Assembly (NCBI GenBank): GCA_965243305.1
Contig: CBDEUN010000003.1
Location: forward strand, 1,221,845 to 1,285,844
From: Arenicellales bacterium
GTDB lineage: Bacteria; Pseudomonadota; Gammaproteobacteria; Arenicellales; JAJDZL01
DNA: 64,000 nucleotides
Direction: 5' to 3'
Shown here: positions 1 through 64,000 of the stretch, one piece after another
How the letters are laid out: each line of letters begins with the position of its first letter
How positions within the stretch are numbered: the first letter of the stretch is position 1
Position numbers and translations under genes: made by a program
The notes under the pieces: model-generated
What the model was told of the DNA's origin: nothing
The model's input: the letters and a program-made list of their open reading frames with translations, nothing else
The model's database searches: none

Positions 1-695
1 CCTGGAAGCACCGCGTATGCATAGCCTTGGGGATTAAGTGGTGCATCATCAACGATGCGCAGATTCATTCCCGGATTCTGCTTGATGAAGTTCCTAAGCG
101 AGGAACTGTCAGTCAGCACAGCGTCGGCTCTTTTACTGGCCACTTCAAGAAAGTAAGTTGACAGTTTGTCACTGACGAGTGGCTTAACCTCTGCCATCTT
201 GAAAAATCGCATGGCGAAAGCTTCATCTGCCGTACCTGATCCAACGGCGATGATCATGCCTTCCTTATCGAGGTCTTTGTGAGACTGAGCGTCAGAGTCC
301 ATGTGAACTGCTGTGCCTTGAGTTTCGTATCCAGATGGATTCGAAAACAGCACCCGCATGGCGCGTTCTGCAGTACGGAACATGGGAGACATCACGATGT
401 CGCACTTACCTGTTTCCAGACTTGGAATCAGAGTCCCCCACTGGGAGTCAACCGGTACATATTCGACGCCCATAATGCCAGCAAGATGCCTTGCTGCTTC
501 AATATCAGTGCCAACCCAGTCACCGGTTTTTGGGTCTTTCGCACCCCAGGGTAATGCTTCTGCATGGCAAACCAGAAGTTCGCCACGGTCTTTGATGACC
601 GAAATCTGATCATCTGCACTGAACGCTGAACCGATACCCAGGGTGAATAAACTAAGAATGACACCAAGTTTAATGGCAATTTTTTTGATACTCAT
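1..695 (-). CDS. Polar amino-acid ABC transporter substrate-binding protein (SBP family 3), 3' end outside window
   Basis: Hand translation of the minus strand from ATG at 695-693 (GGAG upstream) gives MSIKKIAIKLGVILSLFTLGIGSAFSADDQISVIKDRGELLVCHAEALPWGAKDP... with a signal peptide. It is stop-free to position 3. It is absent from the ORF track only because it runs off the edge. It lies upstream of the ATPase and two permeases. Confidence 0.8.
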   Translation of the reverse strand, partial: MSIKKIAIKLGVILSLFTLGIGSAFSADDQISVIKDRGELLVCHAEALPWGAKDPKTGDWVGTDIEAARHLAGIMGVEYVPVDSQWGTLIPSLETGKCDIVMSPMFRTAERAMRVLFSNPSGYETQGTAVHMDSDAQSHKDLDKEGMIIAVGSGTADEAFAMRFFKMAEVKPLVSDKLSTYFLEVASKRADAVLTDSSSLRNFIKQNPGMNLRIVDDAPLNPQGYAYAVLP

Positions 696-853
696 ATTTA
701 CTTACTCCATTTAATTTGATTAAGCTGTCTTTGCTCCATTGGCATTAGACTGCAAATTGCATTGTATTCCGTTCGCCGTAAATTTCAACTGAGTTACCAA
801 GAAAGTAACAGGTGAGACATTTTTAATCCAAGCGAATTGAAATTCTGCGAACC

Positions 854-1597
854 CTACAAAATGTTTGATAGGAACTTTTCCAATTCAGGATTTGCGCTGC
901 CTTTAAAAAAACCGTCTGTAGTTTCATCCACCAGAAATTTACCGCCGGCCATAAACAGCATCCGACTCGCCGCCTCCCTGGCAAAGCCCATCTCATGTGT
1001 GACAATAATCATCGTCATGCCTGAGAAAGCCAACTCCTTCATGACATCCAAAACCTCAACCACCATCTCGGGGTCGAGAGAGGATGTCGGTTCATCAAAA
1101 AGCATTGCCTGGGGTTTCATGGCCAGCGCTCTGGCAATCGCGACTCTCTGCTTTTGTCCGCCGGACAAGTGATTCGGAAACTTTTCGATCTGTTCAACGA
1201 TGCCAACGCGCTGTAGCAGATTTTCAGCTAGTTCATCTGCTTCACGCTGGCCCATACCACGTGAAACCCTGGGGGCAAATGTAACGTTTTCACGTATCGA
1301 CATGTGTTCAAACAAGTTGAACTGCTGAAAAACCATACCGACTTCGCGCCGAACACTTTCAGTTTCCTGCCGATTTCCTGGCAGGTGAATGTCATTTACG
1401 ATAATTTCCCCAGCATCGATTGATTCCAGAGCGTTTAACATCCGCAGAAAGGTAGATTTACCGCCACCGGATGGACCAACGATGCACACAATCTCTCCCT
1501 TGCTAATTTCGATGGAGACGTCATCCAACGCCTTGAACGTACCAAAATATTTTGAGACGTTTCGGCAGGAGAAAAACGATTTGGCTTCGTGTCCCAT
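854..1597 (-). CDS. Polar amino-acid ABC transporter ATP-binding protein (GlnQ/HisP-like)
   Basis: Walker A GPSGGGKST, signature LSGGQKQRVAIARAL, Walker B MLFDEPTSSLD, H-loop VTHEM. 247 aa, ATG start. Confidence 0.9.
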   Translation of the reverse strand: MGHEAKSFFSCRNVSKYFGTFKALDDVSIEISKGEIVCIVGPSGGGKSTFLRMLNALESIDAGEIIVNDIHLPGNRQETESVRREVGMVFQQFNLFEHMSIRENVTFAPRVSRGMGQREADELAENLLQRVGIVEQIEKFPNHLSGGQKQRVAIARALAMKPQAMLFDEPTSSLDPEMVVEVLDVMKELAFSGMTMIIVTHEMGFAREAASRMLFMAGGKFLVDETTDGFFKGSANPELEKFLSNIL

Positions 1598-1619
1598 AGC
1601 TTACATCGAACGGGCGCAA

Positions 1620-2285
1620 TTAGTGTCCGGTTTTCTCCAGAAGTTTTTTCTCAGACCGTCGAGCCAGCAGGCTGAACGGAAAGATCAGCACAAAGTAAAG
1701 AACAGCAATGGCGGTCAAAAACTCAAAGTAGCTCAAAGTCTGAGCACCCAGAATGCTCGCCGTGTATGCCATCTCTCCCACAGCGATGGCAGACAGTAGG
1801 CTGGTGGCTTTAAGCAACTCAGTCAGAAAATTGACGAAAGCCGGCATCATTCGACGAATTGCCGGAGGAATGATGATTTTTCTCCAGATGTGAAATCTTG
1901 GAATTGCCAGTGCATATGCGGCATCAACCTGTCCCTTGGGCACTGCCAGAACACCTGCGCGAAAAATCTCTGCAAGGTAGGCTGCACTGAAAAGTGACAG
2001 CGCAATAACACCACAGGCTTCACTTGAAATTCGGATGGATAGTAGCAGTGGCAGACATGAATAAACCCAAAATATTAACACCACCTCGGGAATAGTTCTG
2101 AAGAAGTCAATAAATCCATTTGACAGCCTGAACGCCAGCCCGCGCTGCTGAAGTTTTCCCAGGCAGGCAAACATACCAATAACAATTCCGATGACGAGCG
2201 AAACTGCTGAAATCCAGATGGTAACTCCAAAAGCCTGTAGCAAATCTGGGCCGTAGCGGATTAACTGGTCCCACTCAAATCTCAT
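1620..2285 (-). CDS. Amino-acid ABC transporter permease
   Basis: 221-aa polytopic membrane protein of the His/Glu/Gln/Arg permease type. Its start overlaps the stop of the upstream permease by 1 nt. Confidence 0.85.
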   Translation of the reverse strand: MRFEWDQLIRYGPDLLQAFGVTIWISAVSLVIGIVIGMFACLGKLQQRGLAFRLSNGFIDFFRTIPEVVLIFWVYSCLPLLLSIRISSEACGVIALSLFSAAYLAEIFRAGVLAVPKGQVDAAYALAIPRFHIWRKIIIPPAIRRMMPAFVNFLTELLKATSLLSAIAVGEMAYTASILGAQTLSYFEFLTAIAVLYFVLIFPFSLLARRSEKKLLEKTGH

Positions 2286-3028
2286 TAGCGTTCCCTTTTC
2301 TGCAGAAAATATTCAATTCGCAAGGTCCCTTTACTCATGAGAATGCCGACAACAAAATAAAGCACAGCAATGAAGCTGAACAGTTCAACTGGCTTGAAAG
2401 TCACATTGCTGATTCTGTTCGTTACAGTCATCAACTCGCTCACGTGCAGAATTGAAAGAATTGCTGTTCCCTTAAAGAAACTGATTGTGAGATTGACCAA
2501 TGGCGGAATCATCGTGCGGATAGCCGGTGGAAGAATGATTCGAGTCCAGCGTACCCAGGAAGGCAATGCAAGCGAATAAGCAGCCTCCCACTGTCCCTTG
2601 GGGACCGAATCAATGCCTGCACGGACGATTTCTGTAAAGTACGCAGCGGCTTGTAGCGTGATGCCAATTACACCGCTTTCCAAGGCAGTAGTGTTGATTC
2701 CTGTGACCAGTGGCAATGCGAAGTGAATCCAGATCAACTGGACGAGAAGCGGAGTATTCCGCCAGATTTCGACAAATGCGATGACGATCCAGCGAAGTGG
2801 TGCGATGTTGGATTGACAGGCAATAGCGAGTACGGTTCCGCTCAAAAGCCCGGCGACTGCTGCGCAAGCTGTCAGGGCCAGAGTAACCAGCATCCCCTTC
2901 AGTAAAACTTGGCGATATTCCCAGACCACTGAAAAGTCAAGGGAGAGCAGTAGATTCCAATTCAGAAAGTAGGCAAGAGTACCTAATGCGAGCAGGAGAA
3001 CGACTGGAAACGAATACTTAGCGATCAT
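2285..3028 (-). CDS. Amino-acid ABC transporter permease
   Basis: 247-aa polytopic membrane protein, paralogous to 1620-2285, in the same operon. Confidence 0.85.
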   Translation of the reverse strand: MIAKYSFPVVLLLALGTLAYFLNWNLLLSLDFSVVWEYRQVLLKGMLVTLALTACAAVAGLLSGTVLAIACQSNIAPLRWIVIAFVEIWRNTPLLVQLIWIHFALPLVTGINTTALESGVIGITLQAAAYFTEIVRAGIDSVPKGQWEAAYSLALPSWVRWTRIILPPAIRTMIPPLVNLTISFFKGTAILSILHVSELMTVTNRISNVTFKPVELFSFIAVLYFVVGILMSKGTLRIEYFLQKRER

Positions 3029-3060
3029 TGTGCTCTGTGGCGTGCCTGTTGTCAGTCAGC

Positions 3061-5259
3061 CTACTCGGCCAAGAATCGTTCAAGAACGTTTTGTGTCAGT
3101 TTCGATATGTTGTTGTTGAATCCATTCCAGGGCAGGCTGCCGCAGTAGGTGATGGAACCGACCGAAAACACATACCCATTTTGAGGGGTTTGAAAAATAG
3201 TCATATCAGCCCGAATGAGTTTATCTTCCGGATCCCCAGTACGGGTTGCCAGGTGCGACAGAACTTCTTCCGGCACCAGGATAAAGTGATCCTGGTAAGT
3301 TTCTGAACTTGCGAGGACAACCGCGTTGAGCGGAGTTCCAAGACCAAAGTCGACACGATCAAGTTCAAATCCGGCTGCACCGCCTCCGCTCAGTCCAAAA
3401 TCACCCAGAATTTCATCATCGATGCCATCGAAGACCCATTCATATTCTGCAGGCACGTCGGGATTTTTCCGGTAGTACATTCCTTCAAAATCCCCCTGAG
3501 CGGTAAATCCAACGCCTGCCAGCTGTTGAGGCGGGCGACCGTTTCTGAGCCACATACCCCCATATTCTCCGTCCAATGCGTTGTAGTATTCACCAGCATC
3601 TGCTGCCCAGGTTCGAATGCCGCCTTCGGCTCTTCGAATTTCGATCATTCCGGGCAGGTCTTTACGGATCCCGATTTTCCAGTAAAATCCATTTCCACCC
3701 ATGTACATTAACCTCCCACCCGTTCTGCTGTATTCATAAATTGCATCTAGGGTGTTAGCGGTGTGATACTCTGGATGGCTCATGGTCATTACAACACTAT
3801 ACGGCCTTAGAATTTCAATACCCTCCTCGTGAATATCCTCATCGGAAACCACATCGTAGTCGTGCCCCAGGTGTTCAAGCCAGGCAAGCAGATGGGTATC
3901 TGCGGGCAAATGTCTCATGCCCGATACGGCGTAGGGTCGAAAGATTGTCATGTACCGTGGCCGCATGGTTAACGATGGTCTTAATCTAGAAGACAGGCAG
4001 ATTCCACTGCCATCGGTGTGGTTGTTGTATGTTGAAAGTCCAAACTCGTTGATAATGTCTGGCGTCCAACGTCGGTTGCCCATTTTTTTGACCAGAGCGT
4101 CGTAATCAGGCCCAGCAGTTCCACGTGCCTGATTGTTGTACACGGTATAAGTAAAAGTCGGAATAATGACACAGATCTTGGACTGAGGTTTGCCAGTCTT
4201 GGGCCGTACATAAAAAGGAATGTCTTCAAACTCGTCCTGGCACTCGATTCTCATTGAATACATAGCGCTTCTGAAGTCATTAGGAACTTGGAATTCAAAG
4301 TCGGTTTCCCACTCGCAGTCGTAAATATCATCTTCGTGGAAGTGAATGGCACCGTATTCCTCTGGTGCATGCTTCCAGGCCATCTCTTTTCCACTCCAAT
4401 TTGAACCTCGCATCGCACGGGTTGGAACATTGATCAATTCCCCATGCATACAGAGTGGACCGATGTCCTTGACGGACTGAGTACTGATACCGAGTGAAAA
4501 GTCCCACAATGCAGTCGTATTTTCGGTATTAGTCTTAGAGCTGTTCGAGGTGTCTCTTATATTCAGGGAGTCGTGGGAATACACTGAGTTTATGATGCCC
4601 GGGTGTTCGATCTTTCCGTTGTAGTGGTTCGCTTTGATTTCGCTACCTGATGATGCAATATAAATTTCCTGCACTTCAGCCAGTGAAGGAGACTGGTCAA
4701 AGTGAAAGTCCTTGGAAGCGGGGTACAGGTCATCGTGTCGCGGCCCGCATGGAGACTGTCCAATGACAATTTTGTTGGTCTTGTAATCGACTGAGCACCA
4801 GACGGTGTACCAGATTCGTTCATGCAAAACTTCGCTGAGGCTCAGCTCAGCGTCCGAATTGAGAGAGGCGCCCAGATGACCTGAATCAAGGAATAGTTCA
4901 AGCAAATTTTCACCGGAACTGTTTTTCAGACAGATGATTGACTGTCGGCCTGCACTGGGAAGTGTTGGCCAGATATTGGCTACAACTGAGAAATGTTCCT
5001 GGTGCGTCAATTTGTCTTTCACCTCTACCCGGGCATAGGATCCGAGTTTGACGGGTTGCTTTCGTGACGGAAATTGATCGGAATAGACTGAGCTTAAATC
5101 CTCTTCAATAATGCCGGGTCCAATTGGATTGGGGTCTGCGCAGGTAATTCGAACGAGTCTGACGGAATAGGGTTCGTCAAGTTCGCTGCTGACTTTGAAT
5201 TGAATAGTCTGATTGTGACCGACACACCATCGGTCGGCATAGCCTGATATTGGAATCAA
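3061..5259 (-). CDS. N,N-dimethylformamidase large-subunit-like protein (LamG-like N-domain plus amidase-like C-domain)
   Basis: 732 aa. TTG start preceded by AAAGGTGGAG. N-terminus IPISGYADRWCVGHNQTIQFKVSS and core ICVIIPTFTYTVYNNQARG resemble DmfA2-family proteins, recalled from memory. Not verified by search. Confidence 0.5.
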   Translation of the reverse strand: MIPISGYADRWCVGHNQTIQFKVSSELDEPYSVRLVRITCADPNPIGPGIIEEDLSSVYSDQFPSRKQPVKLGSYARVEVKDKLTHQEHFSVVANIWPTLPSAGRQSIICLKNSSGENLLELFLDSGHLGASLNSDAELSLSEVLHERIWYTVWCSVDYKTNKIVIGQSPCGPRHDDLYPASKDFHFDQSPSLAEVQEIYIASSGSEIKANHYNGKIEHPGIINSVYSHDSLNIRDTSNSSKTNTENTTALWDFSLGISTQSVKDIGPLCMHGELINVPTRAMRGSNWSGKEMAWKHAPEEYGAIHFHEDDIYDCEWETDFEFQVPNDFRSAMYSMRIECQDEFEDIPFYVRPKTGKPQSKICVIIPTFTYTVYNNQARGTAGPDYDALVKKMGNRRWTPDIINEFGLSTYNNHTDGSGICLSSRLRPSLTMRPRYMTIFRPYAVSGMRHLPADTHLLAWLEHLGHDYDVVSDEDIHEEGIEILRPYSVVMTMSHPEYHTANTLDAIYEYSRTGGRLMYMGGNGFYWKIGIRKDLPGMIEIRRAEGGIRTWAADAGEYYNALDGEYGGMWLRNGRPPQQLAGVGFTAQGDFEGMYYRKNPDVPAEYEWVFDGIDDEILGDFGLSGGGAAGFELDRVDFGLGTPLNAVVLASSETYQDHFILVPEEVLSHLATRTGDPEDKLIRADMTIFQTPQNGYVFSVGSITYCGSLPWNGFNNNISKLTQNVLERFLAE

Positions 5260-5603
5260 TTGTCTCCACCTTTGAATTGATTTGTTAGGCTTATTGTAGT
5301 TAGAACATTTGAATTAGAACTAAAGTTACTGCATTGGCTCGATAAATTTTCAGAATGTACCGAACGATTCAAACTAAAGACTCGTAGTTGGGATTTGGCC
5401 GCTTGATGTTACTCTAGCAATGTGTATTGCAGACAAGATTGAGGTCGGGACGGAATATATTAGCAACTACTTCAATTCAGCAATTCAGTCGCTGGCTGGC
5501 GGTTATATCAAGGTTATGAACGGGAAAAACGCTCAAAGGGGATACGCTGTTTTATGCAGACCAAGTCGGTTTGATTTTCGACGAATCCACACCAATAAAC
5601 CAA

Positions 5604-6689
5604 ATGTATTATGGGGGTACCGAGTTGACGAAGAACTCTTCTGCCAAGTTTCAACTTGACTGCGATCGGGTTGAAGTTTCTAGTGATGATGCATTTACCA
5701 AACTTTCCGCAATATTTGGACTTCTTGGTTGTGAGGAAGAGATTGCGAAATCGGTCTCCAATCATTTAGTTGATTCCAGCCTGAGTGGGGTGGAAAGCCA
5801 CGGAGTCATGCGAGCTTTACAGTATGTGAAGCAGTTTCAATCGGGGTTTATGAAACCTGACGCAACTCCGCAGATAGTGACCTGTGACAATGGCTGGGAA
5901 GCTGTCGACGGAGGTGGAGGCGTTGGAATTCCGGCCATGGAGTTAGCCTACGAGCGAGGTATGCTGCAGGCCAGAAAAAAAGGTGTATCAGTCGTTGCGG
6001 TTCGCAATGTTGGACATACTGGACGAATAGGTGCTTATGCAGATGTTGCTGCTGAAAAGGGATTTATGACAATCTGTATGGGTGGTGGCAATCGAAAGAT
6101 TTGGCGACAGGTTGCACCGTATGGTGGTGCCAAAGCCCTATATCCAACCAATCCTTGGGCCATTGGGATGCCAGGTGGAAATGATGATCCAGTGGTGGTT
6201 GATTTTGCAACCTCAAAGATTGCAGGCGGTTGGTTATATGCTGCGCGTTTAGCTGGAGCACAACTGCCTGAAGGATACATTATTGACAGTAACGGAAATC
6301 CAACCACGGACCCAGAGGATTACTTCAATGGTGGTGCTATTCTTCCCGCGGGTGAACACAAAGGTTATGGACTCGGCCTGCTTGCTGAGATTGTTGCAGA
6401 TGCTTTGCTGGGAGAACCGACAACCGAAGGAAACTGGTTAATCATTGTGTTGGATATTGAGGCGATCCAGTCGAGCTCAGCATACTCAAGAGCTATAGCA
6501 GACATATTGACTGAAGTTCGTGAATGTCCACCAGCACCAGGATTTGAACGGGTTGAAATTCCAGGCCAACTTTCGCGAAATCATAAAAGACAGTGTGATG
6601 GAATTGTTGCCGTTCCAGAGCATACCTGGCAACAGATCTGCGAGATTTACACGGAACTGTCTGAAGGGATTGATCGTTCAGATGATTAG
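5604..6689 (+). CDS. Ldh_2 family oxidoreductase (malate/L-lactate/ureidoglycolate or pyrroline/piperideine-2-carboxylate reductase type)
   Basis: Motifs GVESHGVMR, AVRNVGHTGRIGAYAD, PTNPWAIGMPGG, DFATSKIAGG, GEHKGYGLGLLAEI. The ORF opens at TTG 5571 and the first ATG is at 5604, so the start is uncertain. Confidence 0.75.
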   Translation: MYYGGTELTKNSSAKFQLDCDRVEVSSDDAFTKLSAIFGLLGCEEEIAKSVSNHLVDSSLSGVESHGVMRALQYVKQFQSGFMKPDATPQIVTCDNGWEAVDGGGGVGIPAMELAYERGMLQARKKGVSVVAVRNVGHTGRIGAYADVAAEKGFMTICMGGGNRKIWRQVAPYGGAKALYPTNPWAIGMPGGNDDPVVVDFATSKIAGGWLYAARLAGAQLPEGYIIDSNGNPTTDPEDYFNGGAILPAGEHKGYGLGLLAEIVADALLGEPTTEGNWLIIVLDIEAIQSSSAYSRAIADILTEVRECPPAPGFERVEIPGQLSRNHKRQCDGIVAVPEHTWQQICEIYTELSEGIDRSDD

Positions 6690-6804
6690 GCCAATGAGCA
6701 CAATGCACCGTGATATTGACAAAATTCCTGCAATCCGCTGCAAATGATGAAAAGCGTGACATACAAGATCAATATTGAAGTCGAGATTTCCCTGAGCTGT
6801 TGTC

Positions 6805-7389
6805 ATGACTGATTTGATCCGTTGCGGATGGTGTGAAGATGACCCACTGAACCGCGAATATCACGATCTGGAATGGGGCGTTCCAGAGCACGACAGTAGG
6901 AAACTGTTCGAAATGCTATGTCTAGAAGGGGCGCAAGCGGGGTTGAACTGGATCACTATCTTGCGTAAAAGAGCGCACTACGTAAAAGTATTCGACAACT
7001 TTGATCCTGAGCGAATCGCCCGCTATGACGACGATAAAGTTCAGGCGTTACTCAATGATCCGGGAATCGTGCGAAATCGGCTAAAGGTCAGGGCATTTAT
7101 CAAAAATGCTCAAGCTTGTCTGGACATGCAAGGATCTGGATTGAATCTTGATCAGTATTTCTGGGATTTTGTCGATGGGTCGCCTATTCAAAACAACTGG
7201 ACAGATGCGCTGCAGGTACCCGCGAATACCGCCTTGTCTGATTCGATGAGCAAGGATTTGAAAAAACGAGGGTTCAGTTTTGTTGGTAGCACAATCTGCT
7301 ATGCGTTTATGCAGGCAGCAGGATTGGTGAATGATCATCTGGTTAGTTGCTTCCGACATTCACAATGTACACCGAATAATCTCGTATAG
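6805..7389 (+). CDS. tag: DNA-3-methyladenine glycosylase I
   Basis: CGWCEDDPLNREYHDLEWGVPEHDSRKLFEMLCLEGAQAGLNWITILRKR is the canonical Tag N-terminus with zinc-ligand Cys/His. 194 aa. Confidence 0.9.
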   Translation: MTDLIRCGWCEDDPLNREYHDLEWGVPEHDSRKLFEMLCLEGAQAGLNWITILRKRAHYVKVFDNFDPERIARYDDDKVQALLNDPGIVRNRLKVRAFIKNAQACLDMQGSGLNLDQYFWDFVDGSPIQNNWTDALQVPANTALSDSMSKDLKKRGFSFVGSTICYAFMQAAGLVNDHLVSCFRHSQCTPNNLV

Positions 7390-7644
7390 AACCGCATGTC
7401 TTGTCTGAAGTTGTTTCATAGAAAAAGTCGAGCGACTGTACAAAAAGTGATCCATTCAGTTAGACCAAGAACGAATTGAACAATTGTTTGTTCGGTATGA
7501 ACAATGCGTCCAACCAATCTACTTAATTGAATCTAGTGGCTTCGGCCGAACTCAATATTTTTCCTTTGTAGGAAGAGGTATGCTAGTCAAAAGCCGTACA
7601 ATTGACGCCTTAAATTGATCAACATCAGTAATTATCCAGGTGAC

Positions 7645-8844
7645 ATGAAAGCTCGGCGTATCCACTTTCTCTTTCTCAATATCGGACATTTTCTGGACCA
7701 TTTGTTCGTTTTGATTTTTGCGACTGCTGCGGCTTTGACACTGGTCAATGAATGGGGTCTTTCCTATGGCGAGTTGATTCCCTACGCCACACCAGGCTTT
7801 GTTGCTTTTGGCATCTGCGCCATTCCAGCTGGTTGGCTGGCGGATAAATGGAGTCGGGAAGGTATGATCGTTATTTTCTTTCTCGGGATTGGTGCAGCCT
7901 CCATCCTTGCCGGTTTTGCCGAAAGCCCCCTTGAAATGGCAGTGTATCTCACACTGGTTGGAGTTTTTGCTGCGATTTATCATCCCGTCGGTCTTGCACT
8001 CGTTGTTCATGGCAGACAAAGAACCGGGGTTCCCCTAGCCATCAATGGAATATTTGGCAACATGGGAGTGGCATCAGCAGCCTTGATAACTGGATTTTTA
8101 ATTGATGTTTCAGACTGGCGTCAAGCCTTCTTCGTACCAGGAATATTCTCTATTCTCATCGGTATCGGCTACTTTGGTTTTCTCCGTTTCTACCTAAGGA
8201 ACCACCAAACTCACGGCGCAGAGAAACAGCAAGCATCTGCAACTCCCAGCCACGCGCGCAATATATTGATCAGGGCTTTTGCTATTGTGCTCATAACCAC
8301 CGGTATTGGCGGTATGGTGTTTCAAAGCACCACATTTGCGTTGCCGAAGGTTTTTGATGAACGTTTGGGCGACATTGCGCAAAGTGCCGCCGCGGTAGGC
8401 AGTTATGCGTTTGTGGTATTTACCATTGCGGCATTTGCTCAATTACTGGTGGGATGGCTGGTGGACCGCTACCCGGTGAAGCGCATATTTGCCATCGTGG
8501 CCTTAGGTCAGGCCGTATTTTTGTTGGCTATGAGTCAGTTGACCGGAATAGCGGCATTGCTGGTTTCACTGGCATTTACGCTGGCAATTTTCGGTCAGAT
8601 TCCGATCAACGATGTTCTAGTCGGCCGAATCGCCAGGAGCGAATGGCGGGCGAGGGCATATGCACTACGCTACATTGTGACATTTTCAGTCATGGCCTCA
8701 ACGGTTCCATTGATTGGCTGGGTGCATGGCCTTTGGGGATTTGAAACCTTGTTTCCAATGCTGTCTATGGCAGCTGTGGTGACGTTAGTTGCGGTTTTCT
8801 TTATTCCAACCAAACTGGCGGCGGTTACTGCAGCCCGGGCATAG
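7645..8844 (+). CDS. MFS transporter
   Basis: About 12 hydrophobic segments. The ORF opens at TTG 7615. ATG 7645 (MKARRIHFLFLNIGHFLDH) is the more likely start. Confidence 0.8.
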   Translation: MKARRIHFLFLNIGHFLDHLFVLIFATAAALTLVNEWGLSYGELIPYATPGFVAFGICAIPAGWLADKWSREGMIVIFFLGIGAASILAGFAESPLEMAVYLTLVGVFAAIYHPVGLALVVHGRQRTGVPLAINGIFGNMGVASAALITGFLIDVSDWRQAFFVPGIFSILIGIGYFGFLRFYLRNHQTHGAEKQQASATPSHARNILIRAFAIVLITTGIGGMVFQSTTFALPKVFDERLGDIAQSAAAVGSYAFVVFTIAAFAQLLVGWLVDRYPVKRIFAIVALGQAVFLLAMSQLTGIAALLVSLAFTLAIFGQIPINDVLVGRIARSEWRARAYALRYIVTFSVMASTVPLIGWVHGLWGFETLFPMLSMAAVVTLVAVFFIPTKLAAVTAARA

Positions 8845-8930
8845 TAGGGGAAGTCTGTTTACCAAACTTTTGATTCGCGGCTGGACCGGGTGCTGAACAA
8901 TCTACTCTGCGAACTTCTCCAAGAGTTCTG

Positions 8931-9920
8931 TTAGACAACAATTGCGATCACAGCCATGCAGTCACCTGGTTTAATCAGCCCTGGAAAATGTCGTCCGGCC
9001 AATATGCCATCGCGACGGGCGCGATAAGCAATCGGTTCAACTCCAGTACGGTCTAGTGGCCAGACCCATGCTACAACATCATTTCGTTTGATCTCACCAC
9101 CTAGATCGACAACTGGTTCTAGTAATCCGTCATGTTCGCTAATGACAAAACAATCTCCATCTGGCATGTCGAGATTGATTGTGGGTTCCATCTCCATTTC
9201 AGCATTTAGAATTCCAGCGTGGATCAGAACATTTCTCACACCTTTCTTTGCAAGTCTGACAGTAGATTCGCGTGTCGTACCCCCACCGCCCAATTCTGTT
9301 GAAACAAACACTTTGCCCTGCTCTTCAACGACGGTGTCGTACATTCCAGTATTGTCGATTTCTAAAAGAATAGTTGAGTGTGGAGCATTAAATGCCTCCA
9401 TTGCAGCCACGCAGGCTGCCTGTTGCTTCTTGTCTTCCAGAACATGAGCAGCTGCCAAAGGCACAAACTCAAGCGTTTTTCCACCTGAGTGGATATCGAC
9501 AATGACGTCAGCTTGAGGAACCAGCGTTCGCATGAAGTAGTCCGCTATCTTTTCAGTGACTGTCCCTCTCGGGTTACCAGGGAATACCCGGTTCATATTA
9601 CCGTCGTCAATCGGTGAGTTTCGAGTGCCAGCCCGAAAAGCCGGATAATTGAATGCCGGCACGATGATGACTCTGCCCTGAATATCTGCTGCGTTCAGAC
9701 GCAAGGCCAGATCCTGAAGTGCCACTGGACCTTCGTATTCGTCGCCATGATTGGCTCCTGTCAGAAGTGCTGTTGGCCCTGGTCCATTTTTGATGACACT
9801 GATGGGAATCATAATTGAACCCCAGGCTGAATCATTTCGACTGTACGGTAGGCTCAGAAAGCCATGATGAGAACCATCCTCGTCCAAAGGGATCGTCGGG
9901 GAAATTGGATTTTTGGTCAT
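8931..9920 (-). CDS. doeB: N-alpha-acetyl-L-2,4-diaminobutyrate deacetylase (DoeB/EutE; succinylglutamate desuccinylase/aspartoacylase family)
   Basis: AstE/AspA-family metal site (GANHGDEYEG ... DIHSGG). It lies immediately downstream of doeA. ATG 9920 is preceded by GAGGAAG; the ORF track's longer TTG start is 9944. Confidence 0.7.
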   Translation of the reverse strand: MTKNPISPTIPLDEDGSHHGFLSLPYSRNDSAWGSIMIPISVIKNGPGPTALLTGANHGDEYEGPVALQDLALRLNAADIQGRVIIVPAFNYPAFRAGTRNSPIDDGNMNRVFPGNPRGTVTEKIADYFMRTLVPQADVIVDIHSGGKTLEFVPLAAAHVLEDKKQQAACVAAMEAFNAPHSTILLEIDNTGMYDTVVEEQGKVFVSTELGGGGTTRESTVRLAKKGVRNVLIHAGILNAEMEMEPTINLDMPDGDCFVISEHDGLLEPVVDLGGEIKRNDVVAWVWPLDRTGVEPIAYRARRDGILAGRHFPGLIKPGDCMAVIAIVV

Positions 9921-9930
9921 GGTATCTTCC

Positions 9931-11127
9931 TCACTCAACAACAATCAAATCTCGCTCAACATCGCACAGCCTTTCTCCGCCCGACTCTGTCACAACGAAA
10001 GATTCGGACACTGCACAACCCAAGTCATCCAGCCAAACTCCAGATTGGAAGTGAAAACACATGCCAACCTCAAGGACAGTTTGATCTCCCGGTCTCATGC
10101 TGCAGGTTCGCTCACCCCAGTCTGGTGGATATCCCACGCCAACGGGGTAAGCCACGCGACTCTCTTTTACGATACCGTTTCGATTGAGGACTGCCTGCCA
10201 ACCGGCCTCAACCATTTCACAGGTGTTTCCAGGCCTGGCCAACTCTAGGCCAACATCAACGCCTTCAACTATTACCTTGGCGAGATTTCGGATTTTCTCT
10301 GGTGCTTTTCCCATATAGAGTGTGCGGGTCAACGGCGTATGATAACGACGCCTTACCCCTGCAAGTTCCAGCATTACGAGTACATCTGATGGGATGGGTA
10401 GATCTGACCATGTCAGATGGGGCGTACTGGTACTCTCACCAGCTTGAATTAAAGGACAAATTGAAGTGTAGTCACCACCATATCCTTCGGATCCTGCAAT
10501 CTGCGCGCGATAGACCTCCGCAATCACTTCATTTTGTGGTACGCCAGACCTGATTTTGGAGATGGCCGCATTCATTGTTGCGGTACAAATTTTGCCAGCC
10601 TGGCGCATGATACTGACTTCTTTTTCAGACTTCACGAGACGCGCCCAATTGACGAGATCACCATTATTGGAGAATTTTGCATCTGGCAATCCGTTTACCA
10701 ATGTCGCGTGGCAACGCGCAGTATAGTAATGCGCATCCATTTCGACACCAATTCGAGAACTGGCCCAACCTTTCTGACGAATAAGATCAACGAGTTCATC
10801 ATAAGGATGATCAATCGGGTGCATCACTCTTTTTTCGGCATACGCCAGGATATTGTCTGCCGGGAGGTCTGTCGTAACATGAGCTGCTTTGGCATCCTGC
10901 GCGCGGCCAAACCAGATCGGCCACTCCTCATCCAAATGAACCACCACGCATTGTGGAACATAGAAGGACCACCCATCATAACCTGTGAGCCAACACATAT
11001 TACTGGGGTCTTGGCAGATGATCAGGTCGAATCCTGCACGGCTCATACGATGCTTCACATCGTTAACACGCACTGCATACTCTTCAACTGAAAAAAGCTT
11101 TTCAAACAAAGGATTGGAGTCACTCAT
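9931..11127 (-). CDS. doeA: Ectoine hydrolase (DoeA/EutD; M24 creatinase/prolidase fold)
   Basis: 398 aa with CWLTGYDGWSFYVPQ and an M24 pita-bread C-domain. It is flanked by eutC and doeB in the canonical order. Confidence 0.75.
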   Translation of the reverse strand: MSDSNPLFEKLFSVEEYAVRVNDVKHRMSRAGFDLIICQDPSNMCWLTGYDGWSFYVPQCVVVHLDEEWPIWFGRAQDAKAAHVTTDLPADNILAYAEKRVMHPIDHPYDELVDLIRQKGWASSRIGVEMDAHYYTARCHATLVNGLPDAKFSNNGDLVNWARLVKSEKEVSIMRQAGKICTATMNAAISKIRSGVPQNEVIAEVYRAQIAGSEGYGGDYTSICPLIQAGESTSTPHLTWSDLPIPSDVLVMLELAGVRRRYHTPLTRTLYMGKAPEKIRNLAKVIVEGVDVGLELARPGNTCEMVEAGWQAVLNRNGIVKESRVAYPVGVGYPPDWGERTCSMRPGDQTVLEVGMCFHFQSGVWLDDLGCAVSESFVVTESGGERLCDVERDLIVVE

Positions 11128-11130
11128 GAA

Positions 11131-12123
11131 TTATGCCTCGACATTCAGTCCTGTTGATGTGGCGTTCGCACGCTGACGTGCTAATGTTGCGATTGCAGTA
11201 TCCTGAACGCCGGTTCCGGTAAGGTCGCAAATCGTTACGTCGTTTGCGGATTGCCGTCCGGGAGATTTTCCGGCAACAATATCGCCCAGCTCTACGATCT
11301 CAGCGTCCTTAGATAATTCTCCTGCCGCAATTGCATGATGGAGTTCGCCTAGAATTTCCGTCTGAGATCGTCGGTCTGCAACGTAGAGTGAGGCAAATGA
11401 CAGGCATGCGGGTTCAAGTTCGTTCTTGTGAGGTTGATCAGAGCCCATTGCAGTGATGTGTTGACCCGGCTTTAGCCAGTCACGTTTGACTAAAGGTTTT
11501 GCAGAAGGTGTAGTTGTCAATATAACGTCAGCTGAATTGACGGCAGACTGTGGATCATCACTGCTTTCCACTGGAATTTCGAGTTTGTTGCTTAACTCTG
11601 TTGCGGCCTGTTCCGCCTTTGCTGAGTCTCTGGCCCATATGACCGCTGATTGAATGGGTCGTACCAGACACAAGGCTTCCAGTTGCAACCTCGACTGCTG
11701 ACCAGAACCAATGACACAGGCGCGTTGGGCATCTTCTCTCGCCAGGTATCGCGCAGCGACAGCTCCGGCAGCTGCAGTCCGAACATCTGTCAGGTAGCCG
11801 TTGTCCAGCAAAACCGCTTCAATCATACCTGTTTTAACTGAAAACAGCACCATCAATCCCGAAGTGCTGGGCAGTCCAAGTTTTGGGTTATCGAAAAAGC
11901 CGGGAGACATTTTGATGGCAAAACACTCAATGCCGGGTACATATGCAGTCTTGACATCAACTTCACCATTCGATTCTTCTATCGCCATCGACATGATGGG
12001 TGGCATGATCACTTTTCCGCTTGAGAGTGCAGCAAATGCGGATTCGATACAGTCTACGGCATCCAAGTCCAATTGGACGATGCTGCGAAGTTCTTGTTCG
12101 GTCAAAAGTTTTAGGGTTGGCAT
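11131..12123 (-). CDS. eutC: Ornithine cyclodeaminase/mu-crystallin family protein (ectoine utilization EutC)
   Basis: 330 aa. OCD family with Rossmann motif VIGSGQQSR. Its stop lies 3 nt from the doeA start. Confidence 0.7.
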   Translation of the reverse strand: MPTLKLLTEQELRSIVQLDLDAVDCIESAFAALSSGKVIMPPIMSMAIEESNGEVDVKTAYVPGIECFAIKMSPGFFDNPKLGLPSTSGLMVLFSVKTGMIEAVLLDNGYLTDVRTAAAGAVAARYLAREDAQRACVIGSGQQSRLQLEALCLVRPIQSAVIWARDSAKAEQAATELSNKLEIPVESSDDPQSAVNSADVILTTTPSAKPLVKRDWLKPGQHITAMGSDQPHKNELEPACLSFASLYVADRRSQTEILGELHHAIAAGELSKDAEIVELGDIVAGKSPGRQSANDVTICDLTGTGVQDTAIATLARQRANATSTGLNVEA

Positions 12124-12344
12124 ATTTCAGACTGTTGGAAATCGATGTTAATTTTTGTTCAAGTTCAAATAGTAAAGTTAACCTTAGCGTTAAATGAAAT
12201 TGTGAATTCAGGTCACTTTTTCATTTTCAGATTTTCGTCCTGTGTGCAGCACACCTAAAGTATTTACAATTAAATTGTTGTCTGTTTCGAGTCAGCAGAT
12301 TGACTCATTAATTGCTGTCCGTATGAGTTCTGTTTCAAATTATC

Positions 12345-13145
12345 TCAAAATGTACGACGCATAGAAATGCGCACTCCGTGACTCCGTAGTTTTGCACTCG
12401 TTGGTGCGAGATTGAGAATCCGCGGATCTTGACTTCCGTCACGCCAGATTACTTGTCCTGTACCTGTACCTGTTCTTACCTCGCCGAAATCGGTGTACCG
12501 CCAAGCTAATTCAAGAGTTGTATTCCCGTCAACTTCAGTAGCTACCCCAGCACTAATCATCCATGCGAAATCAGTTCGACTATGCCCTGGTACGATGGTA
12601 GTTGTAATTGGAAATGTCATGTGAGTTTCGCTGATCTTGGTGCGCACAGCACCAATTCCTGCCCCCACAAATGGGTGGACAGGTTTGCTGCTCGTCATAG
12701 CCAGCTTGGGCAGGTCGGCATATAGGGCCACCATTCCGGTTAATTTTGAGAGGTCAGCCGCGACAGACTGGCGGCGCGTTGGGCTAAGAAAGTTAGCATC
12801 ACCTCGGAAGGATAACTTGGGATTGTACTCAAGCAGCGCTTCAAGTCGCAGTGTTGGTTCTATGAAGTACCCGACACCGACTTCGAGAGAGGGAGATACC
12901 CCATAATCACCGACTGAACGAAGTGGTGCACCATCTCCACCGGTTCCACATCCATACAGCGGTGTCGGGTCCGAGGTCTCACAATCCACATCCATAAACA
13001 CCGAATCAGTGGCCTGTTCGAAGCCAAGGCCAAATCGAAGATACCACTCCTTTGCATACGCGGATGCAAAATTTAGTAACAGAATGATCGTGAGTGAAAC
13101 TTGCAACTGTCGTTGCACTCGCTTTGACATAAATTGCAGCTTCAT
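12345..13145 (-). CDS. Outer-membrane beta-barrel protein (OmpA-like/porin-family barrel)
   Basis: Signal peptide ending ASAYA, alternating amphipathic strands, and a C-terminal ...RISMRRTF with terminal Phe typical of OMPs. Confidence 0.6.
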   Translation of the reverse strand: MKLQFMSKRVQRQLQVSLTIILLLNFASAYAKEWYLRFGLGFEQATDSVFMDVDCETSDPTPLYGCGTGGDGAPLRSVGDYGVSPSLEVGVGYFIEPTLRLEALLEYNPKLSFRGDANFLSPTRRQSVAADLSKLTGMVALYADLPKLAMTSSKPVHPFVGAGIGAVRTKISETHMTFPITTTIVPGHSRTDFAWMISAGVATEVDGNTTLELAWRYTDFGEVRTGTGTGQVIWRDGSQDPRILNLAPTSAKLRSHGVRISMRRTF

Positions 13146-13300
13146 TAGATTGGTCCAGTGAGAACAGTCAGCTATTCCGCGTCGCAGGGTGTGAGATTTA
13201 GATTACGCATGTTTTAACCAGTTCACTTCGTAATTTGTTTTAAATGAGAAGAATTTCTAATCTTGAAATTCCACTCTTGGTGATTTAAGTTGAAAAAGAT

Positions 13301-16300
13301 TTATTCTTGTTTTTTCTCAGGTTCAAATACGAACGTCGGGACGACTACTTCCCATTCATCACACCTTAGATGTCGGTGAAACTTACTATCGGAAATTTTA
13401 CGACTCCAACTTATCACCGCATGCACTTTTGCAGTTCGACACCTCATTCCAGATGGCGGTACGAAGGATTTCGCCAATCTACCCACAGCGCAGTCCGAAG
13501 AATTTAGCAACAACCAACTACCGTTTTCTTCAATCTTTACTTTTAGTGGGTCGCCCGCCGATAGTTTGCTTATCGCTTTGTGTATCGGATTTCGGTAGTG
13601 ATGCCGTCCAGCATAACCAATATCAATATTCTGTAGATCAGGTTGGACAAATTGATGCTCAACTTCTTTTGAATGCGGTGGAAGGTTGGCAGTCTCTCGC
13701 TGAATGGCTGATTTATGGTCTCGCAATTCGTTCTGCAACCCTTGTGAATTGCGGAAATTACTAAGCATGAGTGTTTGCCGAGCGCGCGTCATGGCCACAT
13801 AGTACAACCGACGTTCTGCGTCAGGATCCTCTTTGTATTTGGCACGGCCCCAACCACCATCCAAGACAGCTACATGATCAAATTCCAATCCCTTGGCACG
13901 GTGGGCGGTGAGCAAAAGAAGCCCCCGCTGACGCCGCCGAATTTCCTGGCCCCATTCTGCCAGCCATTCAATGAAAGCTTCAACCGTTGTTTCGTTGCCA
14001 CCTGTTTCCTCCAAGAATTCGTCAATTGCCTGACGGATTAGGTCATACCAATAATTGGAGGGACAAGATTCTAACCATCCGTTCAATGCCTTCCTATCAA
14101 CAATTCCTGGTACCCTCTCGCGCAGCCATTTGAGTAACGTTTGTGTTTCTCGCAAACGCAAGAATCTTGGTAATTCCTCGTGCACCATCTGTACAGGAAT
14201 GTTGCAAGATTCGCAAAATGCGCGCACGGGATCCAGAACATTCCACTCACGCGCGATGACCGCACATAGCGACCAACTCCAATCCTGAGCAAGTTCTTGT
14301 AAGCGCAGAAACTCAGTCATTACGGCCTGCGCCTGAACGATTGCATCACTACATGCTGGTAGAATTTGTACACGACCGCGTGAAACCGGGTCCAGCGTTT
14401 CCCATTGTCCACCCGCTGGTATATTTTCGCGTGCTCGGTTAACCCGGATGGGATGTTTATGTTTCATCCGCTCACGGGCTTTCTCAATAATTACGTTGGC
14501 CGATTCAATGATGTTTCGTGTGGAACGGTAATTTTCAATCAACCAGTTTGGTTGCGCTTGGTAGTCCTGTTCGAAAAGTCGAATGTACTTCACCGAAGCG
14601 CCTCTGAACGAATAGATGTTCTGGTCGTCATCTCCAACCGCGAACAGAGATAATTTACCCATATCTTCTTCCTGAGATCGACCCGCAAGTGCGCAAATCA
14701 GTTCATATTGTTCGGGTCCGATGTCTTGATACTCGTCTACGAGAATCCATTGAAAACCTCTCAATAGACGTTGGCGGCGTTCATCCGCCTCTTCTGCTAA
14801 CAGTCCTTCACCTTGAAGCACCTCTACCGCAGTACGCATCATATTTTTGAACATCTCATCATTGGGGCGTTCCGATTCCTCTCTAAAACTGAAACCCGCC
14901 AGACGCATGGCAAGTGCGTGACAAGTGAGCACTGTCACTCCAAAAGAATCATCCCCAATCAGTTCTACCAGCCGGCGGCGGATATCCACAGCTGCGTGAC
15001 GATTGTAAGCCAAGGCGATTATGCTCCGGGCATTCTCCCTCCTGACACGAATCAAGTACGCGATTCGGTGTACCAGAACGCGTGTCTTGCCAGACCCCGG
15101 TCCTGCGAGAACCAGTGCGTTGACGTGTTCCCTATCATCTGAAACAATATTCTGCTGAACACTGTTGTTCAAATTTCCAACTATTGCCTGCCACGATTCT
15201 GGCGATGTCTGGCGGCTGATTTCTTCGTCTCGTCCTGGAAGCCAACATTCAAGAAACGCCTTCTCGTTCATGGAAAAGTAGTCTGTTACCAGACGCAGTG
15301 CTTCACCCATCTTTTGACGACCACGCTCAGCGAATTCCTCCATGACGTGAATTTGCAACACCTGACGTTCGTAGTGAAGCGAAAGGGGCTGAAAGTCTGC
15401 TTTAGTAAAAGTTTTTCGATTCCCCTTCTGCAGTCGGATCTTCATAGCTGGACGAAACACCACGAGTCCTTTGTTGAGACGAAGCACCTCCATATCATGC
15501 AGCCAAAGTAAAGCTCGATCCAATAGCTTCTCCGGATTTCTGACCCTGGTTTTTAGAGCCAAGTCTGACCTAATGGCTTGCAAGAGCTTTCCAAGTGTGG
15601 TGGCAGCGAGTAAATCCGTACCGCGACTACGTTTAGGAAGGCAAATAAGCAAATGTTCCAACAAAATTCCAGCTGCTTCGCGTCGAATTTCAGCAGTCTC
15701 TTCCAATGCTTGCCATTCACGCTGTAAAGTGATGTGTACAGTTTCGGCATCGCGCTTGCGTACCGCTATACTACCTGCAGCGCCATCATCTTCCTCCCGG
15801 CCATCGTAGGAAATACCGCGAATGATTCGCCACAGTCGTTCGGGAAGGGGTTCCGGTTCATCTTGATGTCTCAATGTCTGCGCTGCGAATCGCAAGTGCA
15901 GTTGTGAGGAGTCTCCTTTTCCTTGATCAGGAGCCTTCTCGCGCATAAGCGCAATCAGTGCTTTCTCTAATTTGCACGCCTCCGTTAATCGCTTTTTAGA
16001 GGAGCGTTCCACGGCATTGTGAACAAATACGGTAATCTCCGTGTCATTGTTTGCAATGCCGTATCGTTCCAATGTGTACAGTGCGCGGCGTACTCCTTTA
16101 GGATTCAGTCCAGAAACTACCATCAATGCATCTGTGCTGATTCCTTCATCAGCATCCGCTTGCAGTAATGCTTCTGCCATATTTAACAACTGTTTGCGAT
16201 ATCTGTCTTGAATTTGCGCTTTGGACAGTTTCTGTCTGGCTTCGGCCAACGACTTCACTTGGAGGGATGACGGAAACACATTGACGACGTTTTCATCCCG

Positions 16301-18430
16301 AGTAAGAAACTCCGATTGCTCAAGCCAAGCGACAGCAGTACGCACTTTGGTATCGCTAGTGGCGGAATCCCGCACCGATAAATTGTGCTCGTCTTCTTCA
16401 AGAATTTCACCCGCGGTTGCAACCACTTCACCTTTGAAACGGTTTTTGCGGTTCAGATTTTTCAGTGCCCTTAGTATTCCGTTTATTTCTCCTCTCGAGA
16501 TTCGAGACCTCGCTGACATACCAAACTGACGTTCGACGTCGTCTGTTGCATAGAGAAGAACACAACGGGCTAGCGCCCGGTCGCGCCCAGCACGTCCGGC
16601 CTCCTGGATGTAGTTCTCTAGCGAACCTGGAATGTCGGCATGAATGACAAGTCGCACGTCCGGCTTGTCAATTCCCATACCGAATGCATTTGTAGCAGCA
16701 ATCGCACGCAACTCACCACTAATGAATTTGCGTTGTACCCCTTTTTTGGTTTCAGGTGGCAAGCCGGCGTGAAATCGGTCAGCGGTAATGTCCTTCCTTT
16801 GCAAGTATTTTGCAACTTCCTCACTTCGTTTTCGCGTGGCACAGTAAACAATGGCGCCTCCAGGTTCGTTTTTGTGTAGTTTCGATGTCAGAACTTGGTA
16901 GATGTGCGAAAATTTTTCTGGTTGAGTGGTTGGGACGACTTCGAAAACTAGATTGGTACGCTCTGAACCGCCGTCCAACACTTCAAGTTCGATATCAAGT
17001 TTTTCTTGAAAATGATTGGTGATATCTTTAACGACATCAGGTTTGGCGGTTGCAGTGAGACATAGTACGGGAGGCCTCTGTCCACTAGAAGACTTCTCCT
17101 TAATGAAACGTCCTACATAGAGATAGTCTGGTCGAAAGTCGTGACCCCAACGGGATAAACAATGTGCTTCGTCCAGCACCCAAGTGCCAATTTCGCGCTG
17201 TTCTAAAGCCCGTCGTAACGTGCGCGAACGTAATTGCTCAGGTGAAATCAGAACAATACCGATGTCGCCCAACCGAATCCGATCCAACGCATCATTTCGT
17301 TCGGGCATCGATAAAAGTCCGTTCACCGTGACGCAACAGCCAATGTTCTTCTCTTCAAGACCATCGATCTGATCCTTCATCAGAGCGACCAAAGGAGAGA
17401 TAACCACTGTCAGCGCTCCTGTATTGCTATAGCGAGATAGTGCCGGAATCTGGTAGCAGAGGGACTTGCCTGTTCCCGTGGGGAGGATTCCGAGTACTGA
17501 CTGACCTGCCATCACTTTCTCCACAATGGCTTGCTGCATGGAACGGTCGTTTTCAAACTCTGGTATTGGACGAAAATCGTTAAATCCGAACCATCGTTTC
17601 AACTCTTTGCGGGCATCGTGTCGCTCGCGACACCACATACAATCCGCAGATGTGCAGGCACGATCCCTTAAACTTCGAACCAAGTGACCAGTTTCTGGAA
17701 ACTGATGACGCACCCAAGGTGGCATCACTGAATTTTCACCCGCCACAGACAACCAGGCCAAGACATAGGCCAGCACCCAGCCGGACGAATTGATATCCGC
17801 CAGCAGTTTGCGAGCAGTCGTCTGGCAGGTTATGTTCGTTAGTCTTCTTTCGATCGCTGCTTTCGCTTCTTGTGAGGTTGGTTTACCTGCATTTCGAATT
17901 CCACAGAAGAGATGATTAAGCGCTCGATCAATTCCGTTGGATTCTTTTATGCAGAGCCAGTGCCATGCAGTAAGTAAATTCTCATCTGCTTTTGCCAAAG
18001 CCTCGCGTTCGTCATGAAAAACATCCAGTGCCAGCTGTGCGTCCAATTCCGGATTGTTTGCCTGTTTGCGTATGATTTCGCCACCTAGGTAGTGTTTGAT
18101 AAGGTGGTGATAAGGATTGCGGGGGAAAGCCAGCGGGCTTAGGCGCAGCGTATCGATTACGGGTAAATTCAGCAGACGCAAATTTGGATTCGCTGCTCTT
18201 ATGTGCGGCAGATCATGGGCAATTACGTTATGACCAAGAACTAGGGATGCGCTATCGGCGTAGTTATCGAGCGCTTCTAGTGCTCGTTCAATGTTCTTGA
18301 CCGAATGAGAGAAACTGTATTCTCTGTCTTCGCGAACTGCGCCGATTGCGTAAATCTGACCACTGTCTTTCCTGACTTCAAGGTCGAGCGAAATACAGGA
18401 TGAGAAAAGTTTGAAGTTTGTTGAGGTCAA
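13301..18430 (-). CDS. Giant fusion protein: DEDD 3'-5' exonuclease + RecQ-family helicase + UvrD/Rep-family helicase (1709 aa)
   Basis: Exo motifs: ISLDLEV, GHNVIAHDLPHI. RecQ motifs: LPTGTGKSLCYQIPAL, VLDEAHCLSRWGHDFRPDY, LCLTATA, ATNAFGMGIDKPDVRLVIHADIPGSLENYIQEAGRAGRD. UvrD motifs: VLAGPGSGKTRVLVHRIAYLI, ILVDEYQDIGPEQ, VGDDDQNIYSFRGA, NYRSTRNI, LTAHRAKGLEFDHVAVLD, RRLYYVAMTRARQTL. It is one uninterrupted ORF. TTG is the only start that includes the exonuclease DxE motif. Confidence 0.85.
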   Translation of the reverse strand: MTSTNFKLFSSCISLDLEVRKDSGQIYAIGAVREDREYSFSHSVKNIERALEALDNYADSASLVLGHNVIAHDLPHIRAANPNLRLLNLPVIDTLRLSPLAFPRNPYHHLIKHYLGGEIIRKQANNPELDAQLALDVFHDEREALAKADENLLTAWHWLCIKESNGIDRALNHLFCGIRNAGKPTSQEAKAAIERRLTNITCQTTARKLLADINSSGWVLAYVLAWLSVAGENSVMPPWVRHQFPETGHLVRSLRDRACTSADCMWCRERHDARKELKRWFGFNDFRPIPEFENDRSMQQAIVEKVMAGQSVLGILPTGTGKSLCYQIPALSRYSNTGALTVVISPLVALMKDQIDGLEEKNIGCCVTVNGLLSMPERNDALDRIRLGDIGIVLISPEQLRSRTLRRALEQREIGTWVLDEAHCLSRWGHDFRPDYLYVGRFIKEKSSSGQRPPVLCLTATAKPDVVKDITNHFQEKLDIELEVLDGGSERTNLVFEVVPTTQPEKFSHIYQVLTSKLHKNEPGGAIVYCATRKRSEEVAKYLQRKDITADRFHAGLPPETKKGVQRKFISGELRAIAATNAFGMGIDKPDVRLVIHADIPGSLENYIQEAGRAGRDRALARCVLLYATDDVERQFGMSARSRISRGEINGILRALKNLNRKNRFKGEVVATAGEILEEDEHNLSVRDSATSDTKVRTAVAWLEQSEFLTRDENVVNVFPSSLQVKSLAEARQKLSKAQIQDRYRKQLLNMAEALLQADADEGISTDALMVVSGLNPKGVRRALYTLERYGIANNDTEITVFVHNAVERSSKKRLTEACKLEKALIALMREKAPDQGKGDSSQLHLRFAAQTLRHQDEPEPLPERLWRIIRGISYDGREEDDGAAGSIAVRKRDAETVHITLQREWQALEETAEIRREAAGILLEHLLICLPKRSRGTDLLAATTLGKLLQAIRSDLALKTRVRNPEKLLDRALLWLHDMEVLRLNKGLVVFRPAMKIRLQKGNRKTFTKADFQPLSLHYERQVLQIHVMEEFAERGRQKMGEALRLVTDYFSMNEKAFLECWLPGRDEEISRQTSPESWQAIVGNLNNSVQQNIVSDDREHVNALVLAGPGSGKTRVLVHRIAYLIRVRRENARSIIALAYNRHAAVDIRRRLVELIGDDSFGVTVLTCHALAMRLAGFSFREESERPNDEMFKNMMRTAVEVLQGEGLLAEEADERRQRLLRGFQWILVDEYQDIGPEQYELICALAGRSQEEDMGKLSLFAVGDDDQNIYSFRGASVKYIRLFEQDYQAQPNWLIENYRSTRNIIESANVIIEKARERMKHKHPIRVNRARENIPAGGQWETLDPVSRGRVQILPACSDAIVQAQAVMTEFLRLQELAQDWSWSLCAVIAREWNVLDPVRAFCESCNIPVQMVHEELPRFLRLRETQTLLKWLRERVPGIVDRKALNGWLESCPSNYWYDLIRQAIDEFLEETGGNETTVEAFIEWLAEWGQEIRRRQRGLLLLTAHRAKGLEFDHVAVLDGGWGRAKYKEDPDAERRLYYVAMTRARQTLMLSNFRNSQGLQNELRDHKSAIQRETANLPPHSKEVEHQFVQPDLQNIDIGYAGRHHYRNPIHKAISKLSAGDPLKVKIEENGSWLLLNSSDCAVGRLAKSFVPPSGMRCRTAKVHAVISWSRKISDSKFHRHLRCDEWEVVVPTFVFEPEKKQE

Positions 18431-19034
18431 TGTAAGTGTTTGCTGTTAAAACGGAAAATGATAATCAATCGCGTAGCATTGGGATAGGCTGCTTTTCGTC
18501 AATTTACAGAGATACTGGATGACACAGGATAGAACAGGTATGAGTCAAAAAACCGGAAAGGATGGCGGTACGACAACTGCGCGAGCACCATTCAAAGAAA
18601 CTGGGTGCAGCAGGGAAAGGACTTTACGGAGCGGTTGCGGCCGTGCTACCGTACGCACTTGAGAAACAGGTGCTGCGGCGCGTGATCAACTACTTACGAA
18701 AAGACCAGCTTGCCTTCGTAAATGACTGGCGACCTCCATTCGGGATCACAAGCGCCTGCTAAAGCACACTCCACATTGATGTCTATGACAGCAGAAAACA
18801 CTACTATCACAATTCAATCAAAGAGTTATAGGTATCACACACAACTTTCTTTGGACAGTAGTGGCAGCAAGGACTTTCACGCGGATTCATTCGAAGAAAG
18901 ATTCATGGCATTGCTCTCCATTTGATAACGTTATGAAAAAACGCTGCACTCTCGGCAACGATTGTCGGAATTGTTCCCGAACCAAACTCAGTCCTGCATC
19001 GATTCCGACTGCGGCGGGCGATTCGGGTGTTGCC

Positions 19035-20075
19035 TCATCCCGTCCGCCAAACCGTCACACCGCCCTGGGCGTCGAGAGCGGCAAGTGCGCGCCCGTCTGG
19101 CCGCCAGTGCAGTTCGGCGACTACGTCCGCCACAATCGCAGCCCCGATCGGACCACCTTCTCCATTCGTCTGAAGCAACCACACAACCACGCCACCGTCG
19201 CGGCCTCCCGACGCCAAGCGCAAATCGCGGTGAGCGAATGCAAGCGTAGAGACGGGTTGAACATGGAGCTTTAGAGTACTGGGCCGTGTACCTTCGGGAC
19301 CACCTTCTTGGAAGTTCCAGACTGTAACCACCTCACCTCCACCGGTGGCCAATAGAGTGCCCGTGTCATCGAAGGCCAGGGTCGACGGTTTGCAGGGATA
19401 ACCGGACATCATGTAATCCTCCTCTGTTGAGCGACGCCAGAAGTGCACAGTGTTGTCCTGGCTGCCGCAGGCCACGATATTTCCTTCCGGGCTCAGTACC
19501 ATCGACACCAAAGAGCCCTTCCACGTAAGCTTCTGGCGAAGCTTTCCAGTGAATCCGTCTAAGAACGTCACTCGACTGTAGCAGGCCGTCGCTAGCTCCC
19601 CTGTGCTGGACCAGGCGATCGCGCTGACGGTACTGGGATGATCATCAGTCCGCCAGGCCTCGTCGCCGTCTTTGCCAAACACGCTAACCTGTCGGGAGCA
19701 GGAGGCTGCCAGCAAACGGCCGTCCGGCGACCACGCGATGTGCTCCACCCAACCGTTGCCGACGTCGATGGCCTGATTCACCTGACCTTCAGCGATTCCC
19801 CAGACTAGGACTCGTCCGTCCTGGCCGGCAGTTGCGAATGCGGTTCCGTTTGGGTGGACTGCCATCGAAAGCACGCCGCCAAAGTGTCCCCCCTGCTGCT
19901 CCCAGGCGCGTGCCCCGGACTTGCCGTCGAATGCGTAGACTCCACCTGCGGAGTCTGCGACCACCAGTGTATCGCCGCGCAGTGTCCAGCCCCCGGCGAT
20001 AGCGTAGTCGCCGACAGTCGTGGACCAGCCCCGGCGAAGCACTCCTTTAGGTTTGTCGATGTTTAATTTAGACAT
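19035..20075 (-). CDS. WD40-repeat protein
   Basis: 346 aa with repeated ...GG.V..V..HP/SPDG..LA....DG.V.VW units. The ATG overlaps the upstream COG0523 gene by 13 nt. The DNA is high-GC. Confidence 0.8.
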   Translation of the reverse strand: MSKLNIDKPKGVLRRGWSTTVGDYAIAGGWTLRGDTLVVADSAGGVYAFDGKSGARAWEQQGGHFGGVLSMAVHPNGTAFATAGQDGRVLVWGIAEGQVNQAIDVGNGWVEHIAWSPDGRLLAASCSRQVSVFGKDGDEAWRTDDHPSTVSAIAWSSTGELATACYSRVTFLDGFTGKLRQKLTWKGSLVSMVLSPEGNIVACGSQDNTVHFWRRSTEEDYMMSGYPCKPSTLAFDDTGTLLATGGGEVVTVWNFQEGGPEGTRPSTLKLHVQPVSTLAFAHRDLRLASGGRDGGVVVWLLQTNGEGGPIGAAIVADVVAELHWRPDGRALAALDAQGGVTVWRTG

Positions 20076-21409
20076 GCTTCGAACCCCTGCCGCATACTCC
20101 GCTCGTCGAGGTTGCGTCCGATGAAGACGAGCTGGTTACGGCGGGGAGCGTCCCCCCATTCACGATCAGGCTGACCGTCAAAGAGCATGTGAACTCCTTG
20201 GAACACGAAGCGACGCGACTCGCCCGACAGGCTGATGAAGCCTTTCATTCGAAAGATGTCCACCCCGCGCTCTCGGAGCAGTTCGCTAAGCCATTCATTA
20301 AGTCTCTCGGGATCAACGTCGCCGCCGCAATCGATGGCGATCGAACCCACCTCGTCATCGTGCTCGTGCTGTGCGACCCATGTGCGCTCGACCTTGTGCC
20401 TGACTACTGCTCCTTCGGCATTCATCAGTTGCAGATCAAACTCTTCTGCGGTGTGTTGGGCATAGAGGCCAAGGCGCATCAGTGTTTTAACATCCAAGAA
20501 GAACGACTTGCGCCCTGCGGAATCGAGCTGCAGATTAATGTGCTTTCCGATAGGAATTGCTTCCCCTGGGTGAATGAGCGTCGCAGGTTCGGCGTATCGC
20601 CGCACACACCATTCCGCACTCTCACGGAGGGTGGCGTCATTTGTGCCTTGGTCGGGTACGACAACGAGCGACATTGTCGGATCAGGTCCTTCGGCGAGGC
20701 TGAGTTCATATCGCCCAACATCGAGGGAGTAGACTCCAGTCCATTCGAACGGATACTCCGGCTCGAGGAAGGTGGGACGGCGCTCGAGCGCCTGGTCCAG
20801 ATCGAAGGCGCCGAGGTTGAGTACCGTATCGACAGAGATGTTCGCCCGCTCGCTGCGCACAACCCGCGCCATTCGGTTCATTTCTCGGAGTCGAGCTTCG
20901 AGCTGGTCGAGCACCTCGGTGTTGACCAGATCAGTCTTGTTGAGTACCAGGATGTCCGCGAACGCGATTTGCTCGGTGCTTTCGTCGCTGCGACCGAGCT
21001 GTTGCTCGATATGGGCGGCATCGACGAGCGTGACGATCCCGTCAAGAGAGAACTCCGAGCGAATTTCGTCGTCCATGAAGAAGGTCTGAGCGACCGGGCC
21101 GGGATCGGCGAGTCCGGTGGTCTCCACTAATACGTAGTCAAATTTATCGCGACGCTTCATGAGATTTCCGAGCACGCGAATCAGGTCTCCACGCACCGTG
21201 CAGCAGATACAGCCGTTCGACATCTCGAAGATCTCTTCATCAGCATTGATGACCAGCGCCTGATCGATGCCGACCTCGCCGTACTCGTTCTCGATCACGG
21301 CAATACGCTTTCCGTGCTCCTCGCTCAAGATTCGGTTGAGTAGAGTCGTCTTACCAGAGCCGAGGAAGCCGGTTAGAATAGAAACGGGTACTTTTTGCGT
21401 TGCGTTCAT
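20063..21409 (-). CDS. COG0523-family GTPase metallochaperone (CobW/YjiA/ZigA-like), long form
   Basis: P-loop GFLGSGKTTLLNRIL, metal motif GCICCTVRGDL, VETTGLADP, NKTDL, and a CobW C-terminal domain (RMKGF...FQGVH). 448 aa. Confidence 0.9.
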   Translation of the reverse strand: MNATQKVPVSILTGFLGSGKTTLLNRILSEEHGKRIAVIENEYGEVGIDQALVINADEEIFEMSNGCICCTVRGDLIRVLGNLMKRRDKFDYVLVETTGLADPGPVAQTFFMDDEIRSEFSLDGIVTLVDAAHIEQQLGRSDESTEQIAFADILVLNKTDLVNTEVLDQLEARLREMNRMARVVRSERANISVDTVLNLGAFDLDQALERRPTFLEPEYPFEWTGVYSLDVGRYELSLAEGPDPTMSLVVVPDQGTNDATLRESAEWCVRRYAEPATLIHPGEAIPIGKHINLQLDSAGRKSFFLDVKTLMRLGLYAQHTAEEFDLQLMNAEGAVVRHKVERTWVAQHEHDDEVGSIAIDCGGDVDPERLNEWLSELLRERGVDIFRMKGFISLSGESRRFVFQGVHMLFDGQPDREWGDAPRRNQLVFIGRNLDERSMRQGFEACLN

Positions 21410-21444
21410 CTGATTCTCCTGAAATTGTTCATTTAGTTAAATAT

Positions 21445-21885
21445 TCAGTGCCCCCAGTCGTATGGTGGCACGCGCCCCCGTATGCTTGAGCGGAGGCGCT
21501 TCGGACGTCGCTCCCGCGGCATGAATCCGTCTGCGGTACCGACGTAGAGCGAGACGCACTCCAAGATGTCACCCACGCTCTCGCTCGGCTGCTGATCTCC
21601 AAAGAGGTAAATCCACGCCTCGGGTGACGAGAGTGCGATTCCGCAGGGACGCGGGCATAGGCTGAGGCACTCGGCAGACCTGACCTCAACGTGGTGTCTT
21701 AATGGACTTTCATGGAATGTCGCGCGAAGCTCTTGATAGAGTTTGAAGCCGGCTCGACTCTCTCTTGGCTCACGCGCAGAGCCGAGTGCCCTACAGGACG
21801 TGCAAACGTGAAGTACAGATTCACGACAGATGCCATGAGATGTCGGTGGCCCTTTCGCTAAAACGGATGACGCAGTTTTGATCAT
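21445..21885 (-). CDS. DUF1636-family metal-binding protein
   Basis: Cys pattern LHVCTSCR ... AECLSLCPRPCGIAL ... YLFGD ... RGRVPP matches my recollection of DUF1636, which often precedes cobW-like genes. Confidence 0.7.
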   Translation of the reverse strand: MIKTASSVLAKGPPTSHGICRESVLHVCTSCRALGSAREPRESRAGFKLYQELRATFHESPLRHHVEVRSAECLSLCPRPCGIALSSPEAWIYLFGDQQPSESVGDILECVSLYVGTADGFMPRERRPKRLRSSIRGRVPPYDWGH

Positions 21886-21923
21886 GTCGACTTCTCGGTG
21901 GTGCTAACCTCCGGAAAACGGCT

Positions 21924-22178
21924 TCAAAGCTCTACCCAAGTATTACTGTCAGCGGAGGCGAGACACGCTTCCACCAGGCACTCGTCGAGGCAGGTACGCA
22001 GGGCCGTATCGGACATCTGCTGGCCGAAGAAGACGGGTTGCTGCGTGCGATCACTGATGCGAAAATGCCAGCCCAGCTGCTGGTTAGCAGCGATCCAGAA
22101 GAAACCCTTCGAGCGGAGCACAACCGAACTGGTGTGCACTGACTCTGTGGCCCCGCTTCGGACCTTCACTGTTTCCAT
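21924..22178 (-). CDS. Hypothetical small protein (first gene of the high-GC operon)
   Basis: 84 aa from ATG 22178 (METVKVRSG...). The ORF opens further upstream at TTG 22238. No confident family, though the GWHFRISD...FFGQQMSDTA segment is vaguely YegP/DUF1508-like. Confidence 0.35.
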   Translation of the reverse strand: METVKVRSGATESVHTSSVVLRSKGFFWIAANQQLGWHFRISDRTQQPVFFGQQMSDTALRTCLDECLVEACLASADSNTWVEL

Positions 22179-22244
22179 GTCAAACTCATTCCTACAGCCA
22201 CGCTTGGTTTTCAAGCGGAGCTTGGTGCTTGTTATCAAGTGAGC

Positions 22245-22262
22245 GTAATATTATAACATTAC
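22245..22262. promoter_or_regulatory. Zur-box-like palindrome upstream of the COG0523 operon
   Basis: GTAATATTATAACATTAC is a 16/18 self-complementary AT-rich palindrome. It resembles the gammaproteobacterial Zur consensus (GAAATGTTATAnTATAACATTTC). It lies 67 nt upstream of ATG 22178. Confidence 0.5.
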
Positions 22263-22384
22263 CTAATAAGCGTCAATGAAATCAGTGTAATGGCACTTCT
22301 CCTGACTCAAATTCAGCGTCGCATTAATCCCAACTGAAGTCAGGAGATTATTGATGGTTTAGCTGATTTGGTAGATGACCCAAT

Positions 22385-23377
22385 TTACTCATTCGCAATA
22401 TCGACATTTTCACCTGAAATAATGCGGTAATGTAGGTCCATATCAATGTTTCCACCGCTGACGATAATAGCAAGCGATTTGGAACATTGCAGTTTGCCTG
22501 ACAATAACGCAGCGATTCCCACTGAACCCGAACCTTCAATAATCAGCCTCTCCTTCCAATACGCGTGTCGAATTGCAAGGGCGATTTCATCTTCTGATAC
22601 CAGTATGAACTCATCGATCAGGTCTTGGGCCATGGCGAATGTGTACTGATTATCCAGCCCAATTCCACCCCCGAGAGAGTCAGCTAGCGTGGGTAACTCG
22701 TCAACCAGAACTGGATGTTTCGCCTTGAGACTGGCATGCATGGCGGCACCACGCTCCATAGAGACACCGATGACGCGAATCGCCGGATTTTGTGTCTTTA
22801 GTGCGACAGCCACACCAGAAATCAATCCACCCCCAGATACCGGTACAACTACCGCTTCAACATTTGGCACCTGTTCCAGCAACTCCAGACCTAGTGTTCC
22901 CTGTCCGGAAATAATGTCAAAGTGATCAAAGGGCGGTAGCATGGTCATGTTTTTTTCACTGACCAGGCGATCGACTTCAATTTGTGCGTCATCCTGCGAC
23001 CTACCGACGATGCGAACTTCAGCACCGTGTGACTTGATGCCATCAATCTTGTTTTGCGGCACAAGACTTGACATGCAAATAATGCACCGAATGCCAGCTT
23101 GTGATGCTGCGTAGGCCAGACCACGACCATGATTACCGGTGGATACCCCGACGACACCGTTTTTACGCTGTTCACTGTCAAGGTTTAGTACTGCGTTGCT
23201 CGCGCCTCGAAGTTTAAAACTACCGGTGGTCTGCAAGTGTTCGAGTTTGAGGTTGACGCAGACACCGCTTAGTTCGCTTAATGCGGCAGATTGCACGACA
23301 GGTGTTTGGACAACCGCTGTGGAAATGCGGTCTCTCGCCTGTTCGATATCAGCAATCGTAATGCGACTTCGATTCAT
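22385..23377 (-). CDS. eutB: Threonine/serine dehydratase-like PLP enzyme (hydroxyectoine utilization dehydratase EutB)
   Basis: PLP-lysine motif TGSFKLRGA and glycine loop VPVSGGGLISG. 330 aa. It is the last gene of the ABC-eutA-dioxygenase operon. Confidence 0.75.
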   Translation of the reverse strand: MNRSRITIADIEQARDRISTAVVQTPVVQSAALSELSGVCVNLKLEHLQTTGSFKLRGASNAVLNLDSEQRKNGVVGVSTGNHGRGLAYAASQAGIRCIICMSSLVPQNKIDGIKSHGAEVRIVGRSQDDAQIEVDRLVSEKNMTMLPPFDHFDIISGQGTLGLELLEQVPNVEAVVVPVSGGGLISGVAVALKTQNPAIRVIGVSMERGAAMHASLKAKHPVLVDELPTLADSLGGGIGLDNQYTFAMAQDLIDEFILVSEDEIALAIRHAYWKERLIIEGSGSVGIAALLSGKLQCSKSLAIIVSGGNIDMDLHYRIISGENVDIANE

Positions 23378-23401
23378 GAAAGTTTGACTGGTGAGTTGCA
23401 G

Positions 23402-24295
23402 TCAGGCAACAGTGCTAATTTCTTCCTGATGATCGAAAATTGATGTGTATCCACCCCACCAGTCTGGAGGCAGCGGCACGTTCAGTTCTTCGTGGTGAGC
23501 ATAACGAGGTTCAACACCTCGAACCAAAGTATGGTAGTTAACACTAGGATAAGATGGTGCAGTGTACGGCATTGCATCCGCTGCGGCGTATGTCAGCACA
23601 AATGCAGGACGGGCCGCACTATCGTAATTCGATCCAGAACCGTGAACGGTCAAACCGTGATGTACCGTCAGCGTTCCCGGTGAGCCTGTCAGCATTACGG
23701 CCTGGTCTACACCGGCTTCCTCGTAGTCTCCTTCTGCAATAGCACCGGTCCAATTCCATTGATCATCGTAGTGAGGGAAAAGCTTTCCCCGATGGCTACC
23801 TGGGACGACTTGCAGCGGGCCCTGTTCAGGCGTTGCTCCGTCAAGCAGAAGCAGAAACTGCGTGGTTCCGCTGTGTGTATGCGGATAAAACGCCAGGTCT
23901 TGGTGCCACTTCACTTCTGCACCACCGTCGGACCATTTGAAATTCATCATAATCTCTCGGAACCGAATGTTTGCACCTAATAGGTCAGCAGCAATATCAG
24001 GAATGATTGAGTCTTTACAGAGCTGCCAGAAAATCGGATCATATTCATCAACATAAGCCACTCTCCGAAGCCGTGGCTTTTCGGCACAGTGATCCGGTTC
24101 GATATCGATTCGTTGAGTAGATTCCTTGATCTCTCTTGTGCTTTCCACAATTTCCGCCAATGCGTTTCTCAACGGCTTCAACCAGTCATCACTGAATAGA
24201 CCGGGAAATTTAAGATAGCCTTGTTCGTAAAAGCGAAGGCGTTGTTCCTGAGTAATGACGGTTGGCGGAACTGCGCATATTTCATCAAGTTTCAT
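23402..24295 (-). CDS. Phytanoyl-CoA dioxygenase (PhyH) family Fe(II)/2-oxoglutarate oxygenase
   Basis: WHQDLAFYP (HxD) and a distal TVHG His; 297 aa. It lacks the EctD signature as I remember it (WHSDFETWH). Confidence 0.75.
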   Translation of the reverse strand: MKLDEICAVPPTVITQEQRLRFYEQGYLKFPGLFSDDWLKPLRNALAEIVESTREIKESTQRIDIEPDHCAEKPRLRRVAYVDEYDPIFWQLCKDSIIPDIAADLLGANIRFREIMMNFKWSDGGAEVKWHQDLAFYPHTHSGTTQFLLLLDGATPEQGPLQVVPGSHRGKLFPHYDDQWNWTGAIAEGDYEEAGVDQAVMLTGSPGTLTVHHGLTVHGSGSNYDSAARPAFVLTYAAADAMPYTAPSYPSVNYHTLVRGVEPRYAHHEELNVPLPPDWWGGYTSIFDHQEEISTVA

Positions 24296-24306
24296 TGCAC
24301 GACTAC

Positions 24307-25122
24307 CTATGTGAAAAAGGGTTCAGAAACGGGTATTCGAAGCAACTCTCCAAACCCGTCCACCGGTTTTGTGTATCCTGATGCGCGCAGTGCCTGCCAA
24401 AAGAGCGCTTGGTTGGCTGAGACTACCGGTTTGTCAATTTTTCGCTCAATTTTGTCGAGGACATCAACAGCTCGAATCGCGGTACAGGAAATGAACAGTG
24501 CATCTGCTTCAGCCCGATCGGCTTCAATTGCGGCATCATAAATTGCCTGCGGAGGAATCCGAGCCATTGAATCATTGTCTGGATAGTGGAAACTGGTAAA
24601 GGCGACAATCTCAACACCTGCAGCAGTAATGTAATCGTAAATTTGCGAGTTGACATCATCGCTATAGGGTGTGAGTACTGAAATTTTATCGGCGCCAAAC
24701 TGCTCTAGTGCCGCGAGCGACGCTGTAATCGGAGTTGCTACCGGTATCCCGGGGCGCGCATCATGAACGCGTCGGGATACCGTGTCATATCCCAATACTA
24801 CCGTACCAGAAGTGCAGCTGTAGGCAATCGCATCGAGACGCGATCCCGGAATTAACTGGGCAGTTGCGTTGGTCAATTCAGGTTCCATTACACGCAGACT
24901 TTCAACCGAGCAAACGTCATCGTTCGGGATTCTGGAGACAAAAAGAGCGATGTCATCGCAAGGACGCATATTAATAAAGTCGCGCTCGGTAGCCAGGTCA
25001 TTCGACAAGGCGAGAAGCCCGATTCGATATTGCCCTGGCCCGTCGTCTAGTTCATATGCTATACGGACCGGGTCAGCTTTAAATTGCCTGATTGGTTCAG
25101 ATTGAATGGCTGTCATTTTCAT
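24307..25122 (-). CDS. eutA: Asp/Glu racemase-maleate isomerase-arylmalonate decarboxylase superfamily protein (EutA-like)
   Basis: Paired catalytic-Cys contexts AYSCTSGT and FISCTAIR, plus KPVVSANQALFWQ. 271 aa. Confidence 0.65.
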   Translation of the reverse strand: MKMTAIQSEPIRQFKADPVRIAYELDDGPGQYRIGLLALSNDLATERDFINMRPCDDIALFVSRIPNDDVCSVESLRVMEPELTNATAQLIPGSRLDAIAYSCTSGTVVLGYDTVSRRVHDARPGIPVATPITASLAALEQFGADKISVLTPYSDDVNSQIYDYITAAGVEIVAFTSFHYPDNDSMARIPPQAIYDAAIEADRAEADALFISCTAIRAVDVLDKIERKIDKPVVSANQALFWQALRASGYTKPVDGFGELLRIPVSEPFFT

Positions 25123-25140
25123 TATTCTCTTTTATTGATG

Positions 25141-26226
25141 TTAGCTGTCAGCCGCGACAACAATACAGTCAGAGGGAAAGAACGTACATTCAAGTGATCC
25201 CTGGTATTGATCTACCGATTGACCAATAAACTGTTCACTAATCGTAAAACGGTGACCACTCGCGAGTTCCATGACGATGTGAATATCCGCTCCCAAATGC
25301 GCGACGTTTTGGACGGTGCCGCTAATTCGATTGACATTCGCTGCACCATCTGCGGAAGCCGCGTTGCCTGTTCGAATACGTTCTGGTCGTATACAGACTT
25401 CGTATGTCGGTGCATCAAACTCGGGCTTGGGGACCAACAAGGATAGACCTTCCGCGACTTCAAAGGTACACAAGTTGTTCCTGTCCGCTGGGCCCAGCAC
25501 TCCACTCAGCCAGTTTGAGCGACCGATGAACTCAGCAACAAATTTCGTTTGGGGATTTTTATAAATTTCGGTTGGCGGTCCCTGCTGAACGATGCGACCC
25601 TCGCTCATGACAACCAGCCGGTCACCCAGGCTCATCGCTTCTTCCTGGTCGTGTGTGACTATGATGGTTGAAGCGCCAACTGCCGAAAGAATCTGTTTTA
25701 GCTCAATTCTAAGTTCCTGACGCAGTTTGGCATCGAGTGCAGACAGCGGTTCATCCAGCAGTACCACCTCCGGATTGGTTGCTAATGCGCGTGCCAGCGC
25801 AACGCGCTGCTGTTGGCCACCAGAGAGCTGAGAAGGCCGTCGCTGCTCAAAACCGTCCAGTTTGACCAGGTCCAGCATTTCCCCTACACGGTTATCGATT
25901 TGACTGCGATCATAGTTGCGTCGCTTGAGACCATAAGCCACATTTTGTTGAACAGTTAAGTGGGGAAATAGTGCGTAGTCCTGAAACAGTAGGCCGACAT
26001 TTCGTTCATAGGGCCGCTTGTTGCGCATATTGACGTCGGCAATCAGGACGTCACCTTCGCTTGGTTCTTCAAAACCGGCGATCATTCTGAGGGTGGTTGT
26101 CTTGCCGCAGCCGGAAGGTCCAAGCAGTGACAGAATTTCACCCCTATTGAGGCTGAATGTGGCTTCACTGACTGCGGTGAAATGACCGAATCGTTTGGTT
26201 ACGCTTTTGAGTTGAACGACTGACAT
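25141..26226 (-). CDS. ABC transporter ATP-binding protein (PotA/MalK-type with C-terminal TOBE-like domain)
   Basis: GPSGCGKTT, LSGGQQQRVALARAL, VLLDEPLSALD. 361 aa. Confidence 0.9.
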   Translation of the reverse strand: MSVVQLKSVTKRFGHFTAVSEATFSLNRGEILSLLGPSGCGKTTTLRMIAGFEEPSEGDVLIADVNMRNKRPYERNVGLLFQDYALFPHLTVQQNVAYGLKRRNYDRSQIDNRVGEMLDLVKLDGFEQRRPSQLSGGQQQRVALARALATNPEVVLLDEPLSALDAKLRQELRIELKQILSAVGASTIIVTHDQEEAMSLGDRLVVMSEGRIVQQGPPTEIYKNPQTKFVAEFIGRSNWLSGVLGPADRNNLCTFEVAEGLSLLVPKPEFDAPTYEVCIRPERIRTGNAASADGAANVNRISGTVQNVAHLGADIHIVMELASGHRFTISEQFIGQSVDQYQGSLECTFFPSDCIVVAADS

Positions 26227-26235
26227 TGAATCGGC

Positions 26236-27060
26236 CTATGAGCGATAAACGCCGCCACCAATTACGCGTTCAAGTCCGACAATTACATCCAGAATGATGA
26301 TCAGCCCAATAGTAAACAGCATCAGGATAACCGAGGCAGCTGCGATGGTCAGGTCGAAGTTGGTGCGCATCATACTGACCATGGCGACAGGAAGCGTGTA
26401 AGTCTGGGGTGAGGTTAAAAACAGGCTGACTGCGACATCATCCATGGAGAATGCGAAAGCAAATACCGCACCGGCTACCATTCCTGTGCGTGCCAGTGGA
26501 AACGTAACATCCCAGAATGCTTGACGCTCGTTGGCGCCCAATGTCATGGCCGCTTCGGTCAGGTTCTTGCGTATCCCTGTCAATCCGGCGAGTGTTGTTC
26601 TCACCGCGTAGGGAAAGGTAATGATGATGTGACCGGCCAGCAAGCGGGGGTAGCCTTGAAAAACGCCGATTAGTGCAAAAAACAGCAGCAATGAAAATCC
26701 GATCACTACCGCGGGGATCACCAGTGGCGAGAGAAAAATGGTTTCCAGTGCCTGCTTGCCTGGGAATTCATAGCGGTCAATAACGATTGCGGCACAGACG
26801 CCAGCGCAGGTTGAAACAGATGCCGCGATGACGGCGATAATCAGACTGGTTTTCAACCCGTTCAGGTAATAGGTGTCAGAGAAAAATCTTGCGTACCAGT
26901 GAAAAGAAAATTCAGTTGGCGGGAAACGCCCAAGATAGCTGCGTGCATCAAATGACATCAAGATCGAAACAATGATCGGCGCGATCAGAAATGTGACGGT
27001 CAGTAGTATGGTGCCGACTACAGCCCAGGCTCCGAAATGATCAATGTATCGCTGCAGCAT
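26236..27060 (-). CDS. ABC transporter permease (PotC-like)
   Basis: 274-aa six-TM-type permease with an EAA-like loop (EAAMTLGANERQAFWDVTFP). Confidence 0.85.
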   Translation of the reverse strand: MLQRYIDHFGAWAVVGTILLTVTFLIAPIIVSILMSFDARSYLGRFPPTEFSFHWYARFFSDTYYLNGLKTSLIIAVIAASVSTCAGVCAAIVIDRYEFPGKQALETIFLSPLVIPAVVIGFSLLLFFALIGVFQGYPRLLAGHIIITFPYAVRTTLAGLTGIRKNLTEAAMTLGANERQAFWDVTFPLARTGMVAGAVFAFAFSMDDVAVSLFLTSPQTYTLPVAMVSMMRTNFDLTIAAASVILMLFTIGLIIILDVIVGLERVIGGGVYRS

Positions 27061-27069
27061 ACCGGTTAC

Positions 27070-27921
27070 CTAGTTTTTGATCCAGCGAGTCGTTACCAGA
27101 TAGGTAATACCATAAATGATCAACAGCGACAGTAACAACATGATGATTGAGATCGCTGAACCGCTCGGATAATTCGCAATTTCGCTAAAGCGCGAGTAAA
27201 TCAGGTTCGATACAAACAGAACTTTACCCTTGCCCAGAATCATCGGTACTACAAACGCCGATAAACAAAGCGTAAAGGAGATCAGAAAGGCCGACAGCAG
27301 GCCAGGTACACAAAGCGGAATGGTTATCGTAAAGTGAGCCATCCAGCGCGGTGCGCCGAGCGCCTGCGCCGCTTCAGTTAGTCTGGGATTGACATTCTGA
27401 ATGGTTCCAAGCAAAGTAATTGCGGCAATTGGCACTAAATAATGAAGCAGTCCCAGAATAACAACCAGTTCCGTGTAGAATCGGCCGTTCATTGACACAC
27501 CGAGCAAACCGGTTAAAAACTTTGCGATTCCAGTCGGACCGAAAGTCAACTGAAGTGCATATACCCGAACCAGGGTGCTGAGGAACATGATGCCAATCAA
27601 GAATCCGACGCCGATTTTGCGCCAGAAGGGGGTGAATCGTCTGGCAATTACATAGGCAATGGGGAATCCAAGTATCAACCCGACGATTGAGGCGATGAAC
27701 CCGATACGCGCGGTTTCGACAAAGTAGTACAGATACGTTGCGTTGATCAACTCGGCATAATTGAAAAACGTATAGGGCGCATCTTTAGCGGAACCGATGC
27801 GCCCAGGTTCGAACAGACGAAAGCTCTCCTCGACGACGTTGGCTAGTGGCAGCACCAGGAAAGCAAGCAGTATGCCGACACCGGGTACTAGCAGTAGAAT
27901 TGCGCCGCGACTGAGTTTCAT
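27070..27921 (-). CDS. ABC transporter permease (PotB-like)
   Basis: 283-aa permease with an EAA loop (EAAQALGAPRWMAHFTITIP). Confidence 0.85.
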   Translation of the reverse strand: MKLSRGAILLLVPGVGILLAFLVLPLANVVEESFRLFEPGRIGSAKDAPYTFFNYAELINATYLYYFVETARIGFIASIVGLILGFPIAYVIARRFTPFWRKIGVGFLIGIMFLSTLVRVYALQLTFGPTGIAKFLTGLLGVSMNGRFYTELVVILGLLHYLVPIAAITLLGTIQNVNPRLTEAAQALGAPRWMAHFTITIPLCVPGLLSAFLISFTLCLSAFVVPMILGKGKVLFVSNLIYSRFSEIANYPSGSAISIIMLLLSLLIIYGITYLVTTRWIKN

Positions 27922-28141
27922 ACTGGTGTATTACACTCCAATCGTCTGGAAAAAAATCTCGATTTACCATAACGGTAACGACTACTGCCGGTATTTGAGC
28001 CCAACCACAAAGAAAACAGTCGGAAAGACTCAAAACCGGCAGGCCTGGCTTTGTAGTCAGCTTTCGCGTAACCGGCCAAAGTTAACACGATCTGAAGATC
28101 CTTGACCGGCACCCGCGAAGTGCAAGTTTCGTAGGAGGTGA

Positions 28142-29215
28142 CTACAACAGAGGAACGATATCTTTCTCGAAGCGTTTATTCCAGTTATCCAGTTCCACAC
28201 CCAGGTGATCCCAGTCCGGGATAACGACGTAAGCATCGGTTTCTTCCGGAGAAAATCTGAGATGCTGAATATCGTGTTCCGCATTAATATTAACAGGTAC
28301 TTCACCAACGTCTTGGTAGTACAGTTCACTGTATTCCTTGCTGATGGTAAAGTTGGCGTAGTCAAATGCCAATTCCTTGTTCTTGGAACTCGAAAGCACA
28401 CACCAGCCACTGACAAACACAAAGGTCTTTAGAAAGGAATCCGTCTTCGTCAGGTGAATTAATTCCGTACCCTTGACACCGGACAGTGTCCCCTGATCAA
28501 CAAAAGTGACAGAAGTTTCGGCGGTTTCCAGCGAGGTGATGACATCTGACGTGTTAGCGGAGACTCGTCCGATATTGCCTGACGCCGCAAGTTCTTTTAA
28601 GAACTCCCAACCAGGCTCCATGTTATATTCATCGCCGCCTCTGGCTTTGGCGAGTGCAACGACTTGAAGATTGGTGTTGAGAGTCGGGTTTGGCCACAGA
28701 ATCTGACCTTTCAGCGCCGGGTCGAGCAGATCGTCGATAGACTTGATCTCAATTGGGCAGTTTTCTGGTGCGTAGGTGAAAAACACACCTGCGGTTCCTC
28801 TGGGAATGTTTTTCCAGTTACCATCCGCATCCTTGGTGATTAATCCCTCCGGGACATCCGCAAGGTTGGGGCAGTTGTCGAGAGTCACTGTTTCGGCCCA
28901 GCCCTCTCGAACCATCGATAGAAATACCGGACTCCAGTTGTCTACCAGGTCATATGGAGGGTTTGGCCATGCTGCCTTGATTTTTGGCAGAACAGAGGCG
29001 GCACCACCGGAATGCAGTGTCCAGTTGATTTCGGCTTTCCCCCAGGCTTCACCTGTTTTCTTCGCATGGTCAATCCAGGGCGGGCCCCATTCGACAACCG
29101 ACAGAGGTTCAGCAGCGTGTGCCGAATTGATGAACGGGAACGATGATGTTGCGGCAACCGTACCGCCCGCAGCCGCGGTTTTAAGCAGATCGCGACGCGT
29201 AAACTTCATTGACAT
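28142..29215 (-). CDS. Extracellular solute-binding protein, family 1 (PotD/PotF-like), Tat-type signal
   Basis: N-terminus MSMKFTRRDLLKTAAAGGTVAATSSFPFINSAHA has a twin-arginine motif. 357 aa. It is the first gene of the operon. Confidence 0.8.
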   Translation of the reverse strand: MSMKFTRRDLLKTAAAGGTVAATSSFPFINSAHAAEPLSVVEWGPPWIDHAKKTGEAWGKAEINWTLHSGGAASVLPKIKAAWPNPPYDLVDNWSPVFLSMVREGWAETVTLDNCPNLADVPEGLITKDADGNWKNIPRGTAGVFFTYAPENCPIEIKSIDDLLDPALKGQILWPNPTLNTNLQVVALAKARGGDEYNMEPGWEFLKELAASGNIGRVSANTSDVITSLETAETSVTFVDQGTLSGVKGTELIHLTKTDSFLKTFVFVSGWCVLSSSKNKELAFDYANFTISKEYSELYYQDVGEVPVNINAEHDIQHLRFSPEETDAYVVIPDWDHLGVELDNWNKRFEKDIVPLL

Positions 29216-29299
29216 GATCTAACTCCTATCTATTGCATATTTGACAATCGCTCGTATCAAAGTTGCTCATTTGTCTTCATTTGTGATGCTCTGACCGAG

Positions 29300-29309
29300 C
29301 TGTATACAG
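29300..29309. promoter_or_regulatory. Perfect 10-bp palindrome CTGTATACAG in the divergent SBP/GntR intergenic region (candidate GntR operator)
   Basis: Seen directly. It fits the generic GntR-family GT-N-AC core. It lies between two divergently transcribed units. Confidence 0.3.
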
Positions 29310-29531
29310 ATGTTATATTAATAGTAGAATATAGTCAACCGATTAATTTCAGTAAAATCACATTCGCTTTCTTCTTTCAGCCACCGGTCTACCTCACTTA
29401 GGTGTGTGGGTTGGGTGTCCCGGTTTTAATTGTTCAGATTGCGTCGAAAGAAAGTCCCAAAGATGCGTACAGATAATAAAAACACTAGTAAACGAAATTC
29501 GATTGAATCGCTGTCGATCAGTCTGGGAACC

Positions 29532-30251
29532 ATGCAGAGCGTGAAAGAGTCGGCGAATGAACGCCACCAGAGGATCTATCAAGTCATTCGGGAGCGGATA
29601 TCGCTACTTCAATATTCACCCCACACTGTGATTGGCGAGATCGAACTGGCAGATGAGTTTAGTGTGAGCCGCACACCGATTCGACGGGTCCTTCAGCGAT
29701 TGCAGTACGAAGGTTTGGTGGACATACGAAGCGGAGTCGGCACGGTTGTAACCGACATTGACATCAAGACAATGAAAGAGGTTTATGACCTTCGAATGTA
29801 TTTGACGGAACTGATTTCCGAACTGTCACCCAGGATCATCAGTAGCGAGCACATCAGTGCACTGGAGGCGCTTCTGAGCCGAACGAAGTTAATGTATGAC
29901 AGGCCTGACAGCGAGGCTTACGGCCGGCTATGCAACGATCTGCACGAAGTTCTGATTTCACTAATCGGCAGTGCACCTTTGCGTGAAATTACTGACAACC
30001 TTTACTATCGCTCCGCTCGAATCTGGATTACCTTTCTTCCCAATTTAGTCTGGAGTGATGTCATTTACGATCAGGAAATGGAGACTGCGGAAATCATTGC
30101 CGCGATGAAACGCAATGACATTCGTGGTGTCGTCCAGGTGCGTCGCTATTACCTCCATACTTTACTGACACGGATTAGCGATTATCTCAGGGGAGTAGGC
30201 CATGCGACCACTTCCCCGATGAAGCCGATAGCAATTAGTTCGAGCGACTGA
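29532..30251 (+). CDS. GntR-family transcriptional regulator (FadR/FCD-type C-domain)
   Basis: wHTH ELADEFSVSRTPIRRVLQRLQYEGLVDIRSGVGTVV. The ORF opens at TTG 29430. ATGs at 29463 and 29532 are both possible starts. Confidence 0.8.
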   Translation: MQSVKESANERHQRIYQVIRERISLLQYSPHTVIGEIELADEFSVSRTPIRRVLQRLQYEGLVDIRSGVGTVVTDIDIKTMKEVYDLRMYLTELISELSPRIISSEHISALEALLSRTKLMYDRPDSEAYGRLCNDLHEVLISLIGSAPLREITDNLYYRSARIWITFLPNLVWSDVIYDQEMETAEIIAAMKRNDIRGVVQVRRYYLHTLLTRISDYLRGVGHATTSPMKPIAISSSD

Positions 30252-30267
30252 ACCGGTCACCGGGGCT

Positions 30268-32712
30268 TTGATCCTCCCGCGACATTCCCAAGTCATCATC
30301 TGTGGAGGTGGTGTTGCTGGGGCGAGTGTTGCCTATCACCTGGCCAAGCTGGGTTTTGACGATGTTGTTCTGCTTGAGCGGCATCAACTCACTTCCGGCA
30401 CAACCTGGCACGCTGCTGGCCTAATCATGCAGCTCAGATCGACTCATTCCTTGACGGAACTTGGAAAGTACAACGTTGATCTATATGCGCGACTGGAACA
30501 GGAAACCGGGGTATCGCCAGGGTTCAAGCAGAACGGCACGCTGGGTGTATGTCGGACACCTGAACGTTTGTACGAAACGCAGACCGTCGCATCGATTGCG
30601 CGCAGTTTCGATATTGAAGCTCACATGATCGGCCCCGCTGAGGCTAAAGAGATTTATCCGGCGATTGACGAGCATCAAATTGTTGGTGCAATCTATATTC
30701 CAAAAGACGGTCAGACCAACCCGGTGGATACGACTCAGTCGCTGATTGCAGGCGCCAGGCAAAGTGGGGTCAAGGTCATCGAAGGTTGTGAGGTGTTAAA
30801 ACTGCATCAAGTGCGATCTGATGAATTTCAGTTGGAAACGACGCTAGGGACCATTTGCTGTGAAACGCTGGTACTGGCTTGCGGACTTTGGACCCGCGAA
30901 TTAGCCTCACAGCTTGGTGTTCATGTGCCGCTTTATCCGTGCGAGCATTACTACGTCGTTACGGAGCCCATGTCTGGTGCGACGTCAGATTTACCGGTGC
31001 TGAGAGATACTGACGGGCACTGCTACATCAAGGAGGATGCTGGAAAGTGGCTGGTGGGCTCATTTGAGCCGAAAGGCAAGCCTCTTGACTTCAGTCAGAT
31101 ACCATCGGACGTACCATTCATTGAACTACCGGAAGATTGGGATCAGTTTGCATTACCGTTCAGCAAGGCAGCTGAGATTCTGCCGGATCTTGAAACCGCT
31201 GGAATTGCGAGATTTCTGGCTGGTCCAGAGAGTTTCACACCAGACTTGCTGTTCATGATGGGTGAGGTGTCCGGACACCCCAATCTTTATGTTTCAGCAG
31301 GCTATAACTCGGAGGGTGTTGAACTCAGTCCTGGTGCAGGCCGTGCGCTGGCCGAATGGATTGCTGAAGGCGCACCAACCATGGATTTGGGTTATGTTGA
31401 TGTCAACCGGTTTCACTCACATCAGAACAATTCGCGTTACCTGAGGCAGCGCAGCAGTGAAGTGCTGGGATTGCACTACAAAATGCACTGGCCGCACAGG
31501 CAAAAGGAATCAGCCCGCGGTATCCGTAAGAGTGTCCTACATGATCGCTGGGTAGAACTCAATGCCAGTTTTGGAGAAGCATCATTCTGGGAGCGTCCGA
31601 TGTGGTTTGCACCGCACAGCCAATCGAATCAGAACATTTATTCCCATACAAGGCCGAACTGGTTTCAGTACACGGCAGAGGAATGTCGCGCGGCGCGTGA
31701 CAATGCGATCATTCTGGATCAGAGTTCGTTTGGCAAGTTCATGCTGCAGGGTAAGGATGCATGTAAGGTACTGCAGCAGATGTGTGCGAAAGACATCGAT
31801 GTTTCTGCCGGTAAGATCGTCTACACGCACATGTTGAACCGGCGCGGGGGAATCGAGGTGGATCTGACAGTTAACCGTATGACAGAGGACTGTTTTTTAC
31901 TGATTACTTCGGCAACTTCCGCCAGTCGAGATCGGAACTGGATTCAGCGGCAAATTGCGTCAACAGACAATGCGATACTGACCGATGTTACTTCTAGCTA
32001 TTCGGTACTGTCAATTCAGGGGCCAAAGTCGCGTGAAATTCTGTCCGAAGTGACCACTGCTGATCTGAGTCACGAGGCATTTCCATTTGCTACATCTAAA
32101 GAGATTGAAGTCGGTTACGCAATGGCACTAGCTAACCGGCTAACCTTCATTGGTGAAGTGGGTTGGGAACTTTTGATTGCCTCCGACTTCGTACAGGATA
32201 TTTTTGATCGCTTAATGGCGGTGAATTGTCAGCCTGAATTGAAGCCGGCTGGGTACCATGCACTGGAACATCTGCGATCCGAGGCGGGTTACCGGGAATT
32301 TGATTTGGATTTGACACCGGATGACACGCCAATTGAGGCCGGACTTTCAAAAGCGGTATCGCTCAACAAATCGACTGCTTTCACAGGTCAGGACGCATTG
32401 TTGAGACAGGCAGAATCCGAATTCTTGACCAAGCGTCTGGTGCTTTTCAAACTGCACCATCCCGATCCTGTGCTTTGGGGAGAGGAAGTCATTTATCTGG
32501 ATGGTCAATCCGTGGGCTACCTTTCGTCTGGTGCATATGGATTTAATCTTGGCTCATCAGTTGGGATGGGCTATGTACACCACACGGGTGGTGTTACATC
32601 CGATTTATTGAGAAGCGGGAGGTGGGAAATCGATATCGCTGGCAGTCGATGGTCGGCAGCCGCGTCCTTTGACGCTTTTTTCGATCCATCCCGAAATCGG
32701 GTTAACAGATAA
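30268..32712 (+). CDS. Dimethylglycine/sarcosine dehydrogenase-like protein (FAD oxidoreductase + GcvT aminomethyltransferase domains)
   Basis: N-terminal dinucleotide fold VIICGGGVAGASVAYHL. 814 aa with a C-terminal GcvT-type folate-binding region. TTG start. Confidence 0.85.
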   Translation: MILPRHSQVIICGGGVAGASVAYHLAKLGFDDVVLLERHQLTSGTTWHAAGLIMQLRSTHSLTELGKYNVDLYARLEQETGVSPGFKQNGTLGVCRTPERLYETQTVASIARSFDIEAHMIGPAEAKEIYPAIDEHQIVGAIYIPKDGQTNPVDTTQSLIAGARQSGVKVIEGCEVLKLHQVRSDEFQLETTLGTICCETLVLACGLWTRELASQLGVHVPLYPCEHYYVVTEPMSGATSDLPVLRDTDGHCYIKEDAGKWLVGSFEPKGKPLDFSQIPSDVPFIELPEDWDQFALPFSKAAEILPDLETAGIARFLAGPESFTPDLLFMMGEVSGHPNLYVSAGYNSEGVELSPGAGRALAEWIAEGAPTMDLGYVDVNRFHSHQNNSRYLRQRSSEVLGLHYKMHWPHRQKESARGIRKSVLHDRWVELNASFGEASFWERPMWFAPHSQSNQNIYSHTRPNWFQYTAEECRAARDNAIILDQSSFGKFMLQGKDACKVLQQMCAKDIDVSAGKIVYTHMLNRRGGIEVDLTVNRMTEDCFLLITSATSASRDRNWIQRQIASTDNAILTDVTSSYSVLSIQGPKSREILSEVTTADLSHEAFPFATSKEIEVGYAMALANRLTFIGEVGWELLIASDFVQDIFDRLMAVNCQPELKPAGYHALEHLRSEAGYREFDLDLTPDDTPIEAGLSKAVSLNKSTAFTGQDALLRQAESEFLTKRLVLFKLHHPDPVLWGEEVIYLDGQSVGYLSSGAYGFNLGSSVGMGYVHHTGGVTSDLLRSGRWEIDIAGSRWSAAASFDAFFDPSRNRVNR

Positions 32713-32763
32713 GGATTCGACGCCTTTAACTTTTCCAACCTGAGTTGAGTTCGGCAAAAGCGA

Positions 32764-34131
32764 TTACTTTTTGCGTTTTTGTCGTTTCTTCGGTTGATTC
32801 GCCCGCAGTTCAGGCGGTACAAGATCATAGATTTTTCGATCTATCGCGAATATACGGTCCTTAACGTGAGCTTCGTGGTTTTGAACGATTTTGTCAGGTT
32901 CGTAAATATAGTTGGCGAGCATGCCAGCAGATTGCCGAAATCCATTCGGCGAGCGGTCACCCAGCCAGTTGAGGCGCTTCAGCTGGGCTCCATTTCTAAG
33001 ATGAAAGCGGGCAACAGGATCAAGTGGCTCATCCTTCTTTCGAGCATGGGCCAGGTAGTAGGCGATGAGGCCCTGCAAAGCTGGTTTTAACGATTCCAAC
33101 AGTTTTTCGTCTTCAAACCAGTCATCGGATTGCATTTTCAGCATCAGTTCATGATCTTCCTTGGAAATCGCATATTGATCTGGGTGCTTCAGAATTGAAT
33201 CAAACCATCTTCTGAATCCGGGAATGGGCGACAACGTCGAAAAATGTTTAAGGTTTGGAAACTCACGAGAGAGATGCTCGACAACCTGCTTGATTAGAAG
33301 ATTGCCAAATGAAACTCCCTTCAGTCCTTGCTGGCAGTTGTTGATTGAATAGAAAATTGCAGTATCAGCCTTTTGGGGATTGGTAACTGATCGGGTAGCA
33401 TCAATAATCGGTTCAATCGACTCAGAGAGCCCCTGTACCAGCGCGACTTCCACAAATATCAGTGGTTCATTTGGTAGAGTGGGGTGAAAGAACGCAAAGC
33501 ACCGTCGGTCATCTGCAAGTCGCCCGCGCAGGTCTTGCCATCCTTTCATGGCGTGCACTGATTCGTACTGTATCAGTTTCTCCAGGATGATGGCTGGAGT
33601 CTCCCAATTGATTTGTTCAATTTCAAGAAAACCGCGGTTGAACCAGGAAGATAACAAGTGTTTAAAATCATAATCCACCGGTTCAAGGTGCGGACACTGC
33701 TTCAGTATTGCGAGCAGATCGCGGCGCATTTCAACGATAGTTGCTGTACCTCCTGGTGCCATATTGATTCGGCGGATGAGTTCCTGACGTTGGGGTTCAA
33801 CCTGCTCTGTCAGACGCCGGAGTGAGGCCGCGTCTCGCTGTTTATAAAACGCCTCTGCGGCTAAAGCCACATTGTCCGTATCGACGCTAAACTCATCGTT
33901 GACCATTTCGAAAAATTGCAGCCGTTCCTCTTTATTCAGGTTTCGGTATTGGGTGACGATGTCGCGCGCAATTGCGATACCAGAAGCTTCACCTCGAGTT
34001 GACAGCAGCTCTTGACATAAAGAAGTCAGTGTCTTTGACTGGCCTATAGTTGATCGTAAACGAGTACGCAATAATTCCATTCCGGTATCCGCAACGGAGT
34101 GTAAAAATTGGTTGAAACGTAAAGAGTTCAT
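32764..34131 (-). CDS. Malonyl-CoA decarboxylase
   Basis: 455 aa. FFHPTLPNEPLIFVEVAL, IFYSINNCQQGLKGVSFGNLLIKQVV and FSTLSPIPGFRRW match the MCD/MatA family as I recall it. Confidence 0.8.
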   Translation of the reverse strand: MNSLRFNQFLHSVADTGMELLRTRLRSTIGQSKTLTSLCQELLSTRGEASGIAIARDIVTQYRNLNKEERLQFFEMVNDEFSVDTDNVALAAEAFYKQRDAASLRRLTEQVEPQRQELIRRINMAPGGTATIVEMRRDLLAILKQCPHLEPVDYDFKHLLSSWFNRGFLEIEQINWETPAIILEKLIQYESVHAMKGWQDLRGRLADDRRCFAFFHPTLPNEPLIFVEVALVQGLSESIEPIIDATRSVTNPQKADTAIFYSINNCQQGLKGVSFGNLLIKQVVEHLSREFPNLKHFSTLSPIPGFRRWFDSILKHPDQYAISKEDHELMLKMQSDDWFEDEKLLESLKPALQGLIAYYLAHARKKDEPLDPVARFHLRNGAQLKRLNWLGDRSPNGFRQSAGMLANYIYEPDKIVQNHEAHVKDRIFAIDRKIYDLVPPELRANQPKKRQKRKK

Positions 34132-34216
34132 TTTCAGAGTACCACGGGTTCCGACGTCCAGATTTCACTAACTGCCAATGTGATGAATTACAGGCTCGGT
34201 GGCATCTCAAATTAGA

Positions 34217-34555
34217 TTATCGGTAGTACACAATGAGTAGTGCACCATCAGGTGAGTAGGAATTGTGTTTTGTTTTGGCCTCCAGCCAAACCAGATCGCC
34301 AGCCTTATAACGATAACCGTCATGATCGACAACCTCCCCTTCCAAAATATAAAACTCTTCATCACCGTCGTGAACATGTGGAGTGGTAGTATGCCCCGGC
34401 GGCATGCGGTAAACATGAAAACCGTAACCCCGCTTCTTATTCGGGTTGACCTGCAGCACCTCTCCATCTTCACCGCCGTCCTCGTCAATGAACGGCAGAA
34501 AAGTGCCATCTTCTATATTGACTACGCGTCGTTTTTCCTTCTCTATTGGTTTCAT
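34217..34555 (-). CDS. Cupin-domain protein
   Basis: PHVHDGDEEFYILEG ... KHNSY are cupin motifs 1 and 2. 112 aa. Confidence 0.7.
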   Translation of the reverse strand: MKPIEKEKRRVVNIEDGTFLPFIDEDGGEDGEVLQVNPNKKRGYGFHVYRMPPGHTTTPHVHDGDEEFYILEGEVVDHDGYRYKAGDLVWLEAKTKHNSYSPDGALLIVYYR

Positions 34556-34563
34556 GGTACTGT

Positions 34564-35322
34564 CTATTGTTCGTTAGTAGGTTGTTGCTGAATGGTTCTT
34601 GAAATGACTTCGAGGCCGATCAGCGTCAGGTTCGATACCATCTCGAAATTGTACGATGAGTGCTCGGTGATGAGCGAACAAGTCCCGCCGGTCAGTAGCA
34701 GTTTTGGAGTACCGCCAACCAACTCGGAATATTTTTGAACCAGCAGTTCAACACCTCCGACAGTTGTGTATACGACCCCGCTTGAAACCGCTTCAACTGT
34801 ACTCCGTGCTGGCAGTTCAGGTGAGAGAGCGTTAAACTCACGAATGCCAGGTGCGCGCTGCCACAGTGAATCCCGGGCAAGTTCGAATCCCGGGAGAATC
34901 GAGCCACCGATAAATTCACCCTTTGCTGTGAGTGCATCGACCGTTACTGCGGTACCGCAGTCCACAATGACTGCAGCAGACTGATACATCGACCAGGCGC
35001 CAATAAGCGCCGCCCAACGGTCTGCACCCAGTTCACTGATCTCTCGATAACAATTTCTAACGCCGCATTGCTCTTCTTTTGGAGTTACCTGAAAAGCCTC
35101 AACATTCCATTTTGCTGTTACAAAGCTCTGGAGTATGTTGGTGCAGGTCTGATCTGCAACGCTAACAAATAAAACCCCTGATACATGGTTCAGATGGCCG
35201 AAACTCTGAGTAAGGGTTTGGTTAAACTCAGAATGCCGTGAGGGAAAGGTACCTTTCTCATCACCAAACTGCCATTTCGCATTCTGGTTGCCAATGTCAA
35301 TTAACAGATACACGGGCTTCAA
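34564..35322 (-). CDS. coaX: Type III pantothenate kinase
   Basis: LLIDIGNQNAKW, VDCGTAVTVD, GGSILPG, LTGG. 252 aa. TTG start, or GTG three codons later. Confidence 0.85.
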   Translation of the reverse strand: MKPVYLLIDIGNQNAKWQFGDEKGTFPSRHSEFNQTLTQSFGHLNHVSGVLFVSVADQTCTNILQSFVTAKWNVEAFQVTPKEEQCGVRNCYREISELGADRWAALIGAWSMYQSAAVIVDCGTAVTVDALTAKGEFIGGSILPGFELARDSLWQRAPGIREFNALSPELPARSTVEAVSSGVVYTTVGGVELLVQKYSELVGGTPKLLLTGGTCSLITEHSSYNFEMVSNLTLIGLEVISRTIQQQPTNEQ

Positions 35323-35325
35323 ACT

Positions 35326-36258
35326 TTAGGTTATGTAGTTCAGAACAAACGCGAGAGTCGCGACTGAAATTATCGTAGAAATCAGGATGGATGCAGATGT
35401 TCGTCCGATGTAAGTCTTGTATTGCTGTGCCAGCACATAGACGGTAACAGCAACCGGCATGGCAGCCGCAATGACTGCGCTTCTCGCCCAGATGTCACTG
35501 ACCGAAAACAGATGAAACATTGCAAAAAATATAAGCAAAGGATGAATGACCAGCTTGATGAAACTGATGGTCAAAATTTGACCCTGCAAAAATCCAGCCC
35601 GTTCTTCATCCAGGCTAGACCCTAGGGCAAACAGTGCGCACGGTGCCGCGGCTGCGCCTAACAGAACAAAAAATCGATCTGCGACCTGCGGCATTTCCAG
35701 TCCTGAAACTGAAAAGAGTACACCTAGTGCAACTGCAACCAACAGTGGATTTTTCACAATAGAATTGACAAATTTCCGGCAGACTTGTGCGAATGAAATG
35801 CCGGAAGAAGCCTTGTTGAAATCCAGCAGAATTGAGGCAAGTGGCAGCATGACAGCGAGATCCACTGTCGTACAGATAACAACTGGAACACTTGCTGCCT
35901 GTCCAAAGGCAATGACTACGAATGGAAGGCCCAGATACCCCGTATTTCCATAGATGCAGGCGGAAGCAAATACAACCCTCAAGTCGTAGTCGATCTTAAA
36001 GAACAGCGTTGCAACAACTAGACTCGCGATAAACAGCACCAGCCCTACCAAAAGGTAGGCAGCCACAAATGTCCATTGAAATTCACTGCGAATGTCAGCT
36101 TGCGCCATCAGTGAAAAAATGAGCACTGGCAGTGCAAAATAATATACAAACAGATTCAGGCCAGACCTGCCTTCGGAGTTTATTATTTTTCTGCGGGTTG
36201 CAAAAAATCCACATGCTATGACAGCAAAAAATGGAAGAGTAATCAGAATCGTAGTCAT
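35326..36258 (-). CDS. AEC (auxin efflux carrier) family transporter
   Basis: About 10 TM segments. The likely start is ATG 36258 (MTTILITLPFFAVIACGFF). The ORF opens at TTG 36285. Confidence 0.8.
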   Translation of the reverse strand: MTTILITLPFFAVIACGFFATRRKIINSEGRSGLNLFVYYFALPVLIFSLMAQADIRSEFQWTFVAAYLLVGLVLFIASLVVATLFFKIDYDLRVVFASACIYGNTGYLGLPFVVIAFGQAASVPVVICTTVDLAVMLPLASILLDFNKASSGISFAQVCRKFVNSIVKNPLLVAVALGVLFSVSGLEMPQVADRFFVLLGAAAAPCALFALGSSLDEERAGFLQGQILTISFIKLVIHPLLIFFAMFHLFSVSDIWARSAVIAAAMPVAVTVYVLAQQYKTYIGRTSASILISTIISVATLAFVLNYIT

Positions 36259-36352
36259 TTCGCTGTCATAATTGGTACGGGTCAAACAAAGTTTTTGGAA
36301 TTGTCAATAATCAGCACGGAGCAAGCATCAATTGTCTAGCAGACCAATCAGA

Positions 36353-36883
36353 ATGAAATACTGCAGCCTGTGTGGGGCGACTGTTTCAAGCAAAATTCCG
36401 CAGGGTGACAATGTGATGCGTTATGTCTGCGATGCATGCGACACTGTTCACTATCAGAATCCCAAGATTGTGGCAGGCTGCATTGTTACCTGGCAGGACA
36501 GAATTCTTCTCTGCAGACGAGCGATTGAGCCGCGGTATGGACTTTGGACTATTCCCGCTGGATTTATGGAACTTGGCGAAACCGCTAACGCGGCGGCGGC
36601 ACGTGAAACCATGGAAGAAGCGTGCGCAGTGGTGGAGATCGATGACCTTTTTGCACTGTATAACATTCCTCATGTCAGCCAGGTGTACATCATATTCAAA
36701 GCACATTTGAATGCTCCAGAGTACTCACCAGGTGAAGAGAGTCTGGAAACCGAGCTTTTTTCAGTAGATGAGATTCCTTGGGAAGAACTGGCGTTTCCGG
36801 TGGTTAGTGCGGCCCTGAAGCGGTTTGTCGAGAATCGAGATGAAACACCACATCGACCATTCGTGGGAGACATTATAAGGTGA
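36353..36883 (+). CDS. NUDIX hydrolase with N-terminal zinc ribbon
   Basis: CSLCGA...CDACDTVHYQNP zinc ribbon and Nudix box GFMELGETANAAAARETMEEA. The likely start is ATG 36353. The ORF opens at TTG 36332. Confidence 0.85.
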   Translation: MKYCSLCGATVSSKIPQGDNVMRYVCDACDTVHYQNPKIVAGCIVTWQDRILLCRRAIEPRYGLWTIPAGFMELGETANAAAARETMEEACAVVEIDDLFALYNIPHVSQVYIIFKAHLNAPEYSPGEESLETELFSVDEIPWEELAFPVVSAALKRFVENRDETPHRPFVGDIIR

Positions 36884-36895
36884 GCCCAGAAGCGA

Positions 36896-37675
36896 TCAGT
36901 TCCTGGAAGTATCCAAGGCTGACAGTTTCTTGATGATTCGCTCGTGAATGATTTTCTCGTACGCATCATTAATCGGGAGTTCGGCTGCCTGTTTCAGCAG
37001 ATTGTGTGCCCTATCTGAGTACTTATCATGATCCAGTTCGATCAGACCGATCGCGAGACTCAGATTATTCGTCTTGGATTGTTGATTCAATTCATAAGTT
37101 TGGTCGAAGTGTTGAAGTGCGTCTTTTTTTCGCGCACCAAACAAGGTACGCCCCAACAACCGACCTACTCGGTCAATAATCCCAGTATGCCAACGTCCCA
37201 TGCTTACATGCGCTGCTGACATCTGTGGATCGATTCGAAGCGCACTCTCAATGGCATCGCGTGTTTGCTTTGCATAGTTCTCTTTGGTTGCCTGTGTTTT
37301 GGAAATATGGCTGGAATGTCGACCCAACGCTCGGGATAACCAAAGATACCCATCAGCGTTTTCTGGGTCCGACTCAATGGCTTTTCGCGCAAGTTCAATC
37401 GCCTGTTCCAGCAACTGTTTCTTTTCGGGGTCTGTAGCGATATAGCGGGCATGAATGACCATGGATTTTGCAGCAAAAGCATAACCAGAAGAATTCTCCA
37501 GGGTTTTGGCAATTTCTGCTGCTTCGCTAAACCGGCCTTCGCTGTAAGCGGCAAGTGCGTAGTCAAAACTGTCAGCACCTGCGAGGCGCGTGCCAAACAA
37601 TGATATTACTGCCGCAAGTAAAGCAATTACCCAAAGTACAGCGATGAAACGGATTGAGCAACGGACTGTAGACAC
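36896..37675 (-). CDS. Secreted/membrane-anchored TPR-like repeat protein
   Basis: GTG start, an N-terminal hydrophobic signal/anchor (FIAVLWVIALLAAVISLF), and helical repeat content with A..y..A.eL..kAi..dP patterns. Confidence 0.6.
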   Translation of the reverse strand: MSTVRCSIRFIAVLWVIALLAAVISLFGTRLAGADSFDYALAAYSEGRFSEAAEIAKTLENSSGYAFAAKSMVIHARYIATDPEKKQLLEQAIELARKAIESDPENADGYLWLSRALGRHSSHISKTQATKENYAKQTRDAIESALRIDPQMSAAHVSMGRWHTGIIDRVGRLLGRTLFGARKKDALQHFDQTYELNQQSKTNNLSLAIGLIELDHDKYSDRAHNLLKQAAELPINDAYEKIIHERIIKKLSALDTSRN

Positions 37676-37884
37676 GAGTACATACCTGTACTTATCGAAG
37701 CTGGATGAAAATGTGAATTGCTCGCTCCAGATGAATTCTCCGCTCGAGGCTTTGAAATAAATTTATACGCTGTTATTGAAGGCATTTGTCGCGTCATTCT
37801 TGAGACATACCTCACTTCGACCATGGATATAACAGTAACGCCAAAAAAATGGACATTCAAAGCTGTGATTAAGCTGGCTAAAAA

Positions 37885-39915
37885 GTGAATATCAGAGAGA
37901 TACCGATAGTGAAAAACAAATACCTGACGAAATCCAGATTCAAGCTGGCAACCGAATGCCCAACGAAGCTCTTCTACACTGGGAAAGACAAGGAATATGC
38001 CGACCAGAAATGCGATGATGACTTCCTTCTCGCACTGGCTGAAGGCGGTATTCAGGTGGGTGAACTGGCCAAGTGCTACTTCCCGGATGGTCACGATATC
38101 AAATCTCTCGATTACGAGAAGTCTTTGGAGAAAACCAACCAGTTACTCATGTTGAATCAGGTCACGATATACGAAGCGGCAATCGCGACCGATAATCTGT
38201 TCATCCGTGTAGATGTTCTGGTCAAAGACAAAAACAGACTCAGTCTCTATGAAGTTAAGGCCAAATCCATTGAGCCGGAAGAGGAAAATCCGTTTATCAC
38301 CAAAAGAGCTAAAACAATCAATTCCGAATGGAAGCCATATCTCTACGATGTTGCTTTTCAGAAACTTGTCACTAGACGGGCTCTTCCTCAGTACGACGTT
38401 TCAGCTTATCTGATGCTGGCTGATAAATCTGCGAAATGTCCGACTGATGGCCTCAATCAAAAGTTTCATCTGGTTAAAGACAGCAATAAGCGAGTCTCTG
38501 TCTCCGTATCGGAAAGCCTGACGGAAGAGGATTTGACACCGCCAATTCTCTGCAAGGTGAATGTAGACGCAGAATGCGAAAAGATGTATTCCGACACATA
38601 CGATTGTGGTGAGCAATCGCTCAACTTTGAACAATGGGTTGACTGGCTCGCAGACCACTATGTTTCGAATAGAAGAATCCGAACACCGATATCAACTGCT
38701 TGCGCCAGTTGCGAGTTCAAAATATCGGAAGATGACGAACGGTCCCAATTGAAAAGCGGATTCAAAGAATGTTGGACAGAAGAATTAGGTTGGAATGATG
38801 AAGATTTCAAATGCCCAACTGTACTCGACGTGTGGGATTTGAGGACTAAAGACAGTCTAATTCAAAAACGCCTCATCAAAATGTCCGACCTTTCCAAAAA
38901 GGACATTGAACCAAAGAATCCGACACCGGACAGTAATCCGGGTATTAGCAGATTAAATCGTCAGTGGCTTCAGATTATGAAAGTCAAAAGCAAGGATAGT
39001 TCTTTTTGGTTGGATCGAGAGAACCTTCAAAATGAGATGAACAAGTGGGTATTTCCACTTCACTTTATTGACTTTGAAACTGTGAAATTGGCCATCCCAT
39101 TCAACGCAGGACGCAGACCGTATGAGGAAATCGCTTTCCAGTTTTCCCACCACATCGTTCGCAAAGATGGCACTGTGGAACACTACGGTGAATATTTGAA
39201 CAGGGAACCCGGAGCATTTCCGAATTACGAATTTGTGAGAAATCTCAAAGTTCAGCTGGAAGACGACAATGGAACTATTTTTCGATATTCCCACTACGAA
39301 AACACTTGCCTCAACAATATTCACCATCAGCTTCGGGAAGATCAGCGGAAAATCGAAGATCGGGAGGAACTGTGTCGGTTCATCGAATCAATCACTCAAC
39401 CACCAAAGAAATCTAAAGAGAATTGGCTCAATGATCGCAACATGGTGGATATGTTGGAAATCGTTAAGCGCTACTATTACGACCCCGCTACCAATGGTTC
39501 CAACTCAATTAAAGACGTGCTTCCGGCAATTCTGAACGGATCCACCTACCTGCAGAAAAAATACTCAGAATCAATCTACGGATCTCAAGATGGAATTCCC
39601 AGCCATAACTTCAAAAATAAGCAGTGGGTCGAAATTAAAGAAGGGCAAGTAGTCGATCCATATAAAAAGTTGCCCCTTATGTTTCAGGATGTTTCAGAAA
39701 GAAACATGCGAAACTTGGTCTCGACCAATGAAGAGCTACGAGAAGGCGGTGCTGCCATGATCGCTTATGCCCGGATGCAATCGGAAGAAATGTTGGATTT
39801 TGAGCGTGAGGAAATTCAAACTGCACTCCTCAAATATTGCGAATTGGATACCTTGGCGATGGTTATGATCTATGAAGGTTGGAAGGATCTTCTGCAACAG
39901 GAACAACAAAACTGA
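37885..39915 (+). CDS. DUF2779-family protein: N-terminal PD-(D/E)xK (Cas4/RecB-like) nuclease + C-terminal RNase-H-fold exonuclease-like domain
   Basis: N-domain: YLTKSRFKLATECPTKLFY, RVDVLVKDKNRLSLYEVKAKS (D...ExK), and cysteines CASCEF...KECW. C-domain: LHFIDFETVKLAIPFNAGRRPYEEIAFQFSHH and CELDTLAMV. GTG start at 37885 or 37909. Confidence 0.65.
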   Translation: MNIREIPIVKNKYLTKSRFKLATECPTKLFYTGKDKEYADQKCDDDFLLALAEGGIQVGELAKCYFPDGHDIKSLDYEKSLEKTNQLLMLNQVTIYEAAIATDNLFIRVDVLVKDKNRLSLYEVKAKSIEPEEENPFITKRAKTINSEWKPYLYDVAFQKLVTRRALPQYDVSAYLMLADKSAKCPTDGLNQKFHLVKDSNKRVSVSVSESLTEEDLTPPILCKVNVDAECEKMYSDTYDCGEQSLNFEQWVDWLADHYVSNRRIRTPISTACASCEFKISEDDERSQLKSGFKECWTEELGWNDEDFKCPTVLDVWDLRTKDSLIQKRLIKMSDLSKKDIEPKNPTPDSNPGISRLNRQWLQIMKVKSKDSSFWLDRENLQNEMNKWVFPLHFIDFETVKLAIPFNAGRRPYEEIAFQFSHHIVRKDGTVEHYGEYLNREPGAFPNYEFVRNLKVQLEDDNGTIFRYSHYENTCLNNIHHQLREDQRKIEDREELCRFIESITQPPKKSKENWLNDRNMVDMLEIVKRYYYDPATNGSNSIKDVLPAILNGSTYLQKKYSESIYGSQDGIPSHNFKNKQWVEIKEGQVVDPYKKLPLMFQDVSERNMRNLVSTNEELREGGAAMIAYARMQSEEMLDFEREEIQTALLKYCELDTLAMVMIYEGWKDLLQQEQQN

Positions 39916-40124
39916 AAGCGCAGAGAGTATCAGCCAACTTGATCGAAACTAAAGTAAAGAATGTCAATTCCCTACGGGTGGTCGCACTCGTTTATGCAGT
40001 TGACCTTTTCAGCAATATTCCAGTACATAATATCCGCCCAATCGAACGTATGGAATCTGAGCGACAAGAACAAAAACGCGCCCAGACGAATGAAAAAAAC
40101 TAGTTGACATTACTTGGACTTGGA

Positions 40125-41432
40125 ATGAGTAGTTTCGTGTCTGATGCGAATGTGTTATTGTGGGGACGCCGAATTGGTGCAGTTTCCTGGGTGGCAGAGC
40201 GTTCCATTGGCATTTTTCAGTACGACCCGGAATTTGTCGGTGCGGGAATTGAAATCTCACCAATTGTTCTGCCCGTTCGGGAGGAGCCGTATTCGTTTCC
40301 AGCTTTGAATGCAGAGACATTTAAAGGGCTACCTGGAATGGTTTGTGATTCGCTGCCCGATACTTTTGGCAATTCGATAATCGATGTCTGGTTAGCAGAA
40401 ACGGGACAGCCCCATGAAAATTTCAATCCAGTGGATCGGTTGTGCTATGTTGGCAAACGCGGAATTGGCGCTCTGGAATACAGCCCTACGTTACGTGACG
40501 AGTGGCAAAACGAGGTCGAGATAGCGCAGTTGGCCGACACCATTGACAGAGTATTTGACGATAGAAGCAGTCTGGATGGTAGATTATTCGGCAAAGATGA
40601 TCAAGATGTTCTGGAAAGTGTGTTGAGCGTAGGAACTTCTGCCGGCGGCGCGAGAGCTAAGGCAGTTCTTGCCTGGAATCCAGCAACGGGACGGTTTCGA
40701 TCCGGTCAAATCAACATACCTGCAGGTTACGAGCATTGGCTGCTGAAATTCGATGGAATTTCCAGTGACCGAAACAACGAATGGACGGTCCCACAAGGAC
40801 ATGGTCGCATTGAATTCGCGTATTACCTGATGGCCCGACAGACAGGAATTGAAATGTCAGAGTGCCGACTTCATCATGAGGGTGATCGGAGTCACTTCAT
40901 GACCCGACGTTTTGATCGGGATAGTGATGGGCGCAAAATTCACATGCAATCTCTAGGAGCATTGCGACATTTTGATTTTAACCAGCCAAGCAGCTATGCC
41001 TATGAGCAGGTTATGCAGACGATCCGAGAATTGGGACTTGGAATGTCTGCGATTGAACAGCAATTTCGGCGAACAGTGTTCAACATTGTGGGACGTAATC
41101 AGGACGATCATGTCAAAAACATTGCGTTCCTGATGGATCAGAACGGGAATTGGAGCCTTTCACCTGCTTACGATGTGGTTTACGCATATCACCCCACGAC
41201 TCTTTGGGCCCGCGATCATCAATTGAGTGTTGGGGGTAAGCGCGATAATTTTGAAATGGAAGATCTGCTCAATTTTGCTGAATTTTCAGGACTAAAAAAA
41301 TCAACTGCTCGTCGTATCGTCGCTGAAATCTTAACAGTGGTGAGCCAATGGCCACAATTTGCAAAAGAGGCCGGGGTTGACGAAAAGACGATAGGGCGCA
41401 TCGGTCAAATCCATCGAACAAAACTGAAATAG
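40125..41432 (+). CDS. hipA: HipA-family serine/threonine kinase toxin (full length, with N-terminal HipA coupling domain)
   Basis: SVGTSAGGARAKAVLAWN and GRNQDDHVKNIAFLMDQNGNWSLSPAYDVVY are the catalytic/activation motifs. The N-terminus VLLWGRRIGAVSW...FQYDPEF is HipA-like. The likely start is ATG 40125. The ORF opens at TTG 40104. Confidence 0.85.
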   Translation: MSSFVSDANVLLWGRRIGAVSWVAERSIGIFQYDPEFVGAGIEISPIVLPVREEPYSFPALNAETFKGLPGMVCDSLPDTFGNSIIDVWLAETGQPHENFNPVDRLCYVGKRGIGALEYSPTLRDEWQNEVEIAQLADTIDRVFDDRSSLDGRLFGKDDQDVLESVLSVGTSAGGARAKAVLAWNPATGRFRSGQINIPAGYEHWLLKFDGISSDRNNEWTVPQGHGRIEFAYYLMARQTGIEMSECRLHHEGDRSHFMTRRFDRDSDGRKIHMQSLGALRHFDFNQPSSYAYEQVMQTIRELGLGMSAIEQQFRRTVFNIVGRNQDDHVKNIAFLMDQNGNWSLSPAYDVVYAYHPTTLWARDHQLSVGGKRDNFEMEDLLNFAEFSGLKKSTARRIVAEILTVVSQWPQFAKEAGVDEKTIGRIGQIHRTKLK

Positions 41433-41558
41433 CTCTAATTCGTTTCTCGCTGCAAAAAGGGCTACAGCTACGGTGTATGACTGGAACTCGGTTGGTTTTT
41501 CCAGAGTTTGCGATTTAGCGTCAAAACCTGCTTCCACCGCCCTCCACAGAAGAATTGT

Positions 41559-41599
41559 TTTGTCACTCAGTTGACAAAGAAAACTACGTTCACTAAAAT
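41559..41599 (+). promoter_or_regulatory. Predicted sigma70 promoter (TTGACA-N17-TAAAAT) overlapped by a 7-bp inverted repeat TTTGTCA-N6-TGACAAA upstream of the ROK regulator
   Basis: The -35 is at 41571-41576 and the -10 at 41594-41599, with a 17-nt spacer counted by hand. The inverted repeat is at 41559-41578. The element lies 38 nt upstream of the TTG start at 41638. Confidence 0.4.
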
Positions 41600-41637
41600 T
41601 TGCTAACAGTTAGTTATTAATTGAAAAAGAATAATTT

Positions 41638-42888
41638 TTGACTGAATCATCTATTCATACGACGGCGGCACTTCGCAAATTCAATCGCAAAGCGATTCTG
41701 ACTGAAATTTGTCTTCGATCTTCAGTATCCAGAACTGGTTTGGTTGCTGCAACAGGGCTCACCAATACCGGTGTTTCCCGCATAACTCGAGAATTGATAG
41801 AAGTGGGATTGGTCGAGGAAGGATCCCAACTTCCAAGACACGGCGTTCCGGGACGAAAAGAAACCGAACTCTCAATCAGTGGCGCCATCGCACATATCAT
41901 CGGAATCAGTCTACATGTTGACAGTCGACAAATTGTGCTTGCGAACGCGCTTGGCGAAATCAAGGATCACGTCAACCTAGACCTTTCATTTTCTGAACCA
42001 CCCGCTCGTATCATTGCCCGGATTGGAAGCCTGGTTCTTGAGCTGATCGCTCGTAATCATTTACAAAAACAGCAAGTGATCGGAATTGCACTTTCATTGG
42101 CAGGAAAAATCGATCCTTTGCGAGGGATTTTGAAAGACTCACGAATTTATCAATGGCAAAATCTCCCGATTCGCGATCTCCTGCGTGCCGAAGTTGGAAT
42201 TCCGGTTGCAATCGAAAACCTGAATAACGTCATTAATCTCGCAGAATCCTACTTTGGACAGTCACAGGACTGCGACAATATTCTGGCATTCCGGGTGGGT
42301 ACAGGCTATGTTGGGGCCAGTTTGATGCTTGACGGAAAACTGGTACGCGGACGAAATTCAGCCGCTGGACTGATTCATCATGTTCCGATGAATGCCAGTT
42401 CTGTTGCCTGCGAGTGCGGTCAACGCGGATGTATCAATACAGTGTCTTCTGGTTTCGGCATTCTTGCTCAGTATAAAAATCAGAAAAAAGTCTCTTTCAC
42501 ACCCGGCGATTCCTTTCATAACACTGAGGAAATCACTGCGATTGTCGAAGCCGCTGCAACGGGTGAACGTAAGGCACGCAAAATAATGAGACAGGGAGGC
42601 GAATGGCTGGGGCAGTATGCGGCGCAACTGGCAGAGGCAATTTGCCCGGAAGCAATAGTCATCGCCGGTAAAATCGGACGGTCCCCTGATTACATGGAGG
42701 GCTTCAATGCCGCGTGGAAACAATACGCCTCACGCGAGAACCACAGAGCGGTTGAAATCATTCGATCGTCCAAATCCGTGATTGAAGGAACGGTCCAGTT
42801 CGCAATCGATCGTTTTTTGCTCTCAATGGACCTGGACCTGGAACCGCTCAAAGAGATCGTTGATGGAAACGATCAGATGTTGGCATGA
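41638..42888 (+). CDS. ROK-family transcriptional regulator (NagC/Mlc-like)
   Basis: N-terminal wHTH (SVSRTGLVAATGLTNTGVSRITRELIEVGLV), a sugar-kinase-like fold, and Zn motif CECGQRGCINT. TTG start. Its stop overlaps the sulfatase ATG (ATGA). Confidence 0.85.
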   Translation: MTESSIHTTAALRKFNRKAILTEICLRSSVSRTGLVAATGLTNTGVSRITRELIEVGLVEEGSQLPRHGVPGRKETELSISGAIAHIIGISLHVDSRQIVLANALGEIKDHVNLDLSFSEPPARIIARIGSLVLELIARNHLQKQQVIGIALSLAGKIDPLRGILKDSRIYQWQNLPIRDLLRAEVGIPVAIENLNNVINLAESYFGQSQDCDNILAFRVGTGYVGASLMLDGKLVRGRNSAAGLIHHVPMNASSVACECGQRGCINTVSSGFGILAQYKNQKKVSFTPGDSFHNTEEITAIVEAAATGERKARKIMRQGGEWLGQYAAQLAEAICPEAIVIAGKIGRSPDYMEGFNAAWKQYASRENHRAVEIIRSSKSVIEGTVQFAIDRFLLSMDLDLEPLKEIVDGNDQMLA

Positions 42889-43320
42889 ATCAGAGCTGCG
42901 ACAAACCCAATATTTTGTTGCTGATGGTGGATCAAATGACGATTCGCGCGATGAGCTTCTATGGCAATCCAGTCGTAAAAATGCCCAATCTTGAAAAATT
43001 GGCAGCCGAGAGTCTGTTGTTCGAAAACGCATATTGCGCTTCACCGCTTTGCGCCCCTGCCCGGTTTTCACTGCTGACTGGAAAGCAGTCGGTCAATATT
43101 AATGCCTTTGATAACGCTAGTGAATTTCCGGCGAGTACCCCTACGCTGGCTCACTACCTGCGTAGCTGCGGTTACGCAACTATTCTGTGCGGCAAAATGC
43201 ACTTCATTGGCCCGGACCAGTTGCACGGCTTCAACGAAAGACTGACCACCGATGTTTATCCATCTACCTATGCCTGGGTACCTCACTGGGACAAAGGTGC
43301 GAGCTATATCACTTCCGGCG

Positions 43321-43325
43321 TTACT
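43321..43325. repeat. Target-site duplication TTACT (left copy)
   Basis: The same pentamer abuts both IS ends, and each copy lies in the codons GTT ACT of the split sulfatase. Confidence 0.75.
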
Positions 43326-45083
43326 CCCTAATCCTCAGTTAGAGACTGCCAGCGGCGGCTAAGGCGAGATTTTCGGCACTCTGGCGGTTCGAAGCGCCAG
43401 GATTTTCCAAACCATCAAGCCACACACCGAAATCGGTGACCATTTTACCCGGCTGAACCCACTGCGAAGCGAATCTGGCGGCTCAGCAGCAAATCCGGCG
43501 CAAGCCTGTCCCTGACAGTAGACTGACTGCCATGATCTGTAGTGTAAAGCCGTTTCAGAACGAATGAGAAGTCAGGACAGGCTGCAGCGGCGGATGGCCC
43601 AAAGCGACTGTTCCAGGACAGGAAGTTTGGCCGCACTGACTTTCAGGGTCCACTGCCGCGCATGGCGAACCACCTGTCCGGCCATCGCATACAGTCGGTG
43701 ACGGAAACTGATCGCCCGCACGCCATACCACTCCTGCGGCAGTTTCATGCGCATCAGCGCAAGCAGATTGAAGGCAATCGAAGACAGAAGCAGGTACGCG
43801 ACATTGGCTTTGAACTCGCCGCACGGCAGATGCGCCGCGCTGAAGTCACTGCGAATTTCCTTGAGCCGGTTTTCCGAGCTGTCCCCTCTCTGGTTGTACC
43901 ACCATACAATCTCGCCGTCACTGAAGCGGTCCAGGTCCAGATCGGTCGCAATCGCCCGGTAGATGTACCTGCCGCTGACCGCACTTTGCACATCGACCTG
44001 GTGCAGGCCTTCATTTTTGAAAACCATCTTCAGCTGCTCAGTCCCGTCAGGCATCCCAGCGTCGGCCGGCAGCTTGTCCCGCACCCATTTTTTCTGCACC
44101 ACCAGACAGAAAGCCTCAGGCACATCTTCCATCACATGCAGCGTACGGGCCAGATACTCGCCTTCCAATACCGCACCGTCGGCATTCACAACCGCATTCC
44201 AATCCTCATCCTTAATGTCCAGTACCGTTTTCTTCACCGCACTGTCCATCTTCGCCCGAATCGCAAAACGGATGCCGTGTGCGCGGCAATCATTGATGAT
44301 GCCCGCCTGATAGGAGGCGGCATCGGCCCGGAAGCGAGTGACACCCACCCCTTCGGGCAGCGCCGCGCGGCAGCGCCGGAAAAACTCAACATTCTCAGCC
44401 CCAGGCGGCACATTGCCCTCGCGAAGCTCAGCCGCAGCCACCTGACCGGTCTCGGCAATGTGACCGAACATCGGCATGTACCCGCGATGCTTCTTATACG
44501 TCCACTTCGCGTCTTTTTTCTTCGACCGAATCGCCGATGCGTCAATGTCCAAAGTGACGCACTTTCGATCACCCAGCGTCGCTTTCATCACCGCGCGGTT
44601 GACCTGCTCGAGAACCGAGATCATCTGTCGACTGTCGCCGACTCTGTGAAGCCATCCACCCAGCGTCGTGGCACAGGGAATCGTCCCAAAACCCAACAGC
44701 TTCATCAGCGCCGGTTCACTGCGCAGGTGGCGCACATCGTCGATGCACCCCGCACCTTCGTGGAACATCAGCATGAAGGTATTGAAAATGGCGCTGTGCC
44801 GGTAGCCTCGATTGCTGCCGGGTGTGGGCATTGACGAATCAATGAGCTGTGACAGCTCAAGGCGCTTGAGCAGTTCGGCTGGCACCACCAGACCGGCTCT
44901 GGAGGTGAAATTGTGGCAGCTTGCCGCAGTGTTGTATGGTAGAATCTTCATAAGCCTTGCGAAATCTGAGAGCCGTTTCGAATTCACCCATTGGGTGAAT
45001 GCCGAATTGGGCGTTTTTTTCAATATCTCTCTGATTTTACAGGGCTTTATCATTTTCTGCAACTTTTTATTTGCGGATCAGGG
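43326..45083 (-). mobile_element. IS1380-family insertion sequence (1758 bp)
   Basis: A single DDE transposase ORF. The terminal inverted repeats are CCCTAATCCTCA (left) and CCCTGATCCGCA (right, reverse complement), a 10/12 match starting with CC. It is flanked by the 5-bp TTACT duplication. G+C is visibly above the host (38/60 at 43621-43680). Confidence 0.85.
43572..45062 (-). CDS. IS1380-family DDE transposase
   Basis: 496 aa. LDIDAS..., YMPMFGH, and the C-terminal WWYNQRGDSSENRLKEIRSDF...FKANVAYLLLSSIAFNLL are typical of IS1380 transposases. The start is TTG 45062 or ATG 45053. Confidence 0.85.
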   Translation of the reverse strand: MQKMIKPCKIREILKKTPNSAFTQWVNSKRLSDFARLMKILPYNTAASCHNFTSRAGLVVPAELLKRLELSQLIDSSMPTPGSNRGYRHSAIFNTFMLMFHEGAGCIDDVRHLRSEPALMKLLGFGTIPCATTLGGWLHRVGDSRQMISVLEQVNRAVMKATLGDRKCVTLDIDASAIRSKKKDAKWTYKKHRGYMPMFGHIAETGQVAAAELREGNVPPGAENVEFFRRCRAALPEGVGVTRFRADAASYQAGIINDCRAHGIRFAIRAKMDSAVKKTVLDIKDEDWNAVVNADGAVLEGEYLARTLHVMEDVPEAFCLVVQKKWVRDKLPADAGMPDGTEQLKMVFKNEGLHQVDVQSAVSGRYIYRAIATDLDLDRFSDGEIVWWYNQRGDSSENRLKEIRSDFSAAHLPCGEFKANVAYLLLSSIAFNLLALMRMKLPQEWYGVRAISFRHRLYAMAGQVVRHARQWTLKVSAAKLPVLEQSLWAIRRCSLS

Positions 45084-45088
45084 TTACT
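45084..45088. repeat. Target-site duplication TTACT (right copy)
   Basis: See the left copy at 43321-43325. Confidence 0.75.
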
Positions 45089-46227
45089 TGCGCCTCAATA
45101 CTGGAAGCTGGTCCATGCGTCCGGTCCATGCAAATGGATTACGATGACGAAGTTGAATACCGCGGAGTTCAGAAACTCTACGACTTGGCCAGGTCCAACC
45201 GTGAACAGCCCTTTTTTCTGACGGTTTCATTCACCCATCCACATCACCCATTTACGATTGGTCAAGACTACTGGGACCGATATTCGCACGCCGACATCGA
45301 TCTGCCTGCGGTTGGTGAAATTCCGTTTGAAAATCTGGATTACCACAGTCGGGGTCTGTATTTTGCACATGGTCGGCACCTGCACAAAATTACTGCTGAA
45401 CATGTCAGAAATGCCCGGCATGCGTATTACGGTATGCTGTCGTACTTGGATGACAAGATCGGCCGACTGTTGGAAGTGCTGGATGAAACAAACCTCGCAC
45501 AAAACACGCTCGTCATATTCACTTCCGATCATGGTGAGATGCTCGGAGAAAGAGGCATGTGGCACAAACACCACTTTTTTGAGCCATCCATTCGTGTTCC
45601 GCTGACCCTGCGCTGGCCTGGAAGAATTGATCACCGTAAAGTTGCTGAGCCAGTTTCTCATATCGATCTGCTACCTACACTGATGGATATGTTTGAAGTG
45701 GACGATGTGCCGGAGAAATTTGACGGTCAAAGCCTGCTACCGCTACTTGAAGGTGGAACAGTCGAACATCCGATAATTGCTGATTACCTGGCAATCGGCC
45801 CTTGCGTGCCCTGCCGCATGGTGCGAATCGGAAAATACAAGTACATGTACACCCACGGCAAGGACGAACAGTTGTTCGATCTGTCCGACGACCCGCAGGA
45901 AGAGAAGAACATTGCCAATGAATCAGGATATCTACAGATCAAAGCGAAGCTAAAGCAGGCTTTGCACGAATCATGGAATCCAGAGGAAGTCGATCAGCGA
46001 GTCCGGCTAAGCCAGCGAAGGCGTATTGCCATTAACGACACGCCAGGGGAATCGCCCAGTTGGGACTACATCTACCGCAAAGGTGACAACGAGCGTTTTG
46101 TGCGAAACCGTCAGGTGGACAGTACCAAAGGCAAATACCAGCTGCCACGGACATCTCCAATTCCCCCTGACCTGCCATCGTTGAGCCAGGTTCAAATTGA
46201 TGACGCAATGAGACAGGGTGTGCTGCC

Positions 46228-47781
46228 ATGAACAGCACTCAGAGACCCAATATCCTGTTGATCATGGCAGATCAGATGTCAGCAGCGGCCTTGTCCCTGG
46301 ATTCAGGTCGATACGCGCAAGCTCCAAACCTGCAGCGAATGGCAGACAGTGGCGTAGTCTTTGAAAAGGCCTACTGCAATTTTCCGATATGCGCCCCCTC
46401 CCGCGCATCCATGCTTACCGGAATGTTGCCAAGCAAGTTTGAACAGTATGACAACTCAAGTGAGTTTCCTGCCGGCATTCCAACTGTGTCCCATTACTTG
46501 CGCCAGCTTGGATACCGCGCCATTCTTAGCGGGAAAATGCATTTTATTGGCCCCGATCAATTGCACGGTTTCGAAACCCGTCTGACAACAGAGATTTACC
46601 CAGCCAACTTTGCCTGGACTGTTGACTGGTCGAAGGGGTATCGCTACCGGCCAACCAATTTAACCATGGCCCCGGTTATGCAGGCGGGAAAATGCATCCG
46701 CTCGTTGCAAATCGATTATGACGATGAAGTTGAATTTGAAAGCTTACAAGGTCTATATGATCTGGCGCGCGATTCAAGTGGTAGTCCATTCTTTCTCACA
46801 GTGTCATTTACCCATCCGCATTCTCCCTATGTTACAACAGACGAATACTGGAACCGGTATCGCCACGAAAAGATTGAGATGCCGCAGGTCGATGAAATTC
46901 CACTGCATGAAAAAGACAAATTGAGTTGGAATCTTCATTTCTGTCAAGGTCGCGATGAATACCAGGTCGACGAAAAACAGATTCGCAACGCCCGTCACGC
47001 TTACTTTGGCATGATCAGCTACATCGACGATAAAGTCGGCAGACTGCTTAAAGTGCTGAAAGATACCGCTTTGGTCGACAATACGATTGTTATCTTCACG
47101 TCCGACCATGGCGACATGATGGGAGAGCGAGGGATGTGGTACAAACAGCACTTTTTTGATTGGGCGAGTCGGGTACCGCTAATAGTAAATTGCCCCGGAA
47201 AGTTTCAGCCAGCACGAATCGACAGTGAAGTCTCCTTGGTTGATTTGCTGCCGACCCTGCTTGACATGGCTGCTGAAGGAGATGGCTGCGCAAAGTTGGT
47301 TGAAGCAGATGGGAACAGCCTCTACCCCATCATCACAAATCAGCAACATGACTGGAATCATCCCGTTATCTCGGAATTCTCTGCTGATGGGTCCACTGGC
47401 CCAAGTCGAATGGCGCTCAAACAGGGGTTGAAATACATGAACCTTGAAGGCGATGAAGAATTGCTGTATGACCTGCACACTGACCCCCTTGAGTTGCAGA
47501 ATCGTATCGATGATCCGCGCTATCAGGATCAGATATCGGAATTGCGCGAAGTCGCTCACACCTCATGGGACCCAGGTGAGTTGCGCTCGCAAATTGAGCA
47601 GAACCAGGCGCAACGACTGTATATTCACCGCGTTACTGATGGCAATCCAAGTTACGTGTACGCCATAAGTGATGATGACCAGCACAAATATGTCAGGAAT
47701 GCAGGGGCTGCTGATACCAAGGCACTGGCAAGATTTCCATACGTTGAACCGGTTTTACCACCGTCATTAGCCGATCACTGA
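46228..47781 (+). CDS. BetC-type sulfatase (choline-sulfatase-like), intact paralogue
   Basis: PNILLIMADQM, FPICAPSRASMLTG (C-x-P-x-R formylglycine motif), FTSDHGDMMGERGMWYK. 517 aa. The ATG overlaps the previous stop (ATGA). Confidence 0.85.
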   Translation: MNSTQRPNILLIMADQMSAAALSLDSGRYAQAPNLQRMADSGVVFEKAYCNFPICAPSRASMLTGMLPSKFEQYDNSSEFPAGIPTVSHYLRQLGYRAILSGKMHFIGPDQLHGFETRLTTEIYPANFAWTVDWSKGYRYRPTNLTMAPVMQAGKCIRSLQIDYDDEVEFESLQGLYDLARDSSGSPFFLTVSFTHPHSPYVTTDEYWNRYRHEKIEMPQVDEIPLHEKDKLSWNLHFCQGRDEYQVDEKQIRNARHAYFGMISYIDDKVGRLLKVLKDTALVDNTIVIFTSDHGDMMGERGMWYKQHFFDWASRVPLIVNCPGKFQPARIDSEVSLVDLLPTLLDMAAEGDGCAKLVEADGNSLYPIITNQQHDWNHPVISEFSADGSTGPSRMALKQGLKYMNLEGDEELLYDLHTDPLELQNRIDDPRYQDQISELREVAHTSWDPGELRSQIEQNQAQRLYIHRVTDGNPSYVYAISDDDQHKYVRNAGAADTKALARFPYVEPVLPPSLADH

Positions 47782-47786
47782 CTGCC

Positions 47787-48005
47787 ATGCTCAGAAGCAG
47801 CCGCCTATATCTGATTATTTCGATTGTCTGTATCGCTGTCTTTGCGGTCAATATCGTTATTGGCAAAATTGAAATTGCTTATCGGATTAACACCCATGTT
47901 CACATGGAAGGTGTACCCGAGTTTGTGGTGCTCCTTTTATCCGTCATTTTTTTCATTATCAGTACGCTGATCAAGGAGCGTTCAGAGAATGACAAATCAC
48001 TTTAA
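47787..48005 (+). CDS. Possible small two-TM membrane protein
   Basis: 72-aa ORF with two hydrophobic helices (LYLIISIVCIAVFAVNIVIG; FVVLLLSVIFFIISTL). It sits between the sulfatase and the TRAP genes. No strong RBS was seen. Confidence 0.3.
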   Translation: MLRSSRLYLIISIVCIAVFAVNIVIGKIEIAYRINTHVHMEGVPEFVVLLLSVIFFIISTLIKERSENDKSL

Positions 48006-48040
48006 TTCCTTGATACCTTAATCCCTTAGGAGGTTTGACT

Positions 48041-49192
48041 ATGAAGAACCACACAACAACTGATGCTCCGGTGAACGAGGAACGGCGCAGATTTTTCGAA
48101 GCCAGTGCGAAGTACGGCTTCACTGCAGCGCTGATGGCTGGCGCTGGAGGTGCGTTGATGTCCGCGGAAGCGACAGCACAAACTGCAAATGAGGAAGCTG
48201 AACGCAAAGATGCTGCTGAGTACACCATGACCTTTGCTACAGCCTACATCATTGGCGTATCCAGAGCCTATCCGATCATGCAACTGGATTTCAAAGAAAA
48301 CATCCAGAACATGACCAATGGCAAGATCTACGTTAATCTTGCACCTGGGAAAAAACTCGGAGCCGGTGGGGCACTAGCAAAAAAGGTACAAAGCGGAGTG
48401 ATTCAAGTCGCTCAGCACTCTGTTTCCAATTTCGCTCCGTTCGCACCTGAAGCAGATTTGATCAATATGCCGTATATGTGTGCACGGAACCAGGAAGTGG
48501 TCAATCTTGTTACTTCGGATGTATGGAAATCTGTGGTAGATCCCAAGATCAATGCGTCTGGATTCAAGGCCTTATGGTATACGTCAACTTCAGCAAGAAC
48601 TTTTTCGGTTAGACATGGTATGGACCCGATCTTGGAACCGGAAGACCTTGCCGGGGTGAAGTTTCGAGTACCGGGGTCGAAAATGCTGCAGCAATTCTAT
48701 CGATTGTTGGGAGCCAACCCAACTCCTGTCGCTTGGGGTGAAACACCGTCAGCAATCAAGCAGGGTGTTGCCGATGCCCTTGATCCTGTTCTTTCGGGTC
48801 TGTACATCTTTGGTTTCGGAGACATCCTCTCGCATGTATCGCTTGCACAATCGGTACACGGTTTGCAGGTATACAGCTGCAACCTGGAGTGGTTTCAGAG
48901 TCTGCCCGCAGACGTTCAGGAAGGCGTTGAATTCGCAAGCGAGGTAACTTTTCGTCAGAATCTAGCCAAAGTACCAGCTGCGTTCGCGTACGCTTCCTCG
49001 GAAATGCGCAAAGCAGGTGTTCAGATTCACGAGCTCAGCGAGGATCAGATCGCAGCTTTCCGTGAACTGGCCGGTCACCAACGTCCGGAGTGGGATGAAT
49101 GGAAGGTCAAACTAGCCGGCTCAATGGAGAATTTTGAGAAAATGCTGGAAGCCTCTCAAACTCAGGGTGATTTTTTCGTCCACAACGTTTAA
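48041..49192 (+). CDS. TRAP transporter substrate-binding protein (DctP family), Tat-like signal
   Basis: AGGAGG lies 8 nt before ATG 48041. The signal ERRRFFEASAKYGFTAALMAGAGG is Tat-like, and the body is DctP-like. The ORF opens at TTG 48035. Confidence 0.85.
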   Translation: MKNHTTTDAPVNEERRRFFEASAKYGFTAALMAGAGGALMSAEATAQTANEEAERKDAAEYTMTFATAYIIGVSRAYPIMQLDFKENIQNMTNGKIYVNLAPGKKLGAGGALAKKVQSGVIQVAQHSVSNFAPFAPEADLINMPYMCARNQEVVNLVTSDVWKSVVDPKINASGFKALWYTSTSARTFSVRHGMDPILEPEDLAGVKFRVPGSKMLQQFYRLLGANPTPVAWGETPSAIKQGVADALDPVLSGLYIFGFGDILSHVSLAQSVHGLQVYSCNLEWFQSLPADVQEGVEFASEVTFRQNLAKVPAAFAYASSEMRKAGVQIHELSEDQIAAFRELAGHQRPEWDEWKVKLAGSMENFEKMLEASQTQGDFFVHNV

Positions 49193-49207
49193 AGTCTTTG
49201 ACAAGTG

Positions 49208-49237
49208 CGCTGATCCGGTCTTAAATCCGGATCAGCG
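49208..49237 (+). other. Intercistronic stem-loop between dctP and dctQ (11-bp perfect stem, 8-nt loop)
   Basis: CGCTGATCCGG-tcttaaat-CCGGATCAGCG lies 16 nt after the dctP stop. There is no downstream T-run, so it is more likely an mRNA stabiliser or partial attenuator than a full terminator. Confidence 0.4.
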
Positions 49238-49267
49238 GCTGACTTGTGTTGACAATGAGCATTAGGT

Positions 49268-49792
49268 TTGAAGTCGATGAAAGCGTTGATCGAGGGTTTT
49301 GACAAAAATGGAGAACGATGGCTTCTCCTGGTGTTTTACGCCTTTGTCGTCACGGTAATTTTTGTCGAAGTCATCCGTCGCTTCGTATTTCAATATTCTT
49401 CAATCTGGGGAGAAGAAACCGCGCGCTATGCGTTCATTTATCTCGTCTGGATTGGCGCAGCCGCCGCGGTTAAAGACCGAGCGCACATCAGGATTGACAT
49501 CATCTTCAAATTCTTGCCTGACAAAGCCATCGCGATCCTGTACGTGCTTGGAGATGTAATCACGCTGATCTTTGCTTGTGCGGCATTGTACTGGTCGCTT
49601 GAGTCTGTAGGAACCTCAATTCGTTTCGATGCTGCGACCCACGGTCTGCGTATCAATCAAGCCTGGTTCACGTTCGCGGTTCCGTTTGGGTTTTCACTCA
49701 TCCTAATACGGCTGGTGCAGTCCATTCGTCGCGACATTTCGGATATTCGCGCGGGTCGACCTCCTTTTACAGGACGGAAGTTGTTCGGGTAG
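49268..49792 (+). CDS. TRAP transporter small permease (DctQ family)
   Basis: 174 aa with four hydrophobic helices. It lies between the DctP and DctM genes. The start is TTG 49268 or ATG 49277. Confidence 0.8.
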   Translation: MKSMKALIEGFDKNGERWLLLVFYAFVVTVIFVEVIRRFVFQYSSIWGEETARYAFIYLVWIGAAAAVKDRAHIRIDIIFKFLPDKAIAILYVLGDVITLIFACAALYWSLESVGTSIRFDAATHGLRINQAWFTFAVPFGFSLILIRLVQSIRRDISDIRAGRPPFTGRKLFG

Positions 49793-49799
49793 CTTGAGA

Positions 49800-51116
49800 A
49801 TGTACAACCTGTACCAACAACCAGCGGTGGCCTTTGAGTTTGGTTGGGATGTAGGCGGTCCCTTGCTGCTCATCGTCGTCTTGCTCATATTCGGAATTCC
49901 TATGTGGGTTTCCATGGGAATCGGGGTAATTGCAATGCTGTTTTTCACCGAAGTCTTGCCCCTGCATTTGCTGGGTGAAAGTTTGTTCGAAGGTATGGAT
50001 GCATTTGCGCTGATCGCGGTTCCGCTTTTCATTCTCACCGGTGATGTGCTGGTTCGTACTGGTTTATCTAACAAACTGCTGGATATCGCTGAAGCGACAG
50101 CAGGTGGGTTTCGGTCTGGATTTGGCTCTTCAACAGTACTCGGCTGTGGATTTTTCTCCTGCATTTCAGGTTCGGATGCTGCCGGTTGCGCCGCGCTAGG
50201 CCGCATGACGATCAACCGGCTCACCAAGTCCGGTTACCCGCGTTCCTATGCAGCGGCTCTCGTGGCTTCAGGTTCCTGTACCGGGATTCTTATCCCACCA
50301 TCGATTGCCTACATTGTCATCGGCTTGATTCTCGGCATCTCGGCCTCAACGCTGTTTGTTGCCGCGGTTGTTCCCGGGGTCATCATACTGATTTCGATCA
50401 TGGTGACCAATGTCCTGGTCAACCGGATTCGAGGCTATGAGAATTCAACCAGTCAATTTTCGATCAGACACTGGCTGAAAACCGTGTGGGACGGTCGATA
50501 TGCGCTGCTAGTGCCCTTCATTATTCTCGGCGGAATTTATTCTGGGATATTCACCCCCACTGAAGCTGCTGCAGTCGCAGTTATCTCTATCATCACGATC
50601 GGTTTGTTTCAGGGAACACTGACTTTGAAAGATTTCCCGGAAATGCTTGTCAGTTCGGCAAAGGTCAACGGTGTAATTCTTCCAACCGTCGCCTTGTCGC
50701 TACCGCTGGCGGAGGCATTGGGTGCCTTGTCAGTTCCGCAGTATTTCATTGAGCAAGTGCTTTCGATTACGGAGAATTACAACTACATTCTGTTGCTTAT
50801 CATCGGTATTCTGATTATCGCTGGCTGCGTGATGGAGGCGGTACCGAATATTGTTCTAATTGCGCCCGTCCTTTATCCGCTGTCGCAGCAAATTGGCATG
50901 AACGAAGTACATTTCTGTATTCTGATGGTAACTTCGTTGGGTATCGGATTCATTACGCCACCGATTGGACTGAATCTGTTTGTCATATCGGGGGTCACTG
51001 GAGAATCCATACTCAATGTCGCGAAATACGTGTTTCCATACGTATTTGCGATGCTGTGTGTCGCGATTCTGATTGCTTTTGTCCCGGAGCTTTCTCTCGT
51101 ACTTCTTGGACGCTAG
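49800..51116 (+). CDS. TRAP transporter large permease (DctM family)
   Basis: A polytopic protein of about 438 aa. ATG 49800 lies 8 nt after the dctQ stop. The ORF opens at TTG 49794. Confidence 0.9.
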   Translation: MYNLYQQPAVAFEFGWDVGGPLLLIVVLLIFGIPMWVSMGIGVIAMLFFTEVLPLHLLGESLFEGMDAFALIAVPLFILTGDVLVRTGLSNKLLDIAEATAGGFRSGFGSSTVLGCGFFSCISGSDAAGCAALGRMTINRLTKSGYPRSYAAALVASGSCTGILIPPSIAYIVIGLILGISASTLFVAAVVPGVIILISIMVTNVLVNRIRGYENSTSQFSIRHWLKTVWDGRYALLVPFIILGGIYSGIFTPTEAAAVAVISIITIGLFQGTLTLKDFPEMLVSSAKVNGVILPTVALSLPLAEALGALSVPQYFIEQVLSITENYNYILLLIIGILIIAGCVMEAVPNIVLIAPVLYPLSQQIGMNEVHFCILMVTSLGIGFITPPIGLNLFVISGVTGESILNVAKYVFPYVFAMLCVAILIAFVPELSLVLLGR

Positions 51117-51128
51117 TCGCGAGTCCGC

Positions 51129-53285
51129 GTGTACAGCTTCACCACCTGGTCCAACAGGCAGGTTAATCCAGATCTGGGAAGTTGTTTATTCAGCTTTGTG
51201 CTGATTGCAGACACTCACGTTGACCGCGAAAACCTACCGTCGTCTTCGCCGTTTCCGACCAACTCGTTGTGCAATGGCAGAACGCGTTACTGCATCGCAG
51301 ATATTGGGGAGTTGAGTCGTGAAATGGGATCGCTTGCACCAAAATTCACTGTACATCTGGGTGATCTGACACACCCAGTTCCCTCCATGGCTGCTTATTC
51401 AACAGCTGTCGAAGACTTTCGCAAAATAATAACTGAATTGAAAATGCCGCTGTACCTGGTTCCCGGCAATCACGATGTTGGCGATAAACCGGTTGACTGG
51501 GCGCCCGCAGGTGTGGTACGCGAGCGGTTTCTGGCCGCCTGGAGCCGTAATTTTGGAAGCCATTACCAATCCTTCAGCCATGGCGGTGTGAAATTTATTC
51601 TGCTCAATGCCCAGATCATCAATTCCGGGTTGGAGTTGGAACACCAGCAGCGAACATGGCTTGAATCCACCCTCAAGACGGCTGATGGAGAACGCATCAT
51701 GCTGTTGCTGCATTATCCACCCTATATATACACAGAAGATGAAGCTGAGAATTACGACAATCTTGCGATCACTGGGCGGACGTGGCTTTTGGATTTAAGT
51801 GAAAAGTACAACGTTGAAGCCCTCTTTGCGGGTCATGTTCATCACTTTTGGTACAACCGCTACAAGTCTATGGACTGCTATCTACTGCCATCAACTTCGT
51901 TTACCCGGCAGGATTACAGTGAGATGTTTCGTGTAGCGCCAGCTGAGCAAATGGCAGACGGTCGAAATGATTCAGCTAAAGTGGGATATTTCGTGGTACT
52001 CGTCTATGAAAACGGTCATGTATGTCACTTTCGAAGCACCAAAGGCAGTGCGCTGCAGTCCGCAGAGGAAATCAGCGATTCGAGAAAATCATCGCAAGTC
52101 ATTCCCCTGCACCCGCGGGAAGCCAAAACGAACCGTGTTGGTTTTGATATGCGTCACCCCTGGGCTGAAGTTGTTGAGATAGCGCCATCGGGTGCGCTTG
52201 ATGAATTCAGTCGAAAGCGGGTCCGCAATGATTACCCTCTGTTTGCGCTGTGGCAAATGGGGACTGGACTGATGCGCATTCCGACAAGCGACCTGGAGGA
52301 CAGCCAAACGGTGGTCCGAATGCAGGCGTTGCAAGAATTGGGACATGCGTTCGTTATCACCTCTGATGGCGTACCGGATGAAAGTACGCTTGCATGCATG
52401 ATTCGATGCAAGGATCTCATCAACCGATGGGAAATTGCAATACCCATTGCGAAGATTGATGAACTGAAGGACACTTTGCGATCATTCAAATCAGAGACTC
52501 GTTTACCGATCTATTTATCTAAACTGCGCATGAAATCCGACCGTGCTAAAGACGGTGAGCCGTACTATCACCATATCAGTCATGGCTTTTCCGTTGCAGA
52601 TGAAGATGAAATCAATTCCCTGATGAAATGTAACGACCCGCGCAAGTTATTCGAAGGTGTGGTGTTTCGCATTGCACGTCCCGACAGCGTGAGCAAATCA
52701 TTGACTGAAGTCGCGGCTATTTGCGAACGATTAGGCGTGGGTGCTTCAGTGACCATGTTTATGGCGGACCCCAATCCAGCGAAACATCGGTGTGATGATC
52801 ACGACACTGCGAATCGCATTGCCGAAAGTGTGTTTTCTGCTGCGTCTTTGGGTAAAGTGGAACTGTTTGTTGACACGTTCATCGATCTCGACCGAGGGCA
52901 CAGTGTTCGCAATGGTGTCATTGACCGTTTGTGTAATCCGCGTCCCGCAATGTTTGTCGTGCAAAACCTGAACGCAATATTGAACTCAGAATGGGACGTC
53001 TCAGGTTCATTGTCGTATGGAACTTTCGACAATGGACGGTGGGTTTGCGCGAATCAGCCCGAGCGCAGTCTTGTGCTGATTGCGGCAAATGCTCCTAACC
53101 GTAGATTTGAGCTATCAATCAAAGACTGTCAACAGAAGATCGGTGGCGTCGGGCAAGTGCTAAATCTCGTCTCTGGAAAGATTGAGCCTATATCAATCAT
53201 CACTTCGGATACAGGTATTGTGCTTGAATCCAAAGAATCCACCTCGGGTCCGTTATTGATCCTCTCTCAGCGAGCTTGGAACTGA
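51129..53285 (+). CDS. Metallophosphoesterase (calcineurin-like) with ~400-aa uncharacterised C-terminal extension
   Basis: MPE motifs IADTHVD, LGDLTH, GNHD, LLHYPP, GHVHH occupy the first ~270 aa. I could not recognise the remainder. GTG start. Confidence 0.75.
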   Translation: MYSFTTWSNRQVNPDLGSCLFSFVLIADTHVDRENLPSSSPFPTNSLCNGRTRYCIADIGELSREMGSLAPKFTVHLGDLTHPVPSMAAYSTAVEDFRKIITELKMPLYLVPGNHDVGDKPVDWAPAGVVRERFLAAWSRNFGSHYQSFSHGGVKFILLNAQIINSGLELEHQQRTWLESTLKTADGERIMLLLHYPPYIYTEDEAENYDNLAITGRTWLLDLSEKYNVEALFAGHVHHFWYNRYKSMDCYLLPSTSFTRQDYSEMFRVAPAEQMADGRNDSAKVGYFVVLVYENGHVCHFRSTKGSALQSAEEISDSRKSSQVIPLHPREAKTNRVGFDMRHPWAEVVEIAPSGALDEFSRKRVRNDYPLFALWQMGTGLMRIPTSDLEDSQTVVRMQALQELGHAFVITSDGVPDESTLACMIRCKDLINRWEIAIPIAKIDELKDTLRSFKSETRLPIYLSKLRMKSDRAKDGEPYYHHISHGFSVADEDEINSLMKCNDPRKLFEGVVFRIARPDSVSKSLTEVAAICERLGVGASVTMFMADPNPAKHRCDDHDTANRIAESVFSAASLGKVELFVDTFIDLDRGHSVRNGVIDRLCNPRPAMFVVQNLNAILNSEWDVSGSLSYGTFDNGRWVCANQPERSLVLIAANAPNRRFELSIKDCQQKIGGVGQVLNLVSGKIEPISIITSDTGIVLESKESTSGPLLILSQRAWN

Positions 53286-53340
53286 CGCAGTGTCAAACTT
53301 TGCTAGCTGAATTCTGCTGAGTTTAATCTCTGCAAATTAC

Positions 53341-54405
53341 CTATCTGTTGCGTTCTGCCATCCACTTATCTTGAATCAACTCCACGAGTTCCTTGAGTAC
53401 TTCCTTATGGTTTTCCCAATCATCCTTGTCCAAAACAACAAACCGCTCATTCCTAATATCTCCAACCCCTGGAGCATTTACAGCTCCCCTTTGATTGAAC
53501 AGGGTTTTTTGTTTTTCAAAATGATCTGAGCACAGGTGTATTGCAATCGGATAAAAGGTGACACAAATTCTGCGGTCTTCTTCGAGTCGAATTGAATGTG
53601 AACCTTGATAACCAAGATTATCCGGATTGGAATTGTCGATTTCGATTCTTGGATAGTTGTATGTGATCCCAGTTGTTCGTGTGTCAGCCCTAGCATCAGT
53701 AGAATTCAGACTTTCTCTTACTTCATTCCATAAAATTTCGAATTCTTCACCGTACTCTTGAATCTTCCTCTGCAGCCTTCTAGACATTTCCATTTGGTTT
53801 ATGCGTCCAGTCGACGTATCTTGGCGTTTAATTTCCACTTCAACCTGCCTAGCAAGAAGTACGCTTTCACCGTCTTGGAATCCGTGAAATGTCAAAAGCG
53901 AAATATCCATTTCGTTTTCTGCCAAATATTCAACCATACGCTTTGCTCGTTCGTCAACACCGAGTCCAACAAGCAACATTTTTGTTGGTCTCAATACACT
54001 GTAGTCCAGCTCTTGATTACGTAAGTTTTTGTACCAAGATTCGAAATCATCTACTTCGTCGATGGCAGACCCACTCGAGAGAAATTCAAGCAACTGATCT
54101 TCATTCCGAGAATCAATCCATGAACAGTAGTCCAATATCTGAGCCACCGCTTGCCGTGTGAGGACTCCTCGCTTCAACTCGAATACTACCAGTTTGTCTT
54201 GTCGGTTTAGTCCAAGTAAATCAAGATCGTATATACCATCAATTGTCATTTGGCGACCAATGAGTGTTAAACCTGGCACTAGCATTTCTGGGTTTTGTTC
54301 CAATAGATTCTCCAGTGATTCTTCGGAATCCATTTGGCTTGCTGGTTGAAGCTTTTCCACTGAATTTCCCATGGTTTCACATCTCCAAATTTTTATTTCA
54401 TCCAT
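53341..54405 (-). CDS. NucS/DUF91-type PD-(D/E)xK nuclease-domain protein with unknown C-terminal region
   Basis: ESLENLLEQNPEMLVPGLTLIGRQMTIDGIYDLDLLGLNRQDKLVVFELKRGVLTRQAVAQILDYCSW shows the D...ExK...QxxxY layout. ATG 54405 is preceded by GAGG. Alternative starts are TTG 54420 and ATG 54372. Confidence 0.6.
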   Translation of the reverse strand: MDEIKIWRCETMGNSVEKLQPASQMDSEESLENLLEQNPEMLVPGLTLIGRQMTIDGIYDLDLLGLNRQDKLVVFELKRGVLTRQAVAQILDYCSWIDSRNEDQLLEFLSSGSAIDEVDDFESWYKNLRNQELDYSVLRPTKMLLVGLGVDERAKRMVEYLAENEMDISLLTFHGFQDGESVLLARQVEVEIKRQDTSTGRINQMEMSRRLQRKIQEYGEEFEILWNEVRESLNSTDARADTRTTGITYNYPRIEIDNSNPDNLGYQGSHSIRLEEDRRICVTFYPIAIHLCSDHFEKQKTLFNQRGAVNAPGVGDIRNERFVVLDKDDWENHKEVLKELVELIQDKWMAERNR

Positions 54406-54674
54406 TGTGTACCTCGGCAAATGTTTATTTGTAGTTGTGGACTATTGAGAGAGTTACACTTGGTTAGCGGCCAACTCTGCATGTGAAGTTTCGTAGAACC
54501 ATTGTATTTTGGCACCTCAAACTGAAAATCGAACTTGCCCGAGTTTGATGCATTAGCCCGCTCAAACTACACAACTTTAATATTCATTTCAGTGAAATTG
54601 AACAGTACCAAAAATTAAACAGCCGATCTGATAGACAAATCAAATACAAGAAACAGTCTTCGATGATGCGGATT

Positions 54675-55442
54675 TTATAGACAGACCCCCGCATAAATGT
54701 CATACATCTCCATCTCGCCGTCAAAATAATTTGCTCGAATATCGTCTAATAACTCTTGATATTTCTCATAACCCCCTTCCTCAATCAATTCTTCGCAATG
54801 GAACGTTTTCGGCTTTAGAGATTTCCATTCTTGCTCTACACCTGAATATATCGGGATCAGCAATTTGTCTTCGATTGGAAAAAATTTTCCTGGATTGATC
54901 AGAAACAGGCATTCCGTCAGTTTTAAGGGGTAGATGAACCACATATTCAGCACTTGATTAAATGTCTCTGGGCAAATCTCAGGATTTTCAGGAGCTGCCT
55001 GTCGAAAAAGGTTCCAAAGCAAATCGTGACTTTCCCGATCAACTTTTCCACCCATCACATCTTGAAAGAGCAAAGCCCTTCGGGGATTGGGCATGAACTT
55101 TCCTGTTGTTGGACAGTCGGCCGACAAGTTGAACGTTTCATGCACGCTTTGGAAGATGTCATGCATTGAATTCGAATTTGTTTTGCTCGCAAGGAAATAA
55201 AAAAATGAAAATGGGTCATTGACTGCATACGCCATAAATTCGGCCAATCGGTCGATATACCGATCACCATATTTGGCCATTCCACCAGTATCTTCTGCCT
55301 CTGACCAATCAACTGCTTGAATGTGTTGGACCAAGAATTCTTGATCATTTTCGTTAATTTTTATTGCCAATTCCCGAAACCACGGTACCCAGCTGTCGTC
55401 CACCAGTTCCTGATTTAAACTTTGACTCTTTACTTCGTTCAT
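54675..55442 (-). CDS. Hypothetical protein resembling the uncharacterised N-terminal module of McrB-like AAA+ restriction GTPases (no ATPase domain present)
   Basis: NDPFSFFYFLASKTNSNSMHDIFQSVHETFNLSADCPTTGKFMPNPRRALLF parallels the IDPFT(F/V)..FNRG...F.l....P..F.GIP...wFF pattern, recalled from memory. The start is ATG 55442. The ORF opens at TTG 55499. Confidence 0.45.
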   Translation of the reverse strand: MNEVKSQSLNQELVDDSWVPWFRELAIKINENDQEFLVQHIQAVDWSEAEDTGGMAKYGDRYIDRLAEFMAYAVNDPFSFFYFLASKTNSNSMHDIFQSVHETFNLSADCPTTGKFMPNPRRALLFQDVMGGKVDRESHDLLWNLFRQAAPENPEICPETFNQVLNMWFIYPLKLTECLFLINPGKFFPIEDKLLIPIYSGVEQEWKSLKPKTFHCEELIEEGGYEKYQELLDDIRANYFDGEMEMYDIYAGVCL

Positions 55443-55529
55443 ATAAATGATTCCAATAGGGTGTGTCTCATATTTCTGAATGTGCGATCCGGTTTCCAAT
55501 CACTATTTTCAATTTAGAATTGAACTCGA

Positions 55530-56561
55530 TCAGTGGCAAATCTTTTCGAGCACTTGAGGATTGTTCAAGACGATCTCAAAGAGTTCACCCAAATTCATGC
55601 TTTCTGATTCCCCCGTATCCCAAGCAAATTCTCCGAAATCGTTCTCTCGAACAAATCGCGACCAATTCATGAGTCGCCCCGAATTTCTTTCCCCGTCGAT
55701 AGCTATGATCAATTCATTCTCGCTTTTCCAACACCATATTTCTCGTCCATCGGCCAATTGAATTGGATCAACTTCAGGAATTCCCTTCTTGAATCTGCTG
55801 AAAGCCCCTAGTCGGACAAATTCTGTTATTTCATCTGCAGATACATCGAGTTCATTTTGAATTTCGATCAAATCACTTTGTGACACCATTCCTTGGGAAA
55901 CACATTCGCCGTTCGCTCTATGTCCATATGGTCCGTTCCTGACTCTTTCCCCAAATATGTTTTGCCCATTTTTTTCAGCACATTCGAATTCGCTGATTGT
56001 TTTCGTTTTTAGATCAATGGTAAGTAGTGCAAGAATTTCTCCCGTTGTACTCAACAGGCTGAAGAGGCTGGATTTGTTAATTTTGACATCATTGATGCGG
56101 TCTTGAGCTTCATCAAATTTCTTTACACAATTGCCCAGACTTTTTCCGATTTGGACTAATCTGTTCACATCACGAATTTCTTCTAGTTTTAATCCACTGC
56201 TTAACGTCAAAATTTCAGGCTTAGGCATCTCAACATCTGATGAGACGTCTAGCTTTGAATTGAGATGAGTTTCGACAAATTTCTTAGTGCTTGCAACAAT
56301 TTGTCGATAGTCTTTTTCTACGTGAGAAAACGACTCAAGCACGCGGTGAGCAGCACTTGCTACATCGGTGTTTTCAGAATTGACGGACTGAATCGCATGT
56401 CGGCAGGCTTTCAGGGTATCGTACAACTCCCTGTGATTGTTGCGATAGCCGTCTTCTAGAGTTTTCTTTACTGTTTTACGAAATTTTTCCGAATTGTAAG
56501 TATCGATATCCTTGGCCAATTTATCGAGCTGGTCAAGTTGAATTTTGTATTCGTGTAGCAT
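55530..56561 (-). CDS. Hypothetical protein (helical/coiled-coil N-terminus; possible PcfJ-like core)
   Basis: 343-aa ATG-initiated ORF in low-GC DNA. LVQIGKSLGNCVKKF ... ALLTIDLKTKTISEFECAEKNGQ is reminiscent of the PcfJ-like EG..l.HCV ... Tlel ... N pattern. This similarity is weak and unverified. Confidence 0.5.
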   Translation of the reverse strand: MLHEYKIQLDQLDKLAKDIDTYNSEKFRKTVKKTLEDGYRNNHRELYDTLKACRHAIQSVNSENTDVASAAHRVLESFSHVEKDYRQIVASTKKFVETHLNSKLDVSSDVEMPKPEILTLSSGLKLEEIRDVNRLVQIGKSLGNCVKKFDEAQDRINDVKINKSSLFSLLSTTGEILALLTIDLKTKTISEFECAEKNGQNIFGERVRNGPYGHRANGECVSQGMVSQSDLIEIQNELDVSADEITEFVRLGAFSRFKKGIPEVDPIQLADGREIWCWKSENELIIAIDGERNSGRLMNWSRFVRENDFGEFAWDTGESESMNLGELFEIVLNNPQVLEKICH

Positions 56562-57206
56562 TTAGTTTTCCAAGCTAATTTGTAGTTAGTTCTATCAATA
56601 GTTCAGTTTGATTCCATTCAATCTGTTTCAGCACTTCCCATACGACTCCTAGCCACTTTGTCCTCTGACAACAGATACAGATCACATCTAAAACGGATTT
56701 CCGAAGAACCAATTGATCATCAATTTTGTCTTCGCAAGGCGTTATTGGTTGATCAGCTTTCCTTGGCTGCTCAGCCAAACAGGAGCGGATTCAAAGAAGG
56801 AATATCAATTTTCCCGAGATCCGGATTTGGCAATATCTGTTCCGATTCAGATCGCACAAAGAAATGTACGACAAGAAGTTCGAAAGTTCAAGACTAAATT
56901 GATGGATTAAGTATTTAATCCGTCATATATTGTCGTATATGATATTTTATAGGAAGCAGTGGCGAATTAGGGCTGGTTAAAGTCTCAGCCCCAATTGAAA
57001 ATCTGTGGTTCAGATTCATCCTGAGTCGGCTACGATTGATGACGGTTCATCCAATCCAACCTCGGATGTGGGTATTGCAAATCTGTTGAAAACGTTACAA
57101 GCAGGTTCCGATTGTTGATTTGTCGAAATTCCCGAAGATACGATTTCAATCTCGGGCTGATTGAATCGACAGCAAATTACTCACTACCTGAACATCTACT
57201 GATAGC

Positions 57207-58430
57207 CTAATTGACAGAAATTACGTTGTAATCGGGGCCGTAGGGAAACCCCGTAATGTTCTCTGCACCTGTTTCTGTGACCACCAGTATGTCATGTTCC
57301 CGATAACCCCCGGCACCAGGCATACCAGCCGGGATAGTCAGCATCGGCTCCATGGAAACGACCATTCCGGCAGTCAGTTCCGTATCAATGTCTTCACGAA
57401 ATTCCAGCCCTGCTTCTCTACCGTAATAGTGTGACAAGATTCCAAATGAGTGCCCGTATCCAAAAGTTCGATACTGGAGAAGACCCAGATTTTCGAAGTA
57501 CGCATTGAGCGTTGCACAGATGTCAGAACATCTCACGCCAGGGCGAATTTTTGAGATTCCAAGTTCATGAGCTCCCACATTGGCATGCCATATTTTCAGT
57601 GACGCCGAATCTACTTGGTCGACGAACATGGTTCGTTCCAACGCAGTGTAGTAACCTGAGATCATTGGGAAGGTATTCATGCTCAGAATATCACCACACT
57701 TCAATTTACGGGTTGTTACAGGATTGTGAGCTCCATCAGTATTGATTCCTGACTGAAACCATACCCACGAATCCCTGATTTCACTGTTGGGGTAGTGTTC
57801 GGCTATAGCCAACTCCATTGCATCCCGACCAGCCATTGCAATGTCTATCTCCCTTGCACCTAGACGTACTGCATCGCGTATAGCTTCACCTCCAATATCG
57901 GCAATATGGGCACCACCCTTGATCAACTTAATCTCCTCCGCAGATTTGACCATTCGAGCGTTGGTTATTTCCGCGCTCATGTCCTTGACTAGAATGGGAC
58001 TCACCAGATCATCCAATTTCTTGCGTCCAACCAGCGTCAGGTGATCGCCTTCAATGCCAATGCAGGCAGTATCACCCAAAGTGTGTTTGACAGCACGCCA
58101 AAAATTGTCCCGCTTCCAATCAGTATAGATCAGATTTTCTCCATAACTGTGCCGCCAGGGCTGTCCTGTGTCGATTGCTGCTGAAATAGTGATGCAGTCG
58201 TGCTCGGTAACCACGCATGCATAAGGCCTGCCGAAACTGCAGTACAAGAAACCAGAATAGTAGGCAACAGTTTGCATGGATGTCAGCAGGACAGCTGACA
58301 CGCCTTCAATCGACATGAGCCGCCGCAACGCGAACAGTCTGGTTTTGTATTCGTTATCGGTAAACGGGAGGGGTGCCTTAGACCCGTTGTGAAACTCGAA
58401 GAATTCGGGCCTGGTAGATTGGATAGTCAT
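57207..58430 (-). CDS. Creatinase (creatine amidinohydrolase)
   Basis: Long near-identical stretches to Pseudomonas putida creatinase as I remember it: YYSGFLYCSFGRPYACVVTE, GQPWRH, WFQSGINTDGAHNPVTTRK, GYYTALERTMFVD, YRTFGYGHSFGILSHYYGREAGLEFREDIDT, GAGGYREHDILVV. ATG 58430 is preceded by GAGGTG. The ORF opens at TTG 58436. Confidence 0.9.
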   Translation of the reverse strand: MTIQSTRPEFFEFHNGSKAPLPFTDNEYKTRLFALRRLMSIEGVSAVLLTSMQTVAYYSGFLYCSFGRPYACVVTEHDCITISAAIDTGQPWRHSYGENLIYTDWKRDNFWRAVKHTLGDTACIGIEGDHLTLVGRKKLDDLVSPILVKDMSAEITNARMVKSAEEIKLIKGGAHIADIGGEAIRDAVRLGAREIDIAMAGRDAMELAIAEHYPNSEIRDSWVWFQSGINTDGAHNPVTTRKLKCGDILSMNTFPMISGYYTALERTMFVDQVDSASLKIWHANVGAHELGISKIRPGVRCSDICATLNAYFENLGLLQYRTFGYGHSFGILSHYYGREAGLEFREDIDTELTAGMVVSMEPMLTIPAGMPGAGGYREHDILVVTETGAENITGFPYGPDYNVISVN

Positions 58431-58826
58431 TGTCAATCACCTCGAAAGTTCCGGGTGATCGCAAATGTGACAACCCGGTATTTCCATCCGGGCGTACAGG
58501 ATGAATCGACAACCGTTTCCAGCGTGCTAGAAACGGACTTAAATGTACTGTAAATCGCGACGCCATCGCTACAGGTATCAGCAATTGTACAAAATTCTTT
58601 CGACCTTCAGCGAACACATGTGATACCCAACTGGCTTTCCGCTCGTGTGACTGGTAGCCAAAGGATACAAATTTGCCATCTTTTGCAGGTAGCTTGATAT
58701 GCGGCAGTATGCACCTGTGAATGTTGCTGAACAAAATTAGCCTATTTTCTTCATTACCTGAAACCAGCTGCATATTGTAGATATAATTCCCAAATTACTA
58801 AGTAAATAAGGAATAAGATTACTAAA

Positions 58827-59975
58827 ATGTATGAGAGAACCTGTAGTATTTCGCTACCTCCCGGTCAGTCAGCTTTCCTATGGGGTCCACGGCAAACCGG
58901 CAAATCTACACTTCTCAAACATCAGTTCCCGAACAGCGTCAGTTTTGATCTGCTCGATGCCAGCACAATGCTGCGATTCCTGTCTGCACCCAATACTCTT
59001 GGTGAAGAACTCCGTGCATCCGGTACCATTGCTAAAAATGAACCGATTGTCATTGATGAAGTTCAGAAAGTCCCATCGCTGCTCGACGAAGTTCACAGGC
59101 TGATTGAGTCGGAAGCCATGAGTTTCATACTGTGCGGGTCTAGTGCACGGAAACTTCGACGCGGCGGCGTAAATCTGCTCGGAGGTAGAGCTTGGAAATT
59201 CAACTTACACCCTCTAACCTGGAGCGAGGTACCAGGGTTTGATTTGTTGACAGCGATGAAGACTGGAATGTTACCGGGACTGTACGCGAAGAAGTTCGCG
59301 AGGCGTTCACTTAATGCATATGTTGAGGATTATTTGACCCAGGAGATTTTCAATGAGGCTTTAGTGAGAAATACCGCAAGTTTTTCCCGTTTCTTCGACT
59401 CATTGGCTTTCTGCCACGCGGAGATGCTAAATTTTTCCTCAATTGCTCGCGACTGTGCTATTGAAGCAAAAACTGCTCGTGCGTATTTTGACATTCTGGT
59501 TGATACGCTAACAGGTTACCTAATCTATCCATATGCAAGAAAAGGCAAGCGTCGAACAATATCGAGTACTCCAAAGTTTTACCTGTTCGATATTGGCATT
59601 GCGAATCACATCTTGGGTAATGTGATCTCAAATAAACATGGTGCCAATTTTGGAAAAAGTTTTGAACACTTCATTTTTCTTGAACTTGTTGCAGCCAACA
59701 GTTATCAGGAATGGGATACAAAAATTGAATATTGGCGAACAAGTAGTGGTCTTGAAGTAGATTTCGTACTGTTTAACGGCTCTGTAGCCATAGAAGTCAA
59801 GAGTCGCTTAAGAACAGGTGACTTACGCGCAATAAAGGCATTCAAGGATGAGTTTCAACCACAAAAAATCATCGTCGTTACATCGGAGCCCTTCAACCGA
59901 ATCGTGGATGGAATCGAAGTTCAGAACTATGAATATTTTCTAGACCAGCTAAACCAGGGTAAATTGCTTTTCTGA
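58827..59975 (+). CDS. AAA-family ATPase with DUF4143 C-terminal domain
   Basis: Walker A GPRQTGKSTLLK and Walker B VIDEVQKVP, with a C-terminal region typical of AAA_14/DUF4143 proteins. 382 aa. Confidence 0.85.
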   Translation: MYERTCSISLPPGQSAFLWGPRQTGKSTLLKHQFPNSVSFDLLDASTMLRFLSAPNTLGEELRASGTIAKNEPIVIDEVQKVPSLLDEVHRLIESEAMSFILCGSSARKLRRGGVNLLGGRAWKFNLHPLTWSEVPGFDLLTAMKTGMLPGLYAKKFARRSLNAYVEDYLTQEIFNEALVRNTASFSRFFDSLAFCHAEMLNFSSIARDCAIEAKTARAYFDILVDTLTGYLIYPYARKGKRRTISSTPKFYLFDIGIANHILGNVISNKHGANFGKSFEHFIFLELVAANSYQEWDTKIEYWRTSSGLEVDFVLFNGSVAIEVKSRLRTGDLRAIKAFKDEFQPQKIIVVTSEPFNRIVDGIEVQNYEYFLDQLNQGKLLF

Positions 59976-60146
59976 TGAATTAGTGCGAATGCGTAAAACT
60001 CAGGCCTCTTGATATACCCACCAAATATGGAGCATCACAATTGAGGTGAATGGTTAACGAGGCTCTGAGCATATACCAGTATTGGAAACTTCTCGGGATG
60101 AGTTACCTCTTGTTTAAATGTATCTCTTAGGATACAATACACGCAA

Positions 60147-60515
60147 ATGGATATTTATAAAACTGAAGAGTACGAAAATTGGTTTCAGAAACTTCGAGAC
60201 AGAGAAGCAAAATCCCGAATCAATGCTCGAATTAGGCGGTTAAGTTTAGGTAACCCGGGAGACAATCGGAATATTGGTAGAGATGTAAGGGAACTACGAT
60301 TTGAATATGGGCCAGGATACCGAGTGTATTTTGTTCACAGCGGGGAAGATTCTGTGGTGCTACTTCACGGAGGCACCAAACAGCGCCAGCAAAGGGACAT
60401 CGAAAAAGCTAAAGATCTAGCACAGAAAATTGTGGGAGAGCACCAACAAAGGAAAATCGAAGAATCCAAAGATCTAGCACAGATTACTGGAGGAGAGCAT
60501 AAACATGAAGAGTGA
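60147..60515 (+). CDS. Addiction-module killer protein (RelE/ParE superfamily, Gp49/COG3657 type) with duplicated C-terminal tail
   Basis: WFQKLRDREAKSRINARIRRLSLGNPGDNRNIGRDVRELRFEYGPGYRVYFVHSGEDSVVLLHGGTKQRQQRDIEKAK is the canonical family pattern. The tail repeats IEKAKDLAQKIVGEH / IEESKDLAQITGGEH. Confidence 0.85.
   Translation: MDIYKTEEYENWFQKLRDREAKSRINARIRRLSLGNPGDNRNIGRDVRELRFEYGPGYRVYFVHSGEDSVVLLHGGTKQRQQRDIEKAKDLAQKIVGEHQQRKIEESKDLAQITGGEHKHEE
60399..60512 (+). repeat. Imperfect 57-bp tandem duplication (2 units) spanning the toxin 3' end and the antitoxin ribosome-binding region
   Basis: Unit 1 (60399-60455) and unit 2 (60456-60512) match at about 40/57 positions by hand alignment. 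This includes an identical 15-mer, AAAGATCTAGCACAG. Unit 2 carries GGAGGAG and the antitoxin ATG. Confidence 0.7.
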
Positions 60516-61035
60516 TTCTAAAATTCAACGAAAGACAATGAATGTGAAGATTAGTCAATGGGACGCTGCGGACTATTTAGAAACTCCAGAGGACATCGCT
60601 CATTATCTGGAAGCTGCGTTTGAAGACGGTGATTCTAGTTTGATTGCAGCAGCGATTGGTGATGTTGCCAGATCTAAAGGAATGACTGTAATCGCCGCCG
60701 AAACGGGATTGGGTAGAGAAAGTTTATACAAAGCGCTGTCGATGGATGGAAACCCCGGATTCGCATATGTACTTAGCGTTTTGAAAGCCTTTGGACTACG
60801 GTTGTGTCCCGCAGTAGCTACTGTTGAAGCAAATCAAAGTCGTAAATTGAGTGGTTCTAGAAATTTGGGTTATAGCGCCAGCGGTACTATGCGAAATTCA
60901 AACGTAAGTAAAACTTTCAAATTCGAGGCGGGCTCCGGACGTTCGCACCACAAGACTACAAGAGGTTCTAGTGGTGACGTAGACTCAAACATCTCTAAAT
61001 CTAAGCGCAAATCCCGCGACAAAAAATCTACATAA
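60505..61035 (+). CDS. Addiction-module antidote protein (HTH, COG3636 type) with ~70-aa Ser/Lys/Arg-rich tail
   Basis: DAADYLETPEDIAHYLEAAFEDGDSSLIAAAIGDVARSKGMTVIAAETGLGRESLYKALSMDGNPGFAYVLSVLKAFGLRL is the canonical family pattern. GGAGGAG lies 9 nt before the ATG. It overlaps the toxin stop by 11 nt. Confidence 0.85.
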   Translation: MKSDSKIQRKTMNVKISQWDAADYLETPEDIAHYLEAAFEDGDSSLIAAAIGDVARSKGMTVIAAETGLGRESLYKALSMDGNPGFAYVLSVLKAFGLRLCPAVATVEANQSRKLSGSRNLGYSASGTMRNSNVSKTFKFEAGSGRSHHKTTRGSSGDVDSNISKSKRKSRDKKST

Positions 61036-61296
61036 TCAGCTTAGGGTTAAACGCTAAGGCAACCATCAATTCGATGACCCCATTCTAGTGAAATTAGTAG
61101 ATGCCATACAGAAGTTTTCTTACAACTAAACATAGATGGAATCCTTATCGCAACAAATTTTGGAGAATACCTCAACAAAGTGTCCCGGGTGCTACTTCGC
61201 CGCAAATAAGCAACAGTCAATACCACTCGTTCACTTCAATTCGCTTTCCGGATTAACACACTATCTGAGCGCAATTGTCTCCATATCAGGACTAGA

Positions 61297-62205
61297 TCAA
61301 TGAACTCCCCTGAGGATTGACTTCATCAGAGATTCAGCATGGCTGCGATAGCTTGATCCAAATATATTCAGGTGATTGAGAATGTGATACAGGTTGTAAA
61401 CCGATTTGCGCAGCTGCCAGCCGTAGGGCAACGGACTAAGTTCCTGATATTTATCAAAAAAGCTGGTGGGAGGTGAACCAAATAGTTGCATCATGGCCAG
61501 ATCGGTTTCAGCATCTCCGTGATACACCGCAGGATCAATGATGAACGGCTCTCCGCTGTTGTCGAAACCGTAGTTTCCACTCCACAAATCTCCATGAAGC
61601 AGGCTTGGTAGAGGGTGGTGATCTTTAAGAACGGTGCTGACCGCATCGGGCATTTTTTCACCGAGTAGTCGAAAATTACCCGAATACCCGTTTCGCCAAG
61701 CCATTTCCAATTGAAATATCAGGCGATAATTGAGAAAGAATTCAGACCAGTCATCACATTGACTGTTTACTTGGTGCGATCGACCGATATAGTTATCGCG
61801 ATGCCAGCCAAACCTGCTGCCATGATGCGAGTGTAGTGCGAAAAGAGAAGACGCAAGTCTCAAATAATCGGATCTTCTTCCAGTCAGTTCAATGTATTCT
61901 GAGACCAGTACTGTCGTGGTGTCGAAGGTTTCAACAATGATCGGTTTCGGTACTCGAATCGTATCTGAGTTCGCTAGTGCAGAAAGTCCGTCGTATTCAG
62001 CTTTCAGGACATCCGGGTTTGAGCCGAGCTTCAAAAAGTATCGGTGTTCACCACAATTAATGCTAGCGGTCGGTCCGCTGGTACTGTGCGACAGCGGGGT
62101 AAATTTCGATATGGTACGACCCAGACTGTCTGAAATGCTGATCAAAAGAGGATCGTCTAAACCAGAAATTTGCACGGCACTATCAGAATTATCTGCGAAG
62201 GTCAT
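61297..62205 (-). CDS. Fructosamine/ketosamine-3-kinase family protein
   Basis: LLHGDLWSGNYGF, IIDPAVYHGDAETDLAMMQLFG, YNLYHILNHLNIFGSSY. I chose ATG 62205 because the longer ORF (to 62262) would overlap the divergent priA start. Confidence 0.8.
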   Translation of the reverse strand: MTFADNSDSAVQISGLDDPLLISISDSLGRTISKFTPLSHSTSGPTASINCGEHRYFLKLGSNPDVLKAEYDGLSALANSDTIRVPKPIIVETFDTTTVLVSEYIELTGRRSDYLRLASSLFALHSHHGSRFGWHRDNYIGRSHQVNSQCDDWSEFFLNYRLIFQLEMAWRNGYSGNFRLLGEKMPDAVSTVLKDHHPLPSLLHGDLWSGNYGFDNSGEPFIIDPAVYHGDAETDLAMMQLFGSPPTSFFDKYQELSPLPYGWQLRKSVYNLYHILNHLNIFGSSYRSHAESLMKSILRGVH

Positions 62206-62251
62206 TCGATTTGGTGAACCGCCAATAGTATAGGAAAGAACAAGTAACCCT

Positions 62252-64000
62252 ATGAGAGGCATCGTTCGAGTTGCAGTCCCAATCCGGCATTGGAGCCTGT
62301 TTGACTACACGTGTGAGCCGATCGCTTCGATAGGCTGTCGCGTGATCGTGCCCTTCGGCCATCGGCGCATGTTGGGAATTGTCGTCGATCACGCTGAAAC
62401 ATCTGAATATCCGGAAGACAAGCTGCGCTGCGTCAGTTCAATCCTGGATGAGGAGCCTGTCCTATCAAGTACGCTGATTCACTCACTGCAGTGGGTTGCC
62501 CAGTACTATCAACAGCCAATTGGAGAAGTACTGTCTACCGCTTTACCAAAAGCCATTCGGGTTGGAAAACCCTTGATACCGAAGTTTGACATTGTTTACC
62601 GATTGACTGATTTCGGGCAACAATTCGATGCCAGTGAACTCAATCGAGCGAAAGTGCAAAAGAAAGCCTTCGAGCTCTTGAAATCCGAAGCACGTGCTTT
62701 GGGTCCTGAAACACTTCGGCATGTAGGGTCGACTTGGAAAAACGCACTCAAGGTTCTGGAAACAAAGGGTTTGGTAACAGCGGAGCCAAGGTACACTAAT
62801 TTTTCAGTTAATGGACAGAATCTGATAGATGATCTGACTGACTCACAGTTGAAAGCTCGTGAGCAGATTCTGCAAGCTTTGGATTCATATCGGTGTTTTC
62901 TGATCCAGGGAGTAACCGGAAGTGGAAAAACCGAAGTGTATCTACATGTGATTGCCAAAGTACTAGAAAGTGGCGGTCAGGCTATGATGCTGGTTCCCGA
63001 AATTGGTTTGTCTCCGCAACTTGAACAGCGTGTTCAGTCAGCGCTTGGCGTACCGGTAGCATCGTTTCATTCTGGACTGACGGACACGCAGCGTCATAAA
63101 ACTTGGTGGATGGCGCTTAGCGGAAAGGCCAAGGTCGTAATTGGCACGCGTTCAGTAGTTTTTCTGCCATTCAAAAAGTTGAAAATCATTGTGATTGACG
63201 AGGAACATGACACTTCGTTCAAACAGCAGGAACGGGTGCACTATCACGCGCGTTCGGTTGCATTGCATCGGGCCTATAGTGAAAAATTCCCGATTGTTTT
63301 TGGAACTGCAACACCATCTCTCGAAACAGTTCACGCAGCTCGCTCGGGTCGGGCTGAAATTCTTATGCTGCCCGAACGGGCAACACGAATCGAAATGCCG
63401 ACGGTTAAACTGATCGATCTCAGTCGGGAACGCGCGTCGGACAGTCTATCCAATAGTCTCCTGTCGCAAATCAAGAAGCGGATTAAATCAGGAGAACAAA
63501 GCCTGATATTCATTAACCGGCGTGGTTTTGCACCAGTGGTTATCTGTCCATCCTGTCGTTGGACAGCAAAATGCTCTGATTGTGATGCACGATTAATCTT
63601 TCATCAGTCGGATCATCAATTGCATTGCCACCTGTGCTTTAAGAAGTTTCCGATGATGAGACAGTGCCCGCAGTGTCTGTCGGAAAATGTTCACTTATTC
63701 GGCACCGGTACACAACGTGTCGAACAGGAGTTGCAACGGGAAATTCCTGGAGCCAGAGTCATCAGAATTGATCGAGATACAACACGATCCTACACCGAGT
63801 TCGAGCGCAGATTAGCGCGTATACAAAAAGGAGAGGTAGACGTTCTCGTGGGGACACAAATGCTGTCTAAGGGACACCACTTTCCGAACGTTACACTGGT
63901 TGGAATATTGAATGTTGATCAGGGATTCTACAGCATGGATTTTCGGGCAATGGAGCATCTGGTGCAGCAGGTGCTCCAGGTTGCTGGTCGCTCTGGCCGC
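62252..64000 (+). CDS. priA: Primosomal protein N' (replication restart helicase PriA), 3' end outside window
   Basis: Hand translation from ATG 62252 gives MRGIVRVAVPIRHWSLFDYTCEPIASIGCRVIVPFGHRRMLGIVV. Further motifs are Walker A GVTGSGKTEVYL, DEEH box VIDEEHDTSFKQQ, and the zinc-finger region CPSCRWTAKCSDCDARLIFH...CHLC...CPQC. It is in frame to the window end. Confidence 0.9.
   Translation, partial: MRGIVRVAVPIRHWSLFDYTCEPIASIGCRVIVPFGHRRMLGIVVDHAETSEYPEDKLRCVSSILDEEPVLSSTLIHSLQWVAQYYQQPIGEVLSTALPKAIRVGKPLIPKFDIVYRLTDFGQQFDASELNRAKVQKKAFELLKSEARALGPETLRHVGSTWKNALKVLETKGLVTAEPRYTNFSVNGQNLIDDLTDSQLKAREQILQALDSYRCFLIQGVTGSGKTEVYLHVIAKVLESGGQAMMLVPEIGLSPQLEQRVQSALGVPVASFHSGLTDTQRHKTWWMALSGKAKVVIGTRSVVFLPFKKLKIIVIDEEHDTSFKQQERVHYHARSVALHRAYSEKFPIVFGTATPSLETVHAARSGRAEILMLPERATRIEMPTVKLIDLSRERASDSLSNSLLSQIKKRIKSGEQSLIFINRRGFAPVVICPSCRWTAKCSDCDARLIFHQSDHQLHCHLCFKKFPMMRQCPQCLSENVHLFGTGTQRVEQELQREIPGARVIRIDRDTTRSYTEFERRLARIQKGEVDVLVGTQMLSKGHHFPNVTLVGILNVDQGFYSMDFRAMEHLVQQVLQVAGRSGR

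What the first reader, a model, noticed from the sequence alone, without database searches (positions are those of the whole stretch)
13301..18430. 1709-aa single-polypeptide DEDD exonuclease-RecQ-UvrD triple fusion (WRN-like plus a second helicase motor)
One uninterrupted ORF carries three catalytic modules in series.

1. Residues ~1-170 hold a DnaQ-like 3'-5' exonuclease (ISLDLEV; GHNVIAHDLPHI).
2. Residues ~300-700 hold a complete RecQ motor (PTGTGKS; DEAHCLSRWGHDFRPDY; TATA; GMGIDKPDVRLVIH...QEAGRAGRD). It is preceded by a Cys cluster, ACTSADCMWCRERH.
3. Residues ~1130-1640 hold a complete UvrD/Rep motor (GPGSGKT; VDEYQD; YSFRGA; AHRAKGLEFD; VAMTRAR).

The RecQ and UvrD modules are separated by a ~430-aa linker and followed by a ~70-aa tail, neither of which I can assign. 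Exonuclease plus RecQ is the architecture of eukaryotic WRN. Two SF1/SF2 motors of different families plus a proofreading-type nuclease in one bacterial protein is unusual. The gene is monocistronic and needs a TTG start to include the exonuclease DxE motif. It sits inside the ~10 kb that separates the two halves of the ectoine catabolic genes, which suggests accessory origin. Helicase-nuclease fusions are recurrent single-gene anti-phage effectors, so a defence or conflict role is plausible. A specialised repair role is equally possible.
Basis: partly seen in the sequence, partly recalled or inferred. Interest (0 to 1): 0.75.

Follow-up and report, generated by a model that had tools for sequence, protein, structure and literature searches.

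The report
Exonuclease-fold–RecQ–UvrD triple-fusion helicase family
This is a real, intact 1709-residue bacterial protein that joins an exonuclease-like domain to two different DNA-unwinding motors; it belongs to a large, uncharacterised, horizontally spreading gene family that is found next to anti-phage genes more often than ordinary recQ genes are, but whose function has never been tested.

Summary
The ORF (13301-18430, minus strand, TTG start, 1709 aa) is real and is not an assembly artefact. Twenty-eight of 30 genomes from about 10 phyla encode the same architecture in one unbroken frame.

Module order:
- a DnaQ-fold domain
- a Cys4 cluster
- a RecQ-type SF2 core
- a ~460-aa linker that looks like tandem winged helices
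- a UvrD-type SF1A core
- a poorly conserved ~150-aa tail

Both motors keep all catalytic residues. The four DEDD acidic residues are invariant. The catalytic His of DEDDh enzymes is replaced by Asn across the family, so nuclease activity is uncertain.

The family is large (≥1,200 clusters at 50% identity), patchily distributed, and present on at least 26 plasmids or chromids but not on phages. It has no conserved partner gene and clearly crosses phyla. Its immediate neighbours are enriched for R-M, Abi and candidate defence genes relative to a recQ control, although most loci, including this window, are housekeeping.

In this window the gene has native GC content, sits at the same position as in an 88%-identical relative, and shows no insertion scars.

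No description was found in the literature. Defence against foreign DNA is the favoured role (~45%) and specialised repair is the main rival (~35%).

The parts
13301..18430 (-). Complete ORF, 1709 aa plus stop, TTG start
   Evidence: Full-length homologs at 65-92% identity. A single unbroken frame in 28 of 30 genomes. Start position supported by homolog N-termini.
17921..18430 (-). Residues 1-170: DnaQ-fold (DEDD-type) domain. D16 and E18 form Exo I, H67-N68...D73 form Exo II, and N125...D130 form Exo III with Asn in place of the catalytic His. The conserved DTL and PYHxLVK motifs lie between them.
   Evidence: AF2 model pLDDT 87.8. Foldseek top hits are all DEDD exonuclease domains. Profile hits to the SaDinG and T7 polymerase exo domains. 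Residue invariance.
17606..17920 (-). Residues 171-275: helical region carrying invariant C202, C259, C264 and C267, a putative Cys4 zinc site immediately before RecQ motif 0
   Evidence: 29/29 conserved; H271 only 23/29. Helical in the AF2 model. Zinc binding is inferred, not shown.
16526..17605 (-). Residues 276-635: RecQ-type SF2 helicase core, with motif 0 FGFxxFRP..Q, Walker A GTGKS (K322), DEAH (420-423), the aromatic-rich loop HCLSRWGHDFRPDY, and QEAGRAGRD
   Evidence: Pfam DEAD and Helicase_C. TIGR00614 above its cutoff. Best PADLOC matches are DpdF and PsyrT. Catalytic residues 29/29 invariant.
15146..16525 (-). Residues 636-1095: linker with about four helix-helix-helix-hairpin (winged-helix-like) modules, then a long helix and the conserved HYxxQxxQIHVM motif
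   Evidence: AF2 model pLDDT 77, pTM 0.54. No significant PDB fold match. Weak recurrent wHTH Pfam hits in several homologs. Weak DtxR-type wHTH profile hit.
13766..15145 (-). Residues 1096-1555: UvrD/Rep/PcrA-type SF1A helicase core, with GPGSGKT (K1115), VDEYQD, GDDDQNIY, NYRS, AHRAKGLEFD and YVAMTRAR
   Evidence: Pfam UvrD-helicase, AAA_19, UvrD_C and UvrD_C_2. NCBIfam uvrD, pcrA and rep equivalogs all far below cutoff. Catalytic residues invariant.
13304..13765 (-). Residues 1556-1709: C-terminal tail of unknown fold and the least conserved region (mean pairwise identity 0.29). Its only near-invariant feature is the W1693-E1694 (WEV) motif.
   Evidence: Alignment A4. No Pfam or PDB sequence hit. 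Per-domain identities.
18431..19034 (-). Upstream intergenic region of 604 bp, presumably holding the promoter. It has no recognisable Shine-Dalgarno sequence and no LexA box.
   Evidence: Sequence. Terminator-like hairpin at 18942-18960 after the WD40 gene. No LexA box in this region, and the window-wide count is at chance level.

Best explanation
The gene encodes a genuine single-polypeptide DNA-processing machine from a large, uncharacterised, horizontally mobile family.

Shown:
- The module order is DnaQ-fold domain, Cys4 cluster, RecQ-type SF2 motor, winged-helix-like linker, UvrD-type SF1A motor, variable tail.
- Both ATPase/helicase active sites and the four metal-binding acidic residues of the DEDD site are under strict purifying selection.
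- No partner gene is conserved.

Inferred mechanism:
- The two motors, both from families that translocate 3'->5' on ssDNA, engage DNA ends, forks or gapped/branched DNA.
- The winged-helix array holds duplex DNA.
- The N-terminal domain binds the 3' end that the motors deliver and probably trims it, using an atypical general base because the canonical His is Asn.

Inferred role (about 45%): a stand-alone accessory system that acts on foreign or aberrant DNA such as phage or plasmid replication intermediates. On this reading it would be a one-gene functional analogue of helicase-nuclease defence or surveillance systems, with the fast-evolving tail serving as a specificity or regulatory module.

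In this particular genome the gene is a long-resident copy with native composition, lodged inside the ectoine-catabolism cluster.
For: Real and intact:
- 28 of 30 genomes in a single frame at 37-66% identity.
- shorter relatives are truncations, not a different architecture.

Domains:
- RecQ and UvrD; DnaQ fold; catalytic residues align with the SaDinG and T7 polymerase exo domains; winged-helix-like linker.

Active sites conserved:
- K322, the DEAH box, R613/R616, K1115, DEYQD, R1302, R1549, D16, E18, D73 and D130 are all 29/29.

Family size and fixed architecture:
- 1,217 clusters at 50% identity; the N-terminal domain is always at the N-terminus of proteins of about 1700-1900 aa.

Horizontal transfer:
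- the window protein is 58-64% identical to Chloroflexota, Nitrospirota, Desulfobacterota and Actinomycetota copies, but only 37-47% identical to most gammaproteobacterial copies.
- One search shows the taxonomic scatter.

Plasmid carriage:
- 26 plasmids or chromids carry it at ≥80% coverage.

No partner gene:
-.

Defence association:
- immediate neighbours hit 47 PADLOC families, including R-M types I, III and IV, Hhe, HmaC, AbiEii and PDC candidates.
- the same pipeline on neighbours of ordinary recQ genes hits 13 families, all generic.
- Annotated contexts lie next to type I R-M plus HNH plus an integrase, type I-D CRISPR plus WYL, a methylase/helicase pair and an IS element, TA modules and IS66, and RloB/AAA_21 or RT/ParE.

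The tail is the fastest-evolving part (0.29 against 0.60 for RecQ).
Against: - Most loci, including this window, have ordinary metabolic neighbours.
- The window copy has native GC content, no flanking repeats, tRNA or integrase, and the same position in an 88%-identical relative.
- The family has no PADLOC model of its own.
- No experimental report was found.
- Cross-phylum identity of 58-66% indicates very strong constraint. The author judges this unusual for defence proteins (own knowledge, no tool result).
- The DEDDh catalytic His is missing. Alanine substitution of the DEDDh core residues, H149 among them, nearly abolishes exonuclease activity in SaDinG (PMC12345164). The nuclease may therefore be weak or dead.
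- The linker's winged-helix assignment is not statistically significant.
Confidence: 0.5

Rival explanations
1. It is a specialised DNA-repair or fork-processing enzyme. On this reading it is a bacterial functional analogue of WRN (exonuclease plus RecQ), of MrfAB or of exonuclease-DinG. The helicases expose a lesion, stalled fork or crosslink intermediate and the DnaQ-fold domain resects the 3' end. The gene would be carried as an accessory repair function on chromosomes and large replicons.
For: - All three modules come from families whose characterised members act in repair and recombination. RecQ and UvrD are recognised. SaDinG and MrfAB are helicase plus DEDDh exonuclease repair factors (PMC12345164; bioRxiv 10.1101/426304 listed).
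- Strong purifying selection acts on the whole protein.
- No toxin, abortive-infection or effector-type domain is present.
- Most neighbours are housekeeping genes.
- The position is stable within the window's lineage.
- Distribution follows taxonomy in Methylococcales.
Against: - There is no LexA box upstream.
- Cross-phylum transfer is strong and the distribution is patchy.
- The gene is not syntenic even among related methanotroph genera.
- Defence genes are enriched next to it relative to recQ controls.
- It falls far below the equivalog cutoffs for RecQ, UvrD, PcrA and Rep, so it is not a replacement ortholog.
Confidence: 0.35
2. The N-terminal DnaQ-fold domain is catalytically inactive and serves only as a 3'-end or ssDNA-binding sensor. 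The protein would then be a dual helicase or translocase without nuclease activity, for example a remodeller that strips proteins or unwinds invading DNA. This is a rival for the mechanism, not for the biological role.
For: - Asn125 (27/29; Ser in 2) occupies the position of the DEDDh general-base His, and D130-4 is not Tyr.
- Alanine substitution of the DEDDh core residues, H149 among them, nearly abolishes SaDinG exonuclease activity.
- Pfam's RNase_T model does not recognise the domain.
Against: - All four metal-ligand acidic residues, plus H67, are invariant across about 10 phyla. That is hard to explain without metal-dependent chemistry.
- Invariant Y107 and H108 lie in an adjacent flexible loop and could supply the general base.
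Confidence: 0.4
3. It is a maintenance or competition factor for plasmids or other mobile elements, for example one that protects or processes the element's own DNA or counteracts host defences, rather than a host defence or repair gene.
For: - It is present on 26 plasmids, megaplasmids or chromids, in regions rich in TA modules, IS elements and partition genes.
- A few IMG/VR contigs carry it.
Against: - Most copies are chromosomal with no mobile-element genes nearby.
- Most carrier plasmids are typed non-mobilizable.
- No full-length copy occurs in 50,697 phage genomes.
- Four of the five full-length IMG/VR copies lie near contig ends.
Confidence: 0.08
4. It is an artefact: two or three adjacent genes fused by an assembly or sequencing error, or a decaying pseudogene.
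For: A few copies are fragmented: the Nostoc pNPUN02 copy is split into 3 ORFs, and two Acidobacteriota MAG copies carry frame shifts.
Against: - Twenty-eight of 30 independent genomes, including complete isolate genomes and plasmids, encode the full architecture in one frame.
- All catalytic residues are invariant.
- More than 100 full-length database homologs of 1700-1770 aa were found.
Confidence: 0.01

Closest known systems
Eukaryotic WRN (Werner syndrome helicase-exonuclease)
   Same: An N-terminal 3'-5' exonuclease-fold domain is followed by a RecQ-family helicase core in one polypeptide. The RecQ motif 0, the DEAH box and the aromatic-rich loop are present.
   Different: - No RQC or HRDC region was detected, and the recQ model match stops at the end of the helicase core.
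- The exonuclease's nearest structural matches are DnaQ and polymerase exo domains.
- The general-base residue is absent.
- WRN has no second SF1 motor and no N-terminal Cys4 cluster.
- The resemblance is architectural convergence, not orthology.
Exonuclease-DinG of Firmicutes (S. aureus / B. subtilis DinG) and the two-protein MrfA/MrfB pair
   Same: - A DEDD-fold N-terminal domain is fused to (or partnered with) an SF2 helicase.
- The SaDinG exo domain is the best sequence-profile hit among nucleases and a top fold hit.
- The Exo I, II and III motifs align residue for residue.
   Different: - DinG's helicase is XPD-like with 5'-3' polarity, not RecQ.
- SaDinG and MrfB are canonical DEDDh enzymes with the catalytic His (H149 in SaDinG), whereas this family has Asn.
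- DinG has no UvrD module.
RecQ-like helicases of conflict systems: RqlH/PsyrT (PsyrTA toxin-antitoxin) and DpdF (Dpd 7-deazaguanine DNA-modification/restriction system)
   Same: The RecQ core scores best against these PADLOC models: DpdF 381 bits and PsyrT 295 bits. Like them, it is a RecQ-family member that is not the housekeeping RecQ equivalog.
   Different: - The matches cover only residues ~270-680.
- No PsyrA/RqlI antitoxin or dpd gene cluster is adjacent, and no neighbour is conserved at all.
- Those proteins lack the DnaQ-fold and UvrD modules.
UvrD-like helicases of defence systems (Gabija GajB) and housekeeping UvrD/Rep/PcrA
   Same: A complete SF1A core carries all the helicase motifs. 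GajB models hit at 1e-47.
   Different: - It is far below the equivalog cutoffs for UvrD, PcrA, Rep and helicase IV.
- No GajA partner is present.
- The core is embedded as the C-terminal half of a much larger protein.
Dual-motor helicase-nucleases RecBCD / AddAB / AdnAB
   Same: Two helicase motors and a nuclease are combined in one machine that processes DNA ends. Own knowledge: RecBCD also acts as an anti-phage barrier.
   Different: - Those machines are heteromeric, use RecB-family (PD-(D/E)xK) nucleases and pair SF1 motors (SF1A plus SF1B in RecBCD).
- Here a single chain pairs an SF2 RecQ motor with an SF1A motor, both from 3'-5' families, together with a DnaQ-fold domain.

Membership tests
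RecQ family (SF2) | Family-level HMM above its curated cutoff (TIGR00614 recQ_fam) | tested here: met
   305.3 bits against a cutoff of 219.8, residues 292-635
RecQ family (SF2) | Motif 0, Walker A, DExH, aromatic-rich loop and motif VI are intact | tested here: met
   FGFxxFRP..Q, GTGKS, DEAH, HCLSRWGHDFRPDY and QEAGRAGRD are invariant
RecQ family (SF2) | Canonical bacterial RecQ ortholog (equivalog model; RecQ-Ct zinc/WH region and HRDC) | tested here: not met
   TIGR01389 scores 344.6 against a cutoff of 640.2, and NF008279 scores 262.5 against 1015. The match ends at model position ~336 of 591, so the RecQ-Ct and HRDC regions are not matched. No Pfam RQC or HRDC hit.
UvrD/Rep/PcrA family (SF1A) | Pfam UvrD-helicase and UvrD_C above gathering score, with motifs I-VI intact | tested here: met
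   131.4 bits (cutoff 23) and 59.4 bits (cutoff 25.6). GPGSGKT, DEYQD, GDDDQNIY, NYRS and YVAMTRAR are invariant.
UvrD/Rep/PcrA family (SF1A) | Ortholog of UvrD, PcrA, Rep or helicase IV (equivalog cutoffs) | tested here: not met
   uvrD 162.6 against 1144; pcrA 164.6 against 911; rep 131 against 951; helicase IV 133 against 543
DEDD (DnaQ-like) 3'-5' exonucleases | RNase H-like DnaQ fold | tested here: met
   AF2 model pLDDT 87.8. The top Foldseek PDB hits are all DEDD exo domains with probability 1.0, and TM is 0.58-0.59 against the isolated DnaQ domain 8h2f/8h18. E-values are only 1e-3 to 5e-2.
DEDD (DnaQ-like) 3'-5' exonucleases | Four acidic metal ligands (Exo I D-x-E, Exo II D, Exo III D) | tested here: met
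   D16, E18, D73 and D130 are 29/29 invariant. They align with T7 polymerase D5/E7 and with SaDinG D95 and D154 (residue roles from PMC12345164).
DEDD (DnaQ-like) 3'-5' exonucleases | Fifth catalytic residue: His (DEDDh, H-x4-D) or Tyr (DEDDy, Y-x3-D) | tested here: not met
   Asn125 (27/29; Ser in 2) aligns with SaDinG H149. The position D130-4 is Asp or Asn.
DEDD (DnaQ-like) 3'-5' exonucleases | Recognition by curated sequence models (Pfam RNase_T and related) | tested here: not met
   No hit for the window protein. Only 1 of 29 homologs hit, at E=0.12.
DEDD (DnaQ-like) 3'-5' exonucleases | Measured 3'-5' exonuclease activity | not testable with these tools
   Needs a biochemical assay with a D16A/E18A control
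WRN-type exonuclease-RecQ helicases | RNase-D-type (DEDDy) exonuclease plus RecQ core plus RQC plus HRDC | tested here: not met
   The domain order exo then RecQ is shared. However, no Tyr is present, no RQC or HRDC is detected, and there is an extra UvrD module.
Known multi-gene defence systems containing RecQ-like or UvrD-like helicases (Dpd, PsyrTA, Gabija) | Presence of the system's partner genes next to the helicase | tested here: not met
   No gene family is shared by the flanks of 33 loci. The window's neighbours are OMP, WD40, CobW and ectoine genes.
Anti-phage defence genes in general | Enrichment in defence islands | tested here: inconclusive
   47 PADLOC families, including R-M types I, III and IV, Hhe, HmaC and AbiEii, hit among 110 immediate neighbours. 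A matched recQ control gave 13 generic families. Defence-like neighbours are still a minority and the counting was crude.
Anti-phage defence genes in general | Protection against phage when expressed | not testable with these tools
   Needs phage-challenge experiments

The most novel reading that the evidence does not exclude
The family is a previously unrecognised one-gene immune or surveillance system. It would be a self-contained RecBCD-like machine in which an SF2 RecQ motor and an SF1A UvrD motor, joined by a winged-helix array, load on foreign replication intermediates or free DNA ends. A His-less DEDD domain would sense and degrade the 3' strand, and the rapidly evolving C-terminal tail would set target specificity or autoinhibition.
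Probability: 0.35. Interest if true: 0.75.

Novelty: new variant of a known kind. Interest (0 to 1): 0.6.

Why it matters
Helicase-nuclease fusions are a recurring theme in both DNA repair and anti-phage immunity. A single chain that couples motors from two different helicase superfamilies to a DnaQ-fold domain has not been described in the literature I could search.

The family is large, is labelled only 'RecQ family ATP-dependent DNA helicase' in public annotation, spans about 10 phyla, moves horizontally, and occurs in culturable, genetically tractable bacteria such as Cereibacter, Rhizobium, Paracoccus, Allochromatium and Methylomonas. Its function is therefore directly testable.

If it is a defence gene, it adds a new single-gene system and a new way of wiring two motors. 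If it is a repair gene, it is a bacterial counterpart of the WRN logic with an added UvrD motor. Either way, the family-wide His-to-Asn change in an otherwise intact DEDD site raises a clear enzymological question.

Tried and rejected
1. Direct Pfam, NCBIfam and PDB sequence searches of the N-terminus, linker and tail gave nothing significant. Only structure prediction and a family profile revealed the DnaQ fold.
2. The linker fold search gave no significant match. Weak wHTH-type hits only suggest winged-helix modules.
It remains unassigned.
4. I considered a natural 'split' version (exo | RecQ | UvrD as three genes) in Nostoc pNPUN02. It is rejected: the order is RecQ | UvrD-N | UvrD-C, so it is a fragmented copy, and PGAP's '3'-5' exonuclease' label sits on the UvrD C-terminal piece.
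5. I looked for a UvrD-less variant among the 1000-1400-aa relatives. They end at scattered positions, often with junk C-termini, so they are truncations or frameshifts.
6. SOS regulation: no LexA box lies upstream, and the window-wide count is at chance level.
7. Insertion scars: there are no meaningful direct or inverted repeats around the gene and no tRNA in the window. No eutB-like remnant is detectable in the upstream spacer.
8. Phage origin: there is no full-length copy in 50,697 phage records, and only about 6 among 2.9 million IMG/VR contigs, with four of the five full-length copies near contig ends.
9. Conserved operon partner: none was found among 33 loci.
10. Eight literature searches with different term sets found no description of a RecQ-UvrD or exonuclease-RecQ-UvrD fusion.


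Full report
**1. The observation**

The window contains an uninterrupted ORF on the minus strand at 13301..18430, 1709 aa. TTG at 18430 is the first possible start codon after the upstream stop. The residues it adds (F..C.SLDLEV) are conserved in every homolog. Homologs with canonical ATG starts begin 10-25 residues before the DxE motif, and the 88%-identical relative uses TTG at the same position.

- Pfam finds DEAD (297-469) and Helicase_C (506-617), then UvrD-helicase/AAA_19 (1092-1291) and UvrD_C (1502-1559).
- NCBIfam places the first motor in the RecQ family: TIGR00614 scores 305 bits against a cutoff of 219.8.
- Both motors fall far below every equivalog cutoff (RecQ, UvrD, PcrA, Rep, helicase IV). 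They are family members, not the housekeeping orthologs.

**2. Not an artefact**

- A protein search returned more than 100 full-length homologs (1700-1770 aa, 65-92% identity, 99-100% coverage). Every homolog that carries a source name is called 'RecQ family ATP-dependent DNA helicase'; the named ones come from several phyla.
- A scan of species-representative genomes returned at least 33 full-length loci.
- In 28 of 30 of those loci the whole protein aligns as one unbroken frame at 37-66% identity. The two exceptions are MAGs with frame shifts.
- An exhaustive search with residues 1-290 found 1,217 clusters at 50% identity. The domain sits at the N-terminus of proteins of about 1700-1900 aa.
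- The shorter hits end at scattered positions, often with junk C-termini, so they are truncations. The architecture is fixed.

**3. The N-terminal domain**

Sequence models do not recognise it. An AlphaFold model built on 72 homologs is confident (pLDDT 87.8, pTM 0.85).

Its best PDB matches are uniformly DEDD 3'-5' exonuclease domains:
- E. coli Pol II
- S. aureus DinG
- an isolated DnaQ domain (TM 0.58-0.59 normalised to the target)
- T7 and RB69 polymerases
- RNase T

The E-values are modest (1e-3 to 5e-2) but the matches are coherent.

A family profile weakly hits the SaDinG exo domain (E=0.023) and T7 polymerase (E=0.19). It aligns D16/E18 with T7 D5/E7, H67/D73 with SaDinG H90/D95, and D130 with SaDinG D154.

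D16, E18, H67, D73 and D130 are invariant in 29 of 29 diverse homologs. The residue aligned with the DEDDh catalytic His (SaDinG H149) is Asn125 in 27 of 29 sequences and Ser in 2. Alanine substitution of the DEDDh core residues, H149 among them, nearly abolishes SaDinG activity (PMC12345164).

So the fold and the metal site are conserved but the canonical general base is absent. Invariant Y107 and H108 in a nearby flexible loop are candidate substitutes.

**4. Other regions**

Invariant C202 is the likely fourth ligand, which gives a Cys4 site immediately before RecQ motif 0.
- *Linker (636-1095).* It models at moderate confidence (pLDDT 77, pTM 0.54) as about four helix-helix-helix-hairpin modules plus a long helix. 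No fold match is significant. Several homologs give weak winged-helix Pfam hits and the profile weakly hits a DtxR-type wHTH. 'Tandem winged-helix-like array' is therefore a tentative reading.
- *Tail (1556-1709).* It has no detectable relatives.
- *Conservation by region* (mean pairwise identity):

| Region | Identity |
|---|---|
| RecQ core | 0.60 |
| UvrD core | 0.51 |
| exo domain | 0.44 |
| linker | 0.42 |
| tail | 0.29 |

All catalytic residues of both motors are invariant.

**5. Distribution and context**

*Horizontal transfer.* The window protein is 58-66% identical to copies in Arenicellales, Caldilineaceae, Nitrospirales, Dehalococcoidia, Desulfobulbus and Acidimicrobiia. It is only 37-47% identical to most gammaproteobacterial copies, including Methylobacter, Pseudomonas, Chromatiaceae and a second Arenicellales genome. 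This is a clear signature of horizontal transfer.

*Replicons.*
- Full-length copies lie on 26 plasmids, megaplasmids or chromids.
- None lie on 50,697 phage genomes.
- About six lie on 2.9 million IMG/VR contigs, with four of the five full-length copies near contig ends.

*Partners.* No neighbouring gene family is shared across 33 loci.

*Defence neighbours.*
- The two genes on each side of the fusion (110 proteins) are mostly housekeeping.
- They nevertheless hit 47 PADLOC families, including type I, III and IV restriction enzymes, Hhe, HmaC, AbiEii and several PDC candidates.
- The same pipeline applied to 110 neighbours of ordinary recQ genes hit 13 families, all generic cross-hits.

*Annotated examples.*
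- A type I R-M system, an HNH nuclease and an integrase next to the gene in Allochromatium pALVIN01.
- A type I-D CRISPR-Cas locus and a WYL protein nearby in Thiothrix pTfr153.
- TA modules and IS66 in Cereibacter, Sulfitobacter and Rhizobium.
- RloB/AAA_21, or an RT gene plus a ParE-type toxin, in methanotrophs.

*Methylococcales.* The protein tree roughly follows taxonomy, yet three genomes have three different contexts.

**6. This window specifically**

- The helicase lies between eutB-like, PhyH and eutA-like genes plus ABC-transporter genes on one side and eutC-like, doeA-like and doeB-like genes on the other. It shares that gap with an OMP gene and a DUF1636-CobW-WD40 block.
- The helicase's GC content (0.47-0.49) matches the surroundings. 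The CobW-WD40 block (0.57-0.60) does not.
- There are no flanking repeats and no tRNA, and the ORFs annotated across 1-32 kb include no integrase or transposase.
- An 88%-identical relative has the same gene order. The copy here is therefore long-resident in its lineage. The 'accessory origin' idea rests on family-level evidence, not on local scars.
- A terminator-like hairpin follows the WD40 gene and a 604-bp spacer precedes the helicase, which is consistent with the gene having its own promoter.
- Co-transcription with the downstream OMP gene (155-bp gap) cannot be excluded.
- No LexA box lies upstream.

**7. Interpretation**

At the molecular level I am fairly confident (about 0.8) of the following: this is an active dual-motor DNA helicase/translocase with a metal-binding DnaQ-fold domain that handles 3' ends.

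Both parent helicase families translocate 3'->5' (established knowledge for RecQ and UvrD). The two motors therefore cannot simply co-translocate on opposite strands of one duplex end as RecB and RecD do. They more plausibly work on the two arms of a fork or gap, or one pumps DNA toward the other and toward the nuclease-fold domain.

The biological role is not settled.
- *For a conflict or defence role (about 45%):* cross-phylum transfer, plasmid carriage, non-syntenic contexts, enrichment of defence genes over a matched control, and a fast-evolving tail.
- *For a specialised repair role in the manner of WRN, exonuclease-DinG or MrfAB (about 35%):* housekeeping neighbourhoods in most loci, very strong sequence constraint, absence of any toxin or effector domain, and stable residence here.
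- *Smaller possibilities:* a plasmid-maintenance role (about 8%) and an artefact (about 1%).

**8. Comparison with known systems and novelty**

The protein is a RecQ-family and UvrD-family member by curated thresholds, but it is not an ortholog of RecQ, UvrD, PcrA or Rep.
- It resembles WRN and exonuclease-DinG in logic but fails their defining features (no RQC or HRDC, no catalytic His or Tyr, a different helicase class).
- Its RecQ core scores best against PADLOC's DpdF and PsyrT models, but no partner genes are present.
- Eight literature searches found no description of this fusion. The searchable library excludes much subscription literature, so this is absence of evidence only.

I classify it as a new variant of a known kind (helicase-nuclease machines). 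It is of moderate-to-high interest because the family is large, unannotated, unusual in pairing SF2 and SF1 motors, and readily testable.

**Caveats**

- ORF calls in the flanks were crude (longest non-overlapping ORFs).
- PADLOC counts come from an aggregated table, so the number of defence-like neighbours (roughly 12-14 of 110) is an estimate.
- The Foldseek E-values for the exo domain are marginal, although consistent.
- The linker assignment is not significant.
- The tail is unassigned.

Noticed in passing
window 19035-21885 (minus strand): A DUF1636 - CobW/COG0523 GTPase - WD40 propeller block has GC 0.57-0.60, against ~0.48 in the surrounding DNA. It looks compositionally foreign, yet it is also present at the same place in the 88%-identical relative L081.
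   Followed up: partly
L081 9258-9686, compared with window 18431-19034: The close relative has a 142-aa PALP-domain fragment gene between the WD40 gene and the helicase. No eutB-like remnant is detectable in the corresponding 604-bp spacer of the window.
   Followed up: partly
L081 21133-23895, compared with window ~5500-7400: The relative carries an MmeI-type restriction-modification gene (920 aa) beyond the MFS transporter. At the corresponding place the window has an Ldh_2 dehydrogenase and a methyladenine glycosylase. This is a variable spot about 6 kb from the helicase.
   Followed up: no
window 43000-45000 and 53000-57000: There are two further GC anomalies, 0.57 and 0.41 against a background of ~0.48. 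I did not examine them.
   Followed up: no
L082 (Nostoc punctiforme pNPUN02) 7824-12842: A distant copy of the family is broken into three ORFs. PGAP names the UvrD C-terminal fragment '3'-5' exonuclease', a label that could mislead anyone who reads it as evidence of a nuclease.
   Followed up: yes
L171 4324-7673 (Methylobacter) and L170 881-2828 (Methylomarinum): In Methylobacter the helicase sits beside a 576-aa RVT_1 protein with a 323-aa partner (possibly a DRT- or retron-like pair) and a YafQ/ParE toxin pair. In Methylomarinum it sits beside an RloB plus AAA_21 pair and a Uma2 nuclease.
   Followed up: no
L165 8055-8681 and L167 7805-8434: The Cereibacter and Sulfitobacter plasmid copies both have a ~209-aa hypothetical ORF immediately upstream on the same strand. 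I did not compare the two, so a clade-specific partner gene cannot be excluded.
   Followed up: no
window 3061-5259 (minus strand): A 732-aa protein carries an N,N-dimethylformamidase beta-subunit-like C-terminal domain (E=2e-92), upstream of the ectoine and osmolyte catabolic genes.
   Followed up: no

What the first reader, a model, noticed from the sequence alone, without database searches (positions are those of the whole stretch)
53341..56778. Low-GC three-gene cassette (PcfJ-like/coiled-coil protein, stand-alone McrB-N-terminal-like domain protein, NucS-type PD-(D/E)xK nuclease): candidate undescribed defence or mobile-element module
Three co-oriented minus-strand ORFs (55530-56561, 54675-55442, 53341-54405) lie between a metallophosphoesterase gene and a creatinase gene. 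The DNA is visibly AT-richer than its surroundings: my hand count is 22/60 G+C at 55501-55560, against 26/60 and 33/60 in two flanking metabolic-gene lines. None of the three proteins looks metabolic.

- The last protein opens with ESLENLLEQNPEMLVPGLTLIGRQMTIDGIYDLDLLGLNRQDKLVVFELKRGVLTRQAVAQILDYCSW. This is the D...ExK...Q..Y arrangement of NucS/DUF91-type PD-(D/E)xK nucleases. About 230 aa that I cannot place follow it.
- The middle protein carries NDPFSFFYFLASK...FNLSADCPTTGKFMPNP..ALLF. I recognise this as the conserved but uncharacterised module at the N-terminus of many McrB-like AAA+ GTPases of type IV restriction systems. Here it has no ATPase attached.
- The first protein has a helical N-terminus of about 110 aa and a core (IGKSLGNCVKKF ... 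LLTIDLKTKTISEFECAEKNGQ) faintly reminiscent of PcfJ-like proteins from conjugative elements.

The combination of a nuclease, a restriction-associated sensor-like domain and an unknown partner in an AT-rich insert matches no named defence system I know.
Basis: partly seen in the sequence, partly recalled or inferred. Interest (0 to 1): 0.8.

Follow-up and report, generated by a model that had tools for sequence, protein, structure and literature searches.

The report
Two separate defence-like modules, not three-gene system
The AT-rich insert is real, but it is a variable chromosomal slot that holds two independent units: an already catalogued but untested candidate defence nuclease, and a conserved gene pair built around a free-standing copy of the front domain of McrB-type restriction enzymes plus a partner protein of unknown function.

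Summary
Three intact minus-strand ORFs (A 55530-56561, B 54675-55442, C 53341-54405) lie in the lowest-GC stretch of the window (0.41 against 0.48), between a creatinase gene and a metallophosphoesterase gene.

The reading as one three-gene system does not hold. In seven related genomes the same slot holds A+B+C (2), A+B only (2), C only (2), or A+B-mcrB-mcrC-C (1).

C is a full-length member of PADLOC's untested single-gene candidate family PDC-S11. It has a NucS-like PD-(D/E)xK domain with invariant D, E and K, and about 1,900 homologues.

B is Pfam DUF8425.

A has almost no relatives, and the PcfJ resemblance is not supported. However, its core (residues about 100-343) is fused directly behind DUF8425 in a paralogue, P0254. 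A and B always occur together and are under purifying selection (dN/dS 0.2-0.5), even in genomes with no mcrBC next to them.

Best reading: this is a defence-island slot holding PDC-S11 plus a lineage-restricted A-B pair that derives from type IV restriction and lacks a GTPase. The biochemical function of A-B is unknown. Interest is moderate.

The parts
55530..56561 (-). Gene A, 343 aa. It has a helical N-terminal region of about 95-100 aa and a conserved core (about residues 100-343) with no known family. It is the partner of B.
   Evidence: ORF. Only 5 clusters of homologues were found among 5.8 billion proteins. No Pfam, NCBIfam, PADLOC, PHROG or PDB match. The core is 36% identical (E 8e-45) to residues 369-631 of P0254, where it follows DUF8425. 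dN/dS is 0.18-0.35. The AlphaFold model is unusable (pLDDT 45.6).
54675..55442 (-). Gene B, 255 aa, a free-standing DUF8425 (PF28527) domain. This is the N-terminal module of McrB-like type IV restriction proteins. Here it has no ATPase, it lacks the roughly 100-aa extension that follows DUF8425 in the long proteins, and the family's near-invariant Asp is replaced.
   Evidence: Precomputed Pfam label PF28527/DUF8425. The family profile finds 1,297 representative proteins; 84 of the 145 newly listed top hits are at least 600 aa long, with the domain at the N-terminus. Of 10 long proteins scanned, 8 carry AAA_5. The model is all-alpha, pLDDT 81.5, pTM 0.83. The Asp of the 'P-x-D' motif (D in 128 of 149 aligned family proteins) is E, K or Q in all B orthologues. 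dN/dS is 0.19-0.50.
53341..54405 (-). Gene C, 354 aa, a PDC-S11 family protein. It has an N-terminal NucS/DUF91-like PD-(D/E)xK nuclease domain (about residues 25-185) and a conserved C-terminal region of unknown fold (about residues 190-354). It is a separate module from A-B.
   Evidence: PADLOC PDLC04916 5e-34. Pfam NucS_C. Profile against PDB NucS 2vld 3e-11, covering profile positions 24-117 only. 1,891 homologues, full length. D62, E76 and K78 are invariant. It occurs without A-B in L003 and L012. NCBI names it 'DUF91 domain-containing protein'.
54667..57171 (.). A 2,505-bp block present in the window but absent from L003. It holds the epimerase relic, the region upstream of A, gene A and gene B, and it defines the A-B module as one discrete indel.
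   Evidence: blastn of the window against L003: homology stops at 57172 (35 bp after the creatinase stop) and resumes at 54666 (9 bp after the stop of B).
57033..57167 (-). Relic of the 3' end of an NAD-dependent epimerase gene. The gene is intact between creatinase and A' in the outgroup genome L008.
   Evidence: tblastn of the L008 epimerase, E 2e-12. blastn 72% identity to L008 9398-9532. Pfam Epimerase on L008 8672-9538.
56575..56778 (-). 67-codon ORF upstream of A that is not a gene. This is probably leader or promoter DNA of A.
   Evidence: Stops and frameshifts in the homologous DNA of L001, L002, L007 and L010. No family hit.
54406..54674 (.). 269-bp spacer between B and C. This is the position where mcrB and mcrC lie in the outgroup genome L008.
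   Evidence: Sequence read. L008 gene order. No mcrB or mcrC remnant anywhere in the window (tblastn best E 0.16).
57207..58436 (-). Creatinase/M24 gene, the conserved left border of the variable slot.
   Evidence: Pfam. 91-94% identical in relatives and 85.5% in L008.
51129..53285 (+). Metallophosphoesterase gene, the conserved right border of the variable slot.
   Evidence: Pfam. 88% identical in relatives and 82.6% in L008.

Best explanation
The segment is a variable, AT-rich 'defence-island' slot in the chromosome of an Arenicellales-like gammaproteobacterium, between the creatinase and metallophosphoesterase genes. It holds two units that are gained and lost independently.

(1) Gene C is a member of the widespread single-gene family PDC-S11. 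It has a NucS-like PD-(D/E)xK endonuclease domain with an intact catalytic D/E/K triad, joined to a conserved C-terminal domain. The inference is that the C-terminal domain senses or regulates and the nuclease cuts invading DNA.

(2) Genes A and B form a two-gene unit.
- Shown: B is a free-standing copy of DUF8425, the N-terminal module of a large group of McrB-like GTPases of McrBC-type (type IV, modification-dependent) restriction systems.
- Shown: the core of A is a domain that, in a paralogue (P0254), is fused directly behind DUF8425 in the place the GTPase normally occupies.
- Inferred: A and B therefore work as a split two-domain protein. By its position in McrB proteins, B is taken to be the nucleic-acid-recognition part. 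A is taken to be the output part (effector or adaptor), with its extra N-terminal helices docking it to B.
- Shown: in the outgroup genome the pair sits directly upstream of a complete mcrB-mcrC operon whose McrB carries its own divergent DUF8425. In the window's clade mcrBC is absent, yet A and B stay intact and constrained.
- Inferred: the pair has a function of its own. That function is most likely restriction- or defence-related. Its chemistry is unknown.
For: Modularity:
- Slot contents are window ABC, L002 ABC, L010 ABC, L001 AB without C, L007 AB without C, L003 C only, L012 C only, and L008 epimerase-A'-B'-McrB(AAA_5)-McrC-C'.
- The indel breakpoints are clean.

Gene C:
- PDC-S11 at 5e-34.
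- NucS_C domain and PDB NucS match.
- Invariant D62/E76/K78.
- 1,891 homologues against 5 for A.
- C is 42% identical to L008's copy, while A and B are 65-66% identical.

Gene B:
- The DUF8425 profile finds 1,297 representatives, mostly 650-900 aa with the domain at the N-terminus.
- 8 of 10 long proteins carry AAA_5, one carries a DEAD helicase, and one has DUF8425-EVE-AAA_5.
- Separately encoded DUF8425 proteins in L004 and L006 are followed by AAA_5+McrB_lid and McrC genes.
- On Deinococcus radiodurans plasmid MP1 the domain lies in a 'McrB family protein' followed by a 'McrC family protein'.

A-B link:
- A and B are adjacent in 6 of 6 genomes, with a conserved gap of about 85 bp.
- The fusion protein P0254 matches the A profile at E 6e-48 and by BLASTP at 8e-45.
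- P0254 lies on the same 3.54-Mb chromosome as A'/B' but elsewhere on it.
- dN/dS is 0.20-0.35 for A and 0.24-0.50 for B among the genomes that have no mcrBC next to the pair.
- The dS of A and B (0.11-0.26) overlaps that of creatinase (0.18-0.30), so they are inherited with the chromosome.
- The N-terminus of L008 McrB matches a DUF8425 profile (21.4 bits, conditional E 2.4e-6; hhalign E 1.5e-4).
Against: - No activity is shown for any of the three proteins. PDC-S11 is an untested candidate.
- A has no recognisable catalytic motif, and its model failed.
- B has lost the family's near-invariant Asp (E/K/Q) and the extension that follows DUF8425 in the long proteins. It may therefore not do what the domain does in McrB.
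- dN/dS of B within the mcrBC-less clade (up to 0.50) is higher than against the outgroup (about 0.2), which could mean some relaxation of constraint.
- All A-B genomes are close relatives, so their co-occurrence is largely one inherited event. The fusion is the only independent evidence.
- An mcrBC elsewhere in the window's genome cannot be excluded from a 64-kb window.
- The ancestral state (mcrBC lost here, or gained in L008) is not resolved.
Confidence: 0.7

Rival explanations
1. One reading: A, B and C are one three-component defence system, with a sensor-like B, a nuclease C and an unknown partner A.
For: The three genes are co-oriented and adjacent, and share low GC, in the window, L002 and L010. 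All three families are also present in the same slot in the distant genome L008.
Against: - C occurs alone in L003 and L012, and A-B occur without C in L001 and L007.
- In L008 the mcrB and mcrC genes separate B' from C'.
- The C family has about 1,900 members against 5 clusters for A.
- C has diverged to 42% identity where A and B are at 65%.
- A 269-bp spacer separates B and C, against 87 bp between A and B.
- PADLOC models C's family as a single-gene candidate.
Confidence: 0.08
2. A and B are non-functional leftovers of a four-gene A-B-mcrB-mcrC operon, decaying after mcrBC was deleted.
For: - The L008 arrangement has A'-B' directly upstream of mcrB-mcrC.
- The slot shows other decay: an epimerase relic and a frameshifted C in L002.
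- B has lost a near-invariant Asp.
- dN/dS of B is somewhat higher within the mcrBC-less clade.
Against: - Both ORFs are intact in all six genomes (including the outgroup L008).
- dN/dS is 0.2-0.5, well below 1, over dS of about 0.11-0.26.
- The Asp is also lost in L008's B' (Q), where mcrBC is present, so that change predates any loss.
- The fused paralogue P0254 has no GTPase, which shows that DUF8425 plus the A domain exists as a unit without McrB.
Confidence: 0.1
3. A-B is an accessory or regulatory unit of an McrBC system: an extra specificity subunit, or a decoy or modulator of the McrB DUF8425 domain. It acts in trans with an mcrBC encoded elsewhere in the genome.
For: - Adjacency to mcrB-mcrC in L008, whose McrB carries a paralogous DUF8425.
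- B lacks the conserved Asp, as a binding-only or competing variant might.
- From general knowledge, E. coli makes a short McrB form that modulates McrBC, so separately expressed parts of McrB acting as modulators have a precedent.
Against: - No mcrB or mcrC is detectable in the 64-kb window.
- There is a 298-bp gap between B' and mcrB in L008, so they may not share an operon.
- Other DUF8425-McrBC loci (L004, L006, D. radiodurans MP1) have no A-like gene.
Confidence: 0.12

Closest known systems
McrBC type IV (modification-dependent) restriction systems: McrB (N-terminal specificity domain + AAA+ GTPase) with the McrC nuclease
   Same: B is homologous to DUF8425, the N-terminal domain of a large set of McrB-like AAA_5 proteins that are followed by McrC genes. 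In the outgroup genome the A-B pair lies directly upstream of mcrB-mcrC.
   Different: - No GTPase and no McrC are present in the window.
- B is a separate 255-aa protein without the extension that follows DUF8425 in the long proteins, and without the near-invariant Asp.
- Its partner is A, an unrelated domain with no similarity to McrC.
- DUF8425 is not the E. coli McrB N-terminal domain (DUF3578/ADAM): B gave no Pfam hit to it.
PADLOC PDC-S11, a single-gene 'phage defence candidate' (Payne et al., bioRxiv 10.1101/2024.01.29.577857)
   Same: C matches five PDC-S11 models, the best at 5e-34. It has the same length class (about 355 aa), behaves as a stand-alone gene and lies among defence-type genes.
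   Different: The HMM match covers only the N-terminal half (profile positions 4-195 of 358). The C-terminal half of this clade is divergent from the PADLOC models, although it is conserved among C's own 1,891 homologues. The family has no experimental validation.
NucS/EndoMS mismatch endonuclease (PDB 2vld, 5gke)
   Same: The PD-(D/E)xK catalytic domain with the D...ExK...Q..Y signature.
   Different: The nuclease domain is at the N-terminus of C, there is no NucS N-terminal DNA-binding domain, and a different 170-aa C-terminal domain follows. The NCBIfam NucS equivalog scores 37 bits against a cut-off of 216. C is not a NucS orthologue.
Single-chain modification-dependent restriction enzymes (reader domain fused to an effector, such as the MspJI or PvuRts1I families); comparison from general knowledge
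   Same: The fused paralogue P0254 has a restriction-type N-terminal module (DUF8425 + extension) followed by a non-NTPase C-terminal domain (the A core). The window's A-B would be the split form.
   Different: No nuclease motif or fold could be recognised in the A core. That DUF8425 reads modified DNA is inferred from its position only.

Membership tests
PADLOC PDC-S11 | Significant match to the PDC-S11 profile HMMs | tested here: met
   PDLC04916 E 5.1e-34 (residues 8-206), PDLC04915 3.9e-20, and three further PDC-S11 models. L008's C' also matches, at 5.7e-39.
PADLOC PDC-S11 | Functions or occurs as a single gene | tested here: met
   C is the only gene between creatinase and metallophosphoesterase in L003 and L012.
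PADLOC PDC-S11 | Demonstrated anti-phage activity | not testable with these tools
   PDC systems are described as 145 untested candidates. One listed 2026 preprint that mentions PDC-S11 could not be opened.
NucS/EndoMS | C-terminal-type PD-(D/E)xK catalytic domain with conserved D, E, K | tested here: met
   Pfam NucS_C 25.2 bits (cut-off 24). Profile against 2vld 3.3e-11. D62/E76/K78 invariant in 38 sequences.
NucS/EndoMS | NucS N-terminal DNA-binding/dimerisation domain and full-length equivalog score | tested here: not met
   No NucS_N hit. NCBIfam PRK04247 scores 37.4 bits against a cut-off of 216, and the match covers residues 26-110 only.
McrB (McrBC type IV restriction) | N-terminal module shared with McrB-like proteins (DUF8425 type) | tested here: met
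McrB (McrBC type IV restriction) | AAA+ (AAA_5) GTPase domain | tested here: not met
   B is 255 aa with no AAA hit. tblastn of L008 McrB against the whole window gives best E 0.31.
McrB (McrBC type IV restriction) | Adjacent McrC (DUF2357/PF10117 + PD-(D/E)xK) partner | tested here: not met
   No McrC in the window (tblastn best E 0.16). A shows no similarity to an McrC alignment. McrC is present only in the outgroup locus L008.
PcfJ-like (PF14284) | Significant sequence or profile similarity to PcfJ | tested here: not met
   No Pfam hit for A or its central segment at E up to 10. hhalign of the A family against pCF10 PcfJ gives probability 0.3%, E 0.22; BLASTP E 11. The motif is not conserved in P0254.
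HhH-GPD DNA glycosylase fold (for B) | Structural or profile similarity | tested here: inconclusive
   Foldseek of the B model against PDB: ranks 1-6 are all HhH-GPD glycosylases, but the best is E 0.094, probability 0.77, TM 0.31-0.40.
Integrative mobile element | Integrase/transposase, tRNA target, flanking direct repeats, recent transfer | tested here: not met
   No tRNA. Only short chance-level repeats. No recombinase among the ORFs. The dS of A and B matches that of the flanking genes. No plasmid or phage homologues of A.

The most novel reading that the evidence does not exclude
The A-B pair and its fused paralogue P0254 are a previously undescribed derivative of type IV restriction that has neither a GTPase nor McrC. 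The DUF8425 module pairs with a new output domain (the A core) to form an autonomous defence unit, split into two genes here.
Probability: 0.25. Interest if true: 0.55.

Novelty: new variant of a known kind. Interest (0 to 1): 0.4.

Why it matters
If the A-B pair is active on its own, the specificity modules of McrBC-type restriction enzymes can be re-used with partners other than the GTPase/McrC motor-nuclease. That would give a handle on two uncharacterised domains: DUF8425, which has about 1,300 representative proteins, and the A core.

The locus also gives a clean natural 'knock-in/knock-out' series (ABC, AB, C, AB+McrBC+C) in closely related genomes for testing PDC-S11, a catalogued but untested defence candidate.

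Set against that, the A family is confined to a handful of uncultured Arenicellales-like genomes and no function is shown. The immediate impact is therefore modest.

Tried and rejected
- **PcfJ relationship of A:** rejected. No Pfam hit for A. hhalign against pCF10 PcfJ gives probability 0.3%.
- **Structure of A:** AlphaFold with 5 sequences gave pLDDT 45.6, so the model was not used for fold search.
- **A compared with other families:** no similarity to McrC, the C family or DUF8425 profiles.
- **Further A relatives:** none in JGI metagenome contigs or viral contigs. No tblastn hits in plasmids or phages.
- **Fold of B:** nothing significant in PDB or BFVD. The HhH-GPD glycosylase lead is below threshold and is not backed by the sequence profile.
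- **Extension after DUF8425 in long proteins:** I guessed it was PUA/EVE-like, but found no Pfam or PDB match.
- **mcrB/mcrC remnants in the window:** none.
- **Mobile-element hallmarks:** none.
- **67-codon ORF at 56575-56778:** not conserved.
- **Genomic context of the fusion protein P0254:** could not be obtained.
- **Preprint that mentions PDC-S11 six times:** could not be opened.

Full report
**1. The observation**

Proteins of identical sequence and length are on record from an NCBI gammaproteobacterial MAG contig of 2.34 Mb.

The flanking genes are a calcineurin-like metallophosphoesterase (51129-53285) and a creatinase/M24 peptidase (57207-58436). G+C is 0.409 over the finding against 0.483 for the window.

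The 67-codon ORF at the upper end of the finding (56575-56778) is broken by stops or frameshifts in four orthologous loci, so it is not a gene.

**2. Gene C**

- C matches Pfam NucS_C just above the gathering threshold (25.2 against 24 bits). A profile of 38 homologues hits the NucS/EndoMS crystal structures at 3e-11, but only over positions 24-117.
- C is not a NucS orthologue. The nuclease domain is N-terminal, there is no NucS N-domain, and the NCBIfam equivalog scores 37 bits against a cut-off of 216.
C hits five models of PDC-S11, the best at 5e-34.
- The family is large (1,891 homologues at E<=1e-3) and conserved over its full length. The C-terminal region of about 170 aa has no Pfam or PDB match.

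**3. Gene B**

- B has no hit in the local Pfam, NCBIfam, PADLOC, PHROG or PDB libraries. Its homologues carry the precomputed label PF28527 = DUF8425.
- A profile of 24 homologues found 1,297 representative proteins. Of the 145 newly listed top hits, 84 are at least 600 aa long, with the domain at the N-terminus.
- Of 10 long proteins scanned, 8 carry a C-terminal AAA_5 domain and one carries a DEAD-box helicase. Another has DUF8425-EVE-AAA_5.
- Where DUF8425 is a separate gene in other genomes (L004, L006), the next two genes are AAA_5+McrB_lid and McrC.
- On the Deinococcus radiodurans MP1 plasmid the domain lies at the start of an annotated 'McrB family protein' that is followed by a 'McrC family protein'.
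- The AlphaFold model of B is confident (pLDDT 81.5, pTM 0.83) and all-alpha, but it has no significant structural neighbour. The six best PDB hits are all HhH-GPD DNA glycosylases, though at E>=0.09 and TM 0.3-0.4, and a profile comparison with E. coli Nth gives nothing. I treat that as a lead only.
- The B clade differs from the rest of the family in three ways. It has a 13-aa insertion. It lacks the roughly 100-aa extension that follows DUF8425 in the long proteins. It has replaced the near-invariant Asp of the 'P-x-D' motif (D in 128 of 149 aligned family proteins) with E, K or Q.

**4. Gene A**

- A has only five clusters of homologues among 5.8 billion proteins, and all come from the same group of uncultured gammaproteobacteria. 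It has no family or structure match, and its AlphaFold model is unusable.
- The PcfJ resemblance is not supported. There is no Pfam hit. The 'NCV' motif is not kept in the one distant homologue.
- The informative result came from searching the A-family profile against the DUF8425 hits. P0254 (639 aa) has DUF8425 plus the extension at residues 14-335, and then at residues 351-632 a region that matches A residues 83-342 (E 6e-48; BLASTP 36% identity over 263 aa, E 8e-45).
- P0254 is encoded on the same 3.54-Mb Arenicellales chromosome as the more distant A'/B' pair, but outside that locus.
- So there is a natural fusion in which the A core takes the position that the McrB GTPase normally occupies behind DUF8425.

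**5. Comparative genomics of the slot**

The same chromosomal position (creatinase | ... | metallophosphoesterase-DctMQP) was recovered from seven other genomes or contigs.

| Locus | Contents of the slot |
|---|---|
| window | A-B-C |
| L002 | A-B-C (C in two ORF pieces) |
| L010 | A-B-C |
| L001 | A-B, then a 124-aa ORF and a DUF6745 protein; two GmrSD genes further on; no C |
| L007 | A-B, then unrelated genes; no C |
| L003 | C only |
| L012 | C only |
| L008 (Arenicellales MAG OZ246969.1) | epimerase - A' (65%) - B' (66%) - 580-aa AAA_5 protein - McrC - C' (42%, also PDC-S11) |

- DNA alignment gives clean breakpoints. Relative to L003 the window has an extra 2,505 bp (54667-57171). This block starts 35 bp after the creatinase stop and ends 9 bp after the stop of B. 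In L001, C is missing.
- The window keeps a relic of the 3' end of the epimerase gene (57033-57167). This shows that an L008-like arrangement is ancestral at least on that side.
- No trace of mcrB or mcrC is left in the window.
- A and B are together in 6 of 6 genomes. C comes and goes independently.
- The L008 McrB-like protein has its own divergent DUF8425-like N-terminus (hhalign E 1.5e-4; enlarged HMM 21.4 bits, conditional E 2.4e-6). It keeps the Asp that B has lost. B' is therefore a paralogous free copy, not a split-off piece of that McrB.

**6. Selection and origin**

| Gene | dN/dS (Nei-Gojobori), close relatives | dN/dS against L008 |
|---|---|---|
| A | 0.20-0.35 (the four mcrBC-less genomes compared: window, L001, L002, L007) | 0.18-0.20 |
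| B | 0.24-0.50 (the same four genomes) | 0.19-0.24 |
| C | 0.30-0.60 | dS saturated |
| creatinase | 0.12-0.19 | 0.06-0.07 |
| metallophosphoesterase | 0.16-0.21 | 0.18-0.20 |

- The dS of A and B (0.11-0.26) overlaps that of creatinase (0.18-0.30). The island has therefore been inherited vertically with its flanks within this clade.
- A and B are constrained even where no mcrBC is next to them.
- The island genes are AT-richer than their flanks in both lineages. In L008 the flanks are 0.53-0.55, A'/B'/McrBC are 0.47-0.49 and C' is 0.405. This is typical of horizontally acquired defence-island DNA.
- There is no integrase, tRNA or flanking repeat, and A, B and C have no phage homologues. A discrete mobile element is not supported.

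**7. Interpretation**

Shown:
- The finding comprises two separable units in a variable slot.
- C belongs to a catalogued but untested single-gene defence-candidate family and has an intact nuclease triad.
- B is the McrB-type DUF8425 module standing alone.
- A and B are an evolutionarily cohesive pair, linked by a natural fusion.

Inferred:
- A-B works as a split two-domain protein.
- B provides nucleic-acid recognition. This rests on the position of DUF8425 in McrB proteins, whose N-terminal domains are the specificity modules (PMC11090510).
- A provides the output, and its extra N-terminal helical region of about 95-100 aa docks it to B.
- The function is restriction- or defence-related.

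Unknown:
- The chemistry of the A core.
- Whether B still binds what the McrB-linked domain binds, given the lost Asp and extension.
- Whether an mcrBC elsewhere in the genome is needed.

Rivals:
- The three-gene system is largely refuted by the presence/absence data.
- Decaying remnants are disfavoured by intact ORFs and dN/dS well below 1.
- A trans-acting accessory of McrBC remains open.

**8. Novelty and score**

C is a new member of a known candidate family. B is a member of a Pfam DUF within the McrBC world. The A-B pairing, and the fused form without a GTPase, is not in PADLOC, and no paper in the searched library mentions DUF8425. I file it as a new variant of a known kind.

The pair is confined to a few uncultured genomes and has no demonstrated activity, so interest is moderate (0.4). 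The most novel reading still open is an autonomous derivative of type IV restriction without GTPase or McrC. I give that about 25% probability.

Noticed in passing
window 58437-61300: There is a second AT-rich variable slot (G+C 0.43) on the other side of the creatinase gene. It holds an AAA_14+DUF4143 ATPase (58827-59975, PADLOC PDC-S01 at 1e-47) and an HI1420-type antitoxin-like gene (60505-61035), before fructosamine kinase (61297-62262). Relatives carry different cargo here: a Gp49/HI1420 toxin-antitoxin pair in L001, HI1420-type genes only in L003 and L012, and the same ATPase in L010.
   Followed up: partly
window 57033-57167 (-): A relic of the 3' end of an NAD-dependent epimerase gene lies here. 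The gene is intact at this position in the outgroup genome L008 (8672-9538). This is evidence of deletion history in the slot.
   Followed up: yes
L001 11903-21032: In a close relative, C and most of the metallophosphoesterase gene are replaced by a larger island. It holds a 124-aa ORF, a DUF6745 protein, two tandem GmrSD_N (type IV restriction) genes, an AAA ATPase and a HipA kinase. A duplicated copy of the 3' end of B marks the junction.
   Followed up: partly
L002 6268-7380: The C orthologue is split into two ORF pieces (residues 1-276 and 276-338). This is either a frameshift pseudogene or an indel error in a long-read assembly.
   Followed up: no
L013 (Deinococcus radiodurans MP1) 5001-5504: The DUF8425 match starts about 300 bp upstream of the annotated start of the 'McrB family protein' (5307) and overlaps the end of a 'hypothetical protein'. 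The McrB start is probably annotated too far downstream, or the gene is frameshifted.
   Followed up: no
window 13301-18430 (-): A 1,709-aa protein fuses a DEAD/Helicase_C (SF2) helicase to a UvrD-type (SF1) helicase. This is an unusual double-helicase architecture.
   Followed up: no
window 43572-45062 (-): A DDE transposase (DDE_Tnp_1_4), that is an insertion sequence, lies about 8 kb from the finding. A 390-aa ORF overlaps it on the opposite strand.
   Followed up: no
window 37885-39915 (+): A 676-aa protein with a DUF2779 domain. It was not examined further.
   Followed up: no
proteins P0249 and P0221 (DUF8425 family): DUF8425 is also found fused to a DEAD-box/Helicase_C helicase (P0249, 1,312 aa), and in the order DUF8425-EVE-AAA_5 (P0221, 974 aa). 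The module is therefore combined with several motors and with a known modified-base reader.
   Followed up: partly
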